Part shown: in pieces, positions 1 through 64,000 of the stretch | Layout of the letters: each line of letters starts with the position of its first letter | Position numbering within the stretch: the stretch's first letter is position 1 | NCBI RefSeq assembly: GCF_058153355.1 | Contig: NZ_CM177019.1 | Length of the DNA: 64,000 bases | Reading direction: 5' to 3' (one strand) | Notes under the pieces: generated by a model | The model's input: the letters and a program-made list of their open reading frames with translations, nothing else | What the model was told of the DNA's origin: nothing | Database searches by the model: none | Translations under genes and position numbers: made by a program

Positions 1-843
1 GGCAATTGGCGTACGCATATCCGGTTCCCCCAGCTGCGCCAGAACACTGCCGTCCTGATAGCGCACCATTGAGTGAATCACTGACTGCGGGTGAATCAGC
101 ACTTCCATCTGGCTGGCGCTGGCGTTAAACAGCCAACGCGCTTCAATGTATTCCAGACCTTTATTCATCATGGTAGCCGAATCGACAGAAATTTTACGCC
201 CCATCGACCAGTTCGGATGACGGCAGGCTTGATCCGGCGTCATTGTTGCCAAATCGCGCAATGGCGTCTCACGGAAAGGGCCACCAGACCCGGTAAGTAA
301 AATGGACACCACGCCATTTTGCTCAAGGTCAGCGTATCCCAGATTATGCTGGATAGGTTGCGGTAAACTCTGAAAAATGGCGTTATGTTCGCTATCGACC
401 GGTAACAATTGCGCTTTGCTCTGCTTTACGGCGTCCATAAACAGACGTCCGCAAGTGACCAGTGATTCTTTATTGGCCAGCAAAATGGTTTTACCCGCGC
501 GAATCGCAGCAAGCGTAGGTAACAGGCCAGCTGCGCCAACAATGGCTGCCATCACCTGATCAACATCCTCAAGCGCTGCCATATCGCAAGCGGCTTGTTG
601 CCCACTTAAGACTTCGGTGCGGCTACCCTGTTGCTGTAGCATCGTTTTAAGAAGTTTCGCACTCGCTTCATCGTCCATTACAGCATATCGGGGAGAGAAT
701 TCCAGGCACTGTTCTACCATGCGAGTGACATTTTTGCCTGCCACCAGCGCAACTACGCGGAAGTGTTCGGGATTATGGCGCACCACGTCCAGCGTGCTGC
801 AACCAATCGAGCCGGTCGAGCCCAGAATGGTGAGTTGCTTCAT
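1..843 (-). CDS. dxr: 1-deoxy-D-xylulose 5-phosphate reductoisomerase, 5' part only (3' end lies beyond window edge)
   Basis: Minus-strand frame open from window edge to ATG at 841-843; reverse complement reads [39 protein letters not shown]; absent from ORF track because no stop lies inside the window; synteny with frr. Confidence 0.9.
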
Positions 844-934
844 GAAACATCCAGAGTTGAGACAGAATAAAAAGCAAAACGCCGCCAGCCGATCCGCAAG
901 GATCTACTGAGCGGCGTTTTTGTCGTTCAAGAAA

Positions 935-1492
935 TCAGAACTGCATCAGTTCTGCTTCTTTGTCTGCCAGCGCCGCTTCAATTTTCTTGATTGCAGCATC
1001 AGTCAGTTTCTGTACATCGTCCTGAGAACGGCGATCGTCGTCTTCGCTGATCTCTTTATCTTTCAACAGTGCTTTCACTTTGTCGTTCGCGTCACGACGC
1101 ACGTTACGTACTGCAACACGCGCTTGTTCTGCTTCACCACGAACAATTTTGGTCAGATCTTTACGACGTTCTTCCGTCAGCGGCGGCAGCGGAACACGGA
1201 TGTCGCTACCCGCAGAGTTCGGGTTCAGGCCAAGATCGGACGCCATAATCGCTTTTTCAACGGCCGGAGACATTGAACGATCAAACACGTTGATTTTCAG
1301 AGTACGGGAATCTTCTACCGTTACGCTTGCCAGCTGACGCAGCGGCGTCGGCGTGCCGTAATATTCCACGACAATGCCATCCAGCAGGCTGGGAGAAGCA
1401 CGACCCGTGCGTATTTTGCTGATTTGGGTTTTGAACGCTTCTACGCATTTGTCCATGCGTACTTCAGCATCTTTTCTGATATCGCTAATCAC
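935..1492 (-). CDS. frr: ribosome recycling factor
   Basis: 185-aa [33 protein letters not shown]..., full-length match to Frr; synteny. Confidence 0.97.
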
Positions 1493-1783
1493 GTTACGAA
1501 TCCTTGAAAACTTGTCTCAGTCAGACCAGACAGTCACACACAGTGGAAGTGTGCTAAGTATAGCCCTGATTAAACATATTACGGGTAATCGTCTGGATTA
1601 TTAGGCTATTTTATTTGCCATTTTGGCCCCGGGCAGTGCTCGCCATCCTCGCGTACTTGTGTACGCTCCGGTTGCTGCGCGCTGGCCGTGACCAAACTGC
1701 CTGCAACAATAACGCCTTATAACCAGACTTACGCCCCCGCGATACTTACGCGGAATCTTACCCTTATTTATCCATCACGGGAA

Positions 1784-2509
1784 TTATTCCGTGATTAAAG
1801 TCCCTTCTTTTTCACCCATTACCACACGGCGCAGCGCACCCGGTTTGTTCATGTTGAAAACACGAATCGGTAATTTATGGTCACGAGCCAGCGTGAAGGC
1901 CGCCAGGTCCATGACTTTCAGCTCTTTTTCCAGCACTTCGCTGTAAGTCAGTTGCTCGTACATCGTTGCGGTTGGATCTTTCGCCGGATCAGCAGTAAAC
2001 ACGCCGTCAACTTTGGTTGCTTTCAGCACCACATCGGCTTCAATTTCGATACCACGCAGGCAAGCTGCAGAGTCGGTGGTAAAGAACGGGTTACCTGTAC
2101 CGGCGGAGAGGATCACCACACGATTGTTGCGCAACAGGCTAATCGCTTCTGCCCAGCTGTAGCTGTCGCACACGCCATTCAATGGAATAGCGGACATCAG
2201 ACGAGCGTTCACATAGGCGCGGTGCAGTGCATCACGCATTGCCAGGCCGTTCATTACGGTCGCCAGCATCCCCATGTGGTCGCCCACAACGCGGTTCATA
2301 CCCGCTTTCGCCAGACCAGCGCCACGGAACAGGTTACCCCCACCAATCACCACACCAACCTGAATACCCAGTTCAACCAGTTCTTTGATTTCCTGAGCCA
2401 TGCGATCCAGTATGCTTGCATCAATACCGAAGCCTTCCGTGCCCTGCAGAGCTTCGCCACTCAACTTAAGCAGAATGCGTTTATAGACGGGTTTTGCATT
2501 GGTAGCCAT
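1784..2509 (-). CDS. pyrH: UMP kinase
   Basis: 241-aa [24 protein letters not shown]..., amino-acid kinase family; synteny frr-pyrH-tsf. Confidence 0.97.
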
Positions 2510-2617
2510 GTTTCTTTCCTGAGACTGTCAACGATTGAAATGAATTAATACCGGCGACATTGTACGTCGCTTTTCAGCGCAGCCCCATAAGGGTTAGCTG
2601 AATTTACAAGATGGGCG

Positions 2618-2645
2618 CAAAAAGAAGCCGCCCTCAGGCGGCTCC
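2618..2645 (-). terminator. intrinsic terminator downstream of tsf
   Basis: On minus strand GC hairpin (agccgcc/ggcggct arms) followed by U-rich run, immediately after the tsf stop. Confidence 0.6.
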
Positions 2646-2655
2646 TTTTCGATAA

Positions 2656-3507
2656 TTAAGACTGCTTGGACATCGCAGCAACTTCTGCTGCAAAGTCAGT
2701 CTCAACTTTCTCGATGCCTTCACCTACTTCGAAGCGGATGAAGCCAGTCACTTCAGCGTTATGCTCTTTCAGCAGCTGACCAACAGTTTTGCTTGGTTCC
2801 ATAACGAACGGCTGACCGGTCAGAGAAACTTCGCCGGTGAATTTCTTCATGCGGCCTTCAACCATTTTCTCTGCGATTTCTTTCGGCTTACCAGACTGCA
2901 TCGCGATATCCAGCTGAACCTGGTATTCTTTCTCTACCACTTCAGCGGAAACGTCTTCCGGTTTGATGAATTCTGGTTTGCTTGCAGCAACGTGCATAGC
3001 GATGTGTTTAACCAGCTCTTCGTCAGCGCCTTTAGCAGCAACCAGAACGCCGATACGCGCACCGTGCTGATAAGAACCCAGAACGTCGCCTTCCAGCGCA
3101 GCAACGCGGCGAATGTTGATGTTTTCACCGATTTTCGCTACCAGCGCAACACGTTCTTCTTCGAACTGTGCTTTCAGAACTTCAACGTCAGTGATTTTGC
3201 CAGCAACAGCTGCGTCCAGAACTTTGTCTGCGAACGCCTGGAAACCAGCGTCTTTTGCAACGAAGTCAGTCTGGCAGTTAACTTCCAGAATGATGCCGTA
3301 GTTGCCGTCGATTTTGGTTTTGATCACGCCGTCAGCAGCAACGTTGCCTGCTTTTTTCGCTGCTTTGATAGCACCGGACTTACGCATGTTTTCGATTGCC
3401 AGCTCGATGTCGCCGTTAGCTTCAGTCAGTGCTTTTTTGCAATCCATCATGCCTGCGCCAGTACGCTCACGCAGCTCTTTTACCAGGGATGCGGTAATTT
3501 CAGCCAT
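2656..3507 (-). CDS. tsf: elongation factor Ts
   Basis: 283-aa [30 protein letters not shown]..., EF-Ts; synteny with rpsB. Confidence 0.97.
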
Positions 3508-3561
3508 TCTAAAATCCTCGGAGATGTGATCTGCCCGGCGTTAAACCGCACAGATATAAAA

Positions 3562-3590
3562 GTGAAAAAGGGGGCCATATGCAGGCCCCC
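3562..3590 (-). terminator. rpsB-tsf intercistronic attenuator/terminator hairpin
   Basis: Inverted repeat gggggcc-atatgca-ggccccc followed on the minus strand by a T-run; positioned between rpsB stop and tsf start. Confidence 0.55.
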
Positions 3591-3639
3591 TAACCAAACG
3601 TGTACTACCTGGTCTATAAGGGCTCTCCCCCTTCATATT

Positions 3640-3745
3640 TCGCGCCGCAGATGCGTTGTCTTCGCTCGCTCATCCCGGTCACTTACTGATGTAAGCTCCC
3701 GGGAATTCTCGAGCTTGCCGCCTTTCTGCAACTCGAACTAATTTG
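3640..3745 (-). repeat. degenerate ERIC-like intergenic repeat in rpsB-tsf spacer
   Basis: About 85 percent identity over ~70 nt to the reverse complement of the ERIC copy at 45371-45440 (core cacttactgatgtaagctcc vs cacttacttatgtaagctcc). Confidence 0.55.
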
Positions 3746-3764
3746 GGGGAGTTATCAAGCCTTA

Positions 3765-4712
<948 letters not shown>

Positions 4713-4857
4713 TCAGACGATGAATTTTCTATTATAGAAAACGTTCAGTGGCACGTTTGGCGAAATTCAGAATGATTCTCAATTTGCCCGGGTGTGATAC
4801 CATTGACGACACTTACATATATATTGTCGGTATCACCGACGCTGATGGACAGAATTA

Positions 4858-5652
4858 ATGGCTATCTCAATCAAGACCCCAGAAGATATCGAAAAAATGC
4901 GCGTCGCTGGCCGACTGGCTGCCGAAGTGCTGGAAATGATCGAACCGTATGTTAAACCGGGCGTCAGCACCGGCGAGCTGGATCGCATCTGTAATGATTA
5001 CATTGTTAATGAACAACACGCGGTTTCTGCCTGCCTCGGCTATCACGGCTATCCGAAATCCGTTTGCATCTCTATTAATGAAGTGGTGTGCCACGGTATC
5101 CCGGACGACGCCAAGCTGCTGAAAGATGGCGATATCGTTAACATTGATGTCACCGTAATCAAAGATGGTTTCCACGGCGACACCTCGAAAATGTTTATCG
5201 TCGGTAAGCCGACCATCATGGGCGAACGTCTGTGCCGCGTAACGCAAGAGAGTCTTTACCTGGCGCTACGCATGGTAAAACCGGGCATTAATCTGCGCGA
5301 AATCGGCGCGGCGATTCAGAAATTTGTCGAAGCAGAAGGCTTCTCCGTCGTTCGTGAATATTGCGGACACGGTATTGGTCGCGGCTTCCATGAAGAACCG
5401 CAGGTGCTGCATTATGACTCCCGTGAAACCAACGTCGTGCTGAAGCCGGGAATGACCTTCACCATCGAGCCAATGGTCAACGCGGGCAAAAAAGAGATCC
5501 GCACCATGAAAGATGGCTGGACGGTAAAAACCAAAGATCGCAGCTTGTCTGCACAATATGAGCATACTATTGTGGTGACCGATAACGGCTGCGAAATTCT
5601 GACGCTACGCAAGGATGACACCATCCCGGCGATAATCTCGCACGAAGAATAA
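4858..5652 (+). CDS. map: methionine aminopeptidase
   Basis: 264-aa ORF MAISIKTPEDIEKMRVAGRLAAEVLEMIEPYVKPG...; synteny. Confidence 0.97.
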   Translation: MAISIKTPEDIEKMRVAGRLAAEVLEMIEPYVKPGVSTGELDRICNDYIVNEQHAVSACLGYHGYPKSVCISINEVVCHGIPDDAKLLKDGDIVNIDVTVIKDGFHGDTSKMFIVGKPTIMGERLCRVTQESLYLALRMVKPGINLREIGAAIQKFVEAEGFSVVREYCGHGIGRGFHEEPQVLHYDSRETNVVLKPGMTFTIEPMVNAGKKEIRTMKDGWTVKTKDRSLSAQYEHTIVVTDNGCEILTLRKDDTIPAIISHEE

Positions 5653-5656
5653 GATG

Positions 5657-5682
5657 AAGCCGGCGAATGCCGGCTTTTTTAA
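5657..5682 (+). terminator. intrinsic terminator of map
   Basis: aagccggc-gaat-gccggctt hairpin followed by TTTTTT, 5 nt after the map stop. Confidence 0.65.
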
Positions 5683-5695
5683 TACGATAATTTAA

Positions 5696-8386
<2,691 letters not shown>

Positions 8387-8416
8387 TGTGTTTACTGATA
8401 TGAAAAGAGTTTAACA

Positions 8417-9241
8417 ATGCAGCAGTTACAGAACATTATTGAAACCGCTTTTGAACGCCGTGCCGAGATCACGCCAGCCAATGCAGACACCGTTACCCGC
8501 GAAGCGGTAAATCAGGTGATCGCCCTGCTGGATTCCGGCGCACTGCGTGTAGCGGAAAAAATTGACGGTCAGTGGGTGACGCATCAGTGGTTGAAAAAAG
8601 CGGTGCTGCTCTCTTTCCGTATTAATGATAATCAGGTGATCGAAGGGGCAGAAAGCCGCTACTTCGACAAAGTGCCGATGAAATTCGCTAACTACGATGA
8701 AGCACGTTTCCAGAAAGAAGGCTTCCGCGTCGTGCCACCAGCGGCAGTACGTCAAGGTGCGTTTATCGCCCGTAACACCGTGCTGATGCCGTCTTACGTC
8801 AACATCGGCGCATATGTTGATGAAGGCACCATGGTTGATACCTGGGCGACCGTCGGTTCCTGTGCGCAGATTGGTAAAAATGTCCACCTTTCCGGTGGCG
8901 TAGGTATCGGCGGCGTGCTGGAGCCGCTGCAGGCTAATCCGACCATCATTGAAGATAACTGCTTCATCGGCGCGCGCTCTGAAGTGGTTGAAGGCGTAAT
9001 TGTCGAAGAAGGTTCCGTCATCTCTATGGGCGTATACATTGGTCAAAGCACCCGTATTTACGACCGTGAAACCGGCGAAATCCACTACGGTCGCGTTCCG
9101 GCGGGGTCTGTGGTTGTTTCAGGTAATCTGCCGTCGAAAGATGGCAAATACAGCCTCTACTGTGCGGTGATCGTTAAGAAAGTTGACGCGAAAACTCGCG
9201 GCAAAGTCGGCATTAACGAACTGCTACGCACCATCGACTAA
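8417..9241 (+). CDS. dapD: 2,3,4,5-tetrahydropyridine-2,6-dicarboxylate N-succinyltransferase
   Basis: 274-aa [51 protein letters not shown]..., hexapeptide-repeat transferase. Confidence 0.97.
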
Positions 9242-9553
9242 AAGTATGCACACGGGCAGCACGACGCTGCCCGATTGCTTTCTGGTTCAGAATAATTCGT
9301 CCTACTCATTCTTCTTCCCCTTTTTTAAATACTTTTTCATCTTGTTTCGGACTGTCATGTAATTCGCAAAACAAAGATAAATGTGCTAATCCATCCCATG
9401 GAATATCGCCACAATAAAGCAGGTAATTTTTTGATTTTTACGCCATGATAGAAGTCTGGAAGAAAAAGGCTTTCTGCGATCACAGTCGAGCCGGGCGGGC
9501 CAGGCCAAATGCTAAAATAAGCACAATTTACTGACTCATTTTGAGGTAACGCT

Positions 9554-9940
9554 ATGTACGACAATCTGAAAAGTCTGGGTATTACCAATCCTGAAGAAAT
9601 TGATCGTTACAGCCTCCGGCAGGAAGCCAACAACGATATTCTGAAAATCTATTTCCAGAAAGACAAAGGCGAGTTTTTCGCCAAGAGCGTGAAATTTAAA
9701 TATCCACGTCAGCGCAAAACGATAGTCGCTGATGGTGTGGGTCAAGGTTATAAAGAAGTACAGGAAATCAGCCCGAACCTGCGGTATATCATTGATGAAC
9801 TTGATCAAATCTGCCAGCGTGACCGCAGCGAGGTCGATCTTAAGCGTAAGATCCTCGACGATTTACGTCACCTGGAATCAGTCGTCACTAACAAAATCAG
9901 CGAGATTGAAGCCGATCTGGAAAAACTGACACGTAAATAA
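9554..9940 (+). CDS. yaeH: DUF3461 family protein YaeH
   Basis: 128-aa [45 protein letters not shown]...; synteny next to cdaR. Confidence 0.9.
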
Positions 9941-9967
9941 TCCCTGACTGACGGTTAGCTCGGGTAG

Positions 9968-9994
9968 TCTCCTCTCCCCTTCGGGGTGAGGAGA
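9968..9994. terminator. bidirectional hairpin between convergent yaeH and cdaR
   Basis: Inverted repeat tctcctctcccc-ttc-ggggtgaggaga (one mismatch) in the 88-bp convergent spacer. Confidence 0.5.
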
Positions 9995-10028
9995 ACAAGC
10001 CTGCCCCGCCTCGACCTTAACGCATAAC

Positions 10029-11186
10029 CTACCGCTCTTCATCTAGTTGCAGCGCCACATACAGCAGCAACCTGTCATCAAAATTGCCCAAATCAAGCCC
10101 GGTCAGTTCCGATATACGATTAAGCCGATACTCAAGAGTATTACGATGAATAAACAACGCCTTTGACGTTGCCAGCGGTTGCACATTGTGGCGAAACCAC
10201 GCCGCCAGCGTTCGCCGCAGCAAGCCGTTATTGTCCATCGCTTTCAGCCGCGCCAGCGGTCGCGCCAGTTCGTTGGCCTGCCAGTCGCCACGCAAACTGT
10301 CGAGCAACACAGGCAACATCAAATCCTGATAAAAATAGCAGCGACTTTCGGGCATCCGCTGTTTACCCACCACCATCGTCGTTTTCGCCGTACGATAGGA
10401 TCGGGCAATACTGCCAGGACCGGTAAAATAGTTGCCCAGCGAAACGCGAAAACGCAGCTGGCCGTACTCTTTCATGCGGGTAATCAGTTGTTCAACTCGC
10501 TTACGATGATCTTCTGCATCCCAGCGCCCAAAAGAGTTCAACGCCGGTTTCAACACCACCATTTCGGTCAGCGAGACAATCGCCACCAGATTATTACGCT
10601 CGGGCGTAGTCAGCGCGTTTTGCAGTTGCTGTAACTCCGCCATTGCGCTATCCACGCCAAGTTGACCGCTATCGACCTCAACAATAGCCACCACTCGCGG
10701 TTGATTGAGATCGATCCCCAACCGTTGCGCCCATTCAGTGAGTGCGGGAGTATTCTCCTCCGCCTGAATCAGGTTCATCACCAACTCTTCCCGCAAACGG
10801 CTATCCTGCGCCAACAGATGCATCAACCGCGACTGTTCCAGCATCATTTCAGCCGTCATGCAGACCAGTTCGCCATATTTACGCAGATTCTCTGGTTCAC
10901 CAGTCAAGCCGATTACGCCGACAATTTCACCTTCCAGCCGTAATGGTAGATTAATCCCCTGCCGCACACCGTGCAGATGACGTGCCACCGCGTCATCGAT
11001 ATCGACGACTCGTCCCTGTGAAAGTACCAGCAATGCACCTTCGTGCAATTCACCAATACGCTCACGATCGCCGCTGCCGATAATACGCCCGCGGGCATCC
11101 ATTACGTTAATATTGGTATCAATGATGCGCATGGTGCGCGCCACGATATCCTGCGCCATTTTGGTATCAAGATGCCAGCCAGCCAT
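10029..11186 (-). CDS. cdaR: carbohydrate diacid regulator (sugar diacid utilization regulator)
   Basis: ORF track frame 10029..11204; native start taken at MAGWHLDTKMAQDIVARTMRIIDTNINVMD (385 aa), C-terminal HTH; start choice among in-frame Met codons is uncertain. Confidence 0.9.
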   Translation of the reverse strand: MAGWHLDTKMAQDIVARTMRIIDTNINVMDARGRIIGSGDRERIGELHEGALLVLSQGRVVDIDDAVARHLHGVRQGINLPLRLEGEIVGVIGLTGEPENLRKYGELVCMTAEMMLEQSRLMHLLAQDSRLREELVMNLIQAEENTPALTEWAQRLGIDLNQPRVVAIVEVDSGQLGVDSAMAELQQLQNALTTPERNNLVAIVSLTEMVVLKPALNSFGRWDAEDHRKRVEQLITRMKEYGQLRFRVSLGNYFTGPGSIARSYRTAKTTMVVGKQRMPESRCYFYQDLMLPVLLDSLRGDWQANELARPLARLKAMDNNGLLRRTLAAWFRHNVQPLATSKALFIHRNTLEYRLNRISELTGLDLGNFDDRLLLYVALQLDEER

Positions 11187-11304
11187 AAGTCCTCCGTTAT
11201 GCACGGCTTAGCATAAGGAAGTACGTAACGTACGGCATTGTGCAAATGCCCAAAGGATGAGGAAGATGTATGGAGTTGTGGTGAAGTTCACAGATTGTAA
11301 GGAG

Positions 11305-11332
11305 AACCCCTTCCCGTTTTCAGGAAGGGGTT
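11305..11332. repeat. perfect 10-bp-arm palindrome just downstream of degP
   Basis: aaccccttcc-cgttttca-ggaaggggtt; 9 bp after the degP stop and upstream of cdaR; no U-tract on the degP strand. Confidence 0.6.
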
Positions 11333-11340
11333 GAGGAAGA

Positions 11341-12765
11341 TTACTGCATTAACAGATAGATGGTGCTGTCGCCGCGCTGAATATTCAGTGCCAGCACAGA
11401 CGGTTTGCTGTCGAGAACTTTACGCAGTTCAGCGATGTTTTTCACTGCCTGCTGGTTCGCACCAATAATCACATCACCTTTCTTCAGGCCGATCTGCGCA
11501 GCCGGAGTGCCCGTTTTCACGTTGTTCACCACCACGCCCTGATCTTTGCCTTTGTTGCTCATCTCAGCGCCTTCAATGCCGTTGAAGATGGTGCTGGAAT
11601 CAACCTGATTCTGGCTGCTCTGCTGCAGTTCCAGGTTCACGTTAACCTGCTTCCCGTCGCGCAGTAAGCCCAGGGTCAGTTTGCTGCCTACCGGCATAGT
11701 GCCCACCTGAGCACGCAGTGCGGCAAAGCTGCTGATTGGCTTACCGTTCAGTGAGGTGATCACATCACCCGCTTTAATGCCCGCTTTCGCGGCGGAAGAG
11801 TTCGGCAGAACCTGGCTTACGAAAGCACCGCGCTGGGCGTCAACTTTCATCGCTTTCGCCAGATCGGAGTTCAGCTCAGTCCCCATAATACCCAGCTCAC
11901 CGCGTTTCACCTGGCCGTATTCCACCATCTGCGAGGTCAGGTTTTTCACCATGTTGCTCGGGATAGCAAAACCGATACCGATGTTTCCGCCGTCCGGTGC
12001 GAGGATCGCGGTGTTGATACCAATCAGTTCGCCGTTCAGGTTAACCAGCGCGCCACCAGAGTTACCCCGGTTGATCGCTGCATCGGTCTGGATGAAGTTT
12101 TCGTAGTTTTCAGCGTTCAGGCCGCTACGTCCCAGCGCAGAGACAATCCCGGAAGTTACTGTCTCGCCCAGGCCGAACGGGTTACCAATTGCTACGGTGT
12201 AATCACCCACGCGCAGTGCATCAGAATCCGCCATCTTAATTGCGGTCAGGTTTTTCGGATTCTGGATCTGGATCAGCGCGATATCAGAGCGCGGATCTTT
12301 GCCAACCATCTTCGCGTCGAACTTACGACCATCGCTCAGCTGGACTTTAATCACCGTCGCGTTATCAACAACGTGGTTGTTGGTGACGACATAGCCTTTA
12401 TCGGCATCAATGATGACGCCGGAACCCAGCGCCATGAATTTTTGTTGCTGGCCGCCGCCATTACCGCCCTGGCCCCCCTGGCAGAACGGAGAGCTCTGGA
12501 ACGGAGAACCTTCCTGGCAGAACGGAGAATCATCACCGAAGAACTGCTGGAAATTACGCGGCATACGCGGCGTATTAACGGTTGTGCTACCTTCTACGTT
12601 AATGCTGACCACTGAAGGCATCACCTTTTCGAGCATTGGTGCAAGGCTTGGTATCTGCTGGGCTGTCGTTGCTGAAGAAGTCTCAGCCGCCGTTGCAGAG
12701 AGCGGAGATAACGCCAAACCTAAACTCAGAGCCAGTGCACTCAGTGCTAATGTGGTTTTTTTCAT
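11341..12765 (-). CDS. degP: periplasmic serine endoprotease DegP (HtrA)
   Basis: 474-aa ORF MKKTTLALSALALSLGLALSPLSATAAETSS..., signal peptide, trypsin-like domain and two PDZ domains. Confidence 0.97.
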   Translation of the reverse strand: MKKTTLALSALALSLGLALSPLSATAAETSSATTAQQIPSLAPMLEKVMPSVVSINVEGSTTVNTPRMPRNFQQFFGDDSPFCQEGSPFQSSPFCQGGQGGNGGGQQQKFMALGSGVIIDADKGYVVTNNHVVDNATVIKVQLSDGRKFDAKMVGKDPRSDIALIQIQNPKNLTAIKMADSDALRVGDYTVAIGNPFGLGETVTSGIVSALGRSGLNAENYENFIQTDAAINRGNSGGALVNLNGELIGINTAILAPDGGNIGIGFAIPSNMVKNLTSQMVEYGQVKRGELGIMGTELNSDLAKAMKVDAQRGAFVSQVLPNSSAAKAGIKAGDVITSLNGKPISSFAALRAQVGTMPVGSKLTLGLLRDGKQVNVNLELQQSSQNQVDSSTIFNGIEGAEMSNKGKDQGVVVNNVKTGTPAAQIGLKKGDVIIGANQQAVKNIAELRKVLDSKPSVLALNIQRGDSTIYLLMQ

Positions 12766-12810
12766 GTATTTCAGTCTCGATTAACAGATAACGCAAAATT
12801 GCTGTGTTCT

Positions 12811-12838
12811 TCAGATTCGTTTTATAGCGCGAAGTTCC
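12811..12838 (-). promoter_or_regulatory. sigma-E (RpoE) dependent degP promoter
   Basis: On minus strand GGAACTT (-35, complement of 12832-12838), 16-nt spacer, TCTGA (-10, complement of 12811-12815), about 50 nt upstream of the degP ATG. Confidence 0.75.
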
Positions 12839-12854
12839 GAACTAAAGTTTCTGC

Positions 12855-12890
12855 AAAAAGTAAAAATTTATTGTCCGTCTTTACAAAAGC
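12855..12890 (-). promoter_or_regulatory. candidate CpxR binding region upstream of degP
   Basis: GTAAA pentamers (minus strand tgtaaagacggacaataaatttttac) directly upstream of the sigma-E -35; half-site spacing not canonical. Confidence 0.4.
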
Positions 12891-12894
12891 CTGG

Positions 12895-14412
12895 TTATTG
12901 TTCTACGGCCATCAGACGTCGGTATTCATCCCACGCATAGAGGTCGGTCATACCGCTGATATAATCCTGTAGCAGGCGGCAGCGGTAATAATATTCCCAT
13001 AGCGGAAACTCAGGAGAATCTGACGGTAATTTACTGACAGCCTCGACATAGGCCAGCCGATGGCGCGTCGAGAGTTTGTGGAATAAGCGCGATTCAATAG
13101 GGAAACGTTTCACCCGTTCTTTTTCTACCAATTCAGTAAAGTCTGATAACGACAGGCTTAATAAAGGGCGATAAATCTCTAATAATCCGCTAATGACCCG
13201 ATAGCCCTGCAATTCAAGCTGCTCGACATCTGGATGGCTAAACACATGTTTTACAGCGACATTTTTATATAGCTTTAGAAGATCGCTGCATTCGCTGGCA
13301 TCTTCCAATAATGCATGATTAAACGTTCCGGCGAAAATCGCAGGCAGATTATCAATAAATCGTTGTGCCGCGTAGGGTACCAGTTTATTTAGGGTGTTTA
13401 CCCGTAAATACATAAAAAACTGATCTTCCGTACTGCGGCTTAAACTATTTGAGCGTGATTTTTCCCAGGCATTTTCAACCACCAGCGAAAAGAGCGAACC
13501 TTTCTCATGCTGGCCCCACGCTTCGTGCAAATGATGATAAAGCTGCTCAACGCTGAATATTCTTTTCTCTACCGCATCTTCAAGATCTGCCACACAATAG
13601 GAGATGTCGTCGGCAGCTTCCATAATCCACGTTAATGGAAAACGACTGTAAAGCGCCAAATTAAGTTCTTTACGCAACCGGGCAATATAGGCTTCTTCAG
13701 AAAGATAATAACCCGGCTTTTTCATTAAATAGTGATGTGTCTCAGGCGTTTCACCACGCCACCACGCCGGACGAGTATATTTTAAAATACCGCCAACCTG
13801 TGCCCAGGTGAGATTCATCCGCATCAATGTATGCACCAGACGAATGCCTTGTGCATTCCCCTCAAAATGACATAAGTCCTGACGTATTTTGCGCCGCAGC
13901 TCGTTAAGCGGTTCTTCCCCTTCCCGTAAACGTAATGCCGCCACGCTGCAGCGATCGTCAGTCAGAGGCTGGCTTTCGGCATCAGCCGGAAACAAACGCT
14001 GGCGAAACCAGTCATTTATCGCCGCTTCACCAAAATGACCAAACGGCGGATTGCCGATATCGTGCATCAGGCATGACATCTCAACAATACTTTCAAAGGG
14101 GCCGGTCAGTTCATCCAGACCATAATCTTCCAGTAATTTAAGCTCTTTCAGACGGCTTAAAATTTCTTTGGCGATGTAGCGCCCCACCTGCTGGACTTCC
14201 ATTGAATGGGTTAGACGCGTGCGCACGGCGGCATTTCGCTCCAGCGGAAAAACCTGGGTCTTTTGTTGCAGACGACGAATTGCCGGAGAGTTGATAATAC
14301 GCCCACGATCGCTCTCAAAGATTCGCAGGATCTCATGTTCGGTTTTAACGCCCTGTGGTGAACGGTAACGACGATGCCAGTTTATTTTTTTTCGGAAATC
14401 AATCTGTGCCAT
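12895..14412 (-). CDS. dgt: deoxyguanosine triphosphate triphosphohydrolase
   Basis: 505-aa [58 protein letters not shown]..., HD-domain dGTPase. Confidence 0.96.
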
Positions 14413-14495
14413 GTCCTCTCCCGCGTGAGAAATACGCTTCCCCGTAAGCGCATGGTAAACTATGCCTTCAAATCGGGCTTATCGCGAGTAAATCT

Positions 14496-15194
14496 ATGAA
14501 AATCGGCATCATTGGTGCAATGGAAGAAGAAGTTACGCTGCTGCGTGACAAAATCGAAAACCGCCAAACTATCAGTCTGGGCGGTTGCGAAATCTATACC
14601 GGCCAACTGAATGGAACCGAAGTTGCGCTTCTGAAATCGGGCATCGGTAAAGTTGCTGCGGCACTGGGTGCAACTCTGCTGTTGGAACACTGCAAGCCAG
14701 ATGTGATTATTAACACCGGTTCTGCCGGTGGCCTGGCGCCAACGCTGAAAGTGGGCGATATCGTTGTCTCGGACGAAGCACGTTATCACGACGCGGATGT
14801 CACGGCATTTGGTTACGAATACGGTCAGTTACCTGGCTGCCCGGCTGGCTTCAAAGCTGACGATAAACTGATCGCTGCCGCTGAGGCCTGCATTGCCGAA
14901 CTGAATCTTAACGCTGTACGTGGCCTGATTGTCAGCGGCGACGCTTTCATCAACGGTTCTGTTGGCCTGGCGAAAATCCGCCACAACTTCCCGCAGGCCA
15001 TTGCTGTAGAGATGGAAGCGACGGCAATCGCTCATGTCTGCCACAATTTCAACGTCCCGTTTGTTGTCGTACGCGCCATCTCCGACGTGGCCGATCAACA
15101 GTCTCATCTTAGCTTCGATGAGTTCCTGGCTGTTGCTGCTAAACAGTCCAGCCTGATGGTTGAGTCACTGGTGCAGAAACTGGCACATGGCTAA
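14496..15194 (+). CDS. mtnN: 5'-methylthioadenosine/S-adenosylhomocysteine nucleosidase
   Basis: 232-aa [43 protein letters not shown]... Confidence 0.97.
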
Positions 15195-15987
15195 GTCACT
15201 GTTCAGGGCGCTGGTCGCCCTGTCTTTTCTCGCCCCTCTGTGGCTCAACGCCGCACCGCGCGTCATCACGCTTTCACCCGCCAACACTGAACTTGCTTTT
15301 GCCGCCGGGATCACGCCGGTTGGGGTCAGCAGTTATTCCGACTACCCTCCACAAGCGCAAAAGATTGAGCAGGTTTCAACCTGGCAGGGGATGAATCTCG
15401 AACGCATTGTGGCCCTTAAACCCGATCTGGTGATTGCCTGGCGTGGAGGTAATGCCGAGCGGCAGGTTGACCAGTTAGCTTCGCTGGGAATAAAAGTGAT
15501 GTGGGTCGATGCGACAAGCATTGAACAAATTGCCAATGCGTTACGTCAACTGGCCCCCTGGAGCCCACAACCGGACAAGGCTGAACAAGCCGCGCAATCC
15601 CTGCTGGACCAGTACGCACAATTGAAAGCGCAATATGCTGATAAACCTAAAAAACGTGTTTTTCTGCAATTCGGCATTAATCCGCCATTTACCAGTGGAA
15701 AAGAATCGATTCAAAACCAGGTACTCGAAGTTTGTGGCGGAGAAAACATCTTTAAAGATAGCCGGGTTCCCTGGCCGCAAGTTAGCCGCGAACAGGTGTT
15801 AGCACGCGCGCCACAGGCAATTGTCATTACCGGCGGACCGGACCAAATTCCTAAAATCAAACAATACTGGGGCGAACAGCTCAAAATTCCCGTTATTCCT
15901 CTCACGAGTGACTGGTTTGAACGTGCAAGCCCACGTATTATCCTCGCTGCACAACAGCTCTGTAATGCGCTTTCACAGGTAGATTAG
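15187..15987 (+). CDS. btuF: vitamin B12 ABC transporter periplasmic binding protein
   Basis: ORF track frame begins at TTG 15160; native ATG at 15187 gives 266 aa [35 protein letters not shown]... with signal peptide; overlaps mtnN 3' end by 8 nt. Confidence 0.93.
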
Positions 15988-16024
15988 CGCCTGACCTTTT
16001 CAGGTGCTCAGTGGGGATTGAACA

Positions 16025-16648
16025 ATGCTCGTCTATTGGCTGGATATAGTCGGCACAGCGGTATTTGCCATCTCCGGCGTTTTGTTAGCCGGAAAATTGC
16101 GTATGGACCCTTTTGGTGTTCTGGTACTGGGCGTGGTTACCGCAGTAGGCGGCGGAACAATTCGCGACATGGCGCTGGATCACGGCCCGGTATTTTGGGT
16201 GAAAGATCCCACCGATCTGGTCGTTGCAATGGTAACCAGCATGCTGACGATCGTGCTGGTGCGCCAGCCAAGACGCTTACCGAAATGGATGTTGCCGGTG
16301 CTGGATGCCGTTGGTCTGGCGGTGTTTGTCGGCATTGGCGTGAATAAAGCCTTTAATGCGGAAGCCGGTCCGTTGATCGCGGTTTGTATGGGCGTCATTA
16401 CTGGCGTTGGCGGCGGGATCATTCGTGATGTACTGGCCCGCGAAATCCCCATGATTTTACGCACAGAAATCTACGCAACGGCCTGTATTATCGGCGGTAT
16501 TGTCCACGCTACGGCTTATTACACATTTTCCGTGCCCCTGGAAACAGCCAGTATGATGGGCATGGTCGTGACGCTATTGATTCGACTGGCGGCTATTCGT
16601 TGGCATCTTAAGCTACCGACGTTTGCGCTGGATGAGAATGGGCGTTGA
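16025..16648 (+). CDS. yadS: UPF0126 family inner membrane protein
   Basis: 207-aa hydrophobic ORF MLVYWLDIVGTAVFAISGVLLAGKLRMDPFGVLVLGVVTAVGGGTIRD..., duplicated glycine-rich TM motif. Confidence 0.9.
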   Translation: MLVYWLDIVGTAVFAISGVLLAGKLRMDPFGVLVLGVVTAVGGGTIRDMALDHGPVFWVKDPTDLVVAMVTSMLTIVLVRQPRRLPKWMLPVLDAVGLAVFVGIGVNKAFNAEAGPLIAVCMGVITGVGGGIIRDVLAREIPMILRTEIYATACIIGGIVHATAYYTFSVPLETASMMGMVVTLLIRLAAIRWHLKLPTFALDENGR

Positions 16649-16659
16649 AGAGAGGAGAT

Positions 16660-16682
16660 GTGCCGGATAGCTTATCCGGCAC
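16660..16682. terminator. bidirectional hairpin between convergent yadS and erpA
   Basis: gtgccggata-gct-tatccggcac palindrome in the 46-bp convergent spacer. Confidence 0.5.
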
Positions 16683-16694
16683 ACGAATAAGAGA

Positions 16695-17039
16695 TTAGAT
16701 GCTGAAGGAAGAACCGCAACCGCAGGTGCTTTTCGCGTTCGGGTTGGTCACGATGAAACGAGAACCTTCCAGACCTTCGGTATAGTCAACGGAACCGCCG
16801 ACCAGATATTGCAGGCTCATCGGGTCAACCACTAGGCCTACGCCCTGTTTTTCGATGGTCATATCGCCTTCGTTCACCTGATCATCAAAGGTGAAACCAT
16901 ACTGGAAGCCGCTACAACCGCCACCGGTGATATACACGCGTAATTTCAGATTCGGGTTATCTTCGTCAGCGATCAGGCTTTTAACTTTGTTGGCTGCTGC
17001 GTCGGTAAACTCCAGCGGCAGTGCTACGTCATCACTCAT
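16695..17039 (-). CDS. erpA: iron-sulfur cluster insertion protein ErpA
   Basis: ORF track frame 16695..17072 trimmed to 114 aa [49 protein letters not shown]...[10 protein letters not shown]-type carrier. Confidence 0.95.
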
Positions 17040-17120
17040 ATTTTGCTCCAAACGACATCGGCAATTGGGCAAATTCTAACCCAATAATAATCGCCATTAT
17101 CTAATACCCTGGTATTTCGT

Positions 17121-18560
<1,440 letters not shown>

Positions 18561-18766
18561 TCATACAAATAAGATGACGGCATTTTACTCGCACGTTCCA
18601 TGAAAATCCTTTGCAAAGCGTAATGTTTCAAATGCACAAAACTTTTATACTCTAAGAAATCAGGATTGTACCAGTACAAGCAACCTGACGTTTGACGAGT
18701 ATTTAACTTGTTATGAATAACATAGAATAGCAGCCATTCACTTTTTCTACGAATCAGGAACCCTCC

Positions 18767-20047
18767 ATGAGTAAGTCTGAAAATCTATACAGCGCAGCGC
18801 GCGAGCTGATCCCTGGCGGTGTGAACTCCCCTGTTCGCGCCTTTACTGGCGTGGGCGGCACTCCACTGTTTATCGAAAAAGCGGACGGTGCTTATCTGTA
18901 CGATGTTGATGGCAAAGCCTATATCGATTATGTCGGTTCCTGGGGGCCGATGGTGCTGGGCCATAACCATCCGGCGATCCGCAATGCCGTGATTGAAGCC
19001 GCCGAGCGTGGTTTAAGCTTTGGGGCACCGACCGAAATGGAAGTGAAAATGGCGCAACTGGTGACCGAACTGGTCCCGACCATGGATATGGTGCGCATGG
19101 TGAACTCCGGCACTGAAGCGACAATGAGTGCCATCCGCCTGGCCCGCGGTTTTACCGGTCGCGACAAAATCATTAAATTTGAAGGTTGTTACCACGGTCA
19201 CGCTGACTGCCTGCTGGTAAAAGCCGGTTCTGGCGCACTCACGTTAGGCCAGCCAAACTCGCCGGGCGTTCCGGCAGATTTTGCCAAACATACCTTAACC
19301 TGTACTTATAACGATCTGGCTTCTGTACGCGCCGCGTTTGAGCAATACCCGCAAGAGATTGCCTGTATTATCGTCGAGCCGGTGGCAGGCAATATGAACT
19401 GTGTTCCGCCGCTGCCAGAGTTCCTGCCGGGTCTGCGTGCGCTGTGTGACGAATTTGGCGCGTTGCTGATCATCGATGAAGTGATGACCGGTTTCCGCGT
19501 GGCGCTGGCTGGCGCGCAGGATTATTACGACGTGGTGCCAGACCTCACCTGCCTGGGCAAAATCATCGGCGGTGGAATGCCGGTAGGCGCATTCGGTGGT
19601 CGTCGTGATGTGATGGATGCGCTGGCCCCAACCGGTCCGGTCTACCAGGCGGGTACGCTTTCCGGTAACCCGATTGCGATGGCAGCCGGTTTCGCCTGTC
19701 TGAATGAAGTCGCGCAGCCGGGCGTTCACGAGACGCTGGATGAGCTGACAACACGTCTGGCAGAAGGTCTGCTGGAAGCGGCAGAAGAAGCGGGAATTCC
19801 ATTGGTCGTTAACCACGTTGGCGGCATGTTCGGTATTTTCTTTACCGACGCCGAGTCCGTGACGTGCTATCAGGATGTGATGGCCTGCGACGTCGAGCGC
19901 TTTAAGCGTTTCTTCCATATGATGCTGGACGAAGGTGTTTACCTGGCACCGTCAGCGTTTGAAGCGGGCTTTATGTCTGTGGCGCACAGCATGGAAGATA
20001 TCAATAACACCATCGATGCTGCACGTCGGGTGTTTGCGAAGTTGTAA
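18767..20047 (+). CDS. hemL: glutamate-1-semialdehyde 2,1-aminomutase
   Basis: 426-aa [52 protein letters not shown]..., class III aminotransferase. Confidence 0.97.
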
Positions 20048-20054
20048 TGATTTT

Positions 20055-20081
20055 GCCTCGCCCACCGGGCGAGGCATTTTA
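20055..20081. terminator. hairpin terminator between convergent hemL and fhuB
   Basis: gcctcgccc-accg-ggcgaggc followed by ATTTTATT; fills almost the whole 34-bp spacer. Confidence 0.6.
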
Positions 20082-22064
20082 TTAACGGCTCTGCTTTCTC
20101 AACAAATAGATAAAATACGGCGCGCCGATAAAGGTCGACAGCAGCCCCGCTGGGATCTGGAATGGAAACAGCACCATCCGCCCACACCAGTCAGCGAACA
20201 CCAGCAACAATCCCCCCACCAGCGCCGAAATCACAATATGCGGCATCGTCCGTCGAAAGCCCATCATCCGCGCAATATGCGGTGCCATTAAACCAACAAA
20301 ACTCAACGGTCCAATGGTCATTGTCGCGGTCGCCGTCAGGCAAGCCGCTAACAGCAGCAGCGCAATTCGCGTCGGCGTCAGCGCCATTCCCACGGCTCGT
20401 GCGGTATCACCTCCCAGCGGTAAAATGGTCAGCCAGCGGCGGCACAGCGGGGTAATCGCCAGCAAAATCACCATCACAATTCCGGTGCGCCAGACCTGCG
20501 CATCGGTCGCGTTGTAGGTCGAACCGGAAATCCAGGTCAGAACTTGCGCCATTCGCGGGTCACCACTTGCCTGCAACATCATCAAAAGCATGGTGAACGC
20601 GGTACTTAAGGCCATCCCCGCCAGTAACATGCGGTGTGGGGAAAATCCACCGCGTCCGGCAGCGATCATAATGATCAACAGCGTCACCGCCGCGCCGAAA
20701 CTGCCCGCGGGTAACAGCCAGCCAAAGGCATTACCCGGCACCAAAAACAGCATCAACACCACACCAAACGCCGCGCCGGAACTAATCCCCAGCACTTCCG
20801 GGCTTGCCATCGGGTTGCCGGTCAGCCGCTGAATAATACAGCCCGCCACCGCCAGCATGACGCCCGCAAACAGCGCCGCCATAATTCGCGGCCAGCGCCA
20901 AGGCATCAAATCCTCGAGCAACGCCCCGCTCGCCCACGTCCAGCCGTGCGCATCACGACCAAACGACAGCGCCACCACCACAGCCATCAACAGCAGCACG
21001 CCGCCCGCGAGGGCAAACGCCAGCACATGTTGGCGTTCAGCAGCGACACGATCGTTCACCTTCATATCCGGCGCGCTAATGCAGCGTAAACGCGGCAGCA
21101 GCCACAGCAGCAGCGGCGCACCGATGAGCGCAGTGACCGAACCGGTAGAAACTTCCATCCACACGCGAGTCAGCCAGAGGATGATTTGATCGGAAAGCCA
21201 GAGGATCAGCGCACCAATCAGTGACGCCAGCAGCAGTCTTGGCAGCAGACGCCGCGCCCCCAGCATTTTTGCCAGCAGCGGCGCGAACAACCCGATAAAG
21301 CCGATAATCCCCACCGCGTTCACCAGCAGCGCACTGATGACTATCGCCAGCGACAGCGCCGCCAGACGCGCGAGCGACAAGGCCAGCCCGAGATTGCGCG
21401 CCACGCCATCATCAAGCCCCATCAGGGTTAACGGACGAAGTAGCAGTAACGTCAGCATCACGCCGCCCAGCAACTGCGGCCATAAACGCTCAACGCCACC
21501 CCAGTCGGTTTGCGTCAGCGTTCCGGTGCTCCACAGGAACATGCTTTGTAGCTGGTCGTGATGGAAGATAACCAGTAACTGATTGATTGCCCCGCAATAA
21601 AGGCTCACCACAAGCCCCGCGAGGATCAGCGTTACCGGAGAAAGCCGTTTCCCCCACGCGACGCCAAAGACAATTAAGCCAACCACACAAGCCCCTGCCA
21701 ATGCAGCAAACTGGCTCGCCATCGCACCAGGGATCGCCCAGAGTGTAGTGACAGTAATTCCCAGTTGCGCACCAGTTGCGACGCCCAACGTGGTCGGCTC
21801 CGCCAGCGGGTTACGCAGCACTTGCTGAAATAGCACGCCCACCAGCCCCAGACCCGCGCCCACCAGCAGCGAAATCGCCAGACGCGGCAGCAAGCTGTAG
21901 TGAAAAATCATCTGCTCGATGACGTCAATATCCGGCGACCAGGCAGCCTGCGCCCACTGGCTACGCGGCAGCGCCTGAGAGAAGTTCATCCAGGTGAGCA
22001 CCGCTGCGGCAACCACCAACAGCGCCAGCAATAATGCCGGGAAAAGCGCAATACGTTTACTCAC
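20082..22064 (-). CDS. fhuB: ferric hydroxamate ABC transporter permease
   Basis: 660-aa duplicated permease ORF MSKRIALFPALLLALLVVAAAVLTWMNF...; 4-nt overlap with fhuD. Confidence 0.96.
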   Translation of the reverse strand: MSKRIALFPALLLALLVVAAAVLTWMNFSQALPRSQWAQAAWSPDIDVIEQMIFHYSLLPRLAISLLVGAGLGLVGVLFQQVLRNPLAEPTTLGVATGAQLGITVTTLWAIPGAMASQFAALAGACVVGLIVFGVAWGKRLSPVTLILAGLVVSLYCGAINQLLVIFHHDQLQSMFLWSTGTLTQTDWGGVERLWPQLLGGVMLTLLLLRPLTLMGLDDGVARNLGLALSLARLAALSLAIVISALLVNAVGIIGFIGLFAPLLAKMLGARRLLPRLLLASLIGALILWLSDQIILWLTRVWMEVSTGSVTALIGAPLLLWLLPRLRCISAPDMKVNDRVAAERQHVLAFALAGGVLLLMAVVVALSFGRDAHGWTWASGALLEDLMPWRWPRIMAALFAGVMLAVAGCIIQRLTGNPMASPEVLGISSGAAFGVVLMLFLVPGNAFGWLLPAGSFGAAVTLLIIMIAAGRGGFSPHRMLLAGMALSTAFTMLLMMLQASGDPRMAQVLTWISGSTYNATDAQVWRTGIVMVILLAITPLCRRWLTILPLGGDTARAVGMALTPTRIALLLLAACLTATATMTIGPLSFVGLMAPHIARMMGFRRTMPHIVISALVGGLLLVFADWCGRMVLFPFQIPAGLLSTFIGAPYFIYLLRKQSR

Positions 22065-22951
22065 GCTTTACCTCCGATGGCGTTATCCAGAATACGCACA
22101 AAGTGCATTGCCGAGAGCGTCGCACCATAAAACCAGACTGCAGGTACGCGCTGAAAGCGTCCGGCACGGACAAACGGCATGGCCTGCCACAGCGGGGTTG
22201 CCATTAGTGCGTCCATGTCTTTGCTGTTGTCGTGATCAAAACAGAGCACATCAACGTCCTTATACGCTGCCAGACGATCGATACTGACGGCAGTACTGCC
22301 CCAGAAGTTGGTTTCCCCTTGCCAGGCATTTGGGATGCCGTACCCATCAAGAATTTCCTGGAACAAGCTGTTTGGACCGAAGACCAGCATATGGCGCGGA
22401 TCGATAAGTGTCGTCAGTAATAACGGACGCGCACCACGCTTCACAAAGCGGGGTTTCATGCTGCGGATAAAGTCTTCATAGTGCGCTAAATGCGTTTCTG
22501 CTGCGCTTTGCAGGTTAAGTAAATCTGCCATTTCCGTCAGCGATTTACGCGCCATCGCCAGCGGCTGTTTGCCGTCGCTGAAGTTAAATCCGCGCCCAGG
22601 CGCAATGCGTGCCAGCATTTCTGGTGAAGGGCCATACCCTGCCGACCAGACCATAAACGACGGCTTCATTTCGGTCAGCAGTTCAAGGTTAGGTTCTGTC
22701 CGCAAACCGACGTCAATCACCGATTCAGGTAATGGCGGTTCGCTGACCCACAGGCGATAGTTGATGGTATCCGCCACGCCGTAAGGTACGATGCCGAGCG
22801 CCAGCAGTAATTCCACCGGCAACCACTCCAGCGCCACAATACGATTGGGATCAATAGCCGCCGCGCGGGCGGTATTCATCTGCCATAACAACGGAGAAAG
22901 CGCCATCGCCGTTAACAGTCGACGGCGCGAAATAAGAGGTAAGCCGCTCAT
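22061..22951 (-). CDS. fhuD: ferric hydroxamate periplasmic binding protein
   Basis: 296 aa MSGLPLISRRRLLTAMALSPLLWQMNTARAAAIDPNRIVALEWLPVELLLALG... (second in-frame Met of the track ORF). Confidence 0.95.
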   Translation of the reverse strand: MSGLPLISRRRLLTAMALSPLLWQMNTARAAAIDPNRIVALEWLPVELLLALGIVPYGVADTINYRLWVSEPPLPESVIDVGLRTEPNLELLTEMKPSFMVWSAGYGPSPEMLARIAPGRGFNFSDGKQPLAMARKSLTEMADLLNLQSAAETHLAHYEDFIRSMKPRFVKRGARPLLLTTLIDPRHMLVFGPNSLFQEILDGYGIPNAWQGETNFWGSTAVSIDRLAAYKDVDVLCFDHDNSKDMDALMATPLWQAMPFVRAGRFQRVPAVWFYGATLSAMHFVRILDNAIGGKA

Positions 22952-23748
22952 CAATAAACAAAACTCACAGGTGCAGCACCCGCCGGATGCGGCAAAATAC
23001 CCATCGGGATGCCATAAATCATTTCGAGGGTTTCGCCGCGCATAATTTCCGCAGGCGTTCCCTGAGCAATCATTTCACCGCCGCGCAGGGCGACCAGATA
23101 ATCACAGTAACGCGCTGCCATATTGATATCGTGCAGTACGGCAATGACCGTCAGACCACGTTCCTGACTTAAACGGTGCACCAGCGCCAGCACATCAACC
23201 TGGTGGGCGATATCCAGCGCCGAGGTCGGTTCGTCCAGCAACAGACAACGGCTATCCTGCGCCACCAGCATGGCGATCCACGCCCGCTGACGTTCACCGC
23301 CTGAGAGGCTATCGACCAGCCGATGCGCCAGCGGTTTTAAGCCAACCAGCGAGATAGCCTCTTCGACCTTTTCGCGATCTGCCGCGCCAAAGCGCCCCAG
23401 CGCGCCATGCCACGGGTAACGACCAATCGCCACCAGTTCACGCACCGTCATCCCTTCTGCCGGAGGAAGCTGCTGCGGCAAATAAGCCACTTTGCGAGCA
23501 AACGCTTTGCTGCTCCAGCTTTCCAGTGGCTGGGCATCAAGAAGAATCTCCCCTTCCGACGGCGGTTGGTGACGGCCAAGCATTTTGAGCAGAGTGGATT
23601 TACCAGAACCGTTGTGACCAATCAGACCGGTCACTTTCCCGGCAGGAAAGGTTAACGACAGCGGATGCAAAAGCGTGCGCCCGGGCACACGAAAGGAGAT
23701 ATTACGCAGTGCAAAAGTGGTATCGGAATGATTCGTGTATTCCTGCAT
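22951..23748 (-). CDS. fhuC: ferric hydroxamate ABC transporter ATP-binding protein
   Basis: ORF track frame 22951..23790 trimmed to 265 aa MQEYTNHSDTTFALRNISFRVPGRTLLHPLSLTFPAGKVTGLIGHNGSGKST..., Walker A and LSGGERQR signature. Confidence 0.95.
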   Translation of the reverse strand: MQEYTNHSDTTFALRNISFRVPGRTLLHPLSLTFPAGKVTGLIGHNGSGKSTLLKMLGRHQPPSEGEILLDAQPLESWSSKAFARKVAYLPQQLPPAEGMTVRELVAIGRYPWHGALGRFGAADREKVEEAISLVGLKPLAHRLVDSLSGGERQRAWIAMLVAQDSRCLLLDEPTSALDIAHQVDVLALVHRLSQERGLTVIAVLHDINMAARYCDYLVALRGGEMIAQGTPAEIMRGETLEMIYGIPMGILPHPAGAAPVSFVY

Positions 23749-23798
23749 AACAGCCAACTTGTGAAACGGGCACGGAAATCCGTGCCCCAAAAGAGAAA

Positions 23799-26042
23799 TT
23801 AGAAACGGAAGGTTGCGGTTGCAACGACCTGACGTTCTGCGCCCCAGAAGCAGCCATAGGTATTAAAGCAGCTGGCGACGTATTCACGATCGAACAGGTT
23901 GTTGACATGCAGCGCCACGTTGGAGCCAGCCATGCCGACCCGCGCCAGATCATAACGCACTAACGCATCCACGACCGTATAACTTCCCACTTTAAAGGAG
24001 TTAGCCGGATCACCATAGCTGGAGCCAGTATAACGACCACCAGTACCCAGCGTCAGGCCAGAAAGCGGACCATCAAAGAAGGTGTAGTCAGCCCACAGCG
24101 AAGCCATATGTTTTGGCACCTGCGCAGGCGTATTGCCTTTGTAGGTAGTATCGGTGGTGTATTCCGCATCGGTGTAAGTATAAGAACCTACTACGTTAAC
24201 ACTCGCCGACAGCGCCGCTTTCGCTTCGATTTCTACGCCACGAGCGCGGATTTCACCACCTTCAACCGAGAAGAAGGAACCCTCAGGGTCCGCCATCAGG
24301 TTGTTGGTTTTAGTGAGATTATACACAGCACCAGTAACCACAATTGGGCGATCTTCCGGTACATATTTCACGCCGACCTCATACTGCTTACCTTTAGACG
24401 GCGCAAAAATATTACCATCCTTCCCAACTTGTGAAGAAGGTTCAAACGATTCGCTATAGCTGAAGTAAGGTGTTACACCATTATCAAACAGGTAGTTAAC
24501 ACCACCACGCCAGGTAAACTGTTTGTCATCACGTTTATCGGTCGTCCCTTCAACGCGGTTATGAGACTCTTGATCCGCCCAGTCATAACGACCGCCCAGG
24601 GTGACCAGCACTTTATCCCACTGCGCCTGATCCTGAACATAAACACCCGTTTGTTTCTGCTTATTCAAAATGCGGTAAGGACCGGAGTTTGCCGGATCTT
24701 TCGCATTGAAGTCGAAATCGGTATTCACCGGATTGTACAGATCGAGCAGCGGTACGGAGTCGTCGTAACCAAACCAGGCGTTGATGTCATTACGCATACG
24801 CATAAAGTCGACGCCGGTCAGCAGAGTGTGGTCGATATCGCCAGTGGCAAACTTGCTCTGCAACTGGGTATCAACGGAGAAGTTTTGCAGCTTCTCATCA
24901 TCAACGACGTATTTACGTGCCAGGTAGTGACCTTTATCGGCTGGCGCTAAAGCGGCACACTGTTTGCTGTAAGCATTCGCCGGATCGGAGCAGACGCCGT
25001 AACCATAAACGCTGTTTTGCGAGGTTTTGTTTTCAGCAAAGCGCAGGTTCTGACGCACAGTAAAGGTGTCGTTAAATTCGTGATCGAAGCTGTAGCCCAC
25101 CATCTTCTCATTACGAGAATAGGTGTTGTTCTTCGCCCCTTCGTTAAAATCTGTCGGCAGACGCTTACCGTTCGGCAGCGGCTCAACGGTTCCCTCTTTC
25201 GGCAGCCAGCCGTAATAACCGGTTTCCGGCTCGTTCTGGAAGTAAGAAAGGAAGGTGAAATTGGTTTTATCATCCGGACGCCAGGTAAACGCTGGCGCAA
25301 TGGCATAACGCTGCTCTTCCGCGCCCTTTTGCTGGGCATTGGCAGAGCGCGCAAGACCGGTCAGGCGATAAGAGTAAACACCGTCATCATCCAGCGCATC
25401 GCTAAAGTCAAAACCGGTCTGGAACAGGCTGTCAGTACCGGCTTTAAACTGAACTTCTTTCAGCGGTTCAGTAGTCGGACGCTTGCTGACCATATTCAAC
25501 AGGCCGCCAGGACTGCTTTTACCGTAAAGCACTGAAACCGGGCCACGCATAATTTCAGCGCGTTCCAGCATATACGGGTCAATGACCGCATCGTTATAGA
25601 AGTTGCCCTGCAACTTCAGGCCATTCAGATAGTTATTCTGGCTTTGGCCTTCTGCCGCAAAGCCGCGAATGATCAGGTGGTCATAGGTGTTGGATGCGCC
25701 ACGCGTACCAACAGAGACACCCGGCGTGTAGCTAAGCGCCTCTTTTACTGACTTCGGCTGATGCAGCGCCATCTCTTCGGCGGTCACAACAGAAATAGAC
25801 TGTGGCACTTTTTGAATCGGTGTATCGGTTTTGGTGCCGGTAGCGGACTGTCGCGCCGCAATAGTTGCAGCTGGCCCCCATGCGCTTTCTTGCGGCGCTG
25901 GTGCAGCGGTAACGGTGATAGTGTCTTCTTTCGGTTCAACCGCTGCCTGTGCATAAACAGACATGCCGCTAACCGCTGTGGCTACTACAACTGCAATTTT
26001 ACGCAGTGAGTGTTTTGGCTGAGCAGTTTTGGAACGCGCCAT
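23799..26042 (-). CDS. fhuA: TonB-dependent ferrichrome outer membrane transporter
   Basis: 747-aa ORF MARSKTAQPKHSLRKIAVVVATAVSGMSVYAQAAVEPKEDTITV... ending ATATFRF; differs from my recollection of K-12 FhuA at a few residues. Confidence 0.97.
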   Translation of the reverse strand: MARSKTAQPKHSLRKIAVVVATAVSGMSVYAQAAVEPKEDTITVTAAPAPQESAWGPAATIAARQSATGTKTDTPIQKVPQSISVVTAEEMALHQPKSVKEALSYTPGVSVGTRGASNTYDHLIIRGFAAEGQSQNNYLNGLKLQGNFYNDAVIDPYMLERAEIMRGPVSVLYGKSSPGGLLNMVSKRPTTEPLKEVQFKAGTDSLFQTGFDFSDALDDDGVYSYRLTGLARSANAQQKGAEEQRYAIAPAFTWRPDDKTNFTFLSYFQNEPETGYYGWLPKEGTVEPLPNGKRLPTDFNEGAKNNTYSRNEKMVGYSFDHEFNDTFTVRQNLRFAENKTSQNSVYGYGVCSDPANAYSKQCAALAPADKGHYLARKYVVDDEKLQNFSVDTQLQSKFATGDIDHTLLTGVDFMRMRNDINAWFGYDDSVPLLDLYNPVNTDFDFNAKDPANSGPYRILNKQKQTGVYVQDQAQWDKVLVTLGGRYDWADQESHNRVEGTTDKRDDKQFTWRGGVNYLFDNGVTPYFSYSESFEPSSQVGKDGNIFAPSKGKQYEVGVKYVPEDRPIVVTGAVYNLTKTNNLMADPEGSFFSVEGGEIRARGVEIEAKAALSASVNVVGSYTYTDAEYTTDTTYKGNTPAQVPKHMASLWADYTFFDGPLSGLTLGTGGRYTGSSYGDPANSFKVGSYTVVDALVRYDLARVGMAGSNVALHVNNLFDREYVASCFNTYGCFWGAERQVVATATFRF

Positions 26043-26062
26043 TGGTATATCTCTGATGTAAA

Positions 26063-26113
26063 GTGAATGATAACGTAAACGAGAATGATTATTATAAAGA
26101 TAAGATAATATTC
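26063..26113 (-). promoter_or_regulatory. Fur box cluster in fhuA promoter
   Basis: AT-rich region with overlapping GATAAT-type hexamers (gaatgataacg, gagaatgattattataaag, gataagataatattcg) 20-70 nt upstream of fhuA ATG. Confidence 0.55.
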
Positions 26114-26220
26114 GAAACGCTGGCGGGTTCGCAAGCGGTACGCAATCTGAGCATTCCTGAGGGGTTAATAAACAATCAGATGAAAAGAAAGGGTTAATAC
26201 TTTGGGTAGGATGTTATTTT

Positions 26221-26244
26221 ACCGGATGGCGACTCGCCATCCGG
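26221..26244. repeat. palindromic hairpin downstream of mrcB
   Basis: accggatggcg-ac-tcgccatccggt; no U-tract on the mrcB strand, so not called as a canonical terminator. Confidence 0.45.
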
Positions 26245-26261
26245 TATGTCACGCTTAGACG

Positions 26262-28796
26262 TTAATTACTACCAAACATATCCTTGATCCAACCTGCTAC
26301 GCCGTCACTGTCTTTCTGCTCTTGCTGAGCAGGTTGCTGTTGCGGTTGTTGCTGCGGCTGAGAAGACTGATCAAACGGATTGCCTGACGGTTGCTGCTGA
26401 ATCTCACTCTGCTGGCACAGCGATTGCGGATCGCTGGTCCAGACCGGCAAGACACGCATGCCACCGCTGCAAACAAAGTTGCCGTCGTAGTCCACGCCCA
26501 TATCTGCAATATCTTCTGGTGGAACAAGATTCAGCGGTGTTGGTGTCTGGTTAGCCAGATAACGCTGATAAATCGACATTGCCCCACTGGCACCATACAG
26601 TTTGGTCGGCTGGTTGTTATCACGGCCTACCCAGGTGATGGTCACCGTGCTGCCGTCAATGCCCGCAAACCAGGTATCCACGTTGTTGTTGGTAGTCCCG
26701 GTTTTGCCCGCCAGATGCAGGTTCGGGTATTTCGCCCCAAGCTGACGACCCGTACCGCGTTGTACCACCTGCTGCATGGTCCATAGTGTCAGATACGCCG
26801 CCTGCGCCGGAACCGCGCGTTCCGCCTGCGGGAAGCTCTGATACAACACCTTGCCATCTTCCGCGATTACCGAACGCAGCGCAGAAAGCGGTGCTCGGTT
26901 ACCACCGCTGGCGATGGTCTGGAACGCCTGCGCCACTTCAATTGGCGTTAAGTTCAACGCCCCCAGCAGCATTGCCGGAACCGGATGCAGCTGATCTTTC
27001 GGTACGCCCAGTTTAATCCAGGTATCCGTAACCGCAGGCAGCCCCAACGCCATCCCCAGATTTACCGTCGGCACGTTCATCGAACGAGTCAACGCATCCA
27101 CCAGCATCACTCTGCCACTTTCGCTATAACGACGATCATCGTTCTGCGGTGACCAGACCTGGCCATTCGGCTGACGCAGCGCGATTGGCGCATCGGCAAT
27201 CCACGTGTTCAGGCGATAGATTTTCGGCTGGCTTAAGGCCGTCAGATAAGTCGCTGGTTTTGCAAGGGAACCAATCGAACGACGCGCCTGCATCGCACGG
27301 TTGTAACCTGCAAACTGCGGCTCAGAACCACCAACCATCGCACGAACTTCACCACTAAAGCGGTCGACGACCACAATTGCCGTTTCCAGATCGCTTAACT
27401 TACGCTGTTTCTTCAGTGCCGGAATGCCTTCCACGGCGGCTTTTTCCGCCGCGTCCTGAGCCACCGAGTCAAAGGTAGTGAAGATCTTCACGCCGGAGAG
27501 ATCTTTTACCTTATCGCCTAATTTCGCCTGCAGCTCCTGACGCACCAGTTGCATAAAGGCTGGCTGTGGAGAGATTACCCCACCACGCGGCTGAACCCCC
27601 AGCGGACGTGCACTCAACATGTCATAGAGCTCTTGATCAATAATCTGCTGTTGTTGCAGCAGACGCAGCACCAGGTTACGTCGCTCCAGCGCCAGTTTCG
27701 GGTTACGCCACGGGTTGTAGATCGACGCCCCTTTCACCATACCAACCAACAGCGCCTGCTGGTCGAGACTCAGCTCTTCTACCGGGCGACCAAAGTAGTA
27801 CAGGCTCGCCAGCGGGAAACCGCGGATTTCGTTGTCGCCGCTCTGACCGAGATACACCTCGTTCATATACAGCTCAAGAATGCGGTCTTTGCTGTAACGC
27901 GCATCCATGATCAGCGCCATGTAGGCTTCGTTCGCTTTACGCCAGTAAGAGCGCTCGCTGGAGAGGAACAGGTTCTTCACCAACTGCTGGGTCAGCGTAC
28001 TGGCCCCCTGTACCGTACGACCTGCCATCAGGTTCGCCAGCACGGCACGGCCAATGGAATAGAGACTGATCCCATCATGCTCGTAGAAATGACGGTCTTC
28101 AGTCGCCAACAACGTATCCACCAGCAAGTCAGGGAACCCACTGCGCGGCACAAACAGACGCTGCTCACCGTTTGGTGAAGAGATCATGGTGATCAGGCGC
28201 GGATCAAGACGGAAGAAACCGAACTGACGGTTGTTCTCCATATTGACGATGGTCGCCAGATGATCACCATCAAAAGTCAGACGCGCACGTACCTGCCCTT
28301 CTTTACTGTCCGGGAAATCAAACGGACGGCGGATCATTTCAATGCTGTTGGCCTGCACGGTAAATTCGCCAGGGCGCGTCATTTTCGACACCTGACGATA
28401 CTGGGTCGCCTCCAGCAGCTTCACCATCTCGTTTTTGCTGATGGTCATGTCTGGCTCAAGGTTGACCATTCGGCCATAAACAGCCGCAGGCAATTGCCAG
28501 ACTTTGCCATCAATACGGCTACGAATTTTTTGATCGAGATAAACACCGTAAATGGCGATCAGCACGGCAAAAACGATAGCCAGTTTTAGCAGCAGCCATA
28601 GCCAGCCGCGTTTGCCACGAGGCTTACGCCCTTTGCCTTTGCCCTTACCTTTGCGCGGCATCGGTTCTTCATCCTCATAGTCATCATAATCGTCGTAATC
28701 ATCGTCATCTTCGTAACGACGACGGCTTACCTTTTGTTTGACCGGACGCGTCGGTTTCCCTTTGCGTCCAATTGGCTCGCGGTCATTCCCGGCCAT
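26262..28796 (-). CDS. mrcB: penicillin-binding protein 1B (bifunctional glycosyltransferase/transpeptidase)
   Basis: ORF track frame 26262..28811 trimmed to 844 aa [56 protein letters not shown]... Confidence 0.96.
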
Positions 28797-28889
28797 GCTT
28801 TTTCTCCGCAATATTCAGGCGCAAAAGCCCGATTTTCTGTTCTTCTGTAACAAGACAGAAGAAGATATCTCTCAAATTTACTTTGGTCT

Positions 28890-31184
28890 TCATGAATACT
28901 TTTTCGTCCGTCGCGTCGGTGCGGTATTTGCCGGATCATCCGGCCAGACGTGTTTGGGATAACGCCCTTTCATTTCTTTTTGCACCTCGCGATACGCTCC
29001 TTTCCAGAAGGCACTCAAATCTCGTGTGATTTGCAGCGGCCTTTGGGCAGGAGAAAGCAACTCCAGCACCAGCGGCACACGCCCCTGGGCGATCGTCGGA
29101 TTGGTGGCCTCGCCAAACATCTCCTGCATTCTCACCGCCAGCGCGGGCGGGTTATCTTCATGGTAACGAATGGCGATCCGGCTTCCCGTCGGCACAGTGT
29201 AATGCGCAGGCAATTCACTATCCAGACGTTGCTGCATCCCCCAATCAAGTAATCCGCGTAGCGCCTGATAAATATCGAGTGATTTCAGGCCGCGTAGCGA
29301 ATGTACGCCTGCCATATGCGGCAGTAGCCACGTTTCCAGCGTCGCCAACAAACTTTCATCATCAACCGCTGGCCAGTCATATTCTGGCAACCACCTGGCG
29401 GCGCATAACAAACGCAAGCGTAGCTGTTCCGCTTCCGGCGTCCAGTTAAGCACGCTTAAGCCTTTATCACGAACGCCGTTAAGCATCGCCTGATGCAGCT
29501 CGTCTTCTGAAGGCTTCGCCAGCGGCTGCACTTTTACCGTCAGTTGACCAATTTGCAACCGACGCCAGGCTTTCAGCGTACCTTGCGCATCATCCCACTC
29601 CACGGTGTCCGATTGCTGCACCAGCTGCGGACAGCGTTGCACTAATTCATCGATATCGACCGGTAGCGCCAGTAAAATCCGCGCATCCGGCGAGGCGCTA
29701 CCCTGCAATAATAACGGTGCGATAAGCGAACTGTCTGCCTCACCGCCGCGTACGTTTAAGCGCTTTAACAGTTGCTGGCTACGTTGCTGCCAGGCAGGTT
29801 GATTGCGCGAAAACGCCACGCCCAGATCGATATTGCCCATCCGTGGTGGCTCTTCGAGAATAGCGGCAATTTTTGCAGCGGTAGCAGCTTCGTCGTCGCT
29901 CTTTACGCTCACCAGCATTGCCGCTAAACGCGGATCGTTACCCAGCGTCGCCATTTTCTGCCCTTTCGTGCTTAGCCGTTCACCGTCCATCGCCCCCAGC
30001 ATCCGCAACAGGCGTTTCGCGGCCTGTAAATTCACGGCTGGCGGTTGATCCAGCCAGCTCATCTGCGCCGGATCGCTGCATCCCCATTGCAGTAATTCCA
30101 TCAGCAAACCGGAAAGATCGCTTTGTAAGATCTCCGGTTCACTTTGTGCGGCAGCGCGTTCTGCTTGTTCTTTGGCGATTAAATGCAGGCAGATACCCGG
30201 CTCCAGACGCCCGGCACGCCCGGCACGCTGCGTCATCGACGCCTGACTGATTCGCTGAGTAATCAACCGCGTAAGTCCTGTACGCGGATCAAAACGCGCC
30301 ACCCTTTCCTGGGCGCAATCCACCACCAGACGAATACCTTCGATGGTTAAACTGGTTTCAGCAATATTGGTTGCCAGCACCACTTTGCGCATCCCTTCTG
30401 GTGCCGGAAGGATCGCTTTTCGCTGATCGTTCAGCGACAACGCGCCATACAGCGGGCAGAGCAACACATCACTACCGATGCGCGAAGCCAGTTGTTCCTG
30501 AACGCGCTGAATTTCTCCGACACCAGGTAAAAATAACAGTAATGAGCCGCTTTCCTGATGCAGCAATTCGGCGGTGGCAACCGCCACGGCTTCATCAAAA
30601 CGCTGATGAGCGAGCAGCGGTAAATATCGGCGTTCAACCGGAAATGAGCGCCCTTCTGAGATGACGACGGGCGCTTCTGGCAGCATCTGCTGCAAGCGGT
30701 CATTGTCCAGCGTAGCCGACATAATCAGTAGTTTAAGGTCATCACGCAGACCTTGTTGCACATCGAGTAACAGCGCCAACGCCAGATCCGCCTGCAAGCT
30801 GCGCTCATGAAACTCATCGAGGATCACCAATCCAACGCCGCTCAGTTCAGGGTCACGCTGGATCATGCGCGTCAACACGCCTTCGGTAACTACTTCCAGG
30901 CGAGTATTTGGCCCGACACAGTTTTGCGCGCGCATCCGGTAGCCTACCGTATCACCTGTTTTTTCGTTAAGCAGTTCCGCCAGTCGTTGCGCAACGTTAC
31001 GCGCCGCCAGGCGACGCGGCTCCAGCAGGATAATTTTTCCGTTAATGCCGGGATGCGCCAGCAGTTGCAGCGGCAGCCAGGTTGATTTCCCGGCCCCGGT
31101 CGGCGCACTTAATAACACCTGCGGTGCACCATCGAGGGCAGCAAGTAACTCAGGTAAGACGACGGCAACGGGCAACGACGACAC
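28890..31184 (-). CDS. hrpB: ATP-dependent RNA helicase HrpB (DEAH-box), about 45 codons shorter than my recollection of the K-12 protein
   Basis: ORF track frame 28890..31229; start placed at GTG (complement of 31182-31184) with GGAG 9 nt upstream, giving 764 aa VSSLPVAVVLPELLAALDGAPQVLLSAPTGAGKST...; ends RRTKKYS. Confidence 0.9.
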   Translation of the reverse strand: MSSLPVAVVLPELLAALDGAPQVLLSAPTGAGKSTWLPLQLLAHPGINGKIILLEPRRLAARNVAQRLAELLNEKTGDTVGYRMRAQNCVGPNTRLEVVTEGVLTRMIQRDPELSGVGLVILDEFHERSLQADLALALLLDVQQGLRDDLKLLIMSATLDNDRLQQMLPEAPVVISEGRSFPVERRYLPLLAHQRFDEAVAVATAELLHQESGSLLLFLPGVGEIQRVQEQLASRIGSDVLLCPLYGALSLNDQRKAILPAPEGMRKVVLATNIAETSLTIEGIRLVVDCAQERVARFDPRTGLTRLITQRISQASMTQRAGRAGRLEPGICLHLIAKEQAERAAAQSEPEILQSDLSGLLMELLQWGCSDPAQMSWLDQPPAVNLQAAKRLLRMLGAMDGERLSTKGQKMATLGNDPRLAAMLVSVKSDDEAATAAKIAAILEEPPRMGNIDLGVAFSRNQPAWQQRSQQLLKRLNVRGGEADSSLIAPLLLQGSASPDARILLALPVDIDELVQRCPQLVQQSDTVEWDDAQGTLKAWRRLQIGQLTVKVQPLAKPSEDELHQAMLNGVRDKGLSVLNWTPEAEQLRLRLLCAARWLPEYDWPAVDDESLLATLETWLLPHMAGVHSLRGLKSLDIYQALRGLLDWGMQQRLDSELPAHYTVPTGSRIAIRYHEDNPPALAVRMQEMFGEATNPTIAQGRVPLVLELLSPAQRPLQITRDLSAFWKGAYREVQKEMKGRYPKHVWPDDPANTAPTRRTKKYS

Positions 31185-31257
31185 AAAACGCTCCAGAGGG
31201 TTAACATTCTTCGCGCCACATTGTAGCATCGCGGTAATGCATAACCGAGTACCTCAC

Positions 31258-32507
<1,250 letters not shown>

Positions 32508-32684
32508 TAGAGTAAGTAACTGGTTAATTTACATTCTGGTCGCGTGCGCAAATACGCTTTTCCTCACACAGTTGTCAAGTGTTACGTTTAGATAATTGCT
32601 ATCCGGAAAAGCTTCTGCTATTTATAGCGGCCTCATTTTTCCCCCGAACATGGGGATCGATAGTGCGTGTTAAGGAGAAGCAAC

Positions 32685-33140
32685 ATGCAAGAAGGGCAAA
32701 ACCGTAAAACATCGTCCCTGAGTATTCTCGCCATCGCTGGGGTGGAGCCATATCAGGAGAAGCCGGGCGAAGAGTATATGAACGAAGCCCAGCTGGCGCA
32801 CTTCCGTCGTATTCTGGAAGCATGGCGTAATCAACTCAGGGATGAAGTCGATCGCACCGTTACACATATGCAGGATGAAGCAGCCAACTTCCCGGATCCG
32901 GTAGACCGTGCAGCCCAGGAAGAAGAGTTCAGCCTCGAACTGCGTAACCGCGATCGCGAGCGTAAGCTGATCAAAAAGATCGAGAAGACGCTGAAAAAAG
33001 TGGAAGACGAAGATTTCGGCTACTGCGAGTCCTGCGGTGTTGAAATTGGTATTCGTCGTCTGGAAGCGCGCCCGACAGCCGATCTGTGCATCGACTGCAA
33101 AACGCTGGCTGAAATTCGCGAAAAACAAATGGCTGGCTAA
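32685..33140 (+). CDS. dksA: RNA polymerase-binding transcription factor DksA
   Basis: ORF track frame 32667..33140 trimmed to 151 aa [51 protein letters not shown]..., C4 zinc finger [25 protein letters not shown]. Confidence 0.96.
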
Positions 33141-33176
33141 TTACAGCCGTTCCATCACGTTTACCACAGGCGGGAA

Positions 33177-34103
33177 ATGCTCCCGCCTTATTTTTTGTTC
33201 AACGAGATGACAGACACACACTATATTGGCCGCTTTGCCCCCTCTCCTTCCGGCGAGCTTCATTTTGGCTCTCTGATTGCCGCGCTTGGAAGCTTTCTAC
33301 AGGCTCGCGCCCGGCAAGGTCGCTGGCTTGTTCGCATTGAAGATATCGATCCGCCTCGTGAAGTTCCCGGTGCCGCAGAGACCATCCTGCGCCAGCTGGA
33401 ACATTACGGTTTACACTGGGACGGCGATGTTCTCTGGCAATCGCAACGTCACAACGCCTATCGCGAAGCACTCGCATGGTTACATGAGCAAGGGTTAAGT
33501 TATTACTGCACCTGCACGCGCGCACGTATTCAAAGCATTGGCGGTATTTACGACGGTCATTGCCGGGAGTTGCATCATGGGCCAGAAAACGCTGCTGTAC
33601 GTATTCGCCAGCAGCATCCGGTCACCCAGTTTACTGACCAGCTGCGCGGCATTATTCATGCCGACCAAAAACTGGCGCGGGAAGATTTTATTATTCATCG
33701 TCGTGATGGTCTATTTGCCTATAACCTGGCGGTGGTCGTTGACGATCACTACCAGGGCGTGACAGAAATTGTTCGTGGCGCGGATTTGATCGAACCCACG
33801 GTGCGCCAAATCTCGCTGTACCAGCTTTTTGGCTGGCAGGTGCCAGATTACATTCATTTGCCACTGGCACTTAATCCACAAGGCGCTAAACTTTCCAAGC
33901 AGAATCATGCGCCTGCGTTGCCAAAAGGCGATCCTCGGCCGGTGTTAATCGCGGCACTTCAATTTCTGGGCCAGCAGGCAGAAACACACTGGCAGGATTT
34001 CAGCGTCGCGCAAATTCTCCAGTCAGCCGTCAAAAACTGGCGGCTCACCGCAGTGCCTGAGTCGGCAATTGTAAATTCAACATTCTCAAATGCGTCATGC
34101 TGA
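33177..34103 (+). CDS. gluQ: glutamyl-Q tRNA(Asp) synthetase
   Basis: 308-aa [53 protein letters not shown]..., truncated GluRS-like catalytic domain; 36 nt after dksA. Confidence 0.93.
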
Positions 34104-34162
34104 GCTATGATTAGCCGCTATTTTTTTGTCCTGAATGATGTTTGACACTACCGAGGTGTACT

Positions 34163-35560
34163 ATTTTTACCCGAGTCGCTAATTTTTGCCGCAAGGTGCT
34201 AAGCCGCGAGGAAAGCGAGGCTGAACAGGCAGTCGCCCGTCCACAGGTGACGGTGATCCCGCGTGAGCAGCATGCTATTTCCCGCAAAGATATCAGTGAA
34301 AATGCCCTGAAGGTAATGTACAGGCTCAATAAAGCGGGATACGAAGCCTGGCTGGTTGGCGGCGGCGTGCGCGACCTGTTACTTGGCAAAAAGCCGAAAG
34401 ATTTTGACGTGACTACTAACGCCACGCCAGAGCAAGTGCGCAAACTGTTCCGTAACTGCCGCCTGGTGGGTCGCCGTTTCCGTCTGGCTCATGTGATGTT
34501 TGGCCCGGAGATTATCGAAGTTGCGACCTTCCGGGGACATCACGAAGGTAACGTCAGCGACCGTACGACCTCCCAACGCGGGCAAAACGGCATGTTGCTG
34601 CGCGACAACATTTTCGGTTCCATCGAAGAAGACGCCCAGCGCCGCGATTTCACTATTAATAGTCTGTATTACAGCGTGGCGGATTTTACGGTCCGCGATT
34701 ACGTTGGTGGCATGAAGGATCTGAAAGACGGCGTTATCCGTCTGATTGGTAACCCGGAAACGCGCTACCGTGAAGATCCGGTACGTATGCTGCGCGCGGT
34801 TCGTTTTGCCGCCAAATTGGGCATGCGCATCAGCCCGGAAACCGCAGAACCGATCCCACGCCTGGCAACCCTGCTAAACGATATTCCTCCGGCGCGTTTG
34901 TTTGAAGAATCTCTGAAACTGTTGCAAGCGGGCTACGGTTACGAAACCTATAAACTGCTGTGTGAATACCATCTGTTCCAGCCGCTGTTCCCGACCATTA
35001 CCCGCTACTTTACGGAAAATGGTGACAGTCCAATGGAACGGATCATTGAGCTGGTGCTGAAGAATACTGACACGCGTATTCATAACGATATGCGCGTCAA
35101 CCCGGCGTTCCTGTTTGCCGCCATGTTCTGGTATCCCCTGCTGGAAACAGCACAGAAAATCGCGCAAGAGAGCGGCCTGACTTATCACGACGCTTTCGCG
35201 CTGGCAATGAACGATGTGTTAGACGAAGCCTGCCGTTCACTGGCTATCCCGAAACGGCTAACCACTTTAACCCGTGATATCTGGCAGTTACAGTTGCGCA
35301 TGTCCCGCCGTCAGGGTAAACGCGCATGGAAATTACTCGAACATCCGAAGTTCCGCGCAGCTTATGACCTGCTGGCACTGCGTGCTGAAGTAGAACGCAA
35401 CGCCGAGCTACAACGTCTGGCGAAATGGTGGGGTGAGTTCCAGGTTTCCGCGCCGCCAGACCAAAAAGGGATGCTTAACGAACTGGATGAAGAACCGTCA
35501 CCGCGTCGTCGTACTCGTCGCCCGCGCAGACGTGCGCCGCGCCGTGAGGGCACCGCATGA
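34163..35560 (+). CDS. pcnB: poly(A) polymerase I, with non-canonical AUU initiation codon
   Basis: ORF track frame starts at TTG 34142; the known PcnB N-terminus (M)[21 protein letters not shown] begins at the ATT codon 34163-34165, giving 465 aa; stop overlaps folK start. Confidence 0.9.
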
Positions 35561-36033
35561 CAGTGGCGTATATTGCTATCGGCAGCAATCTGGCCTCTCC
35601 GCTGGAGCAGGTCAATGCTGCCCTGAAGGCAATAGATGACATTCCTGAAAGCCGCATTCTTGCCGTTTCTTCGTTTTACCGCACCCCACCGCTGGGGCCG
35701 CAAGATCAACCCGATTACTTAAACGCAGCCGTGGCGCTGGAAACCTCTCTTACAGCTGAAGAACTCCTCAACCACACACAGCGTATTGAGTTGCAGCAAG
35801 GTCGCGTCCGCAAAGCTGAACGCTGGGGACCGCGCACGCTCGATCTTGATATCATGTTGTTTGGTAATCAGGTCATAAACACTGAGCGCCTGACCGTTCC
35901 GCACTATGATATGAAGAATCGTGGATTTATGTTGTGGCCGCTGTTTGAGATCGCGCCGGAACTGGTGTTTCCTGATGGTGAAACGCTGCAAGCAAGACTC
36001 ACTACTTTCCCTCCCTGCCCACAGCACTGGTAA
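35557..36033 (+). CDS. folK: 2-amino-4-hydroxy-6-hydroxymethyldihydropteridine pyrophosphokinase (HPPK)
   Basis: 158-aa [65 protein letters not shown]...; last ~17 residues ([17 protein letters not shown]) differ from the K-12 tail as I recall it. Confidence 0.93.
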
Positions 36034-36538
36034 ACCACATTTCTGGAAAAGCGTATTGGGTAATGCAATGTTGTATAATATTATTTTATAGTTTCAATGA
36101 ATTAATTCTCTCTCCCCCATCATAAAAATCACAAAAAAACAGCATTAAACATATAATTACGGCAAATATATTTTCATTACCTATATTATCTTTTCTCTTT
36201 ATAAGAGGTTTTTAATGATAATGAACCAATTTATTCTGGGTACTATGCCTCACTCCCGGTATTAGCACTGGATAGCGCTTAACTGGATTCTGTCAGGCTG
36301 GGACGGGGGCAACAAGTGCATACAACGACCAGTCCTTAACGCGTAATTATTAATTTCTACAGCGTATTATCATATTATTTAAACCTGCCCAACCTCACCA
36401 AATACATTCATAAAATGCATAATTATAATAAATCATAAAAATCCATTCACCGAAGATATTTTTCTTTAAAGAGCGTGGCATTTATAATAAGTATTGGTGA
36501 GAAAATTCACCCCCATTAATTTTTATAAGGATATTCCC
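36034..36538 (+). promoter_or_regulatory. AT-rich regulatory region upstream of the yad fimbrial operon (probable H-NS-silenced promoter)
   Basis: 505-bp non-coding stretch with very high AT content and no ORFs, directly upstream of the major fimbrial subunit gene; RBS aagga 8 nt before yadN ATG. Confidence 0.5.
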
Positions 36539-37108
36539 ATGTTAAAAAAAAGTGCTATTGCTACGGCATTAGTGATGTTCACCACTTCTGCCTTCGCGCT
36601 GGATGGCGGTCAATTAGATTTCGCGGGTTTGGTGAGTGACAACACTTGCGTCTTGCACGTCAACGGTGGCGCCCAGGACGGTCAGATTACCCTGCAAACC
36701 GCCACAACCACTGAAGTTAATCAGGCCGGTGTTGTCCAACTTGCCAGCCCTGGCGCAAAACCGGAAGCCTTCTCTATTACGATCGATTGCTCGGACGATC
36801 CACAGGGCGCCTCTGCCAATCTGAGCATGGGTTCCGTGTTCTTCAGCAACAGTCAGGGCACTCTGAACAACGATCTCTCCATTAGCCAGGCGGCTACCGG
36901 GGTCGCGATTGCCATTCACTACCTTACCGATGCCACTACCTACGAACAGATGAGAGTTAACGACAGCACTGATGTTAAAAACCTGCTGTTTACCAACGGC
37001 AAAGCGGTTTACAACTTTAAAGCGTCATATGTAAAACAGGCAGCAACAGTTAACGCAACGGCAGGTTATGTCAAAACCAACGCCGCTTATACAGTGACTT
37101 ACCAGTAA
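36539..37108 (+). CDS. yadN: fimbrial major subunit (Yad fimbriae)
   Basis: ORF track frame 36494..37108 trimmed to ATG 36539, 189 aa MLKKSAIATALVMFTTSAFALDGGQLDFAGLV... with signal peptide and C-terminal YTVTYQ donor strand; allele divergent from K-12. Confidence 0.8.
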   Translation: MLKKSAIATALVMFTTSAFALDGGQLDFAGLVSDNTCVLHVNGGAQDGQITLQTATTTEVNQAGVVQLASPGAKPEAFSITIDCSDDPQGASANLSMGSVFFSNSQGTLNNDLSISQAATGVAIAIHYLTDATTYEQMRVNDSTDVKNLLFTNGKAVYNFKASYVKQAATVNATAGYVKTNAAYTVTYQ

Positions 37109-37165
37109 ATATCTGCGTCACCCAACAGCCCAAGGGCTGTTGGGTCACTCAATAAGGATAGTGTT

Positions 37166-37909
37166 ATGACCAGGATGTGTCAGTTTATTGTTTCCACTGC
37201 TTTCGTCGCATCGACAGCCGTTTTCAGCCTCACCGCGCAAGCAGATATTGTGCTTTCCGGTACGCGCATTATTTATAATGCCGACCAGAAAGACGTCACA
37301 TTGCGCATGGAAAACAAAGGTGCCCGCCCATTATTAGTTCAGACCTGGATTGATACCGGCAGCGAGAATGCCGACCCCAGCACATTGAAAGTGCCTTTTA
37401 CCGTGACGCCGCCGGTTTCCCGCGTTGATGGTAAAAAAGGCCAAACGGTTAAAATTGCCTGGAACGCCAGCCAGACCCTTCCAGCCGATCGCGAAAGCGT
37501 TTATTGGTTCAATGCGCTGGAAGTTCCCCCCAAGATGAACGATGCCGATGCCAAGGGAAAAAACATTCTGCAATTGGCTTTCCGTACCCGTATCAAGCTG
37601 TTCTATCGCCCAACCGGCCTGGCGGGTAACCCGGCTGATGCACCAAAACAGTTAACCTGGCGTCTCCAGTCTTCAGCCGGAAAAGTGGTGCTGCAGGCAA
37701 CAAACCCAACGCCTTATCACGTCTCATTCAGCAGTATTACCCTTGCCTCAGGCGGTAATAAATATACCGTGGAAAGCAGTATGGTCGAGCCCAAAAGCAG
37801 TGCGGAAATGGTGGTAAAAGGCGCTCCCCGTTCTGTGTCTGGCGCAACAGTTGAGTACTCAGCCATTAATGATTTTGGCGGTGGCATTGACGGCAAAGTC
37901 AAACTTTGA
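37166..37909 (+). CDS. yadV: periplasmic fimbrial chaperone (PapD-like)
   Basis: 247-aa ORF with signal peptide and chaperone motifs (IVLSGTRIIYNADQKDVTLRMENKGARPLLVQTW, LAFRTRIKLFYRP). Confidence 0.85.
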   Translation: MTRMCQFIVSTAFVASTAVFSLTAQADIVLSGTRIIYNADQKDVTLRMENKGARPLLVQTWIDTGSENADPSTLKVPFTVTPPVSRVDGKKGQTVKIAWNASQTLPADRESVYWFNALEVPPKMNDADAKGKNILQLAFRTRIKLFYRPTGLAGNPADAPKQLTWRLQSSAGKVVLQATNPTPYHVSFSSITLASGGNKYTVESSMVEPKSSAEMVVKGAPRSVSGATVEYSAINDFGGGIDGKVKL

Positions 37910-37941
37910 TGCCCACAGACGAGATCGGCTGAGATCGTACA

Positions 37942-40548
37942 ATGAAGATCCCCCACGATGGCAAAAGAATTCAACGATCGCCGCTCGCTTGCCTGATTGC
38001 GTGTAGCCTGCTGCCCTGCACACAAAATGTGTGGGGGGCAAACGAGACCGTTGAGTTTGATAACACGTTCCTGATGGGCGCAGGCGCCAGGGATATTGAT
38101 GTCAATCGTTATAGCAAAGGTAACGCAACATTACCGGGGCGCTATGACGTTAGCGTGTTTATTAATAACCAGGCCAGCGCCAATCTGAAAATCGAGTTTA
38201 TTGAATTAGACCCTGAACACGCTGCTCAGCCCTGTATCTCCACCAACACATTATTACAACTGCATATTCGCCAGCCAGAAAAGTTAGCGGATAACGCAAT
38301 TTTGCAAAAACGCGAAAACGCTGTGCAGGATTGCCTGAACGTAGAGGTTGCTATTCCGCAATCGAGCGTCGCTTACAATAGCAACGATCAGCGGCTTGAT
38401 ATCAGCATGCCGCAAATCTGGCTGCAGAGAACCTATGCCAACTATGTCGATCCGTCGCTGTGGGATGAAGGCATCAATGCCGCAATGCTCTCTTACACCC
38501 TTAACGGCTGGCGCAGTGAATCCCCCAATCAAACCACAGAAACCAGCTACGCCGGACTGATGGGCGGTATCAATTTATGGGGATGGCATTTTCGCTCACA
38601 TGGTAACTATTCGTGGGACAAAGAAGACGGCGGCAGTTTTGAATTTCAGGATAAATATCTGCAACGCGATATCGCCGCGCTCCGCTCTCAGCTGGTAATG
38701 GGTGAAACCAATACCACAGGAGAAACCTTCGACTCGGTGCCTATTCGCGGGCTGCGACTCTATAGCGAAAGCCGCATGTTGCCCCCTACGCTGGCGTCGT
38801 ATGCGCCCGTTATCCGTGGCGTGGCAAACTCTAACGCGAAAGTCACGATCACCCAAAACGGTTATAAAATTTATGAAACGACCGTGCCGCCAGGGCCATT
38901 CGCGATTGACGATCTCACCCCGGCAGGGTTCGGCGCCGATCTCGAGGTGACCATCACCGAATCGGACGGTTCAAAGCGTACGTTTAGTCAGGCTTATTCA
39001 TCGGTGATCCAGATGATGCGTCCCGGCGTGGGCAAATGGGATATCAGCGCCGGTGAGGTCAATAAAGAGGAACTCCAGGATAAACCGAACCTGCTGCAAG
39101 GAACCTACTATTACGGGTTGAGCAACACCTTCACCGGCTACACCGGCCTGCAAATGACCGATAACGGCTACTGGGCCGGTTTATTAGGGTTGGGGGTGAA
39201 TACATCGCTGGGCGCTTTCTCCTTCGATGTTACTCAGTCTCATGCCGAAATTCCTGACGATAAAACCTATAGTGGACAGAGTTACCGTGTTTCATGGAAC
39301 AAATATTTCGCGCCTACCGAAACCTCACTCAACATTGCCGCCTATCGCTACTCCACTGAAAACTATCTGGGGCTGAACGACGCGTTGACGCTGATTAATT
39401 CTGCCAACCATCCTGATGAAGAGGGCTATTCGGGGATTGTCAGTTATGCACGCATGAAAAATCAGTTCAGCGTTAGCATTAATCAAACGTTAAAAAGTGA
39501 TGAACGTGACTATGGCTCTTTCTATGTGAATGGCACATGGACAGATTACTGGGTAACCAACTCATCACAGAGCAGTTTTGCCTTTGGCTACAGCAATGCC
39601 TTTAACTGGGCGAGCTACAGCGTCAGCCTGCAACGGACATACGATGAAGACAATAAGAAGGATGACTCGATTTATCTGAGTGTGACCATTCCGCTTGATA
39701 AACTGCTTGGCCGCGATAGCCATCAGGGCGGGTTCAAAACCCTGAATACCAGCGTTAACAGCGATATGAAAGGTAGCTCGCAATATAACACCAATGCCTC
39801 GGGCTACAGCCAGGATAATCGCTGGAGTTACAGCGTGAATACCGCCTATAACGTGCAGAAAAACAGCGACAGCCTGAAAAGTATCAGCGGTTATACCAGC
39901 TATGAGTCGCCGTGGGGAACATTTTCAGGCTCAGCCTCCACCAGCAGCGATCGCTCACGTCAGTATGGGCTCAGCACCGATGGCGGTTTTGTACTCCACC
40001 GCCACGGTCTGACCTTCAGTAACGACAGTTTTACCGACTCTGACACGTTGGCGCTGATCAACGCCCCGGGTGCAAAAGGCGCGCGCATTAACTTTGGTAA
40101 CAGCACCATCGACCGTTTTGGCTACGGCGTGACCAGTTCACTGTCACCGTACCGGGAAAATACCGTCGCGCTCGATGTTAACGATCTGGATAACGACGTG
40201 GAGCTCAAAAACACCAGTAGCGTCGCCATTCCGCGCCAGGGTTCCGTCATTTTCAGCCACTTTGACACCGATACCGGGCGCTCCGCCATTCTCAATTTAC
40301 TGCGTAGCAACAATCAGCCCGTGCCGTTTGCTTCCGATATTACCGACGAAAAAGGGACCTCTATCGGGACCGTTGGCCAGGGCAGTCAGGCATTTGTACG
40401 CGGCATTGCCGACAGCGGTGAACTGACGGTCACCTGGTATGAGAAAAATAGTCGCCAGCAGTGCCGTATTCATTATCAGATACCGTCATCACCCACCATG
40501 ACCGGTAAAACTATCGTACTCAACGCCGTGCCATGCACCCAGCAATAA
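37942..40548 (+). CDS. htrE: fimbrial outer membrane usher protein
   Basis: 868-aa ORF; usher hallmarks (FDNTFLMGAGARDIDVNRYSKGN, RGLRLYSESRMLPPTLASYAPVIRGVANSNAKVTITQNGYKIYETTVPPGPFAIDDL). Confidence 0.88.
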   Translation: MKIPHDGKRIQRSPLACLIACSLLPCTQNVWGANETVEFDNTFLMGAGARDIDVNRYSKGNATLPGRYDVSVFINNQASANLKIEFIELDPEHAAQPCISTNTLLQLHIRQPEKLADNAILQKRENAVQDCLNVEVAIPQSSVAYNSNDQRLDISMPQIWLQRTYANYVDPSLWDEGINAAMLSYTLNGWRSESPNQTTETSYAGLMGGINLWGWHFRSHGNYSWDKEDGGSFEFQDKYLQRDIAALRSQLVMGETNTTGETFDSVPIRGLRLYSESRMLPPTLASYAPVIRGVANSNAKVTITQNGYKIYETTVPPGPFAIDDLTPAGFGADLEVTITESDGSKRTFSQAYSSVIQMMRPGVGKWDISAGEVNKEELQDKPNLLQGTYYYGLSNTFTGYTGLQMTDNGYWAGLLGLGVNTSLGAFSFDVTQSHAEIPDDKTYSGQSYRVSWNKYFAPTETSLNIAAYRYSTENYLGLNDALTLINSANHPDEEGYSGIVSYARMKNQFSVSINQTLKSDERDYGSFYVNGTWTDYWVTNSSQSSFAFGYSNAFNWASYSVSLQRTYDEDNKKDDSIYLSVTIPLDKLLGRDSHQGGFKTLNTSVNSDMKGSSQYNTNASGYSQDNRWSYSVNTAYNVQKNSDSLKSISGYTSYESPWGTFSGSASTSSDRSRQYGLSTDGGFVLHRHGLTFSNDSFTDSDTLALINAPGAKGARINFGNSTIDRFGYGVTSSLSPYRENTVALDVNDLDNDVELKNTSSVAIPRQGSVIFSHFDTDTGRSAILNLLRSNNQPVPFASDITDEKGTSIGTVGQGSQAFVRGIADSGELTVTWYEKNSRQQCRIHYQIPSSPTMTGKTIVLNAVPCTQQ

Positions 40549-40564
40549 TGTTCCAGGAGAGGAA

Positions 40565-41134
40565 ATGAGAGCTTTTTTACTACCGCCCCTGCTGCTGACG
40601 TCGCTTTGTCTGCGCCCCGCACTGGCAACCGATCTTTCGGTGAACTTTACCGCGACCATCAAAGAGACGACCTGTGCCATGACGCTCAACGCATTGAATG
40701 GGGCCAGTATCAGCGGTGATACCGCAACGAATAGCTATTATCTGGATCTGCCTGATATGGGCGTTTCGGACATTGTGAATAAATCGTCAATGTCAGAGGC
40801 TAATTTTAAAATCCTTCCCAGCAATTGTAATAACTATATTTCCGGCCTGTCGATGACTCTCAATGGCGCAGTCAGCAGCTATACAGATTCGTTAATCGGT
40901 AATGACCAGACCGTTTCCGGACATACCAACTATGTTGGTCTTGGTATTAAACGTATGAACACTGATGAAAACCTCCGCTTTAAACTCAACGGTAGCCAGC
41001 GAATCACCTGGACGAATGATGAAATAAGTAATGGATTAGATCTCACAGCCATGCTTCGTCAGACCACCACCGGGAATACGATCACCACAGGCCAATTCCA
41101 GGCCAAAGTAACTTTCGTCTTTACCTACCAATAG
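40565..41134 (+). CDS. yadM: fimbrial minor subunit
   Basis: 189-aa ORF with signal peptide and C-terminal VTFVFTYQ. Confidence 0.8.
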   Translation: MRAFLLPPLLLTSLCLRPALATDLSVNFTATIKETTCAMTLNALNGASISGDTATNSYYLDLPDMGVSDIVNKSSMSEANFKILPSNCNNYISGLSMTLNGAVSSYTDSLIGNDQTVSGHTNYVGLGIKRMNTDENLRFKLNGSQRITWTNDEISNGLDLTAMLRQTTTGNTITTGQFQAKVTFVFTYQ

Positions 41135-41145
41135 CAGGTTTGTTT

Positions 41146-41742
41146 ATGAATTATCACAATATAACCTTTGTCTTGCTGCTGTGCTTTGGATATATCTCCA
41201 TCGGCCACGCCGCCAGTAGCTCTATGGACGTTACGGTACGCGCTAAGGTTACTGCCAGTACCTGCACGGCGGAATTACGCAATGCGCAGGATCAGCAAGC
41301 CACCACCATCGCTATTGGCGATGTCTATCTCAACGAGCTTTCCGCTAAATCGAAATACCAAAACTTCAGCCTGGTGTTTTCAAACTGCGAAGGGTTAGCA
41401 AAGGATCAGGCAAAAGTTGTGCTTTCTGCACAGACGGGCTGCGATGGTGCTTCCAGTACCGGTGGCGGATACCGTAATGCACTGACGACAGCGGACGATG
41501 ATGCGGCAACCGGTGTTGCAGTTGAAGTGTGGACGACCAACCAGCCAGAAGGTCAGGGCAGCATTCAGCTTAATTGTAAAACCAAACCAACCAGTATTGT
41601 CGATTTAGCCACGGCTACAGGCTCGAATATTGTCCACTGGCCGCTCAGTGCCCGAATTGTTGTCGCATCGGATAATACCATCGCGGATGTCCGTGCAGGT
41701 CAATTCTCCACCAATGCTATCTTTTCTGTAACCTATGAGTAG
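41146..41742 (+). CDS. yadL: fimbrial minor subunit
   Basis: ATG at 41146 (track frame begins at TTG 41140); signal peptide, C-terminal AIFSVTYE. Confidence 0.8.
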   Translation: MNYHNITFVLLLCFGYISIGHAASSSMDVTVRAKVTASTCTAELRNAQDQQATTIAIGDVYLNELSAKSKYQNFSLVFSNCEGLAKDQAKVVLSAQTGCDGASSTGGGYRNALTTADDDAATGVAVEVWTTNQPEGQGSIQLNCKTKPTSIVDLATATGSNIVHWPLSARIVVASDNTIADVRAGQFSTNAIFSVTYE

Positions 41743-42315
41743 ATGATGATGAAAACAGTTATCTACATGATTGCGTTTTGGTTTTCTTACAACGCCATTG
41801 CAGCCAGTACCAATATTAATATGACTGCCAATATCATCAGCACCAGTTGCCGGGTCACGCTCGACAATAATGGAAATATTGATTTAGGCACAGTGGATTA
41901 TAGCTATCTGAATAATAATACCTCTGTCGATCGCGTCTATTCTGGCGGGCACCCCTTTTATATTACCGTCAGCGACTGCGCGCAGGTAGCGGGGAAAAAT
42001 CCGGCCCACCTGACCGTCAGCTTTACGCCTTTGGCAGGCACCCTTGCGCCAACCAACCTCCAGGTATTCGCCAACCAGCAGGTCAACGGTGCAAAAAATG
42101 TCGGCGTGGTTATTTTATCGACCGAGGACGCTCAGCATATTTTCAATGTGCTCGACACGCGTGGTCAACCGCAAAGTATTTACCCCGTGACGCCCGAAAC
42201 GATCGCTAACGCGACATACCACTTTTACGCTCGGATGCAAAAAATTGACCCTACACAAGCGGTAACCAGCGGCGTGGTAAAAGCGAGCGTATTTGTTGGG
42301 GTTTATTATGAATAA
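41743..42315 (+). CDS. yadK: fimbrial minor subunit
   Basis: 190-aa ORF MMMKTVIYMIAFWFSYNAIAA..., C-terminal VFVGVYYE; three consecutive ATG codons make the exact start ambiguous. Confidence 0.8.
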   Translation: MMMKTVIYMIAFWFSYNAIAASTNINMTANIISTSCRVTLDNNGNIDLGTVDYSYLNNNTSVDRVYSGGHPFYITVSDCAQVAGKNPAHLTVSFTPLAGTLAPTNLQVFANQQVNGAKNVGVVILSTEDAQHIFNVLDTRGQPQSIYPVTPETIANATYHFYARMQKIDPTQAVTSGVVKASVFVGVYYE

Positions 42316-42341
42316 TCTATATCACTCTCAAGGATGAAGAG

Positions 42342-43574
42342 ATGAACACGCAATTTTTTTCCCGGTCTAAACGGTGGTGTCGAACACTGCTGGTTCTGTT
42401 GTCCTTCTATTCAGGCTGCCTGCACTCTGCCAACACAATTATCGTCGGCAACAAAACCTATTCAGGCTCGACGGAAAGTAATTCCGGTCCACAGGGGGAT
42501 GGCAGCGCAACGGCAACGTTCAGCACAGGAGCAAACCAGATAGTGATCCCAACCTCCGCGGGGCTACAAAGTAGCAACATCAGGCTCCAGTTGGGCTGGG
42601 TGGATACGGGTTCATTAGGCAATGCCCTGATTTACTGTGGAGCTGGTGGAATGGGAACGCCTTTAACCCTGGAGAGCCATTTCGTTGATGCTCTGGTGAG
42701 TGCAGATGGCCACAAGCTCTTTAAAACCAATGTGCAGGGTCTCTACTTCAGGATGCACATGTACAGTGTAAGCTCATTCAAAACAACATCCAGCAGCGAT
42801 ATCTATATCGGTGACCCCCCCCAACAAACACTGACCTTAACGCCCGAGAATTCCGTATGCGTCGCCGATCTGGGGAAATACACAGCCATAGGCGGTCTGG
42901 TCAGTAAAATTGATATTGAGTTTTATAATGATGGAACCTTCAATCCCAATACGACAGGTAGCATCGCTTTACTGAGCAACAAGGGATATCACTATTCAGT
43001 GACAAATGCAGCGCCTGGTGGTGCATTGACCTCGCACTATATTTATCAGACGTTCAATATGGGTAATGTGACGCTTAGCTCGCCTACCTGTACCTCAGCG
43101 GTCGTTTCGGGGAATACAGTTAAGGGAGATACCGTCAGTCTCGGTGAATATAACCCCAAAGATATCCTTGATGGCGTTGACGGCATCCCTTTTGGTATAG
43201 CACTAAAGAACTGTTACCGGGTCACCAATATCGAGGTCAAAATGACTACCGGCGCCCCTGCAATGTCGGCTGCGTTATTGGGTAATTCGTTAACCGCCGA
43301 GGCCAATGCCGCCAACGGCGTAGGCGTGGAGATAAAAGGAAAATCGAACTCACATTATGCCGAGGTTGTTCTTCACCCTAATGACACCCATTCTGTTTAT
43401 AAAGCCTATGTCGATACAGCTGACACGTCGAATGGCATTATTGGTTCAGGCACATCGGGAACCGCAGCAAATCAAACGCTAAATTTTGTTGCCACCCTCA
43501 AACAAGACAACAATCAACAAATCAGAGGCGGGGATTTCAAAGCGACCGCCGTTTTCTCTATCACCTACCCATGA
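42342..43574 (+). CDS. yadC: fimbrial tip adhesin-like protein
   Basis: 410-aa ORF, signal peptide, two-domain size typical of tip adhesins, C-terminal AVFSITYP pilin fold; last gene of operon. Confidence 0.8.
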   Translation: MNTQFFSRSKRWCRTLLVLLSFYSGCLHSANTIIVGNKTYSGSTESNSGPQGDGSATATFSTGANQIVIPTSAGLQSSNIRLQLGWVDTGSLGNALIYCGAGGMGTPLTLESHFVDALVSADGHKLFKTNVQGLYFRMHMYSVSSFKTTSSSDIYIGDPPQQTLTLTPENSVCVADLGKYTAIGGLVSKIDIEFYNDGTFNPNTTGSIALLSNKGYHYSVTNAAPGGALTSHYIYQTFNMGNVTLSSPTCTSAVVSGNTVKGDTVSLGEYNPKDILDGVDGIPFGIALKNCYRVTNIEVKMTTGAPAMSAALLGNSLTAEANAANGVGVEIKGKSNSHYAEVVLHPNDTHSVYKAYVDTADTSNGIIGSGTSGTAANQTLNFVATLKQDNNQQIRGGDFKATAVFSITYP

Positions 43575-43583
43575 GCCCCGCTA

Positions 43584-43608
43584 CCGGCAGGCCCCCCTGC
43601 CGGTTTTG
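43584..43608 (+). terminator. intrinsic terminator of the yad operon
   Basis: ccggcagg-cccc-cctgccgg hairpin followed by TTTTG, 10 nt after yadC stop. Confidence 0.75.
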
Positions 43609-43692
43609 ACCATAAAGGGCTAACACTCATCACTGACATCCCCTACAATGCGCCAATCCTATAGATAACACTTATGACTAACAGGGGTTATG

Positions 43693-44487
43693 ATGAAACC
43701 GACCACCATCTCCTTGCTGAACAAATACAAACAAGAAAAAAAACGCTTCGCCACTATTACCGCTTACGACTACAGCTTCGCCAAATTGTTTGCTGAAGAA
43801 GGACTTAACGTGATGTTGGTTGGCGATTCGCTGGGCATGACTGTTCAGGGGCACGACTCCACACTCCCGGTAACCGTTCAAGATATCGCCTACCACACTG
43901 CTGCCGTACGTCGTGGCGCACCGAATTGCCTGCTGCTGGCTGACCTGCCGTTTATGGCGTATTCCACCCCGGAACAGGCCTTTGAAAATGCCGCCACAGT
44001 AATGCGTGCCGGAGCCAATATGGTCAAAATTGAAGGCGGCGCATGGTTGGTTGAGACGGTACGAATGCTGACTGAACGTGCAGTTCCGGTGTGTGGTCAT
44101 TTAGGTTTAACCCCACAGTCAGTGAATATTTTTGGCGGCTACAAAGTACAAGGGCGTGGCGATGAAGCGGGCGATCAACTGCTCAGCGATGCGTTAGCCT
44201 TAGAAGCCGCTGGTGCACAGTTGCTGGTGCTGGAATGCGTGCCGGTTGAACTGGCGAAACGCATTACTGAAGCGCTGGCGATTCCGGTAATCGGTATTGG
44301 CGCGGGCAACGTCACCGACGGGCAAATCCTCGTGATGCACGACGCGTTCGGTATTACCGGCGGCCATATCCCTAAATTTGCAAAAAATTTCCTTGCTGAA
44401 ACGGGCGACATCCGCGCAGCAGTGCGTCAGTATATAGCTGAAGTGGAGTCCGGGGTTTATCCGGGCGAAGAACACAGTTTCCATTAA
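43693..44487 (+). CDS. panB: 3-methyl-2-oxobutanoate hydroxymethyltransferase
   Basis: 264 aa [55 protein letters not shown]... (second ATG of track ORF). Confidence 0.96.
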
Positions 44488-44498
44488 GGAGTCACGTT

Positions 44499-45350
44499 GT
44501 GTTAATTATCGAAACCCTGCCGTTGCTGCGTCAGCAAATTCGCCGCCTGCGAATGGAAGGCAAACGCGTGGCGCTGGTGCCTACTATGGGTAACCTGCAC
44601 GATGGTCATATGAAGCTGGTCGACGAAGCCAAAGCCCGCGCCGATGTGGTCGTCGTCAGTATTTTCGTTAACCCAATGCAGTTTGACCGCCCGGAAGATC
44701 TGGCTCGCTACCCACGCACCTTGCAGGAAGACTGCGAGAAGCTAAACAAACGTAAAGTGGATCTGGTTTTCGCTCCCTCGGTAAAAGAGATCTATCCGAA
44801 CGGTACAGAAACCCACACCTATGTCGATGTTCCAGGCCTTTCCACCATGCTGGAAGGTGCCAGCCGTCCAGGACATTTTCGCGGCGTATCGACCATCGTC
44901 AGCAAACTGTTCAACCTGGTCCAGCCGGACATCGCCTGCTTCGGTGAAAAGGATTTTCAGCAACTGGCGCTGATCCGCAAAATGGTTGCCGACATGGGCT
45001 TTGATATTGAGATTGTCGGAGTGCCGATTATGCGCGCTAAAGACGGTCTGGCGCTCAGTTCCCGTAACGGCTATCTGACGGCGGAACAACGTAAAATTGC
45101 GCCGGGTCTGTACAAGGTCTTAAGTTCAATTGCCGACAAATTGCAGGCTGGCGAACGGGATCTCGATGAAATTATTGCTATTGCCGGGCAAGAACTGAAT
45201 GAAAAAGGTTTCCGTTCCGATGATATTCAGATTCGCGATGCCGACACCTTGCTGGAAATCGCTGAAAACAGCAAACGAGCTGTGATTCTGGTAGCCGCCT
45301 GGCTTGGCGATGCTCGCCTGATCGACAACAAAATGGTCGAACTGGCGTAA
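44499..45350 (+). CDS. panC: pantothenate synthetase
   Basis: 283-aa ORF (GTG start at 44499) [41 protein letters not shown]... Confidence 0.96.
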
Positions 45351-45355
45351 TACTT

Positions 45356-45482
45356 ATACTCTAAATAATTCAAGTTGCAGGAAGGCGGCAAGCGAGTGAA
45401 TCCCCAGGAGCTTACATAAGTAAGTGACTGGGGTGAGCGAACGCAGACGCAGCACATGCAACTTGAAGTATGACGAGTATAA
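45356..45482 (+). repeat. ERIC (enterobacterial repetitive intergenic consensus) element
   Basis: Contains gtgaatccccaggagcttacataagtaagtgactggggtgagcgaacgcagacgcagcacatgcaacttgaagtatgacgagtata, matching the ERIC core inverted repeat; lies in the panC-rpnC spacer. Confidence 0.8.
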
Positions 45483-45570
45483 CTGGCGCTACGGCTGATG
45501 GCGCCAATTATTAATTTGCCCCACGTCATGACGATGACGTCTGTAAGCGGTTATTCATACCGCAGACAAC

Positions 45571-46515
45571 TTAGTTAATTAGCTTATCAATCTCAGCAAG
45601 AGGTAAATTTGCCATCTCTGCAACGTCTTCCCGAGACATTCCTTTACTCAGAAGACGCAGGGCGAATTCTTGCCTTTCCTCCTGTCTTCCCAGCTGAATC
45701 CCCTTCTCAATCCCCTTCTCAATCCCCTTCTCAATCCCCTTCTCAATTCCCTTCTCAATTCCCTTCTCTTCAAACCACTGCGCCAACGTCATCATAGACT
45801 CCCCTCCCGTTTCCCTGTCTCTCACCACACCATAAAACAAATCCGCTTGTTCAGTATGACCGCGTTGCAGCATATAGTTTTGCATGGCAACTAACTGACT
45901 TCCGCTAGTGTACCCTTCGTCAATCAGCGTGACCAGTTGCTCCAGCAATAACATTAAGTCGCGCTGGCGAATATGTTTTTGCAACAGTTCGAGAATCGCA
46001 ATCCGCCGATGTTGCATGATTTCGTCATCCGGTGTGATAGTGATATCCACCAGCGGGAAAGGACTGTTATAGACGCGTCGCGCCAGCTCCGGCGAGTAAA
46101 ACATATCAAACCAGCACATTGAGAGTGGATAAGGCGTGGCCTCGCCCTGATAAAACAAAATCGGCACCACCAGCGGCAGCTTATCGTGGTCAGCCTCCAG
46201 ATGCCGGTGCATGGCGGCAATAGAATAACGCATCATACGAAACGCCATTTTTTTGTCCGGCTTGCTTTGGTGTTCAATCACAACATGTAGATAGCCCGTA
46301 TTACCCTGCATTTGCACGGAATAGAGCACGTCAGTGCTGTGCCCTTTCAGGCTTTCTTCAATAAAACTCCCCGACTCAAGATGCAGCGTGTCGAGGTCAC
46401 ACAGTTCGCGTAGCTCCGCTGGCAAATGGATATCCAGAAAGTCGCGAGCCGTTTCCACGTGCATTAAAAATTGTTTAAACACCGCATCATGCGGTGTGGT
46501 ACTCGGTGCATCCAT
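45571..46515 (-). CDS. rpnC: recombination-promoting nuclease Rpn family (YhgA-like, PD-(D/E)XK transposase_31)
   Basis: 314-aa ORF MDAPSTTPHDAVFKQFLMHVETARDFLDIHLPAELRELCDLDTLHLESGSFIEESLKGHSTDVLYSVQMQ...; position between panC and panD as for yadD/rpnC; carries an (EKGI)6 repeat. Confidence 0.88.
   Translation of the reverse strand: MDAPSTTPHDAVFKQFLMHVETARDFLDIHLPAELRELCDLDTLHLESGSFIEESLKGHSTDVLYSVQMQGNTGYLHVVIEHQSKPDKKMAFRMMRYSIAAMHRHLEADHDKLPLVVPILFYQGEATPYPLSMCWFDMFYSPELARRVYNSPFPLVDITITPDDEIMQHRRIAILELLQKHIRQRDLMLLLEQLVTLIDEGYTSGSQLVAMQNYMLQRGHTEQADLFYGVVRDRETGGESMMTLAQWFEEKGIEKGIEKGIEKGIEKGIEKGIQLGRQEERQEFALRLLSKGMSREDVAEMANLPLAEIDKLIN
45697..45768 (-). repeat. in-frame 12-bp tandem repeat (6 copies) inside rpnC
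   Basis: aatccccttctc x4 then aattcccttctc x2 on plus strand, encoding EKGIEKGIEKGIEKGIEKGIEKGI on the minus strand. Confidence 0.95.
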
Positions 46516-46788
46516 CTTCCCTGCCTTCCGTGTTGTCTTGCGTGAAGGCAGTATCCAGTCAAGGCGCGCCGTCGTCAGCCGCCTCTTTAGTGTTTACCGA
46601 GCAGCGTTCAGAGAAATTTCAATTGGTTACAGGTGTTACATGGCTCGCTTCGGCACGGTACGCAAACTGCTGATGCAAATGCCGTCAGATGAGTAGACAC
46701 TAAACAAAAATCGGGCAATACTGCGTGAGAATTTCCTCAAAGCAGGCACCGCCTGCTTCGTTAACGACAGGGTAGAAAGGTAGAAGTT

Positions 46789-47169
46789 ATGATTCGCACG
46801 ATGCTGCAGGGCAAACTCCACCGCGTGAAAGTGACTCATGCGGACCTGCACTATGAAGGTTCTTGCGCCATTGACCAGGATTTTCTTGACGCAGCCGGTA
46901 TTCTCGAAAACGAAGCCATTGATATCTGGAATGTCACCAACGGCAAGCGTTTTTCCACCTATGCCATCGCAGCAGAACGCGGTTCGAGAATTATTTCTGT
47001 TAACGGTGCGGCAGCCCACTGCGCCAGCGTCGGCGATATTGTCATCATCGCCAGCTTCGTCACCATGCCGGATGAAGAAGCTCGCACCTGGCGGCCCAAC
47101 GTTGCCTACTTTGAAGGCGACAACGAAATGAAACGTACCGCGAAAGCGATTCCAGTTCAGGTGGCCTGA
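46789..47169 (+). CDS. panD: aspartate 1-decarboxylase
   Basis: 126-aa [63 protein letters not shown]..., Gly24-Ser25 self-cleavage site present. Confidence 0.97.
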
Positions 47170-47172
47170 TAA

Positions 47173-48402
47173 TCACCCCTGCGGCTGGTTACTCACCAGC
47201 CGCGACATCGTCTCCAGCGAATCCGTTCTTAAGATATAAAGCCGTTTTAGTAACAACGGATTATCCCCCGGTTTTACTTTGCCTTTCATGGTGGTCACTG
47301 CCAGATGAAATCCGGCTTCACGTGCCGCCTTCACCGCTTTGTCATTAAAACCGCCAAACGGATAAGAAAGATACAAGACATGTGGATTAAACTGCGCCAG
47401 CGCCCGACGCGATCGCGCAAAATCAAACAGAATATTGTGCTCACTACGGCTCAGTAATATGGGGCGGCGATAGCCATCTACCCGATGCAAAAAATGAGTA
47501 TGTGACTGGAAATCAAATACATCACGAATTTCGTTAAGCTCAGAAATGCTCATAAATTGCAGCGATTTTGGATCCCATTTCTGCGGGTGACGTTTGATGC
47601 GCGAGGTAACAATAAATGCCGTCGCCTTCATACCATAGTGTTTCAACACAGGATACGCATAGCGGCTAACCGACTTGAGACCATCATCAAAGGTAATCAC
47701 CACGGCACGTGCCGGGAGATTAATTTTATTCTGCACGTAACCTTCCAACTGTGTCATGCTCAGTGTCGCGTACCCCCTGTCGCGCAGCCAGGCCATCTGG
47801 TTATTGAAGGCACGTACCGAGGTGGTCGTCGAAGTATGGCGAAAACGGGTGTTTTCTTCGTCGCGCAGAATATGATGATAGGTTAGCACCGGCAGGCCAT
47901 TGTCGGGTTGGGCATCCAGCGCGCTGATATAGGCCAGTCGATCGCCAATACGGATCTGATACCAGATTTGGTTTAACCTGTCTTTCAGTTTATGCAAAAT
48001 CGGATAACGCAAATTGTCCGCCAGTACCCCAAATGGCGCACTGCCCACACTCGGCGCGTTATAAACCGGCGTATCTTTCCAGGTTATTAAGTTCTGATTA
48101 CTCAGCGGCTTGTTGAGGTCACCCAAACCGTCTTCAACCTTTTGTCGCCCCTGAACCGGCTCGAGATGACCTTTATCGATAAACCCTTTGCCAAAACCAA
48201 AATTAAATGCGTAATAACTTGCGGCAGTCGGCTCCACGGCAATGATTTGTCCGGCCCGAATATTCCCTACCGTCACCATTTTGTCGCCAATTTGCGCCCA
48301 GACCGCGGCATTTTCGATGGTTTGCATATAACGGGCAGGCAATGCGGCACTGACGCTTGTGGTAAACAGCATCAGCAGGAGAATAACAGCTTGTTTATAC
48401 AT
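47173..48402 (-). CDS. yadE: polysaccharide deacetylase family protein (NodB-like)
   Basis: 409-aa ORF with signal peptide [20 protein letters not shown]... and deacetylase motifs (VITFDDG, HTH); ends 3 nt from panD stop. Confidence 0.88.
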
Positions 48403-48465
48403 GAAAAAATAACCAGGGATGAAACAACGCTTTTATTGTAGCAAAAGCGTCATCAGGATCGCGGG

Positions 48466-59114: not shown

Positions 59115-61712
59115 TTAAACCGCAGTCTGGAAAATCACCCCATCCGCTTTTTCGGTGTACTGAGAAAGCTGGTTGAAGTTCAGATAACGGTAAGTATCAA
59201 CGGCTGTTTTATCTACCTGCGCCACGTAGGTCTGGTACTCTTCCGGCGTCGGCAGTTTGCCAATCAGCGCCGCAACAGCAGCCAGTTCCGCAGAAGCCAG
59301 GAAGACGTTCGCGCCAGTCCCCAGACGGTTCGGGAAGTTACGGGTAGAGGTGGAAACCACCGTCGCACCGTCTGCTACACGCGCCTGGTTACCCATACAC
59401 AGGGAACAGCCAGGGATCTCGATACGCGCACCACTCTTACCGAAGACGCTATAGTAGCCTTCTTCGGTCAACTGTGCGGCGTCCATACGCGTTGGCGGAG
59501 CCACCCACAGACGGGTCGGCAGCTGACCTTTATGCGCATCCAGCAGTTTACCGGCGGCACGGAAGTGACCGATGTTGGTCATGCAAGAACCGATAAACAC
59601 TTCGTCGATCTTCTCGCCCTGTACCGCAGACAACGGACGTGCGTCGTCCGGGTCGTTCGGTGCACAGAGGATTGGCTCTTTGATATCAGCCAGATCGATG
59701 TCGATTACTGCTGCGTATTCTGCATCAGCATCGGCTTCCAGCAGCTCAGGATTCGCCAACCATTTTTCCATACCCTGAATACGACGTTCCAGGGTACGAC
59801 GATCGCCATAACCTTCCGCAATCATCCACTTCAGCAGGACGATGTTAGAGTTCAGGTATTCAATGATCGGCTCTTTGTTCAGCTTGATGGTACAACCGGC
59901 AGCAGAACGCTCGGCGGACGCATCGGTCAGCTCAAAGGCCTGCTCAACTTTCAGATCCGGCAGACCTTCAATTTCCAGAATGCGACCAGAGAAGATGTTT
60001 TTCTTGCCTTTCTTCTCAACGGTCAGCAGACCTTGTTTGATCGCATACAGCGGAATGGCGTGTACCAGATCGCGCAGGGTGATGCCCGGCTGCATTTTGC
60101 CTTTGAAGCGAACCAGAACGGATTCCGGCATATCCAGCGGCATTACGCCTGTTGCAGCTGCAAATGCCACCAGACCAGAGCCCGCCGGGAAAGAGATACC
60201 GATCGGGAAACGGGTATGGGAGTCACCGCCAGTACCGACGGTATCCGGCAGCAGCATACGGTTCAGCCAGGAGTGGATTACGCCATCACCCGGACGCAGC
60301 GACACACCGCCACGGTTCATGATGAAGTCCGGCAGCGTGTGGTGCGTGTTCACGTCAACTGGTTTCGGATACGCCGCGGTGTGGCAGAAAGACTGCATCA
60401 CCAGATCAGCCGAGAAGCCCAGGCACGCCAGGTCTTTCAGTTCATCACGGGTCATCGGGCCGGTGGTGTCCTGAGAACCGACAGAGGTCATTTTCGGTTC
60501 GCAGTACGCACCCGGACGAATGCCTTTCACGCCGCAGGCACGACCGACCATTTTCTGCGCCAGCGAGAAGCCGCGATCGCTCTCAGCGACATCTTTCGCC
60601 TGACGGAACACATCGCTCTGCGGCAGGCCGAGTGCTTCACGCGCTTTTGTGGTCAGGCCACGCCCGATAATCAGCGGAATACGACCGCCAGCACGCACTT
60701 CATCAATCAGCACGTCGGTTTTCAGTTCGAAGGTTGCCAGCAGTTCGCCGGTTTCGTGGTTACGCACTTCACCTTTGTACGGGTAAACGTCAATCACGTC
60801 GCCCATGTTCAGGTTAGAGACGTCGACTTCGATTGGCAATGCACCCGCGTCTTCCATCGTGTTAAAGAAGATTGGTGCAATTTTACCACCGAGGCACAAA
60901 CCACCGCCGCGTTTGTTCGGTACATGAGGAATATCTTCACCCATAAACCACAGCACGGAGTTAGTCGCAGATTTACGCGAGGAACCGGTACCCACAACGT
61001 CACCCACATAGGCCAGCGGGAAACCTTTCTGTTGCAGAGCTTCGATTTGCTTGATCGGACCAACAACACCCGGCTGGTCTGGCTCAATACCTTCACGCGC
61101 GTTTTTCAGCATCGCCAACGCGTGCAGTGGGATATCCGGGCGTGACCACGCATCCGGTGCCGGAGAAAGGTCATCGGTGTTGGTTTCGCCAGTTACTTTG
61201 AAGACGGTAACGGTCAGTTTTTCAGCCAGCGCCGGGCGATTCAGGAACCATTCGGCATCTGCCCAGGACTGCATTACCTGCTTCGCATATTCGTTGCCTG
61301 CTTTGGCTTTCTCTTCTACGTCATAGAAGTTATCGAACATCAACAGCGTGTGGGACAGTGCTTTGGCAGCAATCGGTGCCAGTTTGGCATCGTCCAGCGC
61401 GTCGATCAGCGGATGAATGTTGTAACCACCCTGCATAGTGCCCAGCAGTTCGATAGCTTTTTCCGGAGTCAGCAGCGGGGATTTAGCTTCGCCTTTGGCG
61501 ACAGCAGCCAGGAAGCCTGCTTTTACATAGGCGGCTTCATCGACGCCAGGGGGAACACGGTTGGTTAACAGATCTAACAGGAATTCTTCTTCGCCCGCGG
61601 GCGGGTTTTTCAGCAGCTCTACAAGTGCGGCCATTTGGTTTGCATCCAGGGGTTTGGGCGCAATCCCCTCAGCGGCACGCTCAGCTACGTGCTTACGGTA
61701 TTCTTCTAGCAC
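59115..61712 (-). CDS. acnB: aconitate hydratase B / 2-methylisocitrate dehydratase
   Basis: ORF track frame 59115..61865; native start is GTG (complement of 61710-61712) giving 865 aa [46 protein letters not shown]..., ends VIFQTAV. Confidence 0.96.
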
Positions 61713-62066
61713 GACGGTTCTCCTCGCTCTCATTGTCATAGTGCGGCAGGCGATTCTCTTCACGCTCCTGTGAGACAGCAGTTTGTAGGGTAAATGCCCA
61801 GTACCGCAACGGGCAGAATAGCAGGATTTTGACGATGTGTTAATCTGTTTACAAAAAAGCAACATAAAAAAGTGGCTGAATCGTTAAGGATAGTCTAGAG
61901 ATTGTTTCCCTCCGTAAAAACCTCGTTAATTCGCATGGTGATAATCACCTTTCTCAACAAAACCCAAGATTAGTCAAAATTTAAACTACCGCCTCTTTAT
62001 ACTCGGATTCACAGCACCTGCGGGTGGCAGTTCGCCGACCATTGCGATTTCCTTGAGATCCGAATT

Positions 62067-63917
62067 ATGAAAATGACTTTGCCGTTTAAACCCCATGTGC
62101 TGGCACTAATTTGCAGTGCCGGGCTTTGTGCCGCCTCTGCCGGGCTATATATAAAAAGCCGCACACATGAAGCGCCTGTGGAACCGCAATCGACACAACT
62201 GGCTGCGCCTGACATCACCGCAGTTACGCTTCCTGCAACGGTTTCCGCACCGCCCGTAACGCCCGCCGTCGTTAAAACCGCATTCAGCACTGCGCAAATA
62301 GATCAATGGGTTGCACCTGTCGCGCTGTACCCCGACTCTCTGCTTTCACAAGTGTTAATGGCATCAACCTATCCGACAAACGTTGCGCAAGCAGTGCAAT
62401 GGTCGCACGATAATCCACTTAAACAAGGCAATGCTACTATTCAGGCGGTATCTGACCAGCCGTGGGACGCCAGCGTCAAATCGCTGGTGGCTTTTCCGCA
62501 ATTGATGGCGTTAATGGGCGAAAACCCGCAGTGGGTGCAAAATCTTGGCGACGCATTTCTGGCGCAACCACAGGACGTAATGGACTCAGTACAGCGTTTA
62601 CGACAACTGGCGCAACAAACGGGGTCGCTGAAGTCATCAACCGAACAAAAGGTCATCACGACAACGAAAAAAGTCGTACCGGCAAATCAGCCCGCTAGCG
62701 CCTCCGCAATACAATCAAATCCCATTTCTACGTCCAGCCCCGTCGTCGCAGGACCTGCACCGACCGTAATAACCATCGAACCCGCCAATCCGGATATGGT
62801 TTATATTCCCAACTACAACCCGACCGTGGTTTACGGGAACTGGGCCAATACTGCGTATCCGCCAGTTTATCTGCCGCCGCCAGCCGGAGAACCGTTTGTT
62901 GACAGCTTTGTGCGCGGATTCGGCTACAGCATGGGCGTTGCTACTACATACGCACTATTCAGCAGCATCGACTGGGATGACGACGATCATGACCATCATC
63001 ATGACGATGATGATTATCATCACCACGATGGCGGTCATCGTGACGGTAATGGCTGGCAACACAACGGCGACAACATCAATATCAACGTCAACAATTTCAA
63101 CCGTATCACCGGTGAGCATCTTACTGATAAGAATATGGCATGGCGGCACAATCCAAACTACCGTAATGGTGTGCCCTATCATGATCAGGATATGGCAAAG
63201 CGGTTTCACCAAACCGATGTCAACGGCGGCATGAGCGCCACGCAGTTACCTGCTCCAACACGCGACAGCCAGCGTCAGGCGGCAGCAAGTCAGTTTCAGC
63301 AACGAACACACGCCACACCCGTCATTACGCGAGATACCCAACGTCAGGCAGCGGCACAGCGGTTTAATGAAGCTGAACACTATGGGAGCTATGACGACTT
63401 CCGCGACTTCAGCCGTCGCCAACCACTGACCCAGCAACAAAAGGACGCCGCTCGTCAGCGTTATCAGTCGGCCTCTCCTGAGCAGCGCCAGGCAGTCCGC
63501 GAGAGAATGCAGACTAACCCGCAGAACCAGCAGAGAAGAGAAGCGGCACGTGAGCGTATTCAGTCAGCCTCGCCTGAGCAGCGCCAGGCGGTTCGCGAGA
63601 AAATGCAGACTAACCCACAGAACCAGCAGCGAAGAGAGGCAGCGCGTGAGCGTATTCAATCTGCCTCGCCTGAGCAGCGCCAGGTGTTTAGGGAAAAAGT
63701 ACAGCAGCACCCACTGAACCAACAGCAACGTGATAACGCCCGCCAGCGTATACAATCGGCATCACCTGAACAACGTCAGGTTTTTCGGGAGAAAGTTCAG
63801 GAGAGCCGCCCACAACGTCTAAACGACAGTAACCATACTGCCAGGCTGAATAACGAGCAACGGTCAGCAGTACGCGAACGTCTCTCTGAGCACGGAGCAA
63901 GGCGACTGGAAAGGTAA
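62067..63917 (+). CDS. yacH: DUF3300 family protein YacH with C-terminal 32-aa tandem repeats
   Basis: 616-aa ORF with signal peptide MKMTLPFKPHVLALICSAGLCAASA, Asp/His-rich tract and repeated ARERIQSASPEQRQAVRE units; position between acnB and lpd. Confidence 0.85.
   Translation: MKMTLPFKPHVLALICSAGLCAASAGLYIKSRTHEAPVEPQSTQLAAPDITAVTLPATVSAPPVTPAVVKTAFSTAQIDQWVAPVALYPDSLLSQVLMASTYPTNVAQAVQWSHDNPLKQGNATIQAVSDQPWDASVKSLVAFPQLMALMGENPQWVQNLGDAFLAQPQDVMDSVQRLRQLAQQTGSLKSSTEQKVITTTKKVVPANQPASASAIQSNPISTSSPVVAGPAPTVITIEPANPDMVYIPNYNPTVVYGNWANTAYPPVYLPPPAGEPFVDSFVRGFGYSMGVATTYALFSSIDWDDDDHDHHHDDDDYHHHDGGHRDGNGWQHNGDNININVNNFNRITGEHLTDKNMAWRHNPNYRNGVPYHDQDMAKRFHQTDVNGGMSATQLPAPTRDSQRQAAASQFQQRTHATPVITRDTQRQAAAQRFNEAEHYGSYDDFRDFSRRQPLTQQQKDAARQRYQSASPEQRQAVRERMQTNPQNQQRREAARERIQSASPEQRQAVREKMQTNPQNQQRREAARERIQSASPEQRQVFREKVQQHPLNQQQRDNARQRIQSASPEQRQVFREKVQESRPQRLNDSNHTARLNNEQRSAVRERLSEHGARRLER
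63450..63815 (+). repeat. 96-bp in-frame tandem repeat (about 3.8 copies) within yacH
   Basis: Units starting 63450, 63546, 63642, 63738; each encodes ~32 aa AR(Q/E)R(Y/I)QSASPEQRQ(AV/VF)RE(R/K)(M/V)Q... Confidence 0.85.
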
Positions 63918-63929
63918 ATTACAGACGTA

Positions 63930-63958
63930 AAAAAAGCGGCGTGGTTAGCCGCTTTTTT
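63930..63958. terminator. bidirectional intrinsic terminator between yacH and lpd
   Basis: aaaaaagcggc-gtggtta-gccgctttttt: hairpin flanked by A-run and T-run, 13 nt after yacH stop. Confidence 0.75.
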
Positions 63959-63987
63959 AATTACCGGATGTCCCGGCACTCGAAGAA

Positions 63988-64000
63988 TTACTTCTTCTTC
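63988..64000 (-). CDS. lpd: dihydrolipoyl dehydrogenase, last 3 codons + stop only (gene continues beyond window)
   Basis: Complement of ttacttcttcttc reads ...K K K stop, matching the Lpd C-terminus as I recall it, plus expected synteny; only 13 nt, so weak. Confidence 0.3.

Follow-up and report, generated by a model that had tools for sequence, protein, structure and literature searches.

The folK–panB locus of the window, by which we mean the whole 64-kb stretch of DNA that was analysed, carries seven chaperone-usher genes on the + strand. They follow the gene order of the K-12 yad operon, and none of the seven ORFs is interrupted or truncated when set against its homologues. The features of the locus are as follows.

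35557..36033, + strand: folK (HPPK), 158 aa; the core is codons 1 to ~143, and the variable block takes in the last ~15 codons, from ~35,985
36034..36538, + strand: intergenic, presumed regulatory region from the folK stop to the yadN ATG, exactly 505 bp, 36% GC
36539..37108, + strand: yadN-like major fimbrial subunit, 189 aa; Pfam Fimbrial PF00419
37166..37909, + strand: yadV-like periplasmic chaperone, 247 aa from the first ATG; PapD_N and PapD_C
37942..40548, + strand: htrE-like outer-membrane usher, 868 aa; PapC_N, Usher and PapC_C
40565..41134, + strand: yadM-like minor subunit, 189 aa; Pfam Fimbrial
41146..41742, + strand: yadL-like minor subunit, 198 aa; assigned by NCBIfam and K-12 similarity
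41743..42315, + strand: yadK-like minor subunit, 190 aa; Pfam Fimbrial
42342..43574, + strand: yadC-like, predicted two-domain tip adhesin, 410 aa; lectin-like at ~30-240, pilin at ~245-410
43583..43607, + strand: terminator-like hairpin 3' of yadC, 9-bp GC-rich stem and UUUU; predicted fold -21.9 kcal/mol, z = -2.5
43608..43692, + strand: yadC-panB intergenic haplotype, right end of the variable block, containing panB promoter-like sites

The initial annotation had proposed a seven-gene fimbrial operon that is Yad-like yet diverged, and protein comparison confirms this, with 38-59% identity to the K-12 Yad proteins. The usher is covered over its whole 868 aa by PapC_N (E-value 4e-161), Usher (2e-41) and PapC_C (7e-21), scores 1361 bits against NCBIfam NF007337 (cut-off 830; runner-up usher model 550 bits) and is 59% identical to K-12 HtrE, 83% to the usher of ET201, 89% to that of E. 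albertii and 97% to that of Pseudocitrobacter vendiensis. The chaperone, which would be 244 aa from a RefSeq-style start at 37175, matches PapD_N (2e-43) and PapD_C (1e-19), reaches 369 bits against NF007398 (cut-off 285) and is 53.5% identical to K-12 YadV. The YadN-like subunit shares 55% of its residues with K-12 YadN and 99.5% with its EC42405 counterpart. Its top NCBIfam model is StaA, and that of the YadM-like subunit (39% identical to K-12 YadM) is StaD, both under cut-off. The YadL-like subunit gave no Pfam match above the curated cut-off; its top NCBIfam models are YadL/StaE (1.6e-49), again under their cut-offs, and it is 38% identical to K-12 YadL. The YadK-like subunit scores 206 bits against NF011794 (cut-off 132) and is 41% identical to K-12 YadK. 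Signal-peptide-like N-termini are present on the products of the seven ORFs, and dN/dS is 0.03-0.3 in all comparisons with close and distant relatives, gene-wide values being below 1 everywhere.

The last gene encodes a protein in which Pfam Fimbrial PF00419 covers residues 246-409 only. Its AlphaFold model (pLDDT 84.5) finds full-length FimH, FocH, LpfD, CupB6 and PapG as the best PDB folds in a Foldseek search (E 1e-8 to 1e-5, 10-14% identity), and no solved relative of the adhesin was found. The model predicts a two-domain, FimH/LpfD-like adhesin with a lectin and a pilin domain. The adhesin shares 40% identity with K-12 YadC and 60% with its counterpart in N96, a variant of this cassette. 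Variability peaks in the lectin domain, where omega among close alleles is also at its highest (0.14-0.29); published work describes the YadC lectin domain as hypervariable and recombining between phylogroups (PMC13245861). Reported YadC ligands are xylose (PMC13245861) and annexin A2 (PMC6921372); at 40% adhesin identity, neither should be assumed for the lectin domain in the window. That the operon probably encodes an antigenically distinct fimbria, as initially suggested, would be a reasonable reading of the YadN and YadC identities to K-12.

With a three-domain usher, a two-domain PapD-like chaperone, pilin-fold subunits and a predicted two-domain adhesin, the operon has the make-up of a chaperone-usher system. 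Yad and Sta are treated as one type by usher phylogeny and position (Wurpel et al. 2013, PMC3559732), Yad being core-associated and sharing its locus with Salmonella Sta (PMC3559732). The window operon lies at the folK-panB position in the order major subunit, chaperone, usher, three minor subunits and adhesin, and its usher groups with HtrE/StaC by profile scores and nearest homologues, the closest named ones being HtrE and Salmonella/Citrobacter ushers at 60-63%. It is a new, uncharacterised member of the Yad/Sta type. It shares with K-12/UPEC Yad (yadN-yadV-htrE-yadMLKC) the site, the seven-gene order, the orientation, the domain content and the two-domain tip adhesin, and the HtrE/YadV-type NCBIfam equivalogs recognise its usher and chaperone above cut-off, but it differs in protein identity, in an upstream region that cannot be aligned and in the FolK tail. 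The O157:H7-type cassette (family 2) and Salmonella Sta have the same locus and operon architecture, whereas the O157:H7 usher is 54-55% and its adhesin 27-29% identical to those of the window, and the Salmonella ushers are 55-63% identical.

The window as a whole matches clade I genomes best, at 98.0-98.4% identity against 94-98% for K-12. Cryptic clade I is, on this identity, most likely the source lineage, and the earlier assumption of a K-12-like genome fails. Given the 94-98% background, some of the apparent divergence from K-12 belongs to the lineage. Around the operon, PcnB, PanB and PanC are 97-99% identical to K-12 in protein, and the pcnB-folK stretch is ~94% identical in nucleotides. 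The operon DNA aligns to K-12 only in parts of the chaperone and usher, at ~65%, and nucleotide identity over the folK 3' end and the operon is clearly not above 97%. The folK-panB block is the sole large block without a K-12 counterpart in the 64 kb, in line with its description as the only accessory-type block in the window.

The block had been placed at 35980-43608. Its left start was accurate, as the nucleotide alignment to K-12 is lost at ~35,981-35,990 (~35,989, folK codon ~144), and the junction does lie within the folK 3' end. The right end falls further out: position 43,608 is the end of the post-yadC hairpin and U-tract, and non-homology continues as far as position 43,693, the panB start codon, where K-12 homology is back. 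In an alignment of 11 loci there are two yadC-panB intergenic haplotypes that converge at the panB ATG. The window-type haplotype keeps the hairpin, which does not satisfy the T-run criterion of the terminator scanner, and promoter-like sites lie at 43620-43649 and 43665-43694. On the left, the AT-rich region behind folK has exactly the 505 bp first reported (GC 0.36). It is unalignable to K-12 but 96-98% identical to clade I relatives and E. albertii. Promoter-like sites are no commoner in it than in shuffled sequences, and a search of it for an invertible-element-like repeat found none.

Pfam HPPK spans FolK residues 5-134, and the variable block begins behind this domain. K-12 FolK has 159 aa and ends in ...FPDGEMLRQILHTRAFDKLNKW, a C-terminus different from that of the window. 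Between window and K-12, folK dS is 0.31 over codons 1-142 and 2.98 over the tail, a jump that points to a different genealogy and not to relaxed constraint alone. The crossover had been taken as private to this genome. This does not hold, since all of the cassettes compared (12/12) part ways directly behind FolK ...FPDG, every one continuing into a tail of its own. The E. albertii tail is the same as that of the window bar one residue, and the tails of ET201 and P. vendiensis are of a related ...CPQRW / ...CPALW type. As every cassette family has its own FolK tail, the junction in folK is a boundary shared across the locus, the common left edge of a polymorphic block. The boundary inside folK is unusually neat. 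In the literature searched, no description was found of a variable block that reaches into the folK coding sequence.

At least three deep cassette families occupy the folK-panB locus, with ushers 54-61% identical in amino acids between families and dS saturated. The term 'divergent allele' of yad was thus right about divergence but understates its depth, in view of three families, saturated synonymous sites and the presence of the window family in E. albertii as well. Among 5,426 complete E. coli genomes, with families defined by megablast and blastn coverage thresholds, ~3,900-4,000 have the K-12 family and ~570-610 the O157 family. The window-type cassette was found in 14, and together with the ET201 sister subtype (~100) in 114. 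On these sequence counts the window family is rare in E. coli, and it occurs outside E. coli as well, in E. albertii, Pseudocitrobacter and Pluralibacter. Cassettes of this family in E. albertii, ET201-like strains, Pseudocitrobacter and [Enterobacter] lignolyticus have ushers 83-97% identical to that of the window and the same or a related FolK tail, but their YadC proteins are 59-67% identical overall with strongly different lectin domains, and the P. vendiensis cassette has an additional tandem major-subunit gene. The cassette of E. coli N96 is a sub-variant of the window type that differs mainly in yadK-yadC, and mosaicism within families falls mostly in yadK and in the lectin domain of yadC.

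The initial annotation had explained the locus by allelic replacement through horizontal recombination, with a crossover in folK. Although a private folK crossover has to be given up, whole cassettes are seen to have been swapped at the locus. In the clade I genomes 2013C-4282 and 2017-02-2CC, flanks that match the window at 99-100% enclose entirely different yad cassettes, and in ET201 sequence with 97-100% identity to K-12 gives way to a window-family cassette at the folK 3' end. Cassette replacement by homologous recombination is therefore supported for the folK-panB locus. Eleven of the 14 window-type carriers match the window at 97-98% in nucleotides, and in the six with flanks examined these are 98-100% identical too, so that vertical inheritance may suffice within that subgroup.

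We consider it very probable that positions 35,985-43,692 hold a complete, functional-looking Yad/Sta-type operon at its canonical site, one of at least three ancient families that are swapped as units. By analogy with the family, the PapD-like chaperone would bind the subunits after their export to the periplasm, and the usher would polymerise them via donor-strand exchange into a fibre of the YadN-like major subunit and three minor or adaptor subunits with the YadC-like adhesin at its tip, whose N-terminal lectin domain would set the binding specificity. Whole cassettes are swapped through homologous recombination in conserved sequence to either side, with pcnB/folK as the left flank and panB/panC as the right. 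With the variable block beginning after folK codon ~143, each cassette supplies its own ~15-residue FolK C-terminal tail. In laboratory conditions the operon is probably weakly expressed from its AT-rich upstream region, or silenced, like other reported cryptic E. coli fimbriae.

A recent import into the window genome from E. albertii, Pseudocitrobacter or Pluralibacter, with a cassette foreign to the E. coli complex, is unlikely. It could draw on the occurrence of the family, with the same FolK tail, in E. albertii, on the usher homologues of P. vendiensis (97%) and [Enterobacter] lignolyticus (83%), and on the folK tail and upstream region, which at 96% are closer to E. albertii than the adjoining flanks are (86-93%). 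However, the structural genes are only 76-87% identical to E. albertii in nucleotides, and htrE dS is 1.08 against 0.40-0.66 in the flanks, too old for such an event. Moreover, P. vendiensis is 99-100% identical in nucleotides to E. coli N96 from yadN to panB within flanks of ~80%. Its panB is of E. coli type (100% in amino acids to N96), which indicates that this intergeneric transfer went outward from E. coli, and at least 11 genomes have the cassette at 97-98%. That the operon is instead a decaying cryptic remnant with no current role, its divergence reflecting relaxed constraint, is very unlikely. K-12 yad is indeed cryptic in laboratory conditions (PMC3559732), the relative 2017-02-2CC has a frameshifted chaperone, and no strong promoter was found upstream, but seven intact ORFs with signal-peptide-like N-termini, dN/dS well below 1 against close and distant relatives, and usher and chaperone scores above the curated equivalog cut-offs speak against decay.

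Rapid divergence of a K-12-type yad in situ, under positive or diversifying selection and with no replacement, we regard as highly improbable. Diversifying selection is known to act on fimbrial adhesins, and the variability of the yadC lectin domain, both here (omega 0.14-0.29 among close alleles) and in the published account (PMC13245861), would fit. This reading is contradicted by synonymous sites that are saturated between families, with a dN/dS of 0.05-0.3 for all genes, by a non-coding upstream region that is unalignable, by a junction at which sequence of about 90-100% identity becomes unalignable in the space of a few codons, and by the mismatch of family and background, the same background being found with different families and different backgrounds with the same family. 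To a genomic island inserted between folK and panB by a mobile element we give next to no probability. The block is AT-rich and accessory-looking between core genes, with GC down to 36% at its left edge, but a search of it for mobile features found no tRNA, Rfam match or long repeat, no direct or inverted repeats at its flanks and no ORF of integrase, transposase or IS size; apart from the seven fimbrial genes, the ORF list holds only short antisense frames. All 15 of the other loci examined (15/15), including those of E. albertii and P. vendiensis, hold a homologous seven- or six-gene operon there, and no empty folK-panB site was seen among them.

An ancient cassette exchanged as a unit, as we prefer to read the locus, is an ordinary kind of surface-structure polymorphism at folK-panB. 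The fim and rfb gene clusters, recombination-hot regions of E. coli (PMC4866539), likewise hold deeply divergent surface-structure haplotypes at a fixed site that are swapped via conserved flanks; unlike them, the folK-panB block extends into the coding sequence of a housekeeping gene of the folate pathway, folK. Whether the locus is in addition a long-lived trans-species polymorphism, whose families predate the split of E. coli and E. albertii and move as units across lineages and genera, we judge to be an even question. If so, frequency-dependent selection, exerted by hosts, phages or immunity, would plausibly maintain the families, the housekeeping FolK would be chimeric at the cassette border with its own tail dragged along with each cassette, and the window would carry the rarest E. 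coli family. Surveys would be affected as well. 'Yad-positive' has been defined as at least 80% identity and length to EC958 HtrE (PMC13245861), and the window usher is 58-60% identical to five K-12-family ushers, which include those of K-12 and the B2 strain ABU 83972. With these standing in for EC958, the cassette would by a wide margin score 'Yad-negative' under that rule. On the same trans-species reading, surveys scoring phylogroups D and E as 'Yad-negative' would be miscounting divergent cassettes as absences.

Over its whole length the window is 94-98% identical to, and colinear with, 124-200 kb of the K-12 genome (BLAST), apart from a single large non-homologous block, which agrees with the view of the initial annotation that the fimbrial locus is the only accessory-type block present. 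K-12 homology stops at 35,989 and restarts at 43,693, and alignment to K-12 inside the block is limited to stretches of the chaperone and usher genes, at ~65%. The K-12 counterpart lies at 147.9-159.1 kb and is reversed relative to the window. The locus is organized as follows.

Gene order and predicted products of the folK-panB locus
34,163-45,350, + strand: pcnB, folK, seven fimbrial genes, panB and panC, in this order of ORFs
FolK: 158 aa, HPPK domain at residues 5-134 (Pfam)
Products of fimbrial genes 1, 4 and 6: Fimbrial domain (Pfam)
Product of fimbrial gene 2: PapD_N and PapD_C (Pfam)
Product of fimbrial gene 3: 868 aa, PapC_N, Usher and PapC_C (Pfam)
Product of fimbrial gene 7: Fimbrial domain in the C-terminal part only (Pfam)

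Between the folK stop (36,033) and the yadN-like ATG (36,539) are 505 bp in which GC drops to 0.36. In this upstream region, a repeat scan found only short repeats at chance level and no inverted repeats resembling an invertible switch, and a promoter scan found no excess of promoter-like sites over shuffled sequences. The gene content, the 505-bp gap, its GC of 0.36 and the junction inside folK were all re-derived, and the descriptive statements made earlier on this locus are all correct.

The cassette, as we call the variable block from the folK tail up to panB, is far from having >97% nucleotide identity to K-12, and its proteins are only 38-59% identical to those of K-12 (YadN 55%, YadV 53.5%, HtrE 59%, YadM 39%, YadL 38%, YadK 41% and YadC 40%). 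Outside the cassette, PcnB, PanB and PanC are 99.4%, 97.3% and 98.2% identical. FolK is 89% identical, with almost all differences in its tail. Base-level alignment showed that identity to K-12 is lost within GGTGAAACGCTG (~35,981-35,990), ~15 codons ahead of the folK stop. Since dS relative to K-12 jumps from 0.31 over folK codons 1-142 to 2.98 over codons 143-158, the sequence comparison indicates that the folK tail has a genealogy different from, and much older than, that of the folK body, and that relaxed constraint alone would be insufficient to account for it. At the right edge, the 11 loci aligned fall into two intergenic haplotypes, which come together precisely at the panB ATG.

To place the cassette among its relatives, we fetched 12 representative folK-panB loci and compared their proteins. 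The ushers sort into three groups.

Cassette families at folK-panB, with usher identity within each family
Family 1 (K-12 type): K-12, E20, 2013C-4282 and ABU 83972, 84-88%; SCAID, an outlier at 75%
Family 2 (O157 type): O157, GmM062 and 2017-02-2CC, 68-81%
Family 3 (window type and ET201 subtype): window, EC42405 and N96, 97-99%; ET201, 83%

Between families, identity is 54-61% for the usher and 24-42% for the adhesin. In all 12 loci the FolK proteins agree through ...VFPDG and then split by cassette, ending in EMLRQILHTRAFDKLNKW in K-12, ETLREILTSLAVLQPAIWY in O157, ETLATRLTNLNALCPQRW in ET201 and a 17-residue tail of its own in the window. The crossover in folK that had been proposed for this genome therefore corresponds to a real junction, which the cassettes share as the left edge of a polymorphic block and which is not private to the window. 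By PCR or sequencing, this boundary can serve as a simple marker of the cassette family, and it is a natural experiment on how far the C-terminus of FolK tolerates change. We found no description of cassette-specific FolK tails in the open-access literature searched.

Which lineage carries the cassette matters to how divergence from K-12 is read. The best whole-window matches among complete RefSeq E. coli genomes reach 98.0-98.4%, with none higher; EC42405 and 2013C-4282 are two of them. PMC10100065 lists both strains as complete genomes of Escherichia cryptic clade I, with an ANI of >98.3% inside this clade and of >95.9% to E. coli sensu stricto; the window therefore most likely belongs to clade I. 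The exact YadC protein of the window is also encoded in NCBI assembly GCA_015332025.1. At the nucleotide level, pcnB, folK and panB are 88-93% identical to K-12, and one could argue that this divergence hitch-hiked with the cassette. We rejected this explanation, since strains of clade I with a family 1 or family 2 cassette are equally divergent; the elevated divergence of these flanking genes is lineage background and not a cassette-linked signal. The earlier interpretation stands in its divergent cassette, its folK-internal boundary and its recombinational exchange, but it used the wrong baseline and envisaged a one-off event.

Evidence that cassettes are exchanged by recombination came from strains with near-identical flanks and different families. 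In 2013C-4282 and 2017-02-2CC, two relatives from clade I, the sequence corresponding to 30.5-33 kb and that from panB onward agree with the window at 99-100%, but the cassettes belong to family 1 and family 2, respectively. On the left side, identity of the window to both is 95-97% in a zone at 33.5-36.0 kb. Similarly, ET201 is 97-100% identical to K-12 across pcnB and folK up to the tail, and then continues into a family 3 cassette. Exchange is also suggested among family 3 cassettes. The flanks of N96 and the MFDS strains are 98-100% identical to those of the window, and most of the operon is 93-97% identical, but identity falls to 53-73% (nucleotide) in yadK and the lectin-domain part of yadC, and YadC is 60% identical in amino acids; for this reason we regard the adhesin end as a second-order mosaic. 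The family 2 chaperone gene of 2017-02-2CC (locus L011, 14758-15496) is annotated as frameshifted, so that not every cassette at this locus is intact. A further chaperone-usher operon adjoins mrcB in 2013C-4282 (locus L010, 1-3737) and 2017-02-2CC (L011, 1-3492). The corresponding stretch of the window is colinear with K-12 and lacks the extra operon; the lineage would then also be polymorphic for the presence or absence of this second set of fimbrial genes.

Two other origins of the window cassette were considered. A mobile island was rejected because searches for tRNA genes, Rfam matches, flanking repeats and integrase- or IS-like ORFs were all empty; the Rfam and tRNA scans of 35,500-44,000 found no RNA genes. 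A recent import from E. albertii would be consistent with the presence of family 3 at the same site in that species, with a FolK tail that is the same bar one residue, an usher 89% identical and an adhesin 67% identical to those of the window. It was rejected because, relative to E. albertii, dS of the window is higher in the operon (0.45-2.8; htrE 1.08) than in the flanking genes (0.40-0.66). A separate observation concerns the folK tail and upstream region (36000-36400), which is 96% identical to E. albertii (loci L020 and L021). Since this exceeds both the flanking core genes (86-93%) and the operon genes (76-87%), it hints that this region may be a regulatory module that was separately exchanged or is strongly constrained. 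Further named homologues come from Escherichia sp. 94.0001 (99%) and [Enterobacter] lignolyticus (usher, 83%), and the adhesin of Pseudocitrobacter faecalis is 61% identical to YadC of the window. The usher is 62-63% identical to Salmonella and Citrobacter homologues and 60% to K-12 HtrE.

The reach of family 3 beyond Escherichia is illustrated by a scan in which each GTDB species was represented by one genome and exact peptide patterns were taken from the window usher alone, a design that detects very close relatives only. It returned one locus, in the type strain CPO20170097T of Pseudocitrobacter vendiensis (NZ_CALSBS010000004.1; locus L017, 5579-14385), which we compared with N96 (locus L003, 9117-17929). 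In the flanks, identity of P. vendiensis to E. coli is ~80%. Over the ~8 kb that begin shortly before yadN and run to the panC start, its nucleotide identity to N96 is 99-100%, and its PanB is 100% identical to the E. coli-type PanB of N96. P. vendiensis retains a FolK tail of its own. It also has an additional major-subunit gene in tandem (locus L017, 4832-5404), which is 70% identical to YadN. Judged from these alignments, the segment is a recent ~8-kb replacement between genera at a homologous site. As the near-identical segment includes the E. coli-type panB, the direction would most simply be from E. coli to Pseudocitrobacter. The shared segment shows that homologous replacement works across flanks that are ~80% identical. 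We found no description of this transfer in the open-access literature searched.

Among 5,426 complete E. coli genomes searched by megablast with 35,400-43,800, the folK/pcnB part was present in all and the operon in 14. Eleven of the 14 carriers match at 97-98% (EC42405, Z0117EC0005, R32_14_1F and others) and three at ~92% (N96 and two MFDS strains). With the usher gene as query, a sensitive search at a coverage of at least 80% raised the number to 114, the 14 plus ~100 ET201-like genomes at 77-80% nucleotide identity, with 65-67% in all remaining genomes. The megablast count is ~3,900-4,000 genomes for the usher gene of K-12 and ~570-610 for that of O157. Yad has been assigned to the core-associated types, fixed at folK-panB and equivalent to Salmonella Sta (Wurpel et al., PMC3559732). 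According to a 2026 study (PMC13245861), its minor subunits and the YadC lectin domain vary strongly, phylogroups have recombined with one another, and B2 contains two subtypes. The cassette of the window belongs to a known fimbrial type and sits at a locus already known to be polymorphic; within the type it is rare and uncharacterised. With an 80% HtrE threshold, phylogroup E and most of D were scored as lacking Yad (PMC13245861). Since O157:H7 holds a complete seven-gene family 2 operon at folK-panB (locus L012, 3945-10909), with an usher ~60% identical to K-12 HtrE, it is likely that part of the reported absence is divergence past the threshold, i.e. a threshold artefact. Surveys based on identity thresholds can score this site as lacking Yad when its cassette is merely divergent.

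The operon looks functional. All seven fimbrial ORFs are intact, with lengths as in homologues and hydrophobic, signal-like N-termini. In all comparisons with unsaturated dS, dN/dS is 0.03-0.3 in each gene, with its maximum in the lectin half of YadC (0.14-0.29), and gene-wide dN/dS gave no signal of positive selection. NCBIfam equivalog cut-offs were exceeded by the usher (1361 bits vs 830), the chaperone (369 vs 285) and the YadK-like subunit (206 vs 132); the best models for usher and chaperone are of HtrE/YadV type, and the other subunits best match Sta and Yad models, below cut-off. Because a PDB sequence search found no relative of YadC, we compared it with tip adhesins through a predicted structure. 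The model, built with 27 homologues, has two β-rich domains (pLDDT 84.5) and best matches the full-length two-domain adhesins FimH, FocH, LpfD, CupB6 and PapG. From family membership, standard chaperone-usher assembly would yield a YadN-type fibre, which would be tipped by the lectin adhesin YadC. Serologically, both the major subunit and the adhesin at the tip are probably distinct, given their divergence, and the ligand of the adhesin may differ as well. The cassette represents an additional uncharacterised adhesin type for E. albertii and for clade I, which has been described as an emerging source of intestinal pathogens (PMC10100065). Knowledge of how such fimbriae work is unchanged by these results; the more interesting aspects are population-genetic, namely that deep families span species, that a housekeeping gene is chimeric at the cassette border and that replacement reaches across genera.

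Elsewhere in the window, we noted three smaller differences. At ~9276-9404 there is no counterpart of K-12 184,245-185,088, which includes yaeI (phosphodiesterase), and only ~128 bp separate the homologous blocks around the missing segment. In the rpnC region (45697-45720), a 24-nt insertion is a tandem duplication of AATCCCCTTCTC, found in none of six aligned relatives. In hrpB, 135 nt (45 codons, in frame) are missing at 29718 and are present in six of six aligned relatives; K-12 hrpB has extra sequence at the matching point. As the BLAST segments overlap there by 12 nt, the alignment suggests that the loss could be a deletion between short direct repeats.

Follow-up and report, generated by a model that had tools for sequence, protein, structure and literature searches.

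The 220-bp spacer between panC and rpnC in the DNA analysed here (a single stretch of 64,000 nucleotides, hereafter the window) contains a complete ERIC, a non-autonomous miniature inverted-repeat element (MITE) and an ordinary, already known mobile palindromic repeat of enteric bacteria. To judge from filled and empty alleles of the locus, it integrated at a TA dinucleotide at the foot of what is presumed to be the panBC terminator hairpin, and its presence or absence at panC is a polymorphism common to several Escherichia species. We put at about 85% the probability that its identity, its origin as a mobile insertion and its co-transcription with panBC hold jointly. The features concerned are as follows (positions in the window).

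44499-45350, + strand: panC (pantoate--beta-alanine ligase), from the open reading frame and the RefSeq annotation of orthologous loci
45354-45379: left terminal inverted repeat, the A/T-rich arm TATACTCTAAATAATTCAAGTTGCA, from an inverted-repeat search
45355-45356: left copy of the duplicated TA target, from the filled/empty comparison
45355-45481: complete ERIC (IRU/RU-1), TATACTC...GAGTATA, 127 bp, from the match to the consensus
45396-45439, + strand: conserved central core, ERIC1R site plus ERIC2 site, from exact primer matches
45402-45433: central inverted repeat CCCCAGGAGCTTAC / GTAAGTGACTGGGG, 14-nt arms
45457-45482: right terminal inverted repeat TGCAACTTGAAGTATGACGAGTATA, pairing with the left arm in the folds of both strands
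45480-45481: right copy of the TA duplication, with which the terminator stem begins (its first two bases), from the filled/empty comparison
45484-45506, + strand: terminator-like G+C-rich hairpin (8 pairs, 5 of them G-C), then ATTATTAATT
45571-46515, - strand: rpnC, from the open reading frame and the RefSeq annotation of orthologous loci

Identity and anatomy of the element

The family to which the element belongs, known as ERIC, IRU or RU-1, is said to have been described by Sharples and Lloyd in 1990, Hulton et al. in 1991 and Wilson and Sharp in 2006. All of its testable defining features are present in the element, which shares with the family a length of 127 bp, an identical core, TA termini, a TA duplication and terminal inverted repeats, an intergenic position beside the 3' end of a gene, and occurrence in multiple copies. 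Aligned without gaps over its full length, it matches the 127-nt E. coli RU-1/ERIC consensus at 113/127 positions (89%) and the Salmonella SeRU-1 at 119/127 (94%), both references being taken from table 1a of Delihas (2007; PMC2759123). It is thus nearer to the Salmonella copy than to the E. coli consensus, and otherwise differs from the family in nothing essential. The + strand of the element carries GTGAATCCCC...GGGGTGAGCG, and the consensus printed in PMC2759123 corresponds to the - strand sense. Because Rfam has no ERIC model, family membership rests on this published consensus.

The string aagtaagtgactggggtgagcg, which an earlier note on this DNA had quoted as part of a characteristic central inverted repeat, lies at 45418-45439 and is identical to primer ERIC2; the reverse complement of primer ERIC1R is found, again exactly, directly ahead of it at 45396-45417. 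Sequences of the two primers have been printed together in 246 published papers. The 44-nt core that they form, GTGAATCCCCAGGAGCTTACATAAGTAAGTGACTGGGGTGAGCG, occurs once in the window (45396-45439) and was not matched in any of 100 shuffles of the sequence, and the central inverted repeat could be located within it. At the ends of the element, the 26-nt arms of the terminal inverted repeat are 85% complementary. The only open frame through the 127 bp is the palindrome's own, of 42 codons, and no transposase is encoded, as befits a non-autonomous element. The near-consensus ERIC that the earlier note had recognized in the spacer is thereby borne out by a full-length consensus match and exact primer sites; its interval, 45356-45482, is off by one base from ours, a shift that is tolerable because the duplicated TA makes the ends ambiguous.

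The element lies wholly inside the spacer, which extends from 45351 to 45570 between the two convergent genes. Only 4 nt separate it from the panC stop codon (TAA, 45348-45350), and 89 bp separate it from the rpnC stop codon (45571-45573). The K-12 spacer measures 73 bp, in line with the ~73 bp that the earlier note had set against the 220 bp seen here. Of the excess of 147 bp, 125 are due to ERIC, the remaining ~22 bp forming a separate indel nearer rpnC. Searched by megablast with an ERIC-containing query, E. coli genomes give a median of 7 places and up to 12, and the element is one of a set of very homogeneous copies whose presence varies by strain (124/127 identity to the copy near ybfA). 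Wilson and Sharp (2006) are reported to have listed 14 additional ERIC loci that vary among strains.

Two other places in the window resemble ERIC. A second, diverged copy lies at 3633-3743 on the - strand (78% over 111 nt). Towards its 3' end it shares sequence with the initial ~47 nt of a full-length match to the Rfam family CssrA, "Chromosome-encoded Shigella sRNA A" (3570-3679, 136.6 bits); given this overlap, the start of the CssrA sRNA appears to lie inside an ERIC remnant. A 57-bp sequence at 18646-18702, TATACTCTAAGAAATCAGGATTGTACCAGTACAAGCAACCTGACGTTTGACGAGTAT, has ERIC-like termini (10 nt on the left and ~31 nt on the right) and is possibly an internally deleted ERIC.

Folding of the RNA, which the earlier note had suggested, yields the long stem-loop of an imperfect palindrome on both strands: the + strand is predicted to form a single long imperfect hairpin (MFE -54.2 kcal/mol, z = -8.6), and the - strand reaches an MFE of -47.0 kcal/mol (z = -6.4). 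When the 41 pairs of the + strand were projected on five ERICs (the window copy, that of E. albertii, the E. coli consensus, SeRU-1 and the copy near ybfA), 39-41 of the 41 were preserved in each sequence, and two double changes were compensatory. Owing to G.U pairs, all five fold better in the panC sense, the + strand (-61.8 vs -45.2 kcal/mol for the consensus).

We consider it extremely improbable that the ERIC is an independent gene for a small RNA or a small protein. This reading can draw on a 100-aa ORF (45227-45529, - strand) that runs through the element, antisense to the panC 3' end, and contains YTRHTSSCMCCVCVRSPQSLTYVSSWGFTRLPPSCNLNYLEY, the 42-aa "RU-1 translated peptide" of Delihas (2007; PMC2759123), as well as on sub-threshold matches to sRNA families. 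On the other hand, promoter-like sites occur at chance frequency, with none on the + strand upstream of the element, no Rfam family was found in the ERIC region at gathering thresholds, and no RefSeq feature is annotated inside the panC-rpnC spacer of the ERIC-bearing genomes compared. Two candidates were set aside on inspection. The ORF, which overlaps panC in antisense and coincides with the open frame of the palindrome, is most likely no gene; as for an independent promoter, the promoter scan returned one weak site on the - strand, which equals the chance rate. Under permissive conditions, the Vibrio RNA AS5 family (V_AS5) matched at 49.8 bits against a gathering score of 96 (E = 4e-10), and Ysr49, isrH and CssrA at 11.5 to 18.3 bits. 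These matches, partial or full-length, are all under the gathering thresholds, so that the element is a member of none of the four families, which to judge from the alignments probably contain ERIC-like sequence themselves.

Other bacterial repeats have a similar architecture. Like ERIC, Correia/NEMIS of Neisseria and RUP of the pneumococcus are small elements without coding capacity that end in TA, have terminal inverted repeats and duplicate their target; they are also co-transcribed as hairpins that are possible RNase substrates (PMC2229807), although they have no sequence relation to ERIC. An IS630-type transposase has been proposed for RUP. According to a review (PMC2229807), transposase-driven movement of these elements is not known to have experimental support.

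Insertion site, distribution and age

The empty alleles of K-12, CFT073, ETEC4071, AH19E045, R7 and C1 read AAT(A/G)CT-TA-ACTGGCGC, whereas the filled allele of the window reads ACT-TA-TACTC...GAGTA-TA-ACTGGCGC, a net gain of 125 bp with doubling of the TA. The insertion difference from K-12 that the earlier note had proposed is therefore real: K-12 lacks ERIC and has an intact empty site, ACT-TA-ACTGG. The check for target-site features that it had recommended gave a TA duplication and a TA at both termini; terminal inverted repeats, target-site duplication and 5'-TA-3' termini are listed among the properties of ERIC (Delihas 2008, PMC2229807, table 1). A single TA, clean and identical (ACT-TA-ACT), was seen in 10/10 empty alleles from several species.

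The idea that the insertion is strain-specific did not survive a census of 5,426 complete E. coli genomes, in which ERIC occupies the same TA in 426-435 (~8%), the site being empty in ~92%. The short 127-bp allele accounts for 18 genomes (matched in a single alignment piece at >=99% identity, nine of them identical over 230 bp), and a long allele of 198 bp with a 71-bp module for ~409; the long form is found in O157:H7, O55:H7, OkiPb01680 and many unrelated isolates. A scan of one genome per species, with the invariant terminator sequence as the pattern, gave seven hits:

E. albertii: short ERIC at the same TA, with 2 differences from the window copy
Escherichia sp. E1V33, of a cryptic clade: long ERIC form at the same TA
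E. whittamii, MOD1-EC7003, E69 and SCPM-O-B-8794: empty site
CALXDF010000219.1, a contig filed under an uncultured Oscillospiraceae MAG: empty site in a panC-rpnC junction of the E. coli type

The last of these is almost certainly Escherichia contamination of an Oscillospiraceae bin.

Lengthened ERICs, in which ~70 bp are inserted at a constant internal position, have been described previously. Here, the 71-bp module (ACAAATTCG...CTCTCATT) follows ...GCGAGTG in the long form and is missing from the window copy. The long ERICs at the panC site share its TA target, with arms 97.7-98.5% identical to the window copy; the arms are similar, and the module occupies the same internal position, in the copy that E2348/69 has at rpiA-argP and in those that other strains have near ybfA. 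The module occurs once per genome, in 615 genomes. In the rpiA-argP copy of E2348/69 (positions 1158-1400 of locus L017), the 71-bp module is on the left and GGGGTGAGCG is followed by non-ERIC sequence beginning ACAAATCCGCATGGAGCGGATTT, which looks like a second inserted module, the excerpt stopping before the right arm.

As regards the host, the core genes of the window (4000-24000 and 33000-57000) are only 96.3-97.9% identical to each of ~5,420 complete E. coli genomes, so that the window must belong to a divergent lineage of Escherichia that the genome collection does not contain; we would guess that it is cryptic clade I-like. The pan region is ~91% identical to K-12, and panBC is unusually diverse within E. 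coli (93.7% between O157 and K-12). Separately, four genomes without ERIC (CFT073, ETEC4071, R7 and C1) have in their spacer a second, incomplete copy of the 3' end of rpnC, for which the annotation gives either "transposase, incomplete" or a hypothetical protein of 65-71 aa; this copy corresponds to the second antitoxin gene, rpnC-Ss (PMC10400941).

The element is much less diverged between lineages than the sequence in which it sits. Relative to the window copy, ERICs at the site show 2-3 differences in 131 positions, compared with 24-36 in the adjacent 400 nt of panC. Identity across lineages is ~98% for ERIC and ~91% for its flanks, and across species the divergence of ERIC is about four to six times below that of its flanks. 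At the rate of the flank, so few differences in ERIC would be improbable for E. albertii (2/131 vs 36/400, P = 4e-4), E1V33 (P = 0.004), O157 (2/131 vs 26/400, P = 0.008) and OkiPb01680 (P = 0.04). However, the copy near ybfA, at another locus, is equally close to the window copy, and because of this the sequence alone fits both an old, constrained element and a young one that was inserted repeatedly.

A single SNP, just past the terminator stem, is the only linked variation that tracks the presence of ERIC: window position 45507 is an A in 5/6 ERIC-bearing alleles and a G in 10/10 empty alleles and in E. albertii. This pattern hints that the filled alleles descend from a common source and that the tracts exchanged by recombination were very short. 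The idea that a complete haplotype was introgressed together with its ERIC is not supported, the panC 3' end of O157 being K-12-like (98.9% over 90 nt) despite its ERIC.

Because E. albertii and a cryptic-clade Escherichia also have an ERIC at this TA, the element might be ancestral at the site and have been lost from K-12 and most E. coli by precise excision, in which case the window would have retained it rather than gained it. Long palindromes are readily deleted between flanking direct repeats, which counts in favour of such a history. Nevertheless, we regard it as unlikely. Many recurrent losses would be required, E. whittamii and MOD1-EC7003 are empty, and the contrast between ~98% identity in the element and ~91% in the flanks fits recent arrival or exchange better. 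Moreover, the empty alleles, clean at the site in 10/10 cases from several species and devoid of any imprecise footprint, argue against repeated loss.

Insertion is the history that we favour, and the low divergence could be pressed further. The copies at the panC site and near-identical ones at other polymorphic loci such as ybfA could form a young ERIC subfamily, mobile now or very recently, that strongly prefers TA targets where a terminator hairpin begins; E. coli, E. albertii and the cryptic clade would then each have acquired the element at this site by a separate insertion. We mention this scenario as a long shot. The same data can alternatively be read as a sign that purifying selection on the 3'-UTR hairpin is unusually strong, even though most strains do without it.

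Probable co-transcription and possible effects on panBC and rpnC

The hairpin directly 3' of ERIC is presumed, on the basis of its predicted structure, to be the panBC terminator. As a consensus match, the call is at the chance rate (1 found, 0.6 expected) and the T-tract is poor; on the other side, the 24-nt sequence ACTGGCGCTACGGCTGATGGCGCC is invariant in 10/10 aligned Escherichia loci, which had been retrieved by similarity and not by pattern. In a predicted fold of 185 nt, the ERIC hairpin and the terminator-like hairpin stand side by side and are independent. The target TA makes up the first two bases of the 10-bp terminator stem of K-12 (-20.8 kcal/mol), and because it was duplicated the stem was rebuilt after insertion; in the window it is weakened to -15.4 kcal/mol by one mismatch, the A at 45507, just after GGCGCC in the 3' arm, producing a C.A mismatch in the predicted stem.

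Since ERIC is situated between the panC stop codon and this terminator-like hairpin, it is most likely co-transcribed with panBC. The panBC transcripts would then run through the element and end after it, with a 127-nt imperfect hairpin in their 3' UTR ahead of the terminator, and the likeliest consequence would be a modest change in the 3'-end decay of panBC mRNA. Whether any measurable effect on mRNA results is a question on which we lean somewhat towards the negative, while taking the possibility seriously. Should there be an effect, we incline towards protection of the 3' end, because panC reads the better-folding strand with its A/U-rich arm on the 5' side. This arm, CUCUAAAUAAUUC, lies 5' when the element is read with panC; the best RNase E-like motif, GA|AUU, is found on the other strand. 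As we read it, the arrangement that De Gregorio et al. are said to have proposed in 2005 as exposing an RNase E site is the opposite of the panC-sense one. In our reading, panC thus probably sees the non-destabilising orientation of ERIC, and the hairpin, if anything, would be protective.

The remark in the earlier note that ERIC RNA can alter the stability of neighbouring mRNAs rests on work in Yersinia, in which, as summarized in reviews (including PMC2229807), ERICs are co-transcribed and have orientation-dependent effects on the upstream mRNA. In one orientation near stop codons, according to these summaries, ribosomes keep the hairpin from forming, an RNase E site in the 3' terminal repeat is laid bare, and the level of upstream mRNA falls. 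The window element has in common with the Yersinia ERICs (De Gregorio et al. 2005) the family, the position next to a stop codon and a presumably co-transcribed hairpin; effects on mRNA stability have been reported for this arrangement, though in a different genus.

In any case, ERIC cannot matter for panBC expression in general because ~92% of E. coli genomes lack it. This absence from most genomes also favours a neutral passenger: a selfish element or a relic, transcribed or silent, with no measurable effect on panBC or rpnC. Such an insertion could persist because the terminator stem is kept whole by the duplicated TA, and the coexistence of short, long and empty alleles is in agreement with this. 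The copies at the site are nonetheless far less diverged than their flanks, unlike what would be expected of old neutral sequence, a difference that recent arrival would also explain. Neutrality is a strong alternative to an effect on mRNA, to which we give nearly even odds.

On the other side of the spacer, transcripts of rpnC that read through its 3' end would carry the - strand of the element. In MG1655, rpnC and panC are among the convergent pairs with overlapping transcripts (PMC12288877), and the insertion probably makes the zone of overlap longer by 125 bp of structured sequence. ERIC could act mainly on the rpnC side, with its A/U-rich arm GAAUUAUUUAGAG placed 3' in read-through transcripts. 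By our own motif reading this arm holds an RNase E-like motif (GA|AUU). Folding of the - strand is likewise good (-47 kcal/mol), and a scan for a convincing - strand terminator between rpnC and ERIC found none. An unmasked RNase E site in the 3' terminal repeat is also what the reviews describe for the Yersinia ERICs. The extra 125 bp of sense/antisense overlap with panC mRNA would, in addition, furnish more double-stranded RNase III substrate and alter the interference between rpnC and panC. We judge this reading to be decidedly unlikely: ERIC is 89 nt away from the rpnC stop codon, so that the ribosome-unmasking model is not directly applicable, and the overlap data come from K-12 only, which is without ERIC.

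The earlier note had also drawn attention to the vicinity of the element and a gene for a recombination-promoting nuclease. The proximity appears to be coincidental: rpn genes show no signs of transposition, and the element abuts panC and is 89 bp from rpnC. Zhong et al. (2023; PMC10400941) found rpn genes to be without terminal inverted repeats, target-site duplications or evidence of transposition, and read the Rpn proteins as toxin-antitoxin and antiphage systems. On the same grounds, namely the lack of transposition signs in rpn genes and the position of ERIC against panC, we found no support for RpnC as the transposase of ERIC. Beyond their common, structurally variable spacer, we found no link between ERIC and RpnC at this locus.

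The 3' region of rpnC is itself variable. At 45688-45770 of the window, ~6 copies of a 12-bp tandem repeat, CCCCTTCTCAAT and variants of it, encode KGIE repeats, about four units more than in K-12 and O157 and two more than in 2017-02-2CC. They represent the strain-variable repeat of four amino acids, already known from Zhong et al. (2023, PMC10400941), by which the pairing of RpnC-S and RpnC-L is tuned.

Significance of the locus

The immediate consequence of these data concerns annotation: an ERIC repeat should be entered for the spacer, which need not be searched for a gene or a regulatory site. To our knowledge, no transposase has been assigned to ERIC. The low divergence of the element restates in this respect an old puzzle, namely why ERICs are so conserved and what moves them; if the copies at panC did belong to a young mobile subfamily, the site would be a handle for finding the ERIC transposase. 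Finally, the empty, 127-bp and 198-bp forms make up a natural series of three alleles at one TA, located between a biosynthetic operon and a convergent toxin-antitoxin/defence gene, which offers a convenient test bed for the claim that ERIC hairpins influence mRNA decay.

Follow-up and report, generated by a model that had tools for sequence, protein, structure and literature searches.

The rpn genes of E. coli each hold a second coding sequence. All five possess an internal translation start, from which the C-terminal domain is made as a short product, RpnS (Zhong et al. 2023, PNAS 120:e2307382120; PMC10400941). The full-length protein, RpnL, is a toxic endonuclease that RpnS binds and blocks (PMC10400941). 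The domain common to both products also carries four-amino-acid repeats, each made up of one hydrophobic residue and three residues that are either charged or glycine. They begin 8-20 residues past the first residue of RpnS, within a long first helix; in the crystal structure of RpnA_S (PDB 7TH0) this helix makes the dimer interface (PMC10400941). Rpn proteins from distant phyla have repeats of this kind in the corresponding position (PMC10400941).

For RpnC of K-12 there are published experiments. RpnC_S was detected by SPA tagging, ribosome-profiling data were presented for rpnC (Fig 2D, 2G, PMC10400941), and an internal start site in the gene was cited from dRNA-seq (PMC10400941). The RpnC repeats were aligned (Fig 4B, PMC10400941), and their length was manipulated in a dinD-lacZ SOS reporter assay. 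One extra KGIE in RpnC_S only is sufficient for RpnC_LS to be no longer counteracted, and the reverse is also true; when both partners receive the extra KGIE, neutralisation is back (Fig 4D, PMC10400941). A commentary (PMC10400984) concurs with this account of the RpnC repeat.

Two further systems are among the closest known. RpnA_S (7TH0), the short product of the paralogue rpnA, is a three-helix bundle with a long, dimerising first helix that contains the repeat insertion point (PMC10400941), although the crystallised K-12 protein is without an expanded array. The second is HsdS of EcoR124I/EcoR124II, whose TAEL repeats are cited as a precedent in PMC10400941. There too, a 12-bp, four-amino-acid unit sits in a helical spacer and its number sets specificity. 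HsdS and RpnC are not homologous, however, and the HsdS repeat determines how far apart two DNA-recognition domains lie, so that the DNA target shifts from N6 to N7, whereas that of RpnC sets the pairing of a toxin with its intragenic antitoxin.

Here we describe an rpnC allele with six EKGI units, found in a 64-kb stretch of E. coli DNA (64,000 nucleotides, referred to below as the window). Very probably, its array is the key to partner matching in the RpnC toxin-antitoxin pair, a gene within a gene whose four-amino-acid (dodecamer) repeat is hypervariable. The repeat, its strain variability and its length-matching role are already known, having been published in 2023 on the KGIE unit of RpnC. 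The first-pass annotation had presented a variable repeat in such a nuclease as unusual enough to deserve attention, a view that does not hold, variable four-amino-acid repeats being a published hallmark of Rpn proteins (PMC10400941). Likewise, its suggestion to examine whether repeat length affects RpnC activity had been anticipated by experiments on this same repeat (PMC10400941).

The rpnC locus and its internal start

The features of the locus, all on the minus strand, are as follows.

45571..46515, minus strand: rpnC (yadD), encoding full-length RpnC_L, a PD-(D/E)XK-type nuclease and putative toxin (314-aa ORF; TIGR01784; RefSeq annotation; synteny)
45895..46497, minus strand: N-terminal YhgA-like nuclease domain, aa 7-207 (PF04754 Transposase_31, E 3.6e-87, model positions 1-201/203)
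45799..45808, minus strand: candidate internal Shine-Dalgarno, GGGAGGGGAG, codons G-G-E of RpnC_L (read from the sequence)
45571..45795, minus strand: rpnC_S, gene within a gene for a putative intragenic antitoxin of 74 (or 73) aa, from ATG-ATG at 45795/45792 to the shared stop
45697..45768, minus strand: (EKGI)6, six 12-bp units, residues 10-33 of RpnC_S and 250-273 of RpnC_L (Tandem Repeats Finder and codon-level listing)
45664..45696, minus strand: second, degenerate 12-bp/4-aa array, QLGR-QEER-QEF, adjoining the EKGI array (C-terminal alignments of L004, L005, L011 and P0012-P0024)
45574..45645, minus strand: conserved C-terminal, helix-turn-helix-like part of RpnC_S (...LLSKGMSREDVAEMANLPLAEIDKLIN), kept in all alleles (AF2 helices; weak HTH-type matches)

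The 314-aa product scores 290.5 bits against the Rpn family model of NCBIfam, TIGR01784 (cutoff 52.1). Among the NCBIfam models that match it, only this family-level model passes its cutoff; the equivalog models (ISNCY family transposase, RpnA) stay below theirs, with for example 327.8 and 306.2 bits vs 583. The gene is flanked by panC (44499-45350, +) on one side, with panB (43690-44487, +) beyond it, and by panD (46789-47169, +) on the other. A megablast of the gene found rpnC annotated by RefSeq at the orthologous panD-panC place in 5424 of 5426 complete E. coli genomes. The PF04754 and TIGR01784 matches, the panD-rpnC-panC synteny and the RefSeq annotation thus confirm the initial identification of the gene as rpnC, of the Rpn family. 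By eye, the segments ..STDVLYS.. and ..VVIEHQSK.. of window RpnC lie where the D and E-x-K/Q motifs with the catalytic acidic residues of the nuclease core would be expected from RpnA. A PADLOC v2 run on the protein returned only weak, unrelated matches ('putative invertase' C3a178, RmrA), and there is therefore no Rpn model in that library.

The closest complete genome is that of strain 2013C-4282 (L001), whose rpnC is 99.4% identical to that of the window, array excepted. Over panB-panC-rpnC-panD-yadE (~44071..48015) the two sequences are 98.6-98.9% identical. The panC-rpnC-panD part (~44835..47115) is only ~93-95% identical to K-12 (L002). Core genes of E. coli seldom diverge this much, and the region may be recombination-prone or come from a divergent lineage.

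The K-12 gene shares with that of the window its place between panD and panC, the internal Shine-Dalgarno and ATG-ATG, the position of the EKGI/KGIE units and the C-terminal helices. The two differ by 51 substitutions, by unit number (two in K-12 vs six in the window), by the residues that follow the array (QQGR-QEVS in K-12, QLGR-QEER in the window) and by the C-terminus (..KVINLI and ..KLIN, respectively). The figure of ~300 aa given in the first-pass annotation for K-12 RpnC, against 314 aa here, proved correct, K-12 derivatives carrying a 903-bp, 300-aa rpnC. The 14-aa gap results from four fewer EKGI units in K-12 (-16 aa) and a C-terminus that is 2 aa longer. By the published length-matching rule, window RpnC should belong to a different specificity class from K-12 RpnC.

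Tandem Repeats Finder reports 45697..45768 as one array of period 12 with 6.0 copies, 98% matches, 0 indels and a score of 130; its consensus on the plus strand is AATCCCCTTCTC. On the coding strand the array reads as two copies of GAGAAGGGAATT followed by four of GAGAAGGGGATT, occupying gene nt 748-819 in the register E-K-G-I, and the units are identical except for a synonymous GGA/GGG. The protein context is ...AQWFE(EKGI)6QLGRQEERQEF.... The program output, the raw sequence and the codon listing thus agree with the original description of six in-frame 12-bp repeats encoding (EKGI)6, and so does their location in the C-terminal region of the gene, at residues 250-273 of 314. Chance cannot explain the array, because its 60 bases that can be compared with the base 12 positions upstream all match it but one, which by a simple calculation has a probability of ~1e-34 per position.

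This is the most exact of the five arrays detected by Tandem Repeats Finder in the 64-kb window. Elsewhere in the window, a 96-bp tandem repeat at 63453..63804 (3.7 copies, 80-88% match) would be translated into Q/R/E-rich units of 32 aa, and probably lies in yacH, judging from its map distance to panD. Weaker short arrays occur at 62980..63029 (21 bp x 2.4 copies, ACGACGATCATGACCATCATC) and at 28669..28716 (18 bp x 2.7 copies).

The sequence elements for separate production of the C-terminal domain, namely an internal ribosome-binding site and a start, are present in window rpnC. The segment GGGAGGGGAG-TCT-ATG-ATG spans 45808..45790 on the minus strand, the Shine-Dalgarno being 3-6 nt upstream of the ATG-ATG. 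Both elements are conserved: in 16/16 rpnC alleles compared, GGGAGGG(G/A)AG is kept and the ATGATG of gene nt 721 shows no change. A consensus scan found no sigma-70-like promoter near the internal start of rpnC_S, the nearest minus-strand site being at 46259..46232. The array begins at residue 10 of the 74-aa RpnC_S, inside the published 8-20 range, and its unit follows the published composition rule (E and K charged, G glycine, I hydrophobic).

A single-sequence AF2 model of window RpnC_S (mean pLDDT 85) predicts a helix over residues 4-50 (4-11/13-50), which covers array residues 10-33, and then two short helices at 55-62 and 66-73. This predicted helix order is the same as in RpnA_S. RpnA_S is too divergent in sequence for phmmer with RpnC_S: 7TH0 was absent from the PDB matches, which held only a designed 'CAP REPEAT' helix-turn-helix-like protein (E 2e-4). 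A Foldseek search of the monomer model against the PDB gave nothing below E 0.5 and did not recover 7TH0 either; structural placement of the repeat therefore rests on the AF2 model and on PMC10400941. The top Foldseek matches, which are not significant, are HTH domains and a resolvase long helix plus HTH, and they suggest that the end of RpnC_S is HTH-like.

The following sequence of events would account for the role of the array. Internal translation, toxicity, neutralisation and length-matching specificity are taken from the literature; the present analysis covers the anatomy of the gene, conservation of the internal start, helix prediction, and variation in copy number with its stepwise series. 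By analogy with the published system, RpnC_L would be a toxic DNA endonuclease. Its last 74 codons would be translated separately from the internal Shine-Dalgarno and ATG to give RpnC_S, which would bind RpnC_L through the common C-terminal domain and block it. The model places the (EKGI)n units within a long first alpha-helix, the presumed dimerisation interface. By standard helix geometry, each unit would extend the helix by ~6 A and turn the part downstream by ~40 degrees, which offers a plausible reason why only partners with an equal unit number would fit. Since one stretch of DNA encodes both toxin and antitoxin, gaining or losing units would re-key the two together. Such changes would occur by whole 12-bp gain or loss, most simply through replication slippage between identical units.

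Unit number across E. coli

The arrays were read in 21 orthologous loci (L001 to L021) fetched from E. coli genomes. The number of EKGx units runs from 0 to 9, with every value seen:

0 units: L008, and the RQEV-type alleles L004, L005 and L011
1 unit: L007
2 units: K-12 (L002), O157 (L009), L012
3 units: L001, L015, L006
4 units: L017
5 units: L018, L021
6 units: the window, CFT073 (L013), L014, L016
7 units: L020
8 units: L003
9 units: L019, and protein P0001

The first-pass annotation had supposed that copy number may vary between strains and had proposed this comparison of E. coli genomes; unit number does vary, over the whole range listed, and is not identical in all strains. The anchors CAGTGGTTTGAAGA and GAATTCGCC are conserved around the repeat region.

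Protein clusters at 90% identity mask copy-number variation (one such cluster has 4,509 members), and systematic samples and synthetic queries were used instead. All matching records (5424) were ranked and sampled systematically twice, with 60 records per sample, which gives a rough distribution. Two EKGI units are present in ~60% of the sampled records, and ~25% lack EKGI units and have an expanded RQEV array instead; one or three units account for a few per cent each. Six-unit alleles are estimated at ~1-2%, as they fill ranks 6-60 among the best matches and no longer occur from about rank 90. Synthetic queries with 4 and 5 units found ungapped matches in the genome collection; the intermediates therefore exist.

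The exact 314-aa RpnC of the window was absent from a 15-billion-protein collection (exact look-up), and no identical rpnC allele was found among 5,426 complete E. coli genomes, the nearest alleles having 3 or 4 units. The window allele is new, the phenomenon is not.

The arrangement of the units allows some of the steps to be retraced. Writing A for GAGAAGGGAATT and G for GAGAAGGGGATT, the alleles with the QLGR-QEER-QEF backbone read A-G-G in L001 and L015 (three units), A-A-G-G in L017 (four) and A-A-G-G-G-G in the window (six). Over ~910 aligned bases, window rpnC has 5 substitutions relative to L001 and 4 relative to L017. As judged from these unit orders, a three-unit array can become the six-unit array in no fewer than two events, the gain of one A unit and the gain of two G units. 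Arrays of 5, 6 and 9 units occur on the CFT073-type backbone and arrays of 5, 6 and 7 units on the L014-type backbone. Single-unit allelic series are thus found on at least three gene backbones, and in each of the three series the expansion consists of locally identical units. The six-unit arrays on the three backbones differ in codon pattern, which indicates that, at the level of sequence, they arose independently on different backbones. All indels seen are multiples of 12 and the reading frame is kept in every allele. The allele pattern is as expected of slippage, and we infer that slipped-strand mispairing is the mutational mechanism.

The second array and the stand-alone genes

The degenerate QLGR-QEER-QEF array next to the EKGI units is itself variable. 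In other strains it reaches up to 7-8 RQEV-type units, mostly in alleles without EKGI units; as read from the alignments, rpnC carries two adjacent variable arrays. Many RQEV-expanded strains also carry, downstream, a separate 65-77-aa gene annotated as 'RpnC/YadD family protein' (rpnC_Ss). Loci L004, L005, L010, L011, L014, L016 and L018-L021 were considered for this gene and for the rpnC-panC spacer in which it lies. The rpnC_Ss genes are homologous to the RpnC C-terminal domain and have four-residue units of their own (FQKG, RQEV) at the same position.

In contrast, rpnC_Ss is absent from the window. From the stop of rpnC to panC there are 220 bp in the window (45351..45570), against 73 bp for K-12 and ~290-300 bp for strains of the O157 type. 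Three-frame translation and tblastn revealed no rpnC_Ss gene or remnant in 45351..45570, the only match being to rpnC's own C-terminus. A terminator-like hairpin lies in the rpnC-panC spacer at 45484..45506 (plus strand).

Two more distant Rpn homologues (P0047 and P0048, ~70% identity) have an EGRQ-QGRL-EGRE-EGHL-EGLQ run at the same position, in agreement with the published lineage-specific repeat type of Rpn.

Alternative readings and significance

A stronger reading, which we put forward tentatively and hold to be possible rather than probable, is that (EKGI)n serves as a fast stepwise re-keying device, driven by recurrent selection or by promoted expansion, and that the window allele is a newly arisen specificity class. 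The 3 to 4 to 6 progression on one backbone, together with the independent six-unit arrays, suggests recurrent selection for changing, perhaps particular, lengths. Alternatively, expansion might be promoted instead of arising from plain replication slippage; for example, the RpnC nuclease might act on rpnC itself, as Zhong et al. 2023 speculate (PMC10400941). Selection by phage would be one possible driving force. Antiphage activity has been shown for plasmid RpnP2, not for chromosomal RpnC (PMC10400941). A tblastn search of RpnC_S against 50,697 phage records gave no match at E <= 1e-3 and so lends no support, at a sensitivity limited by the low-complexity filter and the short query, to the idea that an antitoxin mimic carried by phages drives the variation.

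It could be argued that the array is a functionally neutral in-frame microsatellite, the helix tolerating any number of EKGI units and the variation being slippage noise. The variation is indeed what slippage alone would give, and the two-unit state is shared by more than half of the sampled genomes (see above). Yet one extra KGIE in a single partner abolishes neutralisation (Fig 4D, PMC10400941), repeats of this kind recur in that position both in Rpn proteins from distant phyla (PMC10400941) and in the rpnC_Ss genes, and only whole 12-bp indels are seen, no array being frame-disrupted. Neutrality is, for these reasons, an improbable explanation.

Even less credit can be given to an assembly or sequencing artefact inflating the window copy number. 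What speaks for it is the absence of the exact allele from the protein collection and from the complete E. coli genomes, as reported above. At 72 bp, however, the array is shorter than ordinary reads, like arrays (3-9 units) occur in many complete genomes, among them arrays of 6, 7, 8 and 9 units, and the A-A-G-G-G-G order of the window extends the A-A-G-G of a near-identical four-unit allele. An artefact is therefore very unlikely.

Finally, an on/off phase-variation switch (contingency locus) acting on rpnC expression through slippage, which a tandem repeat within the coding region of a defence-type gene might bring to mind, has practically no likelihood, since the 12-bp unit is a multiple of 3, so that its gain or loss never shifts the frame, and the full reading frame is intact in 21/21 alleles (the window plus 20 distinct fetched ones); frameshift phase variation of rpnC is thereby ruled out.

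We therefore return to the array as the partner-matching repeat of RpnC. What is added here to the published account is modest: the stepwise series, the independent six-unit origins, the second variable array and an exact allele absent from the databases searched. The mechanism of repeat expansion and contraction was said to warrant 'further study' (PMC10400941), and a literature search for later work on it, after 2023, yields only Zhong et al. and the commentary. The 3/4/6, 5/6/9 and 5/6/7 series, on near-identical backbones, bear on this question of expansion: locally identical units are gained or lost whole and mostly one at a time, as slippage would have it. As for annotation, rpnC_S should be entered as an additional coding feature inside window rpnC, and rpnC alleles that differ in length should not be taken for errors.

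Follow-up and report, generated by a model that had tools for sequence, protein, structure and literature searches.

Tandem 96-bp coding repeats at the 3′ end of yacH vary in copy number among Escherichia coli strains

Introduction

What kind of element forms the repetitive 3′ end of yacH, and how does it differ from strain to strain? In the 64,000-nucleotide stretch of DNA analysed here (the window; contig NZ_CM177019.1 of assembly GCF_058153355.1), the ORF listing places the yacH coding sequence, 616 codons plus stop, at positions 62067–63917 on the plus strand, between acnB and lpdA, which both lie on the minus strand. Of 5,426 complete E. coli genomes, 5,425 annotate the gene as yacH or as encoding a protein with a DUF3300 domain. 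The gene is responsive to CpxR, and its deletion improves survival in protamine (PMC9600279); its expression is also Rob-dependent (PMC7537768). An initial annotation, made from the letters of the window, had proposed that the last third of the protein is built of tandem 96-bp coding repeats.

Results

The 3′ end of yacH is very likely an in-frame coding minisatellite. Four head-to-tail units of 96 bp, each encoding 32 amino acids, occupy positions 63453–63836; they start at 63453, 63549, 63645 and 63741, all in frame 0 of the yacH ORF, 96 bp being 32 codons. Tandem Repeats Finder describes positions 63453–63804 as 3.7 copies of period 96 with 80% matches and zero indels (score 317–359), and a tighter core at 63453–63684 as 2.4 copies with 88% matches. 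This periodicity exceeds what low-complexity composition produces: codon-shuffled versions of the region give 0.357 ± 0.014 for the in-register match at lag 96, whereas the real sequence gives 0.75, a value that none of 2000 shuffles reached (z 28.5). Thus the proposed tandem repeats are real, and so is their 32-residue unit, the consensus given earlier being unit 2 shifted by one residue. Their extent had been overstated, however, since the array spans amino acids 463–590, or 21% of YacH (25% with a terminal half-unit), rather than a third. A wider Q/R-rich helical region, amino acids 399–616, makes up about a third of the protein. Over its 128 residues the array carries a net charge of +12.

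By type, the units run A-A-B-C and are followed by the terminal half-unit, all on the plus strand. Units 1 (63453–63548; amino acids 463–494, RQRYQSASPEQRQAVRERMQTNPQNQQRREAA; 61.0 bits against the unit HMM) and 2 (63549–63644; amino acids 495–526, RERIQSASPEQRQAVREKMQTNPQNQQRREAA; 64.7 bits) are both type A; they share 86.5% DNA identity, and their codon differences are 9 synonymous and 3 non-synonymous. Unit 3, of type B (63645–63740; amino acids 527–558, RERIQSASPEQRQVFREKVQQHPLNQQQRDNA; 65.9 bits), is 76% identical in DNA to unit 2 and clusters with the third unit of other four-unit alleles. Unit 4, of type C (63741–63836; amino acids 559–590, RQRIQSASPEQRQVFREKVQESRPQRLNDSNH; 62.3 bits), has 62.5% DNA identity with unit 3, or 76% across the first 66 nt, and its likeness to the other units is confined to its first ~22 residues. 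The longest exact in-register runs between units measure 17–22 bp.

The repeated motif extends on both sides of the array. Beyond unit 4 stands a degenerate half-unit, ARLNNEQRSAVRERLS (63843–63890, plus strand; amino acids 593–608), which scores 37 when aligned locally with the first half-unit, shuffled sequences giving 15.6 ± 3.3 (0 of 5000 as high), and which is kept at the C-terminus in most enterobacterial orthologues examined. The two halves of the unit are themselves alike (p 0.005, shuffle test); for the terminal half-unit and for the 19-mer repeated in Superficieibacter the value is p < 0.0002. Upstream, at 63261–63374 on the plus strand, the core motif occurs in two older copies, RDSQRQAAASQFQQR (63261–63305) and RDTQRQAAAQRFNEA (63330–63374), which correspond to predicted helices at residues 399–413 and 422–436. 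This older motif is conserved in all enterobacterial orthologues and resembles the DRDAARQRAQ repeats of Burkholderiales.

Strong 32-residue units were found only in Escherichia. At the same place, Superficieibacter carries 7–8 copies of a 19-residue unit, Cedecea and an Enterobacter carry 3 copies of an 18-residue unit, Burkholderiales have 3–5 copies of a 12-residue DRDAARQRAQ unit, and Salmonella and Citrobacter have a single doublet. The enterobacterial and Burkholderiales DUF3300 proteins examined share, in their C-terminal regions, a core of (R/K)(D/E)xAR(Q/E)R and [ST]PEQRQ that the acidobacterial ones examined lack. The 32-residue unit is probably a doublet of an old helix motif of ~12–19 residues, and Escherichia probably amplified into 3–5 copies the doublet that is single-copy in Salmonella and Citrobacter. 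Candidate copies elsewhere were not borne out. A phmmer search of the 177-residue tail against 1.84 billion representatives gave 23 matches, most of them YacH fragments and the rest sharing only the short [ST]PEQ motif; the E. coli “plasmid” matches are mislabelled chromosomes; and two “phage” matches are weak and partial (~40% identity over less than half the query) and occur in Salmonella records.

Copy number differs among strains, and the length polymorphism suggested by the initial annotation is borne out by alleles with 3, 4 and 5 units. In row samples of 40 and 60 complete E. coli genomes, from which the proportions are drawn, about half have 4 units and ~45% have 3, five-unit alleles being rare. 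The larger sample took 60 rows at even spacing from 5,416 genomes and comprised 32 four-unit alleles, 27 three-unit alleles and one disrupted gene. Gene length follows unit number: genes of 1854 or 1851 bp have 4 units, those of 1758, 1764 or 1719 bp have 3, and a 648-residue protein has 5. K-12 is a four-unit strain, and 55989 and UM146 are three-unit strains. The arrays found are A-A-B-C, A-B-C, A-A-C and A-A-A-B-C, and every change in repeat number seen is in frame. All K-12 laboratory derivatives in the 60-row sample have 4 units, which indicates that copy-number change is slow. A phase-variable contingency locus of the simple-sequence-repeat kind was rejected for the array, given that a 96-bp unit preserves the frame and that the sampled K-12 derivatives are constant at 4.

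The junctions of these alleles hold hybrids of neighboring units. In locus L005, unit 1 is a mosaic of K-12 unit 1 and unit 2; in L003, it is a mosaic of L004 unit 1 and unit 2; and unit 3 of L004 is a B/C mosaic. The three-unit layouts A-B-C and A-A-C both occur within one allelic lineage whose members are 98–99% identical outside the array. We propose that unequal homologous recombination or replication slippage between adjacent units would add or remove whole 32-residue modules with the frame intact, and that such a gain or loss would leave a hybrid unit at the junction. Runs of 17–22 bp do not exceed the minimum commonly cited for RecA to recombine DNA efficiently in E. coli. Because the exact inter-unit runs are only this long, slippage or rare events may be the real route. 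The units had been called similar enough to recombine, which agrees with the hybrid junction units of the 3-, 4- and 5-unit alleles, yet diverged enough to look old. The latter also holds, as even units 1 and 2 are only 86.5% identical and unit types cluster by position across E. coli, the cryptic clades and E. whittamii. Since this grouping by position extends to E. whittamii, the array predates E. coli.

Ahead of the array, Pfam DUF3300 (PF11737) matches amino acids 75–332 (62289–63062, plus strand) with 261.3 bits, where the cutoff is 25, and E 9.1e-78, and in an AlphaFold2 prediction from a 68-sequence alignment residues 71–200 are helical with pLDDT 82–91; no relative was found among the solved structures searched. 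The sole strongly hydrophobic segment, VLALICSAGLCAASAGLYI (62097–62153, plus strand; amino acids 11–29; 2.04 in a 19-residue Kyte-Doolittle window), would be a signal peptide or signal anchor. Amino acids 278–300 were rejected as a second membrane-spanning helix, their hydropathy window reaching only 0.78. Burkholderiales homologues have classic AXA-type signal peptides. From the sequence, we infer that YacH is exported, which would put the tail in the periplasm.

Two neighboring elements were also seen. A His/Asp-rich tract at 62973–63041 (plus strand; amino acids 303–325) is a second short-repeat tract of variable length, with Tandem Repeats Finder periods of 12 and 21 at 62977–63029; E. 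coli alleles differ in it by −12, +2 or −6 amino acids or by ±1 His. Salmonella Typhimurium strains have an 8-bp frameshift deletion in this tract (PMC3391293, PMC10048834), which brings it nearer than the array to the phase-variable contingency loci. Between the convergent yacH and lpdA genes, a hairpin at 63930–63958 with a flanking A-run and T-run (−15.9 kcal/mol; z −3.3 against shuffles) is a probable two-way terminator. The hairpin was missing from a simple terminator scan. An Rfam search for structured RNA in or near the array gave no match. A CpxR box 5′ of yacH was likewise not supported: the sole match, at 61998–62012, has 2 mismatches, and the window-wide count, 68 against 47 expected, is itself uninformative.

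Discussion

The yacH array resembles the coding minisatellites (VNTRs) of bacterial envelope and surface proteins, a class that supplies MLVA markers for E. coli and Shigella. It shares with them head-to-tail units that are multiples of three, strain-variable copy number, hybrid junctions and placement in a presumably exported protein. It differs in that its units are old and diverged (62–87% identity) rather than near-identical, a difference that accounts for slow change in copy number. Our literature search found the array undescribed, and it is none of the MLVA markers checked. A single further E. coli marker, ms11 of the Gorge panel, also has a 96-bp unit; it is a different locus, whose primers (PMC8215070, PMC4644529) are absent from yacH: with up to 3 mismatches allowed, neither is present in the window, and with up to 4 allowed, neither is present at any fetched E. 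coli yacH locus, with only stray matches in other genera.

Two AlphaFold2 runs, one from a single sequence and one from the 68-sequence alignment, predict two short helices per unit, very polar and basic, with pLDDT 65–83, in keeping with the earlier expectation of a helical array. In each 32-residue unit the helices are SPEQRQAVREKMQ and NPQNQQRREAARERIQ, each opened by a Ser/Asn-Pro cap. These helices may only reflect the helical propensity of a disordered chain. Their hydrophobic moment equals that of shuffled sequences, so amphipathic helices packed as a solenoid are unlikely. We favor a model in which the array would form a flexible, multivalent, positively charged helical tail that tolerates 3–5 modules; we suggest tentatively that this tail might bind anionic components of the envelope, or else unfolded or peptide clients.

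It is useful to contrast this tail with a neutral, disordered, low-complexity spacer whose sequence is irrelevant and whose copy number drifts without consequence. Such a spacer would fit the very polar composition, the lack of amphipathicity, the circulation of 3, 4 and 5 units at appreciable or detectable frequency, and the quite different arrays at the equivalent position in other genera. It fits the substitution pattern poorly. The array is under purifying selection (dN/dS about 0.1): its dN/dS of 0.09–0.12 is far under the 0.3–0.67 of the true linkers of YacH, the DUF3300 N-domain having 0.02–0.05. The differences between units 1 and 2 are mainly synonymous, and the core motif is retained all the way from Burkholderiales to Escherichia. 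We therefore regard a neutral spacer as rather unlikely.

DUF3300 proteins are usually encoded as a DUF3300-DUF2950 gene pair; the N-terminal 260 residues of YacH match the family strongly, and a C-terminal RDAARQR-type motif is common to YacH and the Burkholderiales members. In tblastn searches with the DUF2950 protein of locus L076, about 60 non-Escherichia loci, from other Enterobacteriaceae and from Burkholderiales, show a DUF2950 gene 3′ of yacH. The same search found none in the window or in loci L001–L013, and no Escherichia locus examined has DUF2950; nor did the Citrobacter DUF2950 gene match any of 5,426 E. coli genomes (blastn “distant”). Escherichia thus departs from the usual pair in having neither DUF2950 nor the NALSGNDSRSPSW segment, and it alone has the 32-residue array. 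Could its yacH be a decaying orphan, on its way to becoming a pseudogene after the loss of its partner, with the repeat variation as part of the decay? Besides this loss, an IS1 insertion in the yacH of E. coli E69, frameshifts in Salmonella Typhimurium strains, and deletion mutants that are viable and in some assays outperform the parent can be read in this way. However, in 5,372 of the 5,426 genomes the yacH match spans 80% or more of the query, the repeat-number changes seen are all in frame, and the whole gene is under purifying selection between E. coli and E. whittamii (dN/dS 0.10–0.12). Decay is accordingly very unlikely.

A different possibility is that YacH belongs among the periplasmic chaperones of the CpxP/Spy type, its units being LTXXQ chaperone modules. 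The motif SPEQRQ(A/V)(V/F)REK resembles LTPEQ(K/R), with which helices of Spy and CpxP begin, and the distant tail matches P0141 and P0143 are signal-peptide proteins with repeated [LM][ST]PEQ and faint LTXXQ and Metal_resist scores. YacH is like CpxP, Spy and ZraP in having a short polar helix with a T/S-P-E-Q cap, a presumed periplasmic location and a link to Cpx, through its response to CpxR (PMC9600279); it is unlike them in having a tandem array and a DUF3300 domain. Neither PF07813 nor Metal_resist (PF13801) matched the window's tail at E up to 10, or four orthologue tails and the five-unit E. coli allele at E up to 1. PDB fold searches found nothing, and a short helix-cap motif could be convergent. 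Membership in the LTXXQ family is thus highly improbable. A further resemblance is to DUF3106 (PF11304), a family of signal-peptide proteins with repeated [LMS][ST]PEQ(R/K)xx(M/V)(R/K)EK: repeats such as MTPEERAAMREKMQN in P0143 are closely similar to the first half-unit, ASPEQRQAVREKMQ. On the tail in the window, however, every Pfam family falls short of its cutoff, DUF3106 being the best with 12.9 bits against 24.3; the E. coli five-unit allele scores 17.0 and E. albertii 21.6, and the YacH orthologue of Superficieibacter 1612_C1, at 28.6, is the sole sequence to pass.

Finally, although tandem repeats are well known to be misassembled, it is extremely unlikely that collapse or expansion of the array during assembly produced the copy-number differences, since the survey was made at “complete genome” level on an array of just 288–480 bp, three-unit alleles share consistent hybrid units and lineage-specific substitutions, and identical allele lengths recur across hundreds of independent genomes.

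More speculatively, the C-terminal arrays of DUF3300 proteins could all derive from one ancient, so far undescribed periplasmic repeat module, a polar and basic helix built on RDAARQR / [ST]PEQRQ and akin to DUF3106 and possibly LTXXQ. This module would have been re-amplified lineage by lineage, with units of 12 residues in Burkholderiales, 18–19 in several enterobacterial genera and 32 in Escherichia; the Escherichia expansion and the loss of NALSGNDSRSPSW would be an adaptation to the loss of DUF2950, and a copy number of 3–5 would tune an envelope-stress or cationic-peptide phenotype. We assign this scheme a low probability.

The coding minisatellite at the end of yacH is relevant in several ways. 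First, roughly half of the sequenced strains differ from K-12 YacH by a whole 32-residue module, and because of these differences the results of K-12 knock-out and expression studies may not transfer to other lineages. Second, the array is a simple, stable size marker whose variants could be typed by PCR. More broadly, the independent re-expansion of the tail in many genera, together with the loss of DUF2950 at all Escherichia loci examined, offers handles on the role of the DUF3300/DUF2950 pair.

The yacH array is an in-frame minisatellite

The yacH reading frame (62067–63917, + strand, 616 aa) is bordered by acnB (−) and the end of lpdA (−). E. coli records show the same setting and annotate the frame as yacH, "DUF3300 domain-containing protein." Residues 75–332 match Pfam DUF3300 (E = 9e-78), and 5,425 of the 5,426 complete E. 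coli genomes carry the gene. With Tandem Repeats Finder, an array of period 96 is called at 63453–63804 (3.7 copies, 80% matches, no indels), and cuts every 96 nt from 63453 yield four in-frame 32-residue units. The initial annotation had placed tandem coding repeats in the C-terminal third of YacH and would have yielded to periodicity no greater than composition predicts. Because the in-register match at lag 96 (0.75) lies far above that of codon shuffles (0.357 ± 0.014; z = 28.5; 0/2000), the observation of tandem repeats stands, with the array making up 21% of the protein and not a third. The interpretation given with it is supported overall.

Units 1 and 2 share 86.5% DNA identity, with nine synonymous and three nonsynonymous codon differences; identity is 76% between units 2 and 3 and 62.5% between units 3 and 4, and in register, exact matches between units extend for at most 17–22 bp. 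The array is followed by a degenerate fifth half-unit, ARLNNEQRSAVRERLS (aa 593–608), whose similarity to the unit's first half is significant (0/5000 shuffles), and the unit halves SPEQRQAVREKMQ and NPQNQQRREAARERIQ are themselves mutually similar (p = 0.005). The 128 residues of the array include 27 K/R, 15 D/E, and 37 Q/N, which makes it strongly polar and basic. As a class of repeat, it is an ordinary in-frame minisatellite, carried by a putatively exported protein.

AlphaFold2, run on the single sequence and then with a 68-sequence alignment, predicted both times two short helices per unit with breaks at Ser-Pro and Asn-Pro (pLDDT 65–83). We rejected a packed solenoid of these helices, as they show no amphipathicity beyond chance, and we read them as predicted helical stretches, polar in character, along a flexible chain. 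No related solved structure was found for YacH, either by sequence or by fold.

Unit number varies among E. coli strains

The repeats had suggested length polymorphism among strains, and alleles of three, four, and five units were indeed found. Fetched alleles of 1854 and 1851 bp carry four units, and those of 1758, 1764, and 1719 bp carry three, the last two also differing in a His/Asp tract. From protein databases come a five-unit allele of 648 aa and 634-aa alleles with five SPEQR motifs, in which one unit is shortened to 22 aa. Of 60 evenly spaced rows taken from 5,416 ranked genomes, four units were present in 32 and three in 27, and one was disrupted; three and four units were again about equally common in a second, independent sample of 40 rows. 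Every sampled K-12 laboratory derivative has four units, as do O157:H7 strains, and strains 55989 and UM146 have three.

Some alleles depart further from this pattern. A 662-aa protein database entry (P0003), present in 19 contigs including one 4.85-Mb genome, has a separate 45-residue tandem duplication (APVITRDTQRQAAAQRFNEAEHYGSYDDFHDFSRRQPLTQQQKDA, twice) that abuts the 96-bp array on its upstream side; the duplication-prone region is the whole Q/R-rich tail, beyond the array alone. The 1860-bp allele of E. coli AST85 (locus L007, 4001–5860) is strongly divergent (73% protein identity), with 34-aa units (REKVQNQQRPLSQQQRDSARQRIQSASPEQRQAF), a longer N-terminal linker, and a megablast match limited to its first 98 nt. 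It looks like an import from another Escherichia species; the low-coverage yacH class comprises about 1% of genomes. In E. coli E69 (locus L013, 3001–5586), IS1 lies inside yacH, its insA and insB frames recognized by eye at ∼4114–4811, so this strain can do without the gene.

By DNA clustering, units 1 and 2 are type A, unit 3 is type B, and unit 4 is type C, and these types cluster by position in E. coli, the cryptic clades, and E. whittamii. Four-unit arrays read A-A-B-C, three-unit arrays A-B-C or A-A-C, and five-unit arrays A-A-A-B-C. Junction units are mosaic: Unit 1 of the Escherichia locus L005 begins as K-12 unit 1 and finishes as unit 2, unit 1 of L003 joins units 1 and 2 of L004, and unit 3 of L004 joins B and C. 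L003 and L004/L006 are 98–99% identical outside the array and yet differ in layout, which implies that one lineage lost units at least twice, that the K-12-like lineage had another loss, and that units were gained at least once. Such mosaics are expected when adjacent units recombine unequally or slip, and either route may have been taken.

The array is constrained within a variable gene

Across orthologous four-unit alleles, array dN/dS is 0.09–0.12, compared with 0.3–0.67 in two linkers and 0.02–0.05 in the DUF3300 N-domain. Selection therefore constrains the repeat sequence, and we set aside the idea of a neutral spacer. Within the DUF3300 region, a hypervariable Ser/Thr/Pro/Val-rich linker (62667–62762, aa 201–232) separates two conserved stretches. 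In a comparison of the window with a K-12-like allele, this linker has dN of 0.34 and dS of about 0.9, far above the remaining gene. The His/Asp-rich tract DDDDHDHHHDDDDYHHHDGGH (62973–63041, aa 303–325) consists of short GAT/CAT repeats (Tandem Repeats Finder periods 12 and 21) and differs in length from one E. coli allele to another (−12 aa, −6 aa, +2 aa, or ±1 His). In several Salmonella Typhimurium strains, an 8-bp deletion in this tract frameshifts and inactivates yacH (PMC3391293, PMC10048834).

Pre-array yacH (62067–63446) is usually more divergent than acnB between strain pairs, often two- to threefold, with a few pairs reversed. The window's acnB (59115–61712) is 95.8–96.1% identical to common strains and 98.8% to strain 2020CK-00188; judged by sequence, the lineage is a somewhat divergent E. 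coli. A 684-aa open frame (59091–61145, +) runs antisense to acnB. Between the convergent yacH and lpdA, a GC-rich hairpin with an A-run on one side and a T-run on the other (63930–63958; −15.9 kcal/mol, z = −3.3) is a probable two-way terminator, which a simple terminator scan did not list.

Related arrays across the DUF3300 family

A family scan with one genome per species gave 80 loci, in which a four-unit HMM scored 50–65 bits per unit in Escherichia only: E. coli, E. whittamii, two further species, and E. albertii (three units). At the same position, Superficieibacter carries seven or eight copies of a 19-aa unit (RENVQQRLNSxTPEQRQQx), with four copies of a 19-aa unit in one further genus and two in an Enterobacter; Cedecea and relatives have three 18-aa copies (HPTAQQQQHRDAVKNQVK), and Salmonella and Citrobacter have a single doublet (QQHPVSQQQRDTARQRIESSTPQQRQAFRQNMHAN). 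Burkholderiales DUF3300 proteins contain three to five 12-aa DRDAARQRAQ repeats that align to the latter half of the E. coli unit (for the pair, BLASTP E = 0.006). One motif has thus been re-amplified at unlike periods in different lineages. Three record titles look mislabeled: "Chryseobacterium sp. 18061" (L066) has an Enterobacter-like yacH-DUF2950 locus, and two "Bordetella parapertussis" metagenome bins (L075, L079) have generic Burkholderiales DUF3300 genes.

Against Pfam DUF3106, E. coli tails stay below threshold (12.9–17 bits) and E. albertii reaches 21.6, whereas one Superficieibacter tail passes (28.6 bits against a cutoff of 24.3). In a search of 1.84 billion representative proteins, the tail matched few proteins other than YacH; these include some that have signal peptides and recurrent [LM][ST]PEQ motifs, two of which belong to DUF3106. 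The LTXXQ and Metal_resist models had no match on YacH.

In every non-Escherichia enterobacterial or Burkholderiales locus with an intact yacH frame, a DUF2950 gene lies 9–150 nt downstream of the DUF3300 gene; about 60 of the fetched loci L014–L081 have this order, with the downstream family confirmed on one example (Pfam DUF2950, 337 bits). The DUF2950 gene is absent from the window downstream of yacH (63918–64000) and from all Escherichia loci, and a Citrobacter DUF2950 query had no match in 5,426 complete E. coli genomes. A conserved segment, NALSGNDSRSPSW, is also missing from Escherichia YacH proteins.

Implications

One study lists yacH among CpxR-regulated genes and reports better survival of a deletion mutant in protamine (PMC9600279). 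Expression of yacH is reduced in a rob mutant (PMC7537768), and its deletion raises recombinant GFP yield (PMC7376861). No description of the repeat array was found in the literature searched, and a function for the YacH tail is something we infer. The array gains interest from the near-even split between three and four units in E. coli, from one motif having re-expanded independently across the DUF3300 family, and from its coincidence with DUF2950 loss in Escherichia.

Follow-up and report, generated by a model that had tools for sequence, protein, structure and literature searches.

Low-complexity stretches that combine His with acidic residues occur in SlyD, HypB, UreE, Hpn and RcnA, where they serve as binding sites of modest affinity for Ni2+ or Zn2+ and change rapidly in length during evolution. 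In the periplasmic protein ZnuA, a loop binds Zn2+ via His and Asp/Glu residues that serve as secondary sites, and the length of this loop differs between species (PMC9175090). Here we describe an Asp/His-rich tract in YacH, a member of the uncharacterised gene set of E. coli for which the published hints concern envelope stress and sensitivity to cationic peptides (PMC9600279).

In the 64 kb stretch of DNA that was analysed (the window), the open reading frame at 62067-63917 is yacH. Orthology is indicated by the Pfam match of the product, the position of the gene relative to acnB and lpd, and the RefSeq annotation of the matching genes. The window protein scores 261.3 bits with PF11737 (DUF3300; E=9e-78), for which the gathering score is 25, the match covering positions 2-227 of the 227 in the model and residues 75-332 of YacH. 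The window shares the order acnB/yacH/lpd with E. coli K-12, with acnB (59115-61712, minus strand) divergent from yacH and the 3' end of lpd after 63987; RefSeq annotates the matching genes as yacH in 5,425 E. coli genomes. The window yacH is ~92% identical to the annotated E. coli genes at the nucleotide level, whereas the identity of acnB to E. coli reaches 98.8%, making yacH the faster diverger of the two. An origin of the window in an Escherichia species other than E. coli, which the ~92% identity of yacH had suggested, was rejected in view of the acnB value.

The DUF3300 family is large, a search of cluster representatives giving 9,723 matches with E values up to 0.001, and has no solved structure. 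The DUF3300 gene is usually paired with a DUF2950 gene (PMC4653623), which lies downstream at three loci of non-enteric members (L027, L034 and L035). No DUF2950 partner was found beside yacH in the window or in E. coli K-12; the pairing is a trait of the wider DUF3300 family and no requirement for YacH orthology. In contrast to the typical DUF3300 gene, yacH stands alone between acnB and lpd and encodes SPEQRQ-type repeats at the C-terminus; as in the rest of the family, the invariant Trp is retained on one side of the tract and the VNINVN-type motif on the other. The features of the gene are as follows.

62067-63917, plus strand: yacH coding sequence, a DUF3300 protein of 616 residues plus stop (open reading frame listing, Pfam PF11737)
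62067-62153, plus strand: predicted export signal or signal anchor at the N-terminus, residues 1-29, with the hydrophobic core at 11-29 (hydropathy)
62913-62975, plus strand: Gly-rich segment FGYSMGVATTYALFSSIDW, residues 283-303, ending at W303, predicted first hairpin arm (conservation, AlphaFold)
62976-63044, plus strand: dense Asp/His core, D304-D326, DDDDHDHHHDDDDYHHHDGGHRD (composition, low pLDDT)
62976-63074, plus strand: whole expanded loop, residues 304-336, 33 residues between W303 and the INI strand (family alignment)
62977-63029, plus strand: cryptic imperfect tandem repeat, period 12 in 2.9 copies and period 21 in 2.4 copies (Tandem Repeats Finder)
63072-63101, plus strand: Asn-rich motif NININVNNFN, residues 336-345, predicted second hairpin arm (family consensus DVNINVNxYN, AlphaFold)
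63453-63804, plus strand: 96-bp (32-residue) tandem repeat, 3.7 copies of SASPEQRQ... units (Tandem Repeats Finder)

The Asp/His run is confirmed as a real feature of YacH. Residues 303-330, WDDDDHDHHHDDDDYHHHDGGHRDGNGW, are encoded at 62973-63056, and at its densest the tract contains 17 Asp or His among 19 residues, whereas no more than 10 were reached when the same protein was shuffled 20,000 times. When all six frames of the whole 64 kb were scanned, every 19-residue segment with at least 14 Asp+His was located inside this tract, which accounts for 8 of the 21 His and 11 of the 36 Asp residues of the protein. The preliminary description gave the range as 62974-63045, which covers the core but starts a base out of frame and stops ~11 nt too early on the 3' side, the codons of W303 and W330 beginning at 62973 and ending at 63056, respectively; its placement of the tract upstream of tandem repeats is correct. 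AlphaFold models these repeats as helical hairpins, a matter of context that is separate from the Asp/His tract. A likeness of the repeats to the LTXXQ motifs of CpxP, Spy and ZraP was considered but is not supported, the only Pfam hit being a sub-threshold one to DUF3106 (E 0.0067). Two open reading frames that overlap the tract region, at 62896-63234 (+1 frame) and 62955-63212 (antisense), translate into Ile/Met/Thr-rich strings and are regarded as by-products of the GAT/CAT periodicity, not as genes.

Judged from the family alignment, the tract is a lineage-specific insertion of the Enterobacterales at a tight beta-hairpin turn. Of 142 sequences, at least 90% have a Trp at the position of W303. 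In most DUF3300 proteins, the site of the tract is occupied by a short turn of the form G-R/H-G-D/N, as in W-GRGD-VNINVN, and the modal spacing between the Trp and VNINVN is 4 residues (54 of the 101 measurable family representatives). The Enterobacterales sequences in the same alignment have 17-38 residues in the loop, and 105 further Enterobacteriaceae clusters have 12-40, including a Salmonella allele of only 12. In the AlphaFold model of a short-loop homolog (P0153), strands 256-259 and 264-268 surround the 4-residue turn with pLDDT ~93; in the model of the window YacH, strands 285-287 and 299-301 (pLDDT 67-82) precede the tract and strand 337-340 (pLDDT 84-93) follows it. The loop itself is modelled as disordered: pLDDT is 67-93 in the flanks and 42-69 in the tract, dropping from 69 to 42 across the core, with residues 318-332 below 50. 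The expectation that the tract is conserved in homologs is therefore borne out within one order, where every Enterobacterales ortholog examined has the tract and keeps its composition, but not in the family at large, most of which has the 4-residue turn.

Residues 11-29 form the sole segment of YacH with a Kyte-Doolittle 19-residue mean above 1.6 (2.04); they are preceded by K2 and K8, an equivalent hydrophobic N-terminus is present in 121 of 138 DUF3300 family members, and signal peptides have been described for DUF3300 proteins (PMC4653623). The signal peptide proposed for YacH in the preliminary description is thus supported indirectly, as an export-type N-terminus in which A-S-A (residues 23-25) is a possible cleavage site. 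Because the sole membrane-grade hydrophobic segment is N-terminal and DUF3300 proteins have signal peptides, YacH is probably exported, and the loop would lie in the periplasm. A membrane helix at residues 283-303 was also considered, in keeping with the Pfam entry, which calls DUF3300 proteins likely membrane proteins, and was rejected, the Kyte-Doolittle 19-residue mean being 0.78 and the AlphaFold model showing beta strands.

The best explanation of these features, which we put at roughly 45% and so offer as a tentative one, is that the hairpin turn has expanded into a disordered, periplasmic, putative multidentate cation-binding Asp/His loop. Under this scenario, the 4-residue turn of exported YacH would have grown in Enterobacterales into a disordered loop of ~12-43 residues (33 in the window) composed almost wholly of Asp, His, Gly, Asn and Tyr, and this periplasmic loop would act as a flexible multidentate cation-binding site, with a charge that shifts with pH. 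The likeliest ligands would be Zn2+, Cu2+ or Ni2+, with His imidazoles and Asp carboxylates as the coordinating groups, possibly on the model of the secondary zinc sites in the acidic, His-rich loop of periplasmic ZnuA; once bound, an ion would make the loop more ordered and might change the hairpin, self-association or contact with a partner, and it might be buffered, sensed or handed over by YacH.

The composition of the tract is conserved while its sequence is not, an indication that selection acts on Asp and His as such. Among the 567 residues of 21 distinct ortholog tracts, there are 182 Asp, 138 His, 95 Gly, 73 Asn and 45 Tyr, no Glu or Lys, and a single Ala as the only aliphatic residue. 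Conversions of Asp to Glu and of His to Gln each take one third-position change, yet are essentially absent from the tracts; the 105-cluster set includes 706 Asp and 603 His but 4 Glu. Since Glu and Lys are missing from the 21 tracts while synonymous codons are well mixed (GAT:GAC 100:82, CAT:CAC 79:59), selection on Asp and His appears likely. Concerted evolution driven by slippage could add to the purity of the composition.

The variability of tract length that was anticipated from the gat/gac/cat codon repeats is evident in E. coli, where alleles span 22-43 residues and differ by indels of +6 (CATGAC), +24 (a tandem DHDHHHHD), -6 and -39 nt, all in frame and inside the tract. His runs range from 3 to 7 codons among these alleles, and codon gain and loss fall at the (CAT)3/(GAT)3 runs, which in the window are located at 62994-63002 and 63006-63014, respectively. 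Comparison of the alleles shows that length changes through in-frame triplet slippage, and that short stretches of GAY/CAY codons are duplicated in tandem or deleted. In S. Typhimurium, an 8-bp deletion at codon 284 causes a frameshift in yacH (PMC10048834, PMC3391293), and this codon maps inside the Asp/His tract. The short codon repeats and this frameshift could be taken to mean that the tract is a contingency repeat, with slippage turning yacH on and off by phase variation; this reading, however, is largely refuted and very improbable, given that the repeats have triplet units, that each indel found in E. coli keeps the frame, that one length dominates (~80% of 60 genomes sampled for spread), and that the tract DNA has no homopolymer or dinucleotide run. 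Furthermore, the frameshift is common to UK-1, 14028s, D23580 and SL1344, which suggests that it was inherited rather than reversibly switched. E. coli alleles short by 13 residues and the 12-residue Salmonella allele persist, and several strains of S. Typhimurium reportedly carry yacH as a pseudogene (PMC3391293); not only the loop but also YacH as a whole is thus dispensable in some settings. Such dispensability is also a point in favour of a tolerated low-complexity expansion without a specific ligand, in which the turn would accept inserts, GAY/CAY slippage would regenerate Asp and His, and the sole constraint would be a soluble, unstructured loop. We consider this explanation unlikely. 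Most DUF3300 members function with a 4-residue turn, which also speaks against a metal role; the loop tolerates lengths of 22-43 in E. coli and as few as 12 residues in Salmonella; 77% of the codons in the 21 tracts are NAY, interconvertible by one first-position change, and another 17% are GGN; at the DNA level, the tract forms a cryptic tandem repeat; and a second clade has filled the same turn with a different, Gly/Tyr/His-rich sequence. Against this stands the exclusion of Glu, Lys and nearly all aliphatics from the 567 residues despite saturation of synonymous sites between genera, whereas Pro, Ala, Ser and Thr abound in the ordinary linkers of the same protein (residues 30-70 and 201-240). 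In addition, an Asp run right after the Trp, followed by His runs, has been maintained from Rahnella to Escherichia, and the persistence of point-mutated Tyr, Asn and Gly codons argues that slippage is not simply erasing variants.

A putative pH-dependent charge switch, or a site for polycations (cationic antimicrobial peptides, protamine) or hard envelope cations (Mg2+, Ca2+) rather than for transition metals, with a conformation that depends on acidity, is quite unlikely. The calculated net charge of the loop changes from ~-9.5 at pH 7 to ~-1.5 at pH 5, and Ca2+-type sites typically favour Asp over Glu, as the tract does. Deletion of yacH improves survival in the presence of protamine, and protamine lowers the level of yacH mRNA in a partly CpxR-dependent manner (PMC9600279); yacH is also among the genes with changed expression upon treatment with a cathelicidin peptide (table in PMC6737244). 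The protamine phenotype, however, belongs to a whole-gene deletion and has no tie to the tract rather than to the rest of YacH, and the high, conserved His content (24%) would be needless at a purely anionic site. A charge switch also overlaps with metal binding, and the two are not mutually exclusive. Reported regulation of yacH proceeds via envelope stress (CpxR, Rob, ampicillin, cationic peptides) and not via metals (PMC9600279, PMC7537768, PMC8865558), CpxR and Rob being the reported regulators (PMC9600279, PMC7537768). Metal-responsive regulation was rejected: in the 354-bp region upstream of yacH, there is no Zur box (best match with 10/23 mismatches to an unreferenced consensus), and the acnB-yacH intergenic region has no Fur-like or NikR-like box (best 7/19 and 5/12 mismatches, respectively, likewise to unreferenced consensuses). 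The best CpxR-type match upstream of yacH has 2 mismatches, a level that is reached 61 times in the window, so that this match is uninformative. No link between YacH and metals was found in the literature searched, where one query was loosely framed and gave generic metal papers.

If the loop indeed binds metal or senses pH, it would provide a biochemical handle on YacH and the large DUF3300 family; if it has no ligand, it is an ordinary low-complexity insertion. The yacH locus is also a clean natural case of a tight hairpin turn that has apparently grown into a disordered loop selected for composition, and it offers natural length alleles as well as the S. Typhimurium frameshift site. A more far-reaching and improbable scenario is that Enterobacterales have grafted a selected, slippage-tunable metal/proton sensor onto a Cpx/Rob-regulated periplasmic protein; as a mimic of the ZnuA loop, including its DDDDHDH motif, such a sensor might capture Zn2+/Cu2+ or dock ZinT-like partners and so link metal status, envelope stress and sensitivity to cationic peptides, with the length alleles (22-43) setting its capacity.

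Returning to the preferred reading of a cation-binding loop, divalent-metal binding, which the preliminary description suggested from composition, is chemically plausible for the YacH tract, and it is strengthened by the close resemblance of the tract to the Zn-binding loop of ZnuA. The tract shares with the E. coli K-12 ZnuA loop the heptapeptide DDDDHDH, as well as an HHHGD/HHHDG element, and like that loop, it is rich in His and acidic residues and, as modelled, disordered; a periplasmic location would be a further likeness. The codons for DDDDHDH differ between the two genes at 7 of 21 nt, all in third positions, which indicates convergence and not copying. Unlike ZnuA, YacH has neither the ZnuA-type (cluster A-I) fold, Pfam finding DUF3300 only, nor an adjacent high-affinity (primary 3-His) site, and yacH is accompanied by neither znuBC-type partner genes nor a Zur box; the ZnuA loop, moreover, contains Glu, Lys, Ser and Ala, which the YacH tract excludes. 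The stretches in SlyD, HypB, UreE, Hpn and RcnA take the form of cytoplasmic tails or of loops in membrane transporters and are encoded in operons of clear metal function, whereas the YacH tract appears to be internal, a hairpin loop in a probably exported protein.

The gene that carries the Asp/His-rich tract, the open reading frame at 62067-63917, is on sequence grounds yacH. The encoded protein spans the whole Pfam DUF3300 model (261 bits, E=9e-78, residues 75-332), and yacH-annotated features were matched by megablast in 5,425 of the 5,426 complete E. coli genomes; the NCBIfam profiles gave no match with YacH, and no PDB relatives were found by sequence or by fold.

Features of yacH in the window, and DUF3300 loci of non-enteric bacteria
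62067-63917, plus strand: yacH, open reading frame of 616 residues
63453-63804, within yacH: 96-bp (32-residue) tandem repeat, 3.7 copies, of SASPEQRQ(A/V)(V/F)RE... units
Locus L027, 4437-5339: DUF3300 gene, then DUF2950
Locus L034, 1891-2859: DUF3300 gene, then DUF2950
Locus L035, 1967-2689: DUF3300 gene, then DUF2950

The neighbors are the same as in K-12, with the divergent acnB upstream (59115-61712, minus strand) and the convergent lpd downstream. The nucleotide identity to E. coli is typically ~92% for yacH (best 95.8%) but reaches 98.8% for the adjacent acnB, so yacH evolves faster than its neighbor. The part of YacH most divergent from K-12 is a Pro/Ala/Ser/Thr-rich inter-domain linker (residues 201-240; 62667-62786), with 21 of 40 residues identical compared to 92.5% for the whole protein. 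The DUF2950 gene lies directly 3' of the DUF3300 gene in all three non-enteric loci checked, and this co-localization is reported to be universal in rhizobia (PMC4653623); in contrast to the non-enteric DUF3300 proteins, YacH of the window and of K-12 possesses the Asp/His loop as well as 32-residue repeats at its C terminus, and its gene lacks the DUF2950 neighbor. In E. coli E69 (L006, 3001-5583), the yacH match exceeds the gene by ~730 nt, and its reading frame stops after approximately residue 380 (a 392-aa ORF), which suggests disruption by an insertion 3' of the tract, perhaps an IS element.

Residues 303-330 of YacH, encoded at 62973-63056, are WDDDDHDHHHDDDDYHHHDGGHRDGNGW. The dense run of Asp and His noted in the preliminary description is genuine: 17 of 19 residues are Asp or His, whereas the best of 20,000 protein shuffles reached 10, and in a six-frame scan of the 64-kb window all 19-residue windows with at least 14 Asp and His fell inside the tract. 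The interval originally assigned to it, 62974-63045, covers the core but is off by one base in frame and slightly short; the tandem repeats said to lie downstream correspond to the 96-bp repeats. The tract DNA is a cryptic imperfect tandem repeat (62977-63029), with periods of 12 (2.9 copies) and 21 (2.4 copies), and contains (CAT)3 and (GAT)3 runs. Two overlapping ORFs, 62896-63234 in the +1 frame and 62955-63212 on the minus strand, encode Ile/Met/Thr-rich hydrophobic strings and are regarded as artefacts of the GAT/CAT periodicity, not as genes; the database proteins P0122 and P0155 are frameshifted translations that enter the +1 frame. The C-terminal repeat units are modeled by AlphaFold as helical hairpins, and their sole Pfam match is a sub-threshold one to DUF3106 (E 0.0067). 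Across E. coli, the matched yacH spans vary from ~1,644 to 1,854 nt and the proteins from 584 to 662 aa, differences that probably reflect the copy number of this repeat.

When 1.84 billion cluster representatives were searched exhaustively and without a profile, 9,723 homologs were obtained at E <=0.001, and 115 of these were aligned with 26 orthologs from named genomes. The layout in most of the aligned sequences consists of a nearly invariant Trp (W303), four residues, typically G-R/H-G-D/N, and an Asn-rich VNINVNxYN motif; the spacing is exactly four residues in 54 of the 101 measurable sequences. In the AlphaFold2 model of such a short-loop homolog (P0153), strands 256-259 and 264-268 flank the 4-residue turn (pLDDT ~93). 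In the YacH model, strands 299-301 and 337-340, with the following segment, have pLDDT of 67-93, and the tract between them 42-69 (below 50 for residues 318-332). Thus, according to these models, the tract is a beta-hairpin turn expanded into a loop modeled as disordered; the flanking strands appear to pair, judging from the secondary-structure strings. A second, metagenomic DUF3300 clade (P0171, P0225, P0234, P0212, P0221, P0213, P0196, P0228), unrelated to the Asp/His clade, has enlarged the same turn with Gly/Tyr/His/Asp-rich sequence, such as AHHEVYDHHDGHHDGHGGYGD and DDDDDDVHVYNNGGGGGG, so that the turn is a hotspot of recurrent insertion; in a rough neighbor-joining tree, the Asp/His-rich loops are found mainly in one Enterobacterales clade. 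The only membrane-grade segment of YacH is N-terminal (residues 11-29, Kyte-Doolittle mean 2.04), with an equivalent in 121 of 138 family members, and DUF3300 proteins are reported to carry signal peptides (PMC4653623), from which we infer that the tract lies on the exported side of the membrane. A membrane helix in the hydrophobic stretch preceding the tract was ruled out (Kyte-Doolittle mean 0.78).

We scanned one genome per species (27 loci) with DHDHHHDD and other patterns from conserved regions; all Enterobacteriaceae loci, assigned by name or sequence affinity, encode a tract of 17-34 residues after an invariant SIDW (Escherichia, Salmonella, Atlantibacter, Dryocola, Buttiauxella, Raoultella, Kluyvera, Yokenella, Enterobacter and Citrobacter), and a Bordetella homolog has GRGS in its place. 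The tract is also present in Rahnella and Scandinavium proteins and in all 105 additional cluster representatives, including Klebsiella, Citrobacter, Pseudocitrobacter and Superficieibacter, retrieved with Salmonella YacH (12-40 residues; D 706, H 603, E 4). Among the 567 residues of 21 distinct tracts (D 182, H 138, G 95, N 73, Y 45, E 0, K 0), the lone aliphatic one is an Ala; 77% of the codons are NAY and 17% GGN, with a good mixture of synonymous ones (GAT:GAC 100:82, CAT:CAC 79:59). Changes to Tyr, Asn and Gly persist, and from genus to genus the third positions have been replaced, yet Glu in place of Asp and Gln in place of His, each one third-position change away, are essentially absent. 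Together with the Pro, Ala, Ser and Thr-rich composition of the generic linkers of YacH, unlike that of the tract, this pattern leads us to infer, at the sequence level, selection for Asp and His themselves, beyond a mere flexible spacer; slippage-driven repeat homogenization could add to the compositional purity.

As had been anticipated, the tract varies in length: the extremes between the Trp and DN in E. coli are 22 and 43 residues, and the fetched examples differ within the tract, in frame. In those E. coli cluster representatives that most resemble the protein of the window, 25-35 residues separate the Trp from DNIN; the differences include the length of the His runs (3-7), an additional HD, D3 or D4, and D-to-N replacement. 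In 60 genomes evenly spaced among 5,416 complete ones, probed with a 252-nt K-12 segment, ~80% had the K-12 length, ~10% an additional 6 nt (CAT GAC duplicated) and ~5% a 39-nt deletion (loss of DDDDYHHHDGGH and one His; confirmed in matches H98 and H99, and assigned to H100 from the same partial-match pattern), with one case each of +3, -6 and +24 nt, the last a tandem duplication of DHDHHHHD in strain PBP8. The locus is moderately polymorphic, not hypervariable. In Salmonella, the tract occupies residues 281/282 to 310/311 (P0306, P0307), so that the 8-bp deletion GATCATCA (gac gat cat cac) at codon 284 of S. Typhimurium yacH (STM0157) falls within it; this frameshift is present in several strains relative to LT2, and yacH is reported to be a pseudogene in UK-1, 14028s, SL1344 and D23580 (PMC10048834, PMC3391293). 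Another Salmonella cluster (P0311) retains a 12-residue tract after an in-frame deletion. A frame-switching contingency repeat is rejected given the in-frame changes in E. coli, and phase variation appears highly improbable.

What the loop does can be proposed only tentatively. On chemical reasoning, a disordered stretch of ~12 Asp and 9 His would provide a multidentate ligand for Zn2+, Cu2+ or Ni2+, and its charge, calculated as ~-9.5 at pH 7 and ~-1.5 at pH 5, would depend strongly on pH. This chemistry and the likeness to the loop of ZnuA, the periplasmic zinc-binding component of the ZnuABC importer, favor a flexible periplasmic loop that binds metal and titrates with pH, a reading to which we assign a probability of roughly 0.45. 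Counted against metal binding are the failure to find metal-regulator boxes upstream of yacH, the published regulation by envelope stress (CpxR, Rob, ampicillin, cationic peptides; PMC9600279, PMC7537768, PMC8865558, PMC6737244), the loop-less majority of the family, the short alleles and the pseudogenes. A tolerated insertion with no ligand is unlikely but deserves consideration next; slightly less probable still is an anionic patch, connected with the protamine phenotype, that binds polycations or senses pH. Between acnB and yacH, ~120 bp 5' of the yacH start codon, lies a perfect palindrome of 13 bp, GGTGATAATCACC (61937-61949), which may be the site of a regulator. An identical copy is present in K-12, in a second E. 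coli, in E. whittamii and at three further Escherichia loci; the palindrome is not conserved in E. albertii or other genera, and it matched none of the consensus boxes tried.

None of the three papers in the searched literature that mention DUF3300 discusses the tract, and to a specialist its presence in YacH would seem reasonable rather than surprising. It offers a testable handle on an uncharacterized envelope protein and a tidy case of loop expansion apparently selected for composition. The tract belongs to a known class, the acidic His-rich flexible loops, and its closest characterized analogue is that of ZnuA, which binds Zn2+ via His and Asp/Glu as secondary sites and for which scavenging, sensing and docking to ZinT have been proposed, the exact role being debated (PMC9175090). 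The K-12 ZnuA loop and YacH have DDDDHDH in common, with 7 of 21 nucleotides different, all in third positions; the use of different codons points to convergence of the two loops.
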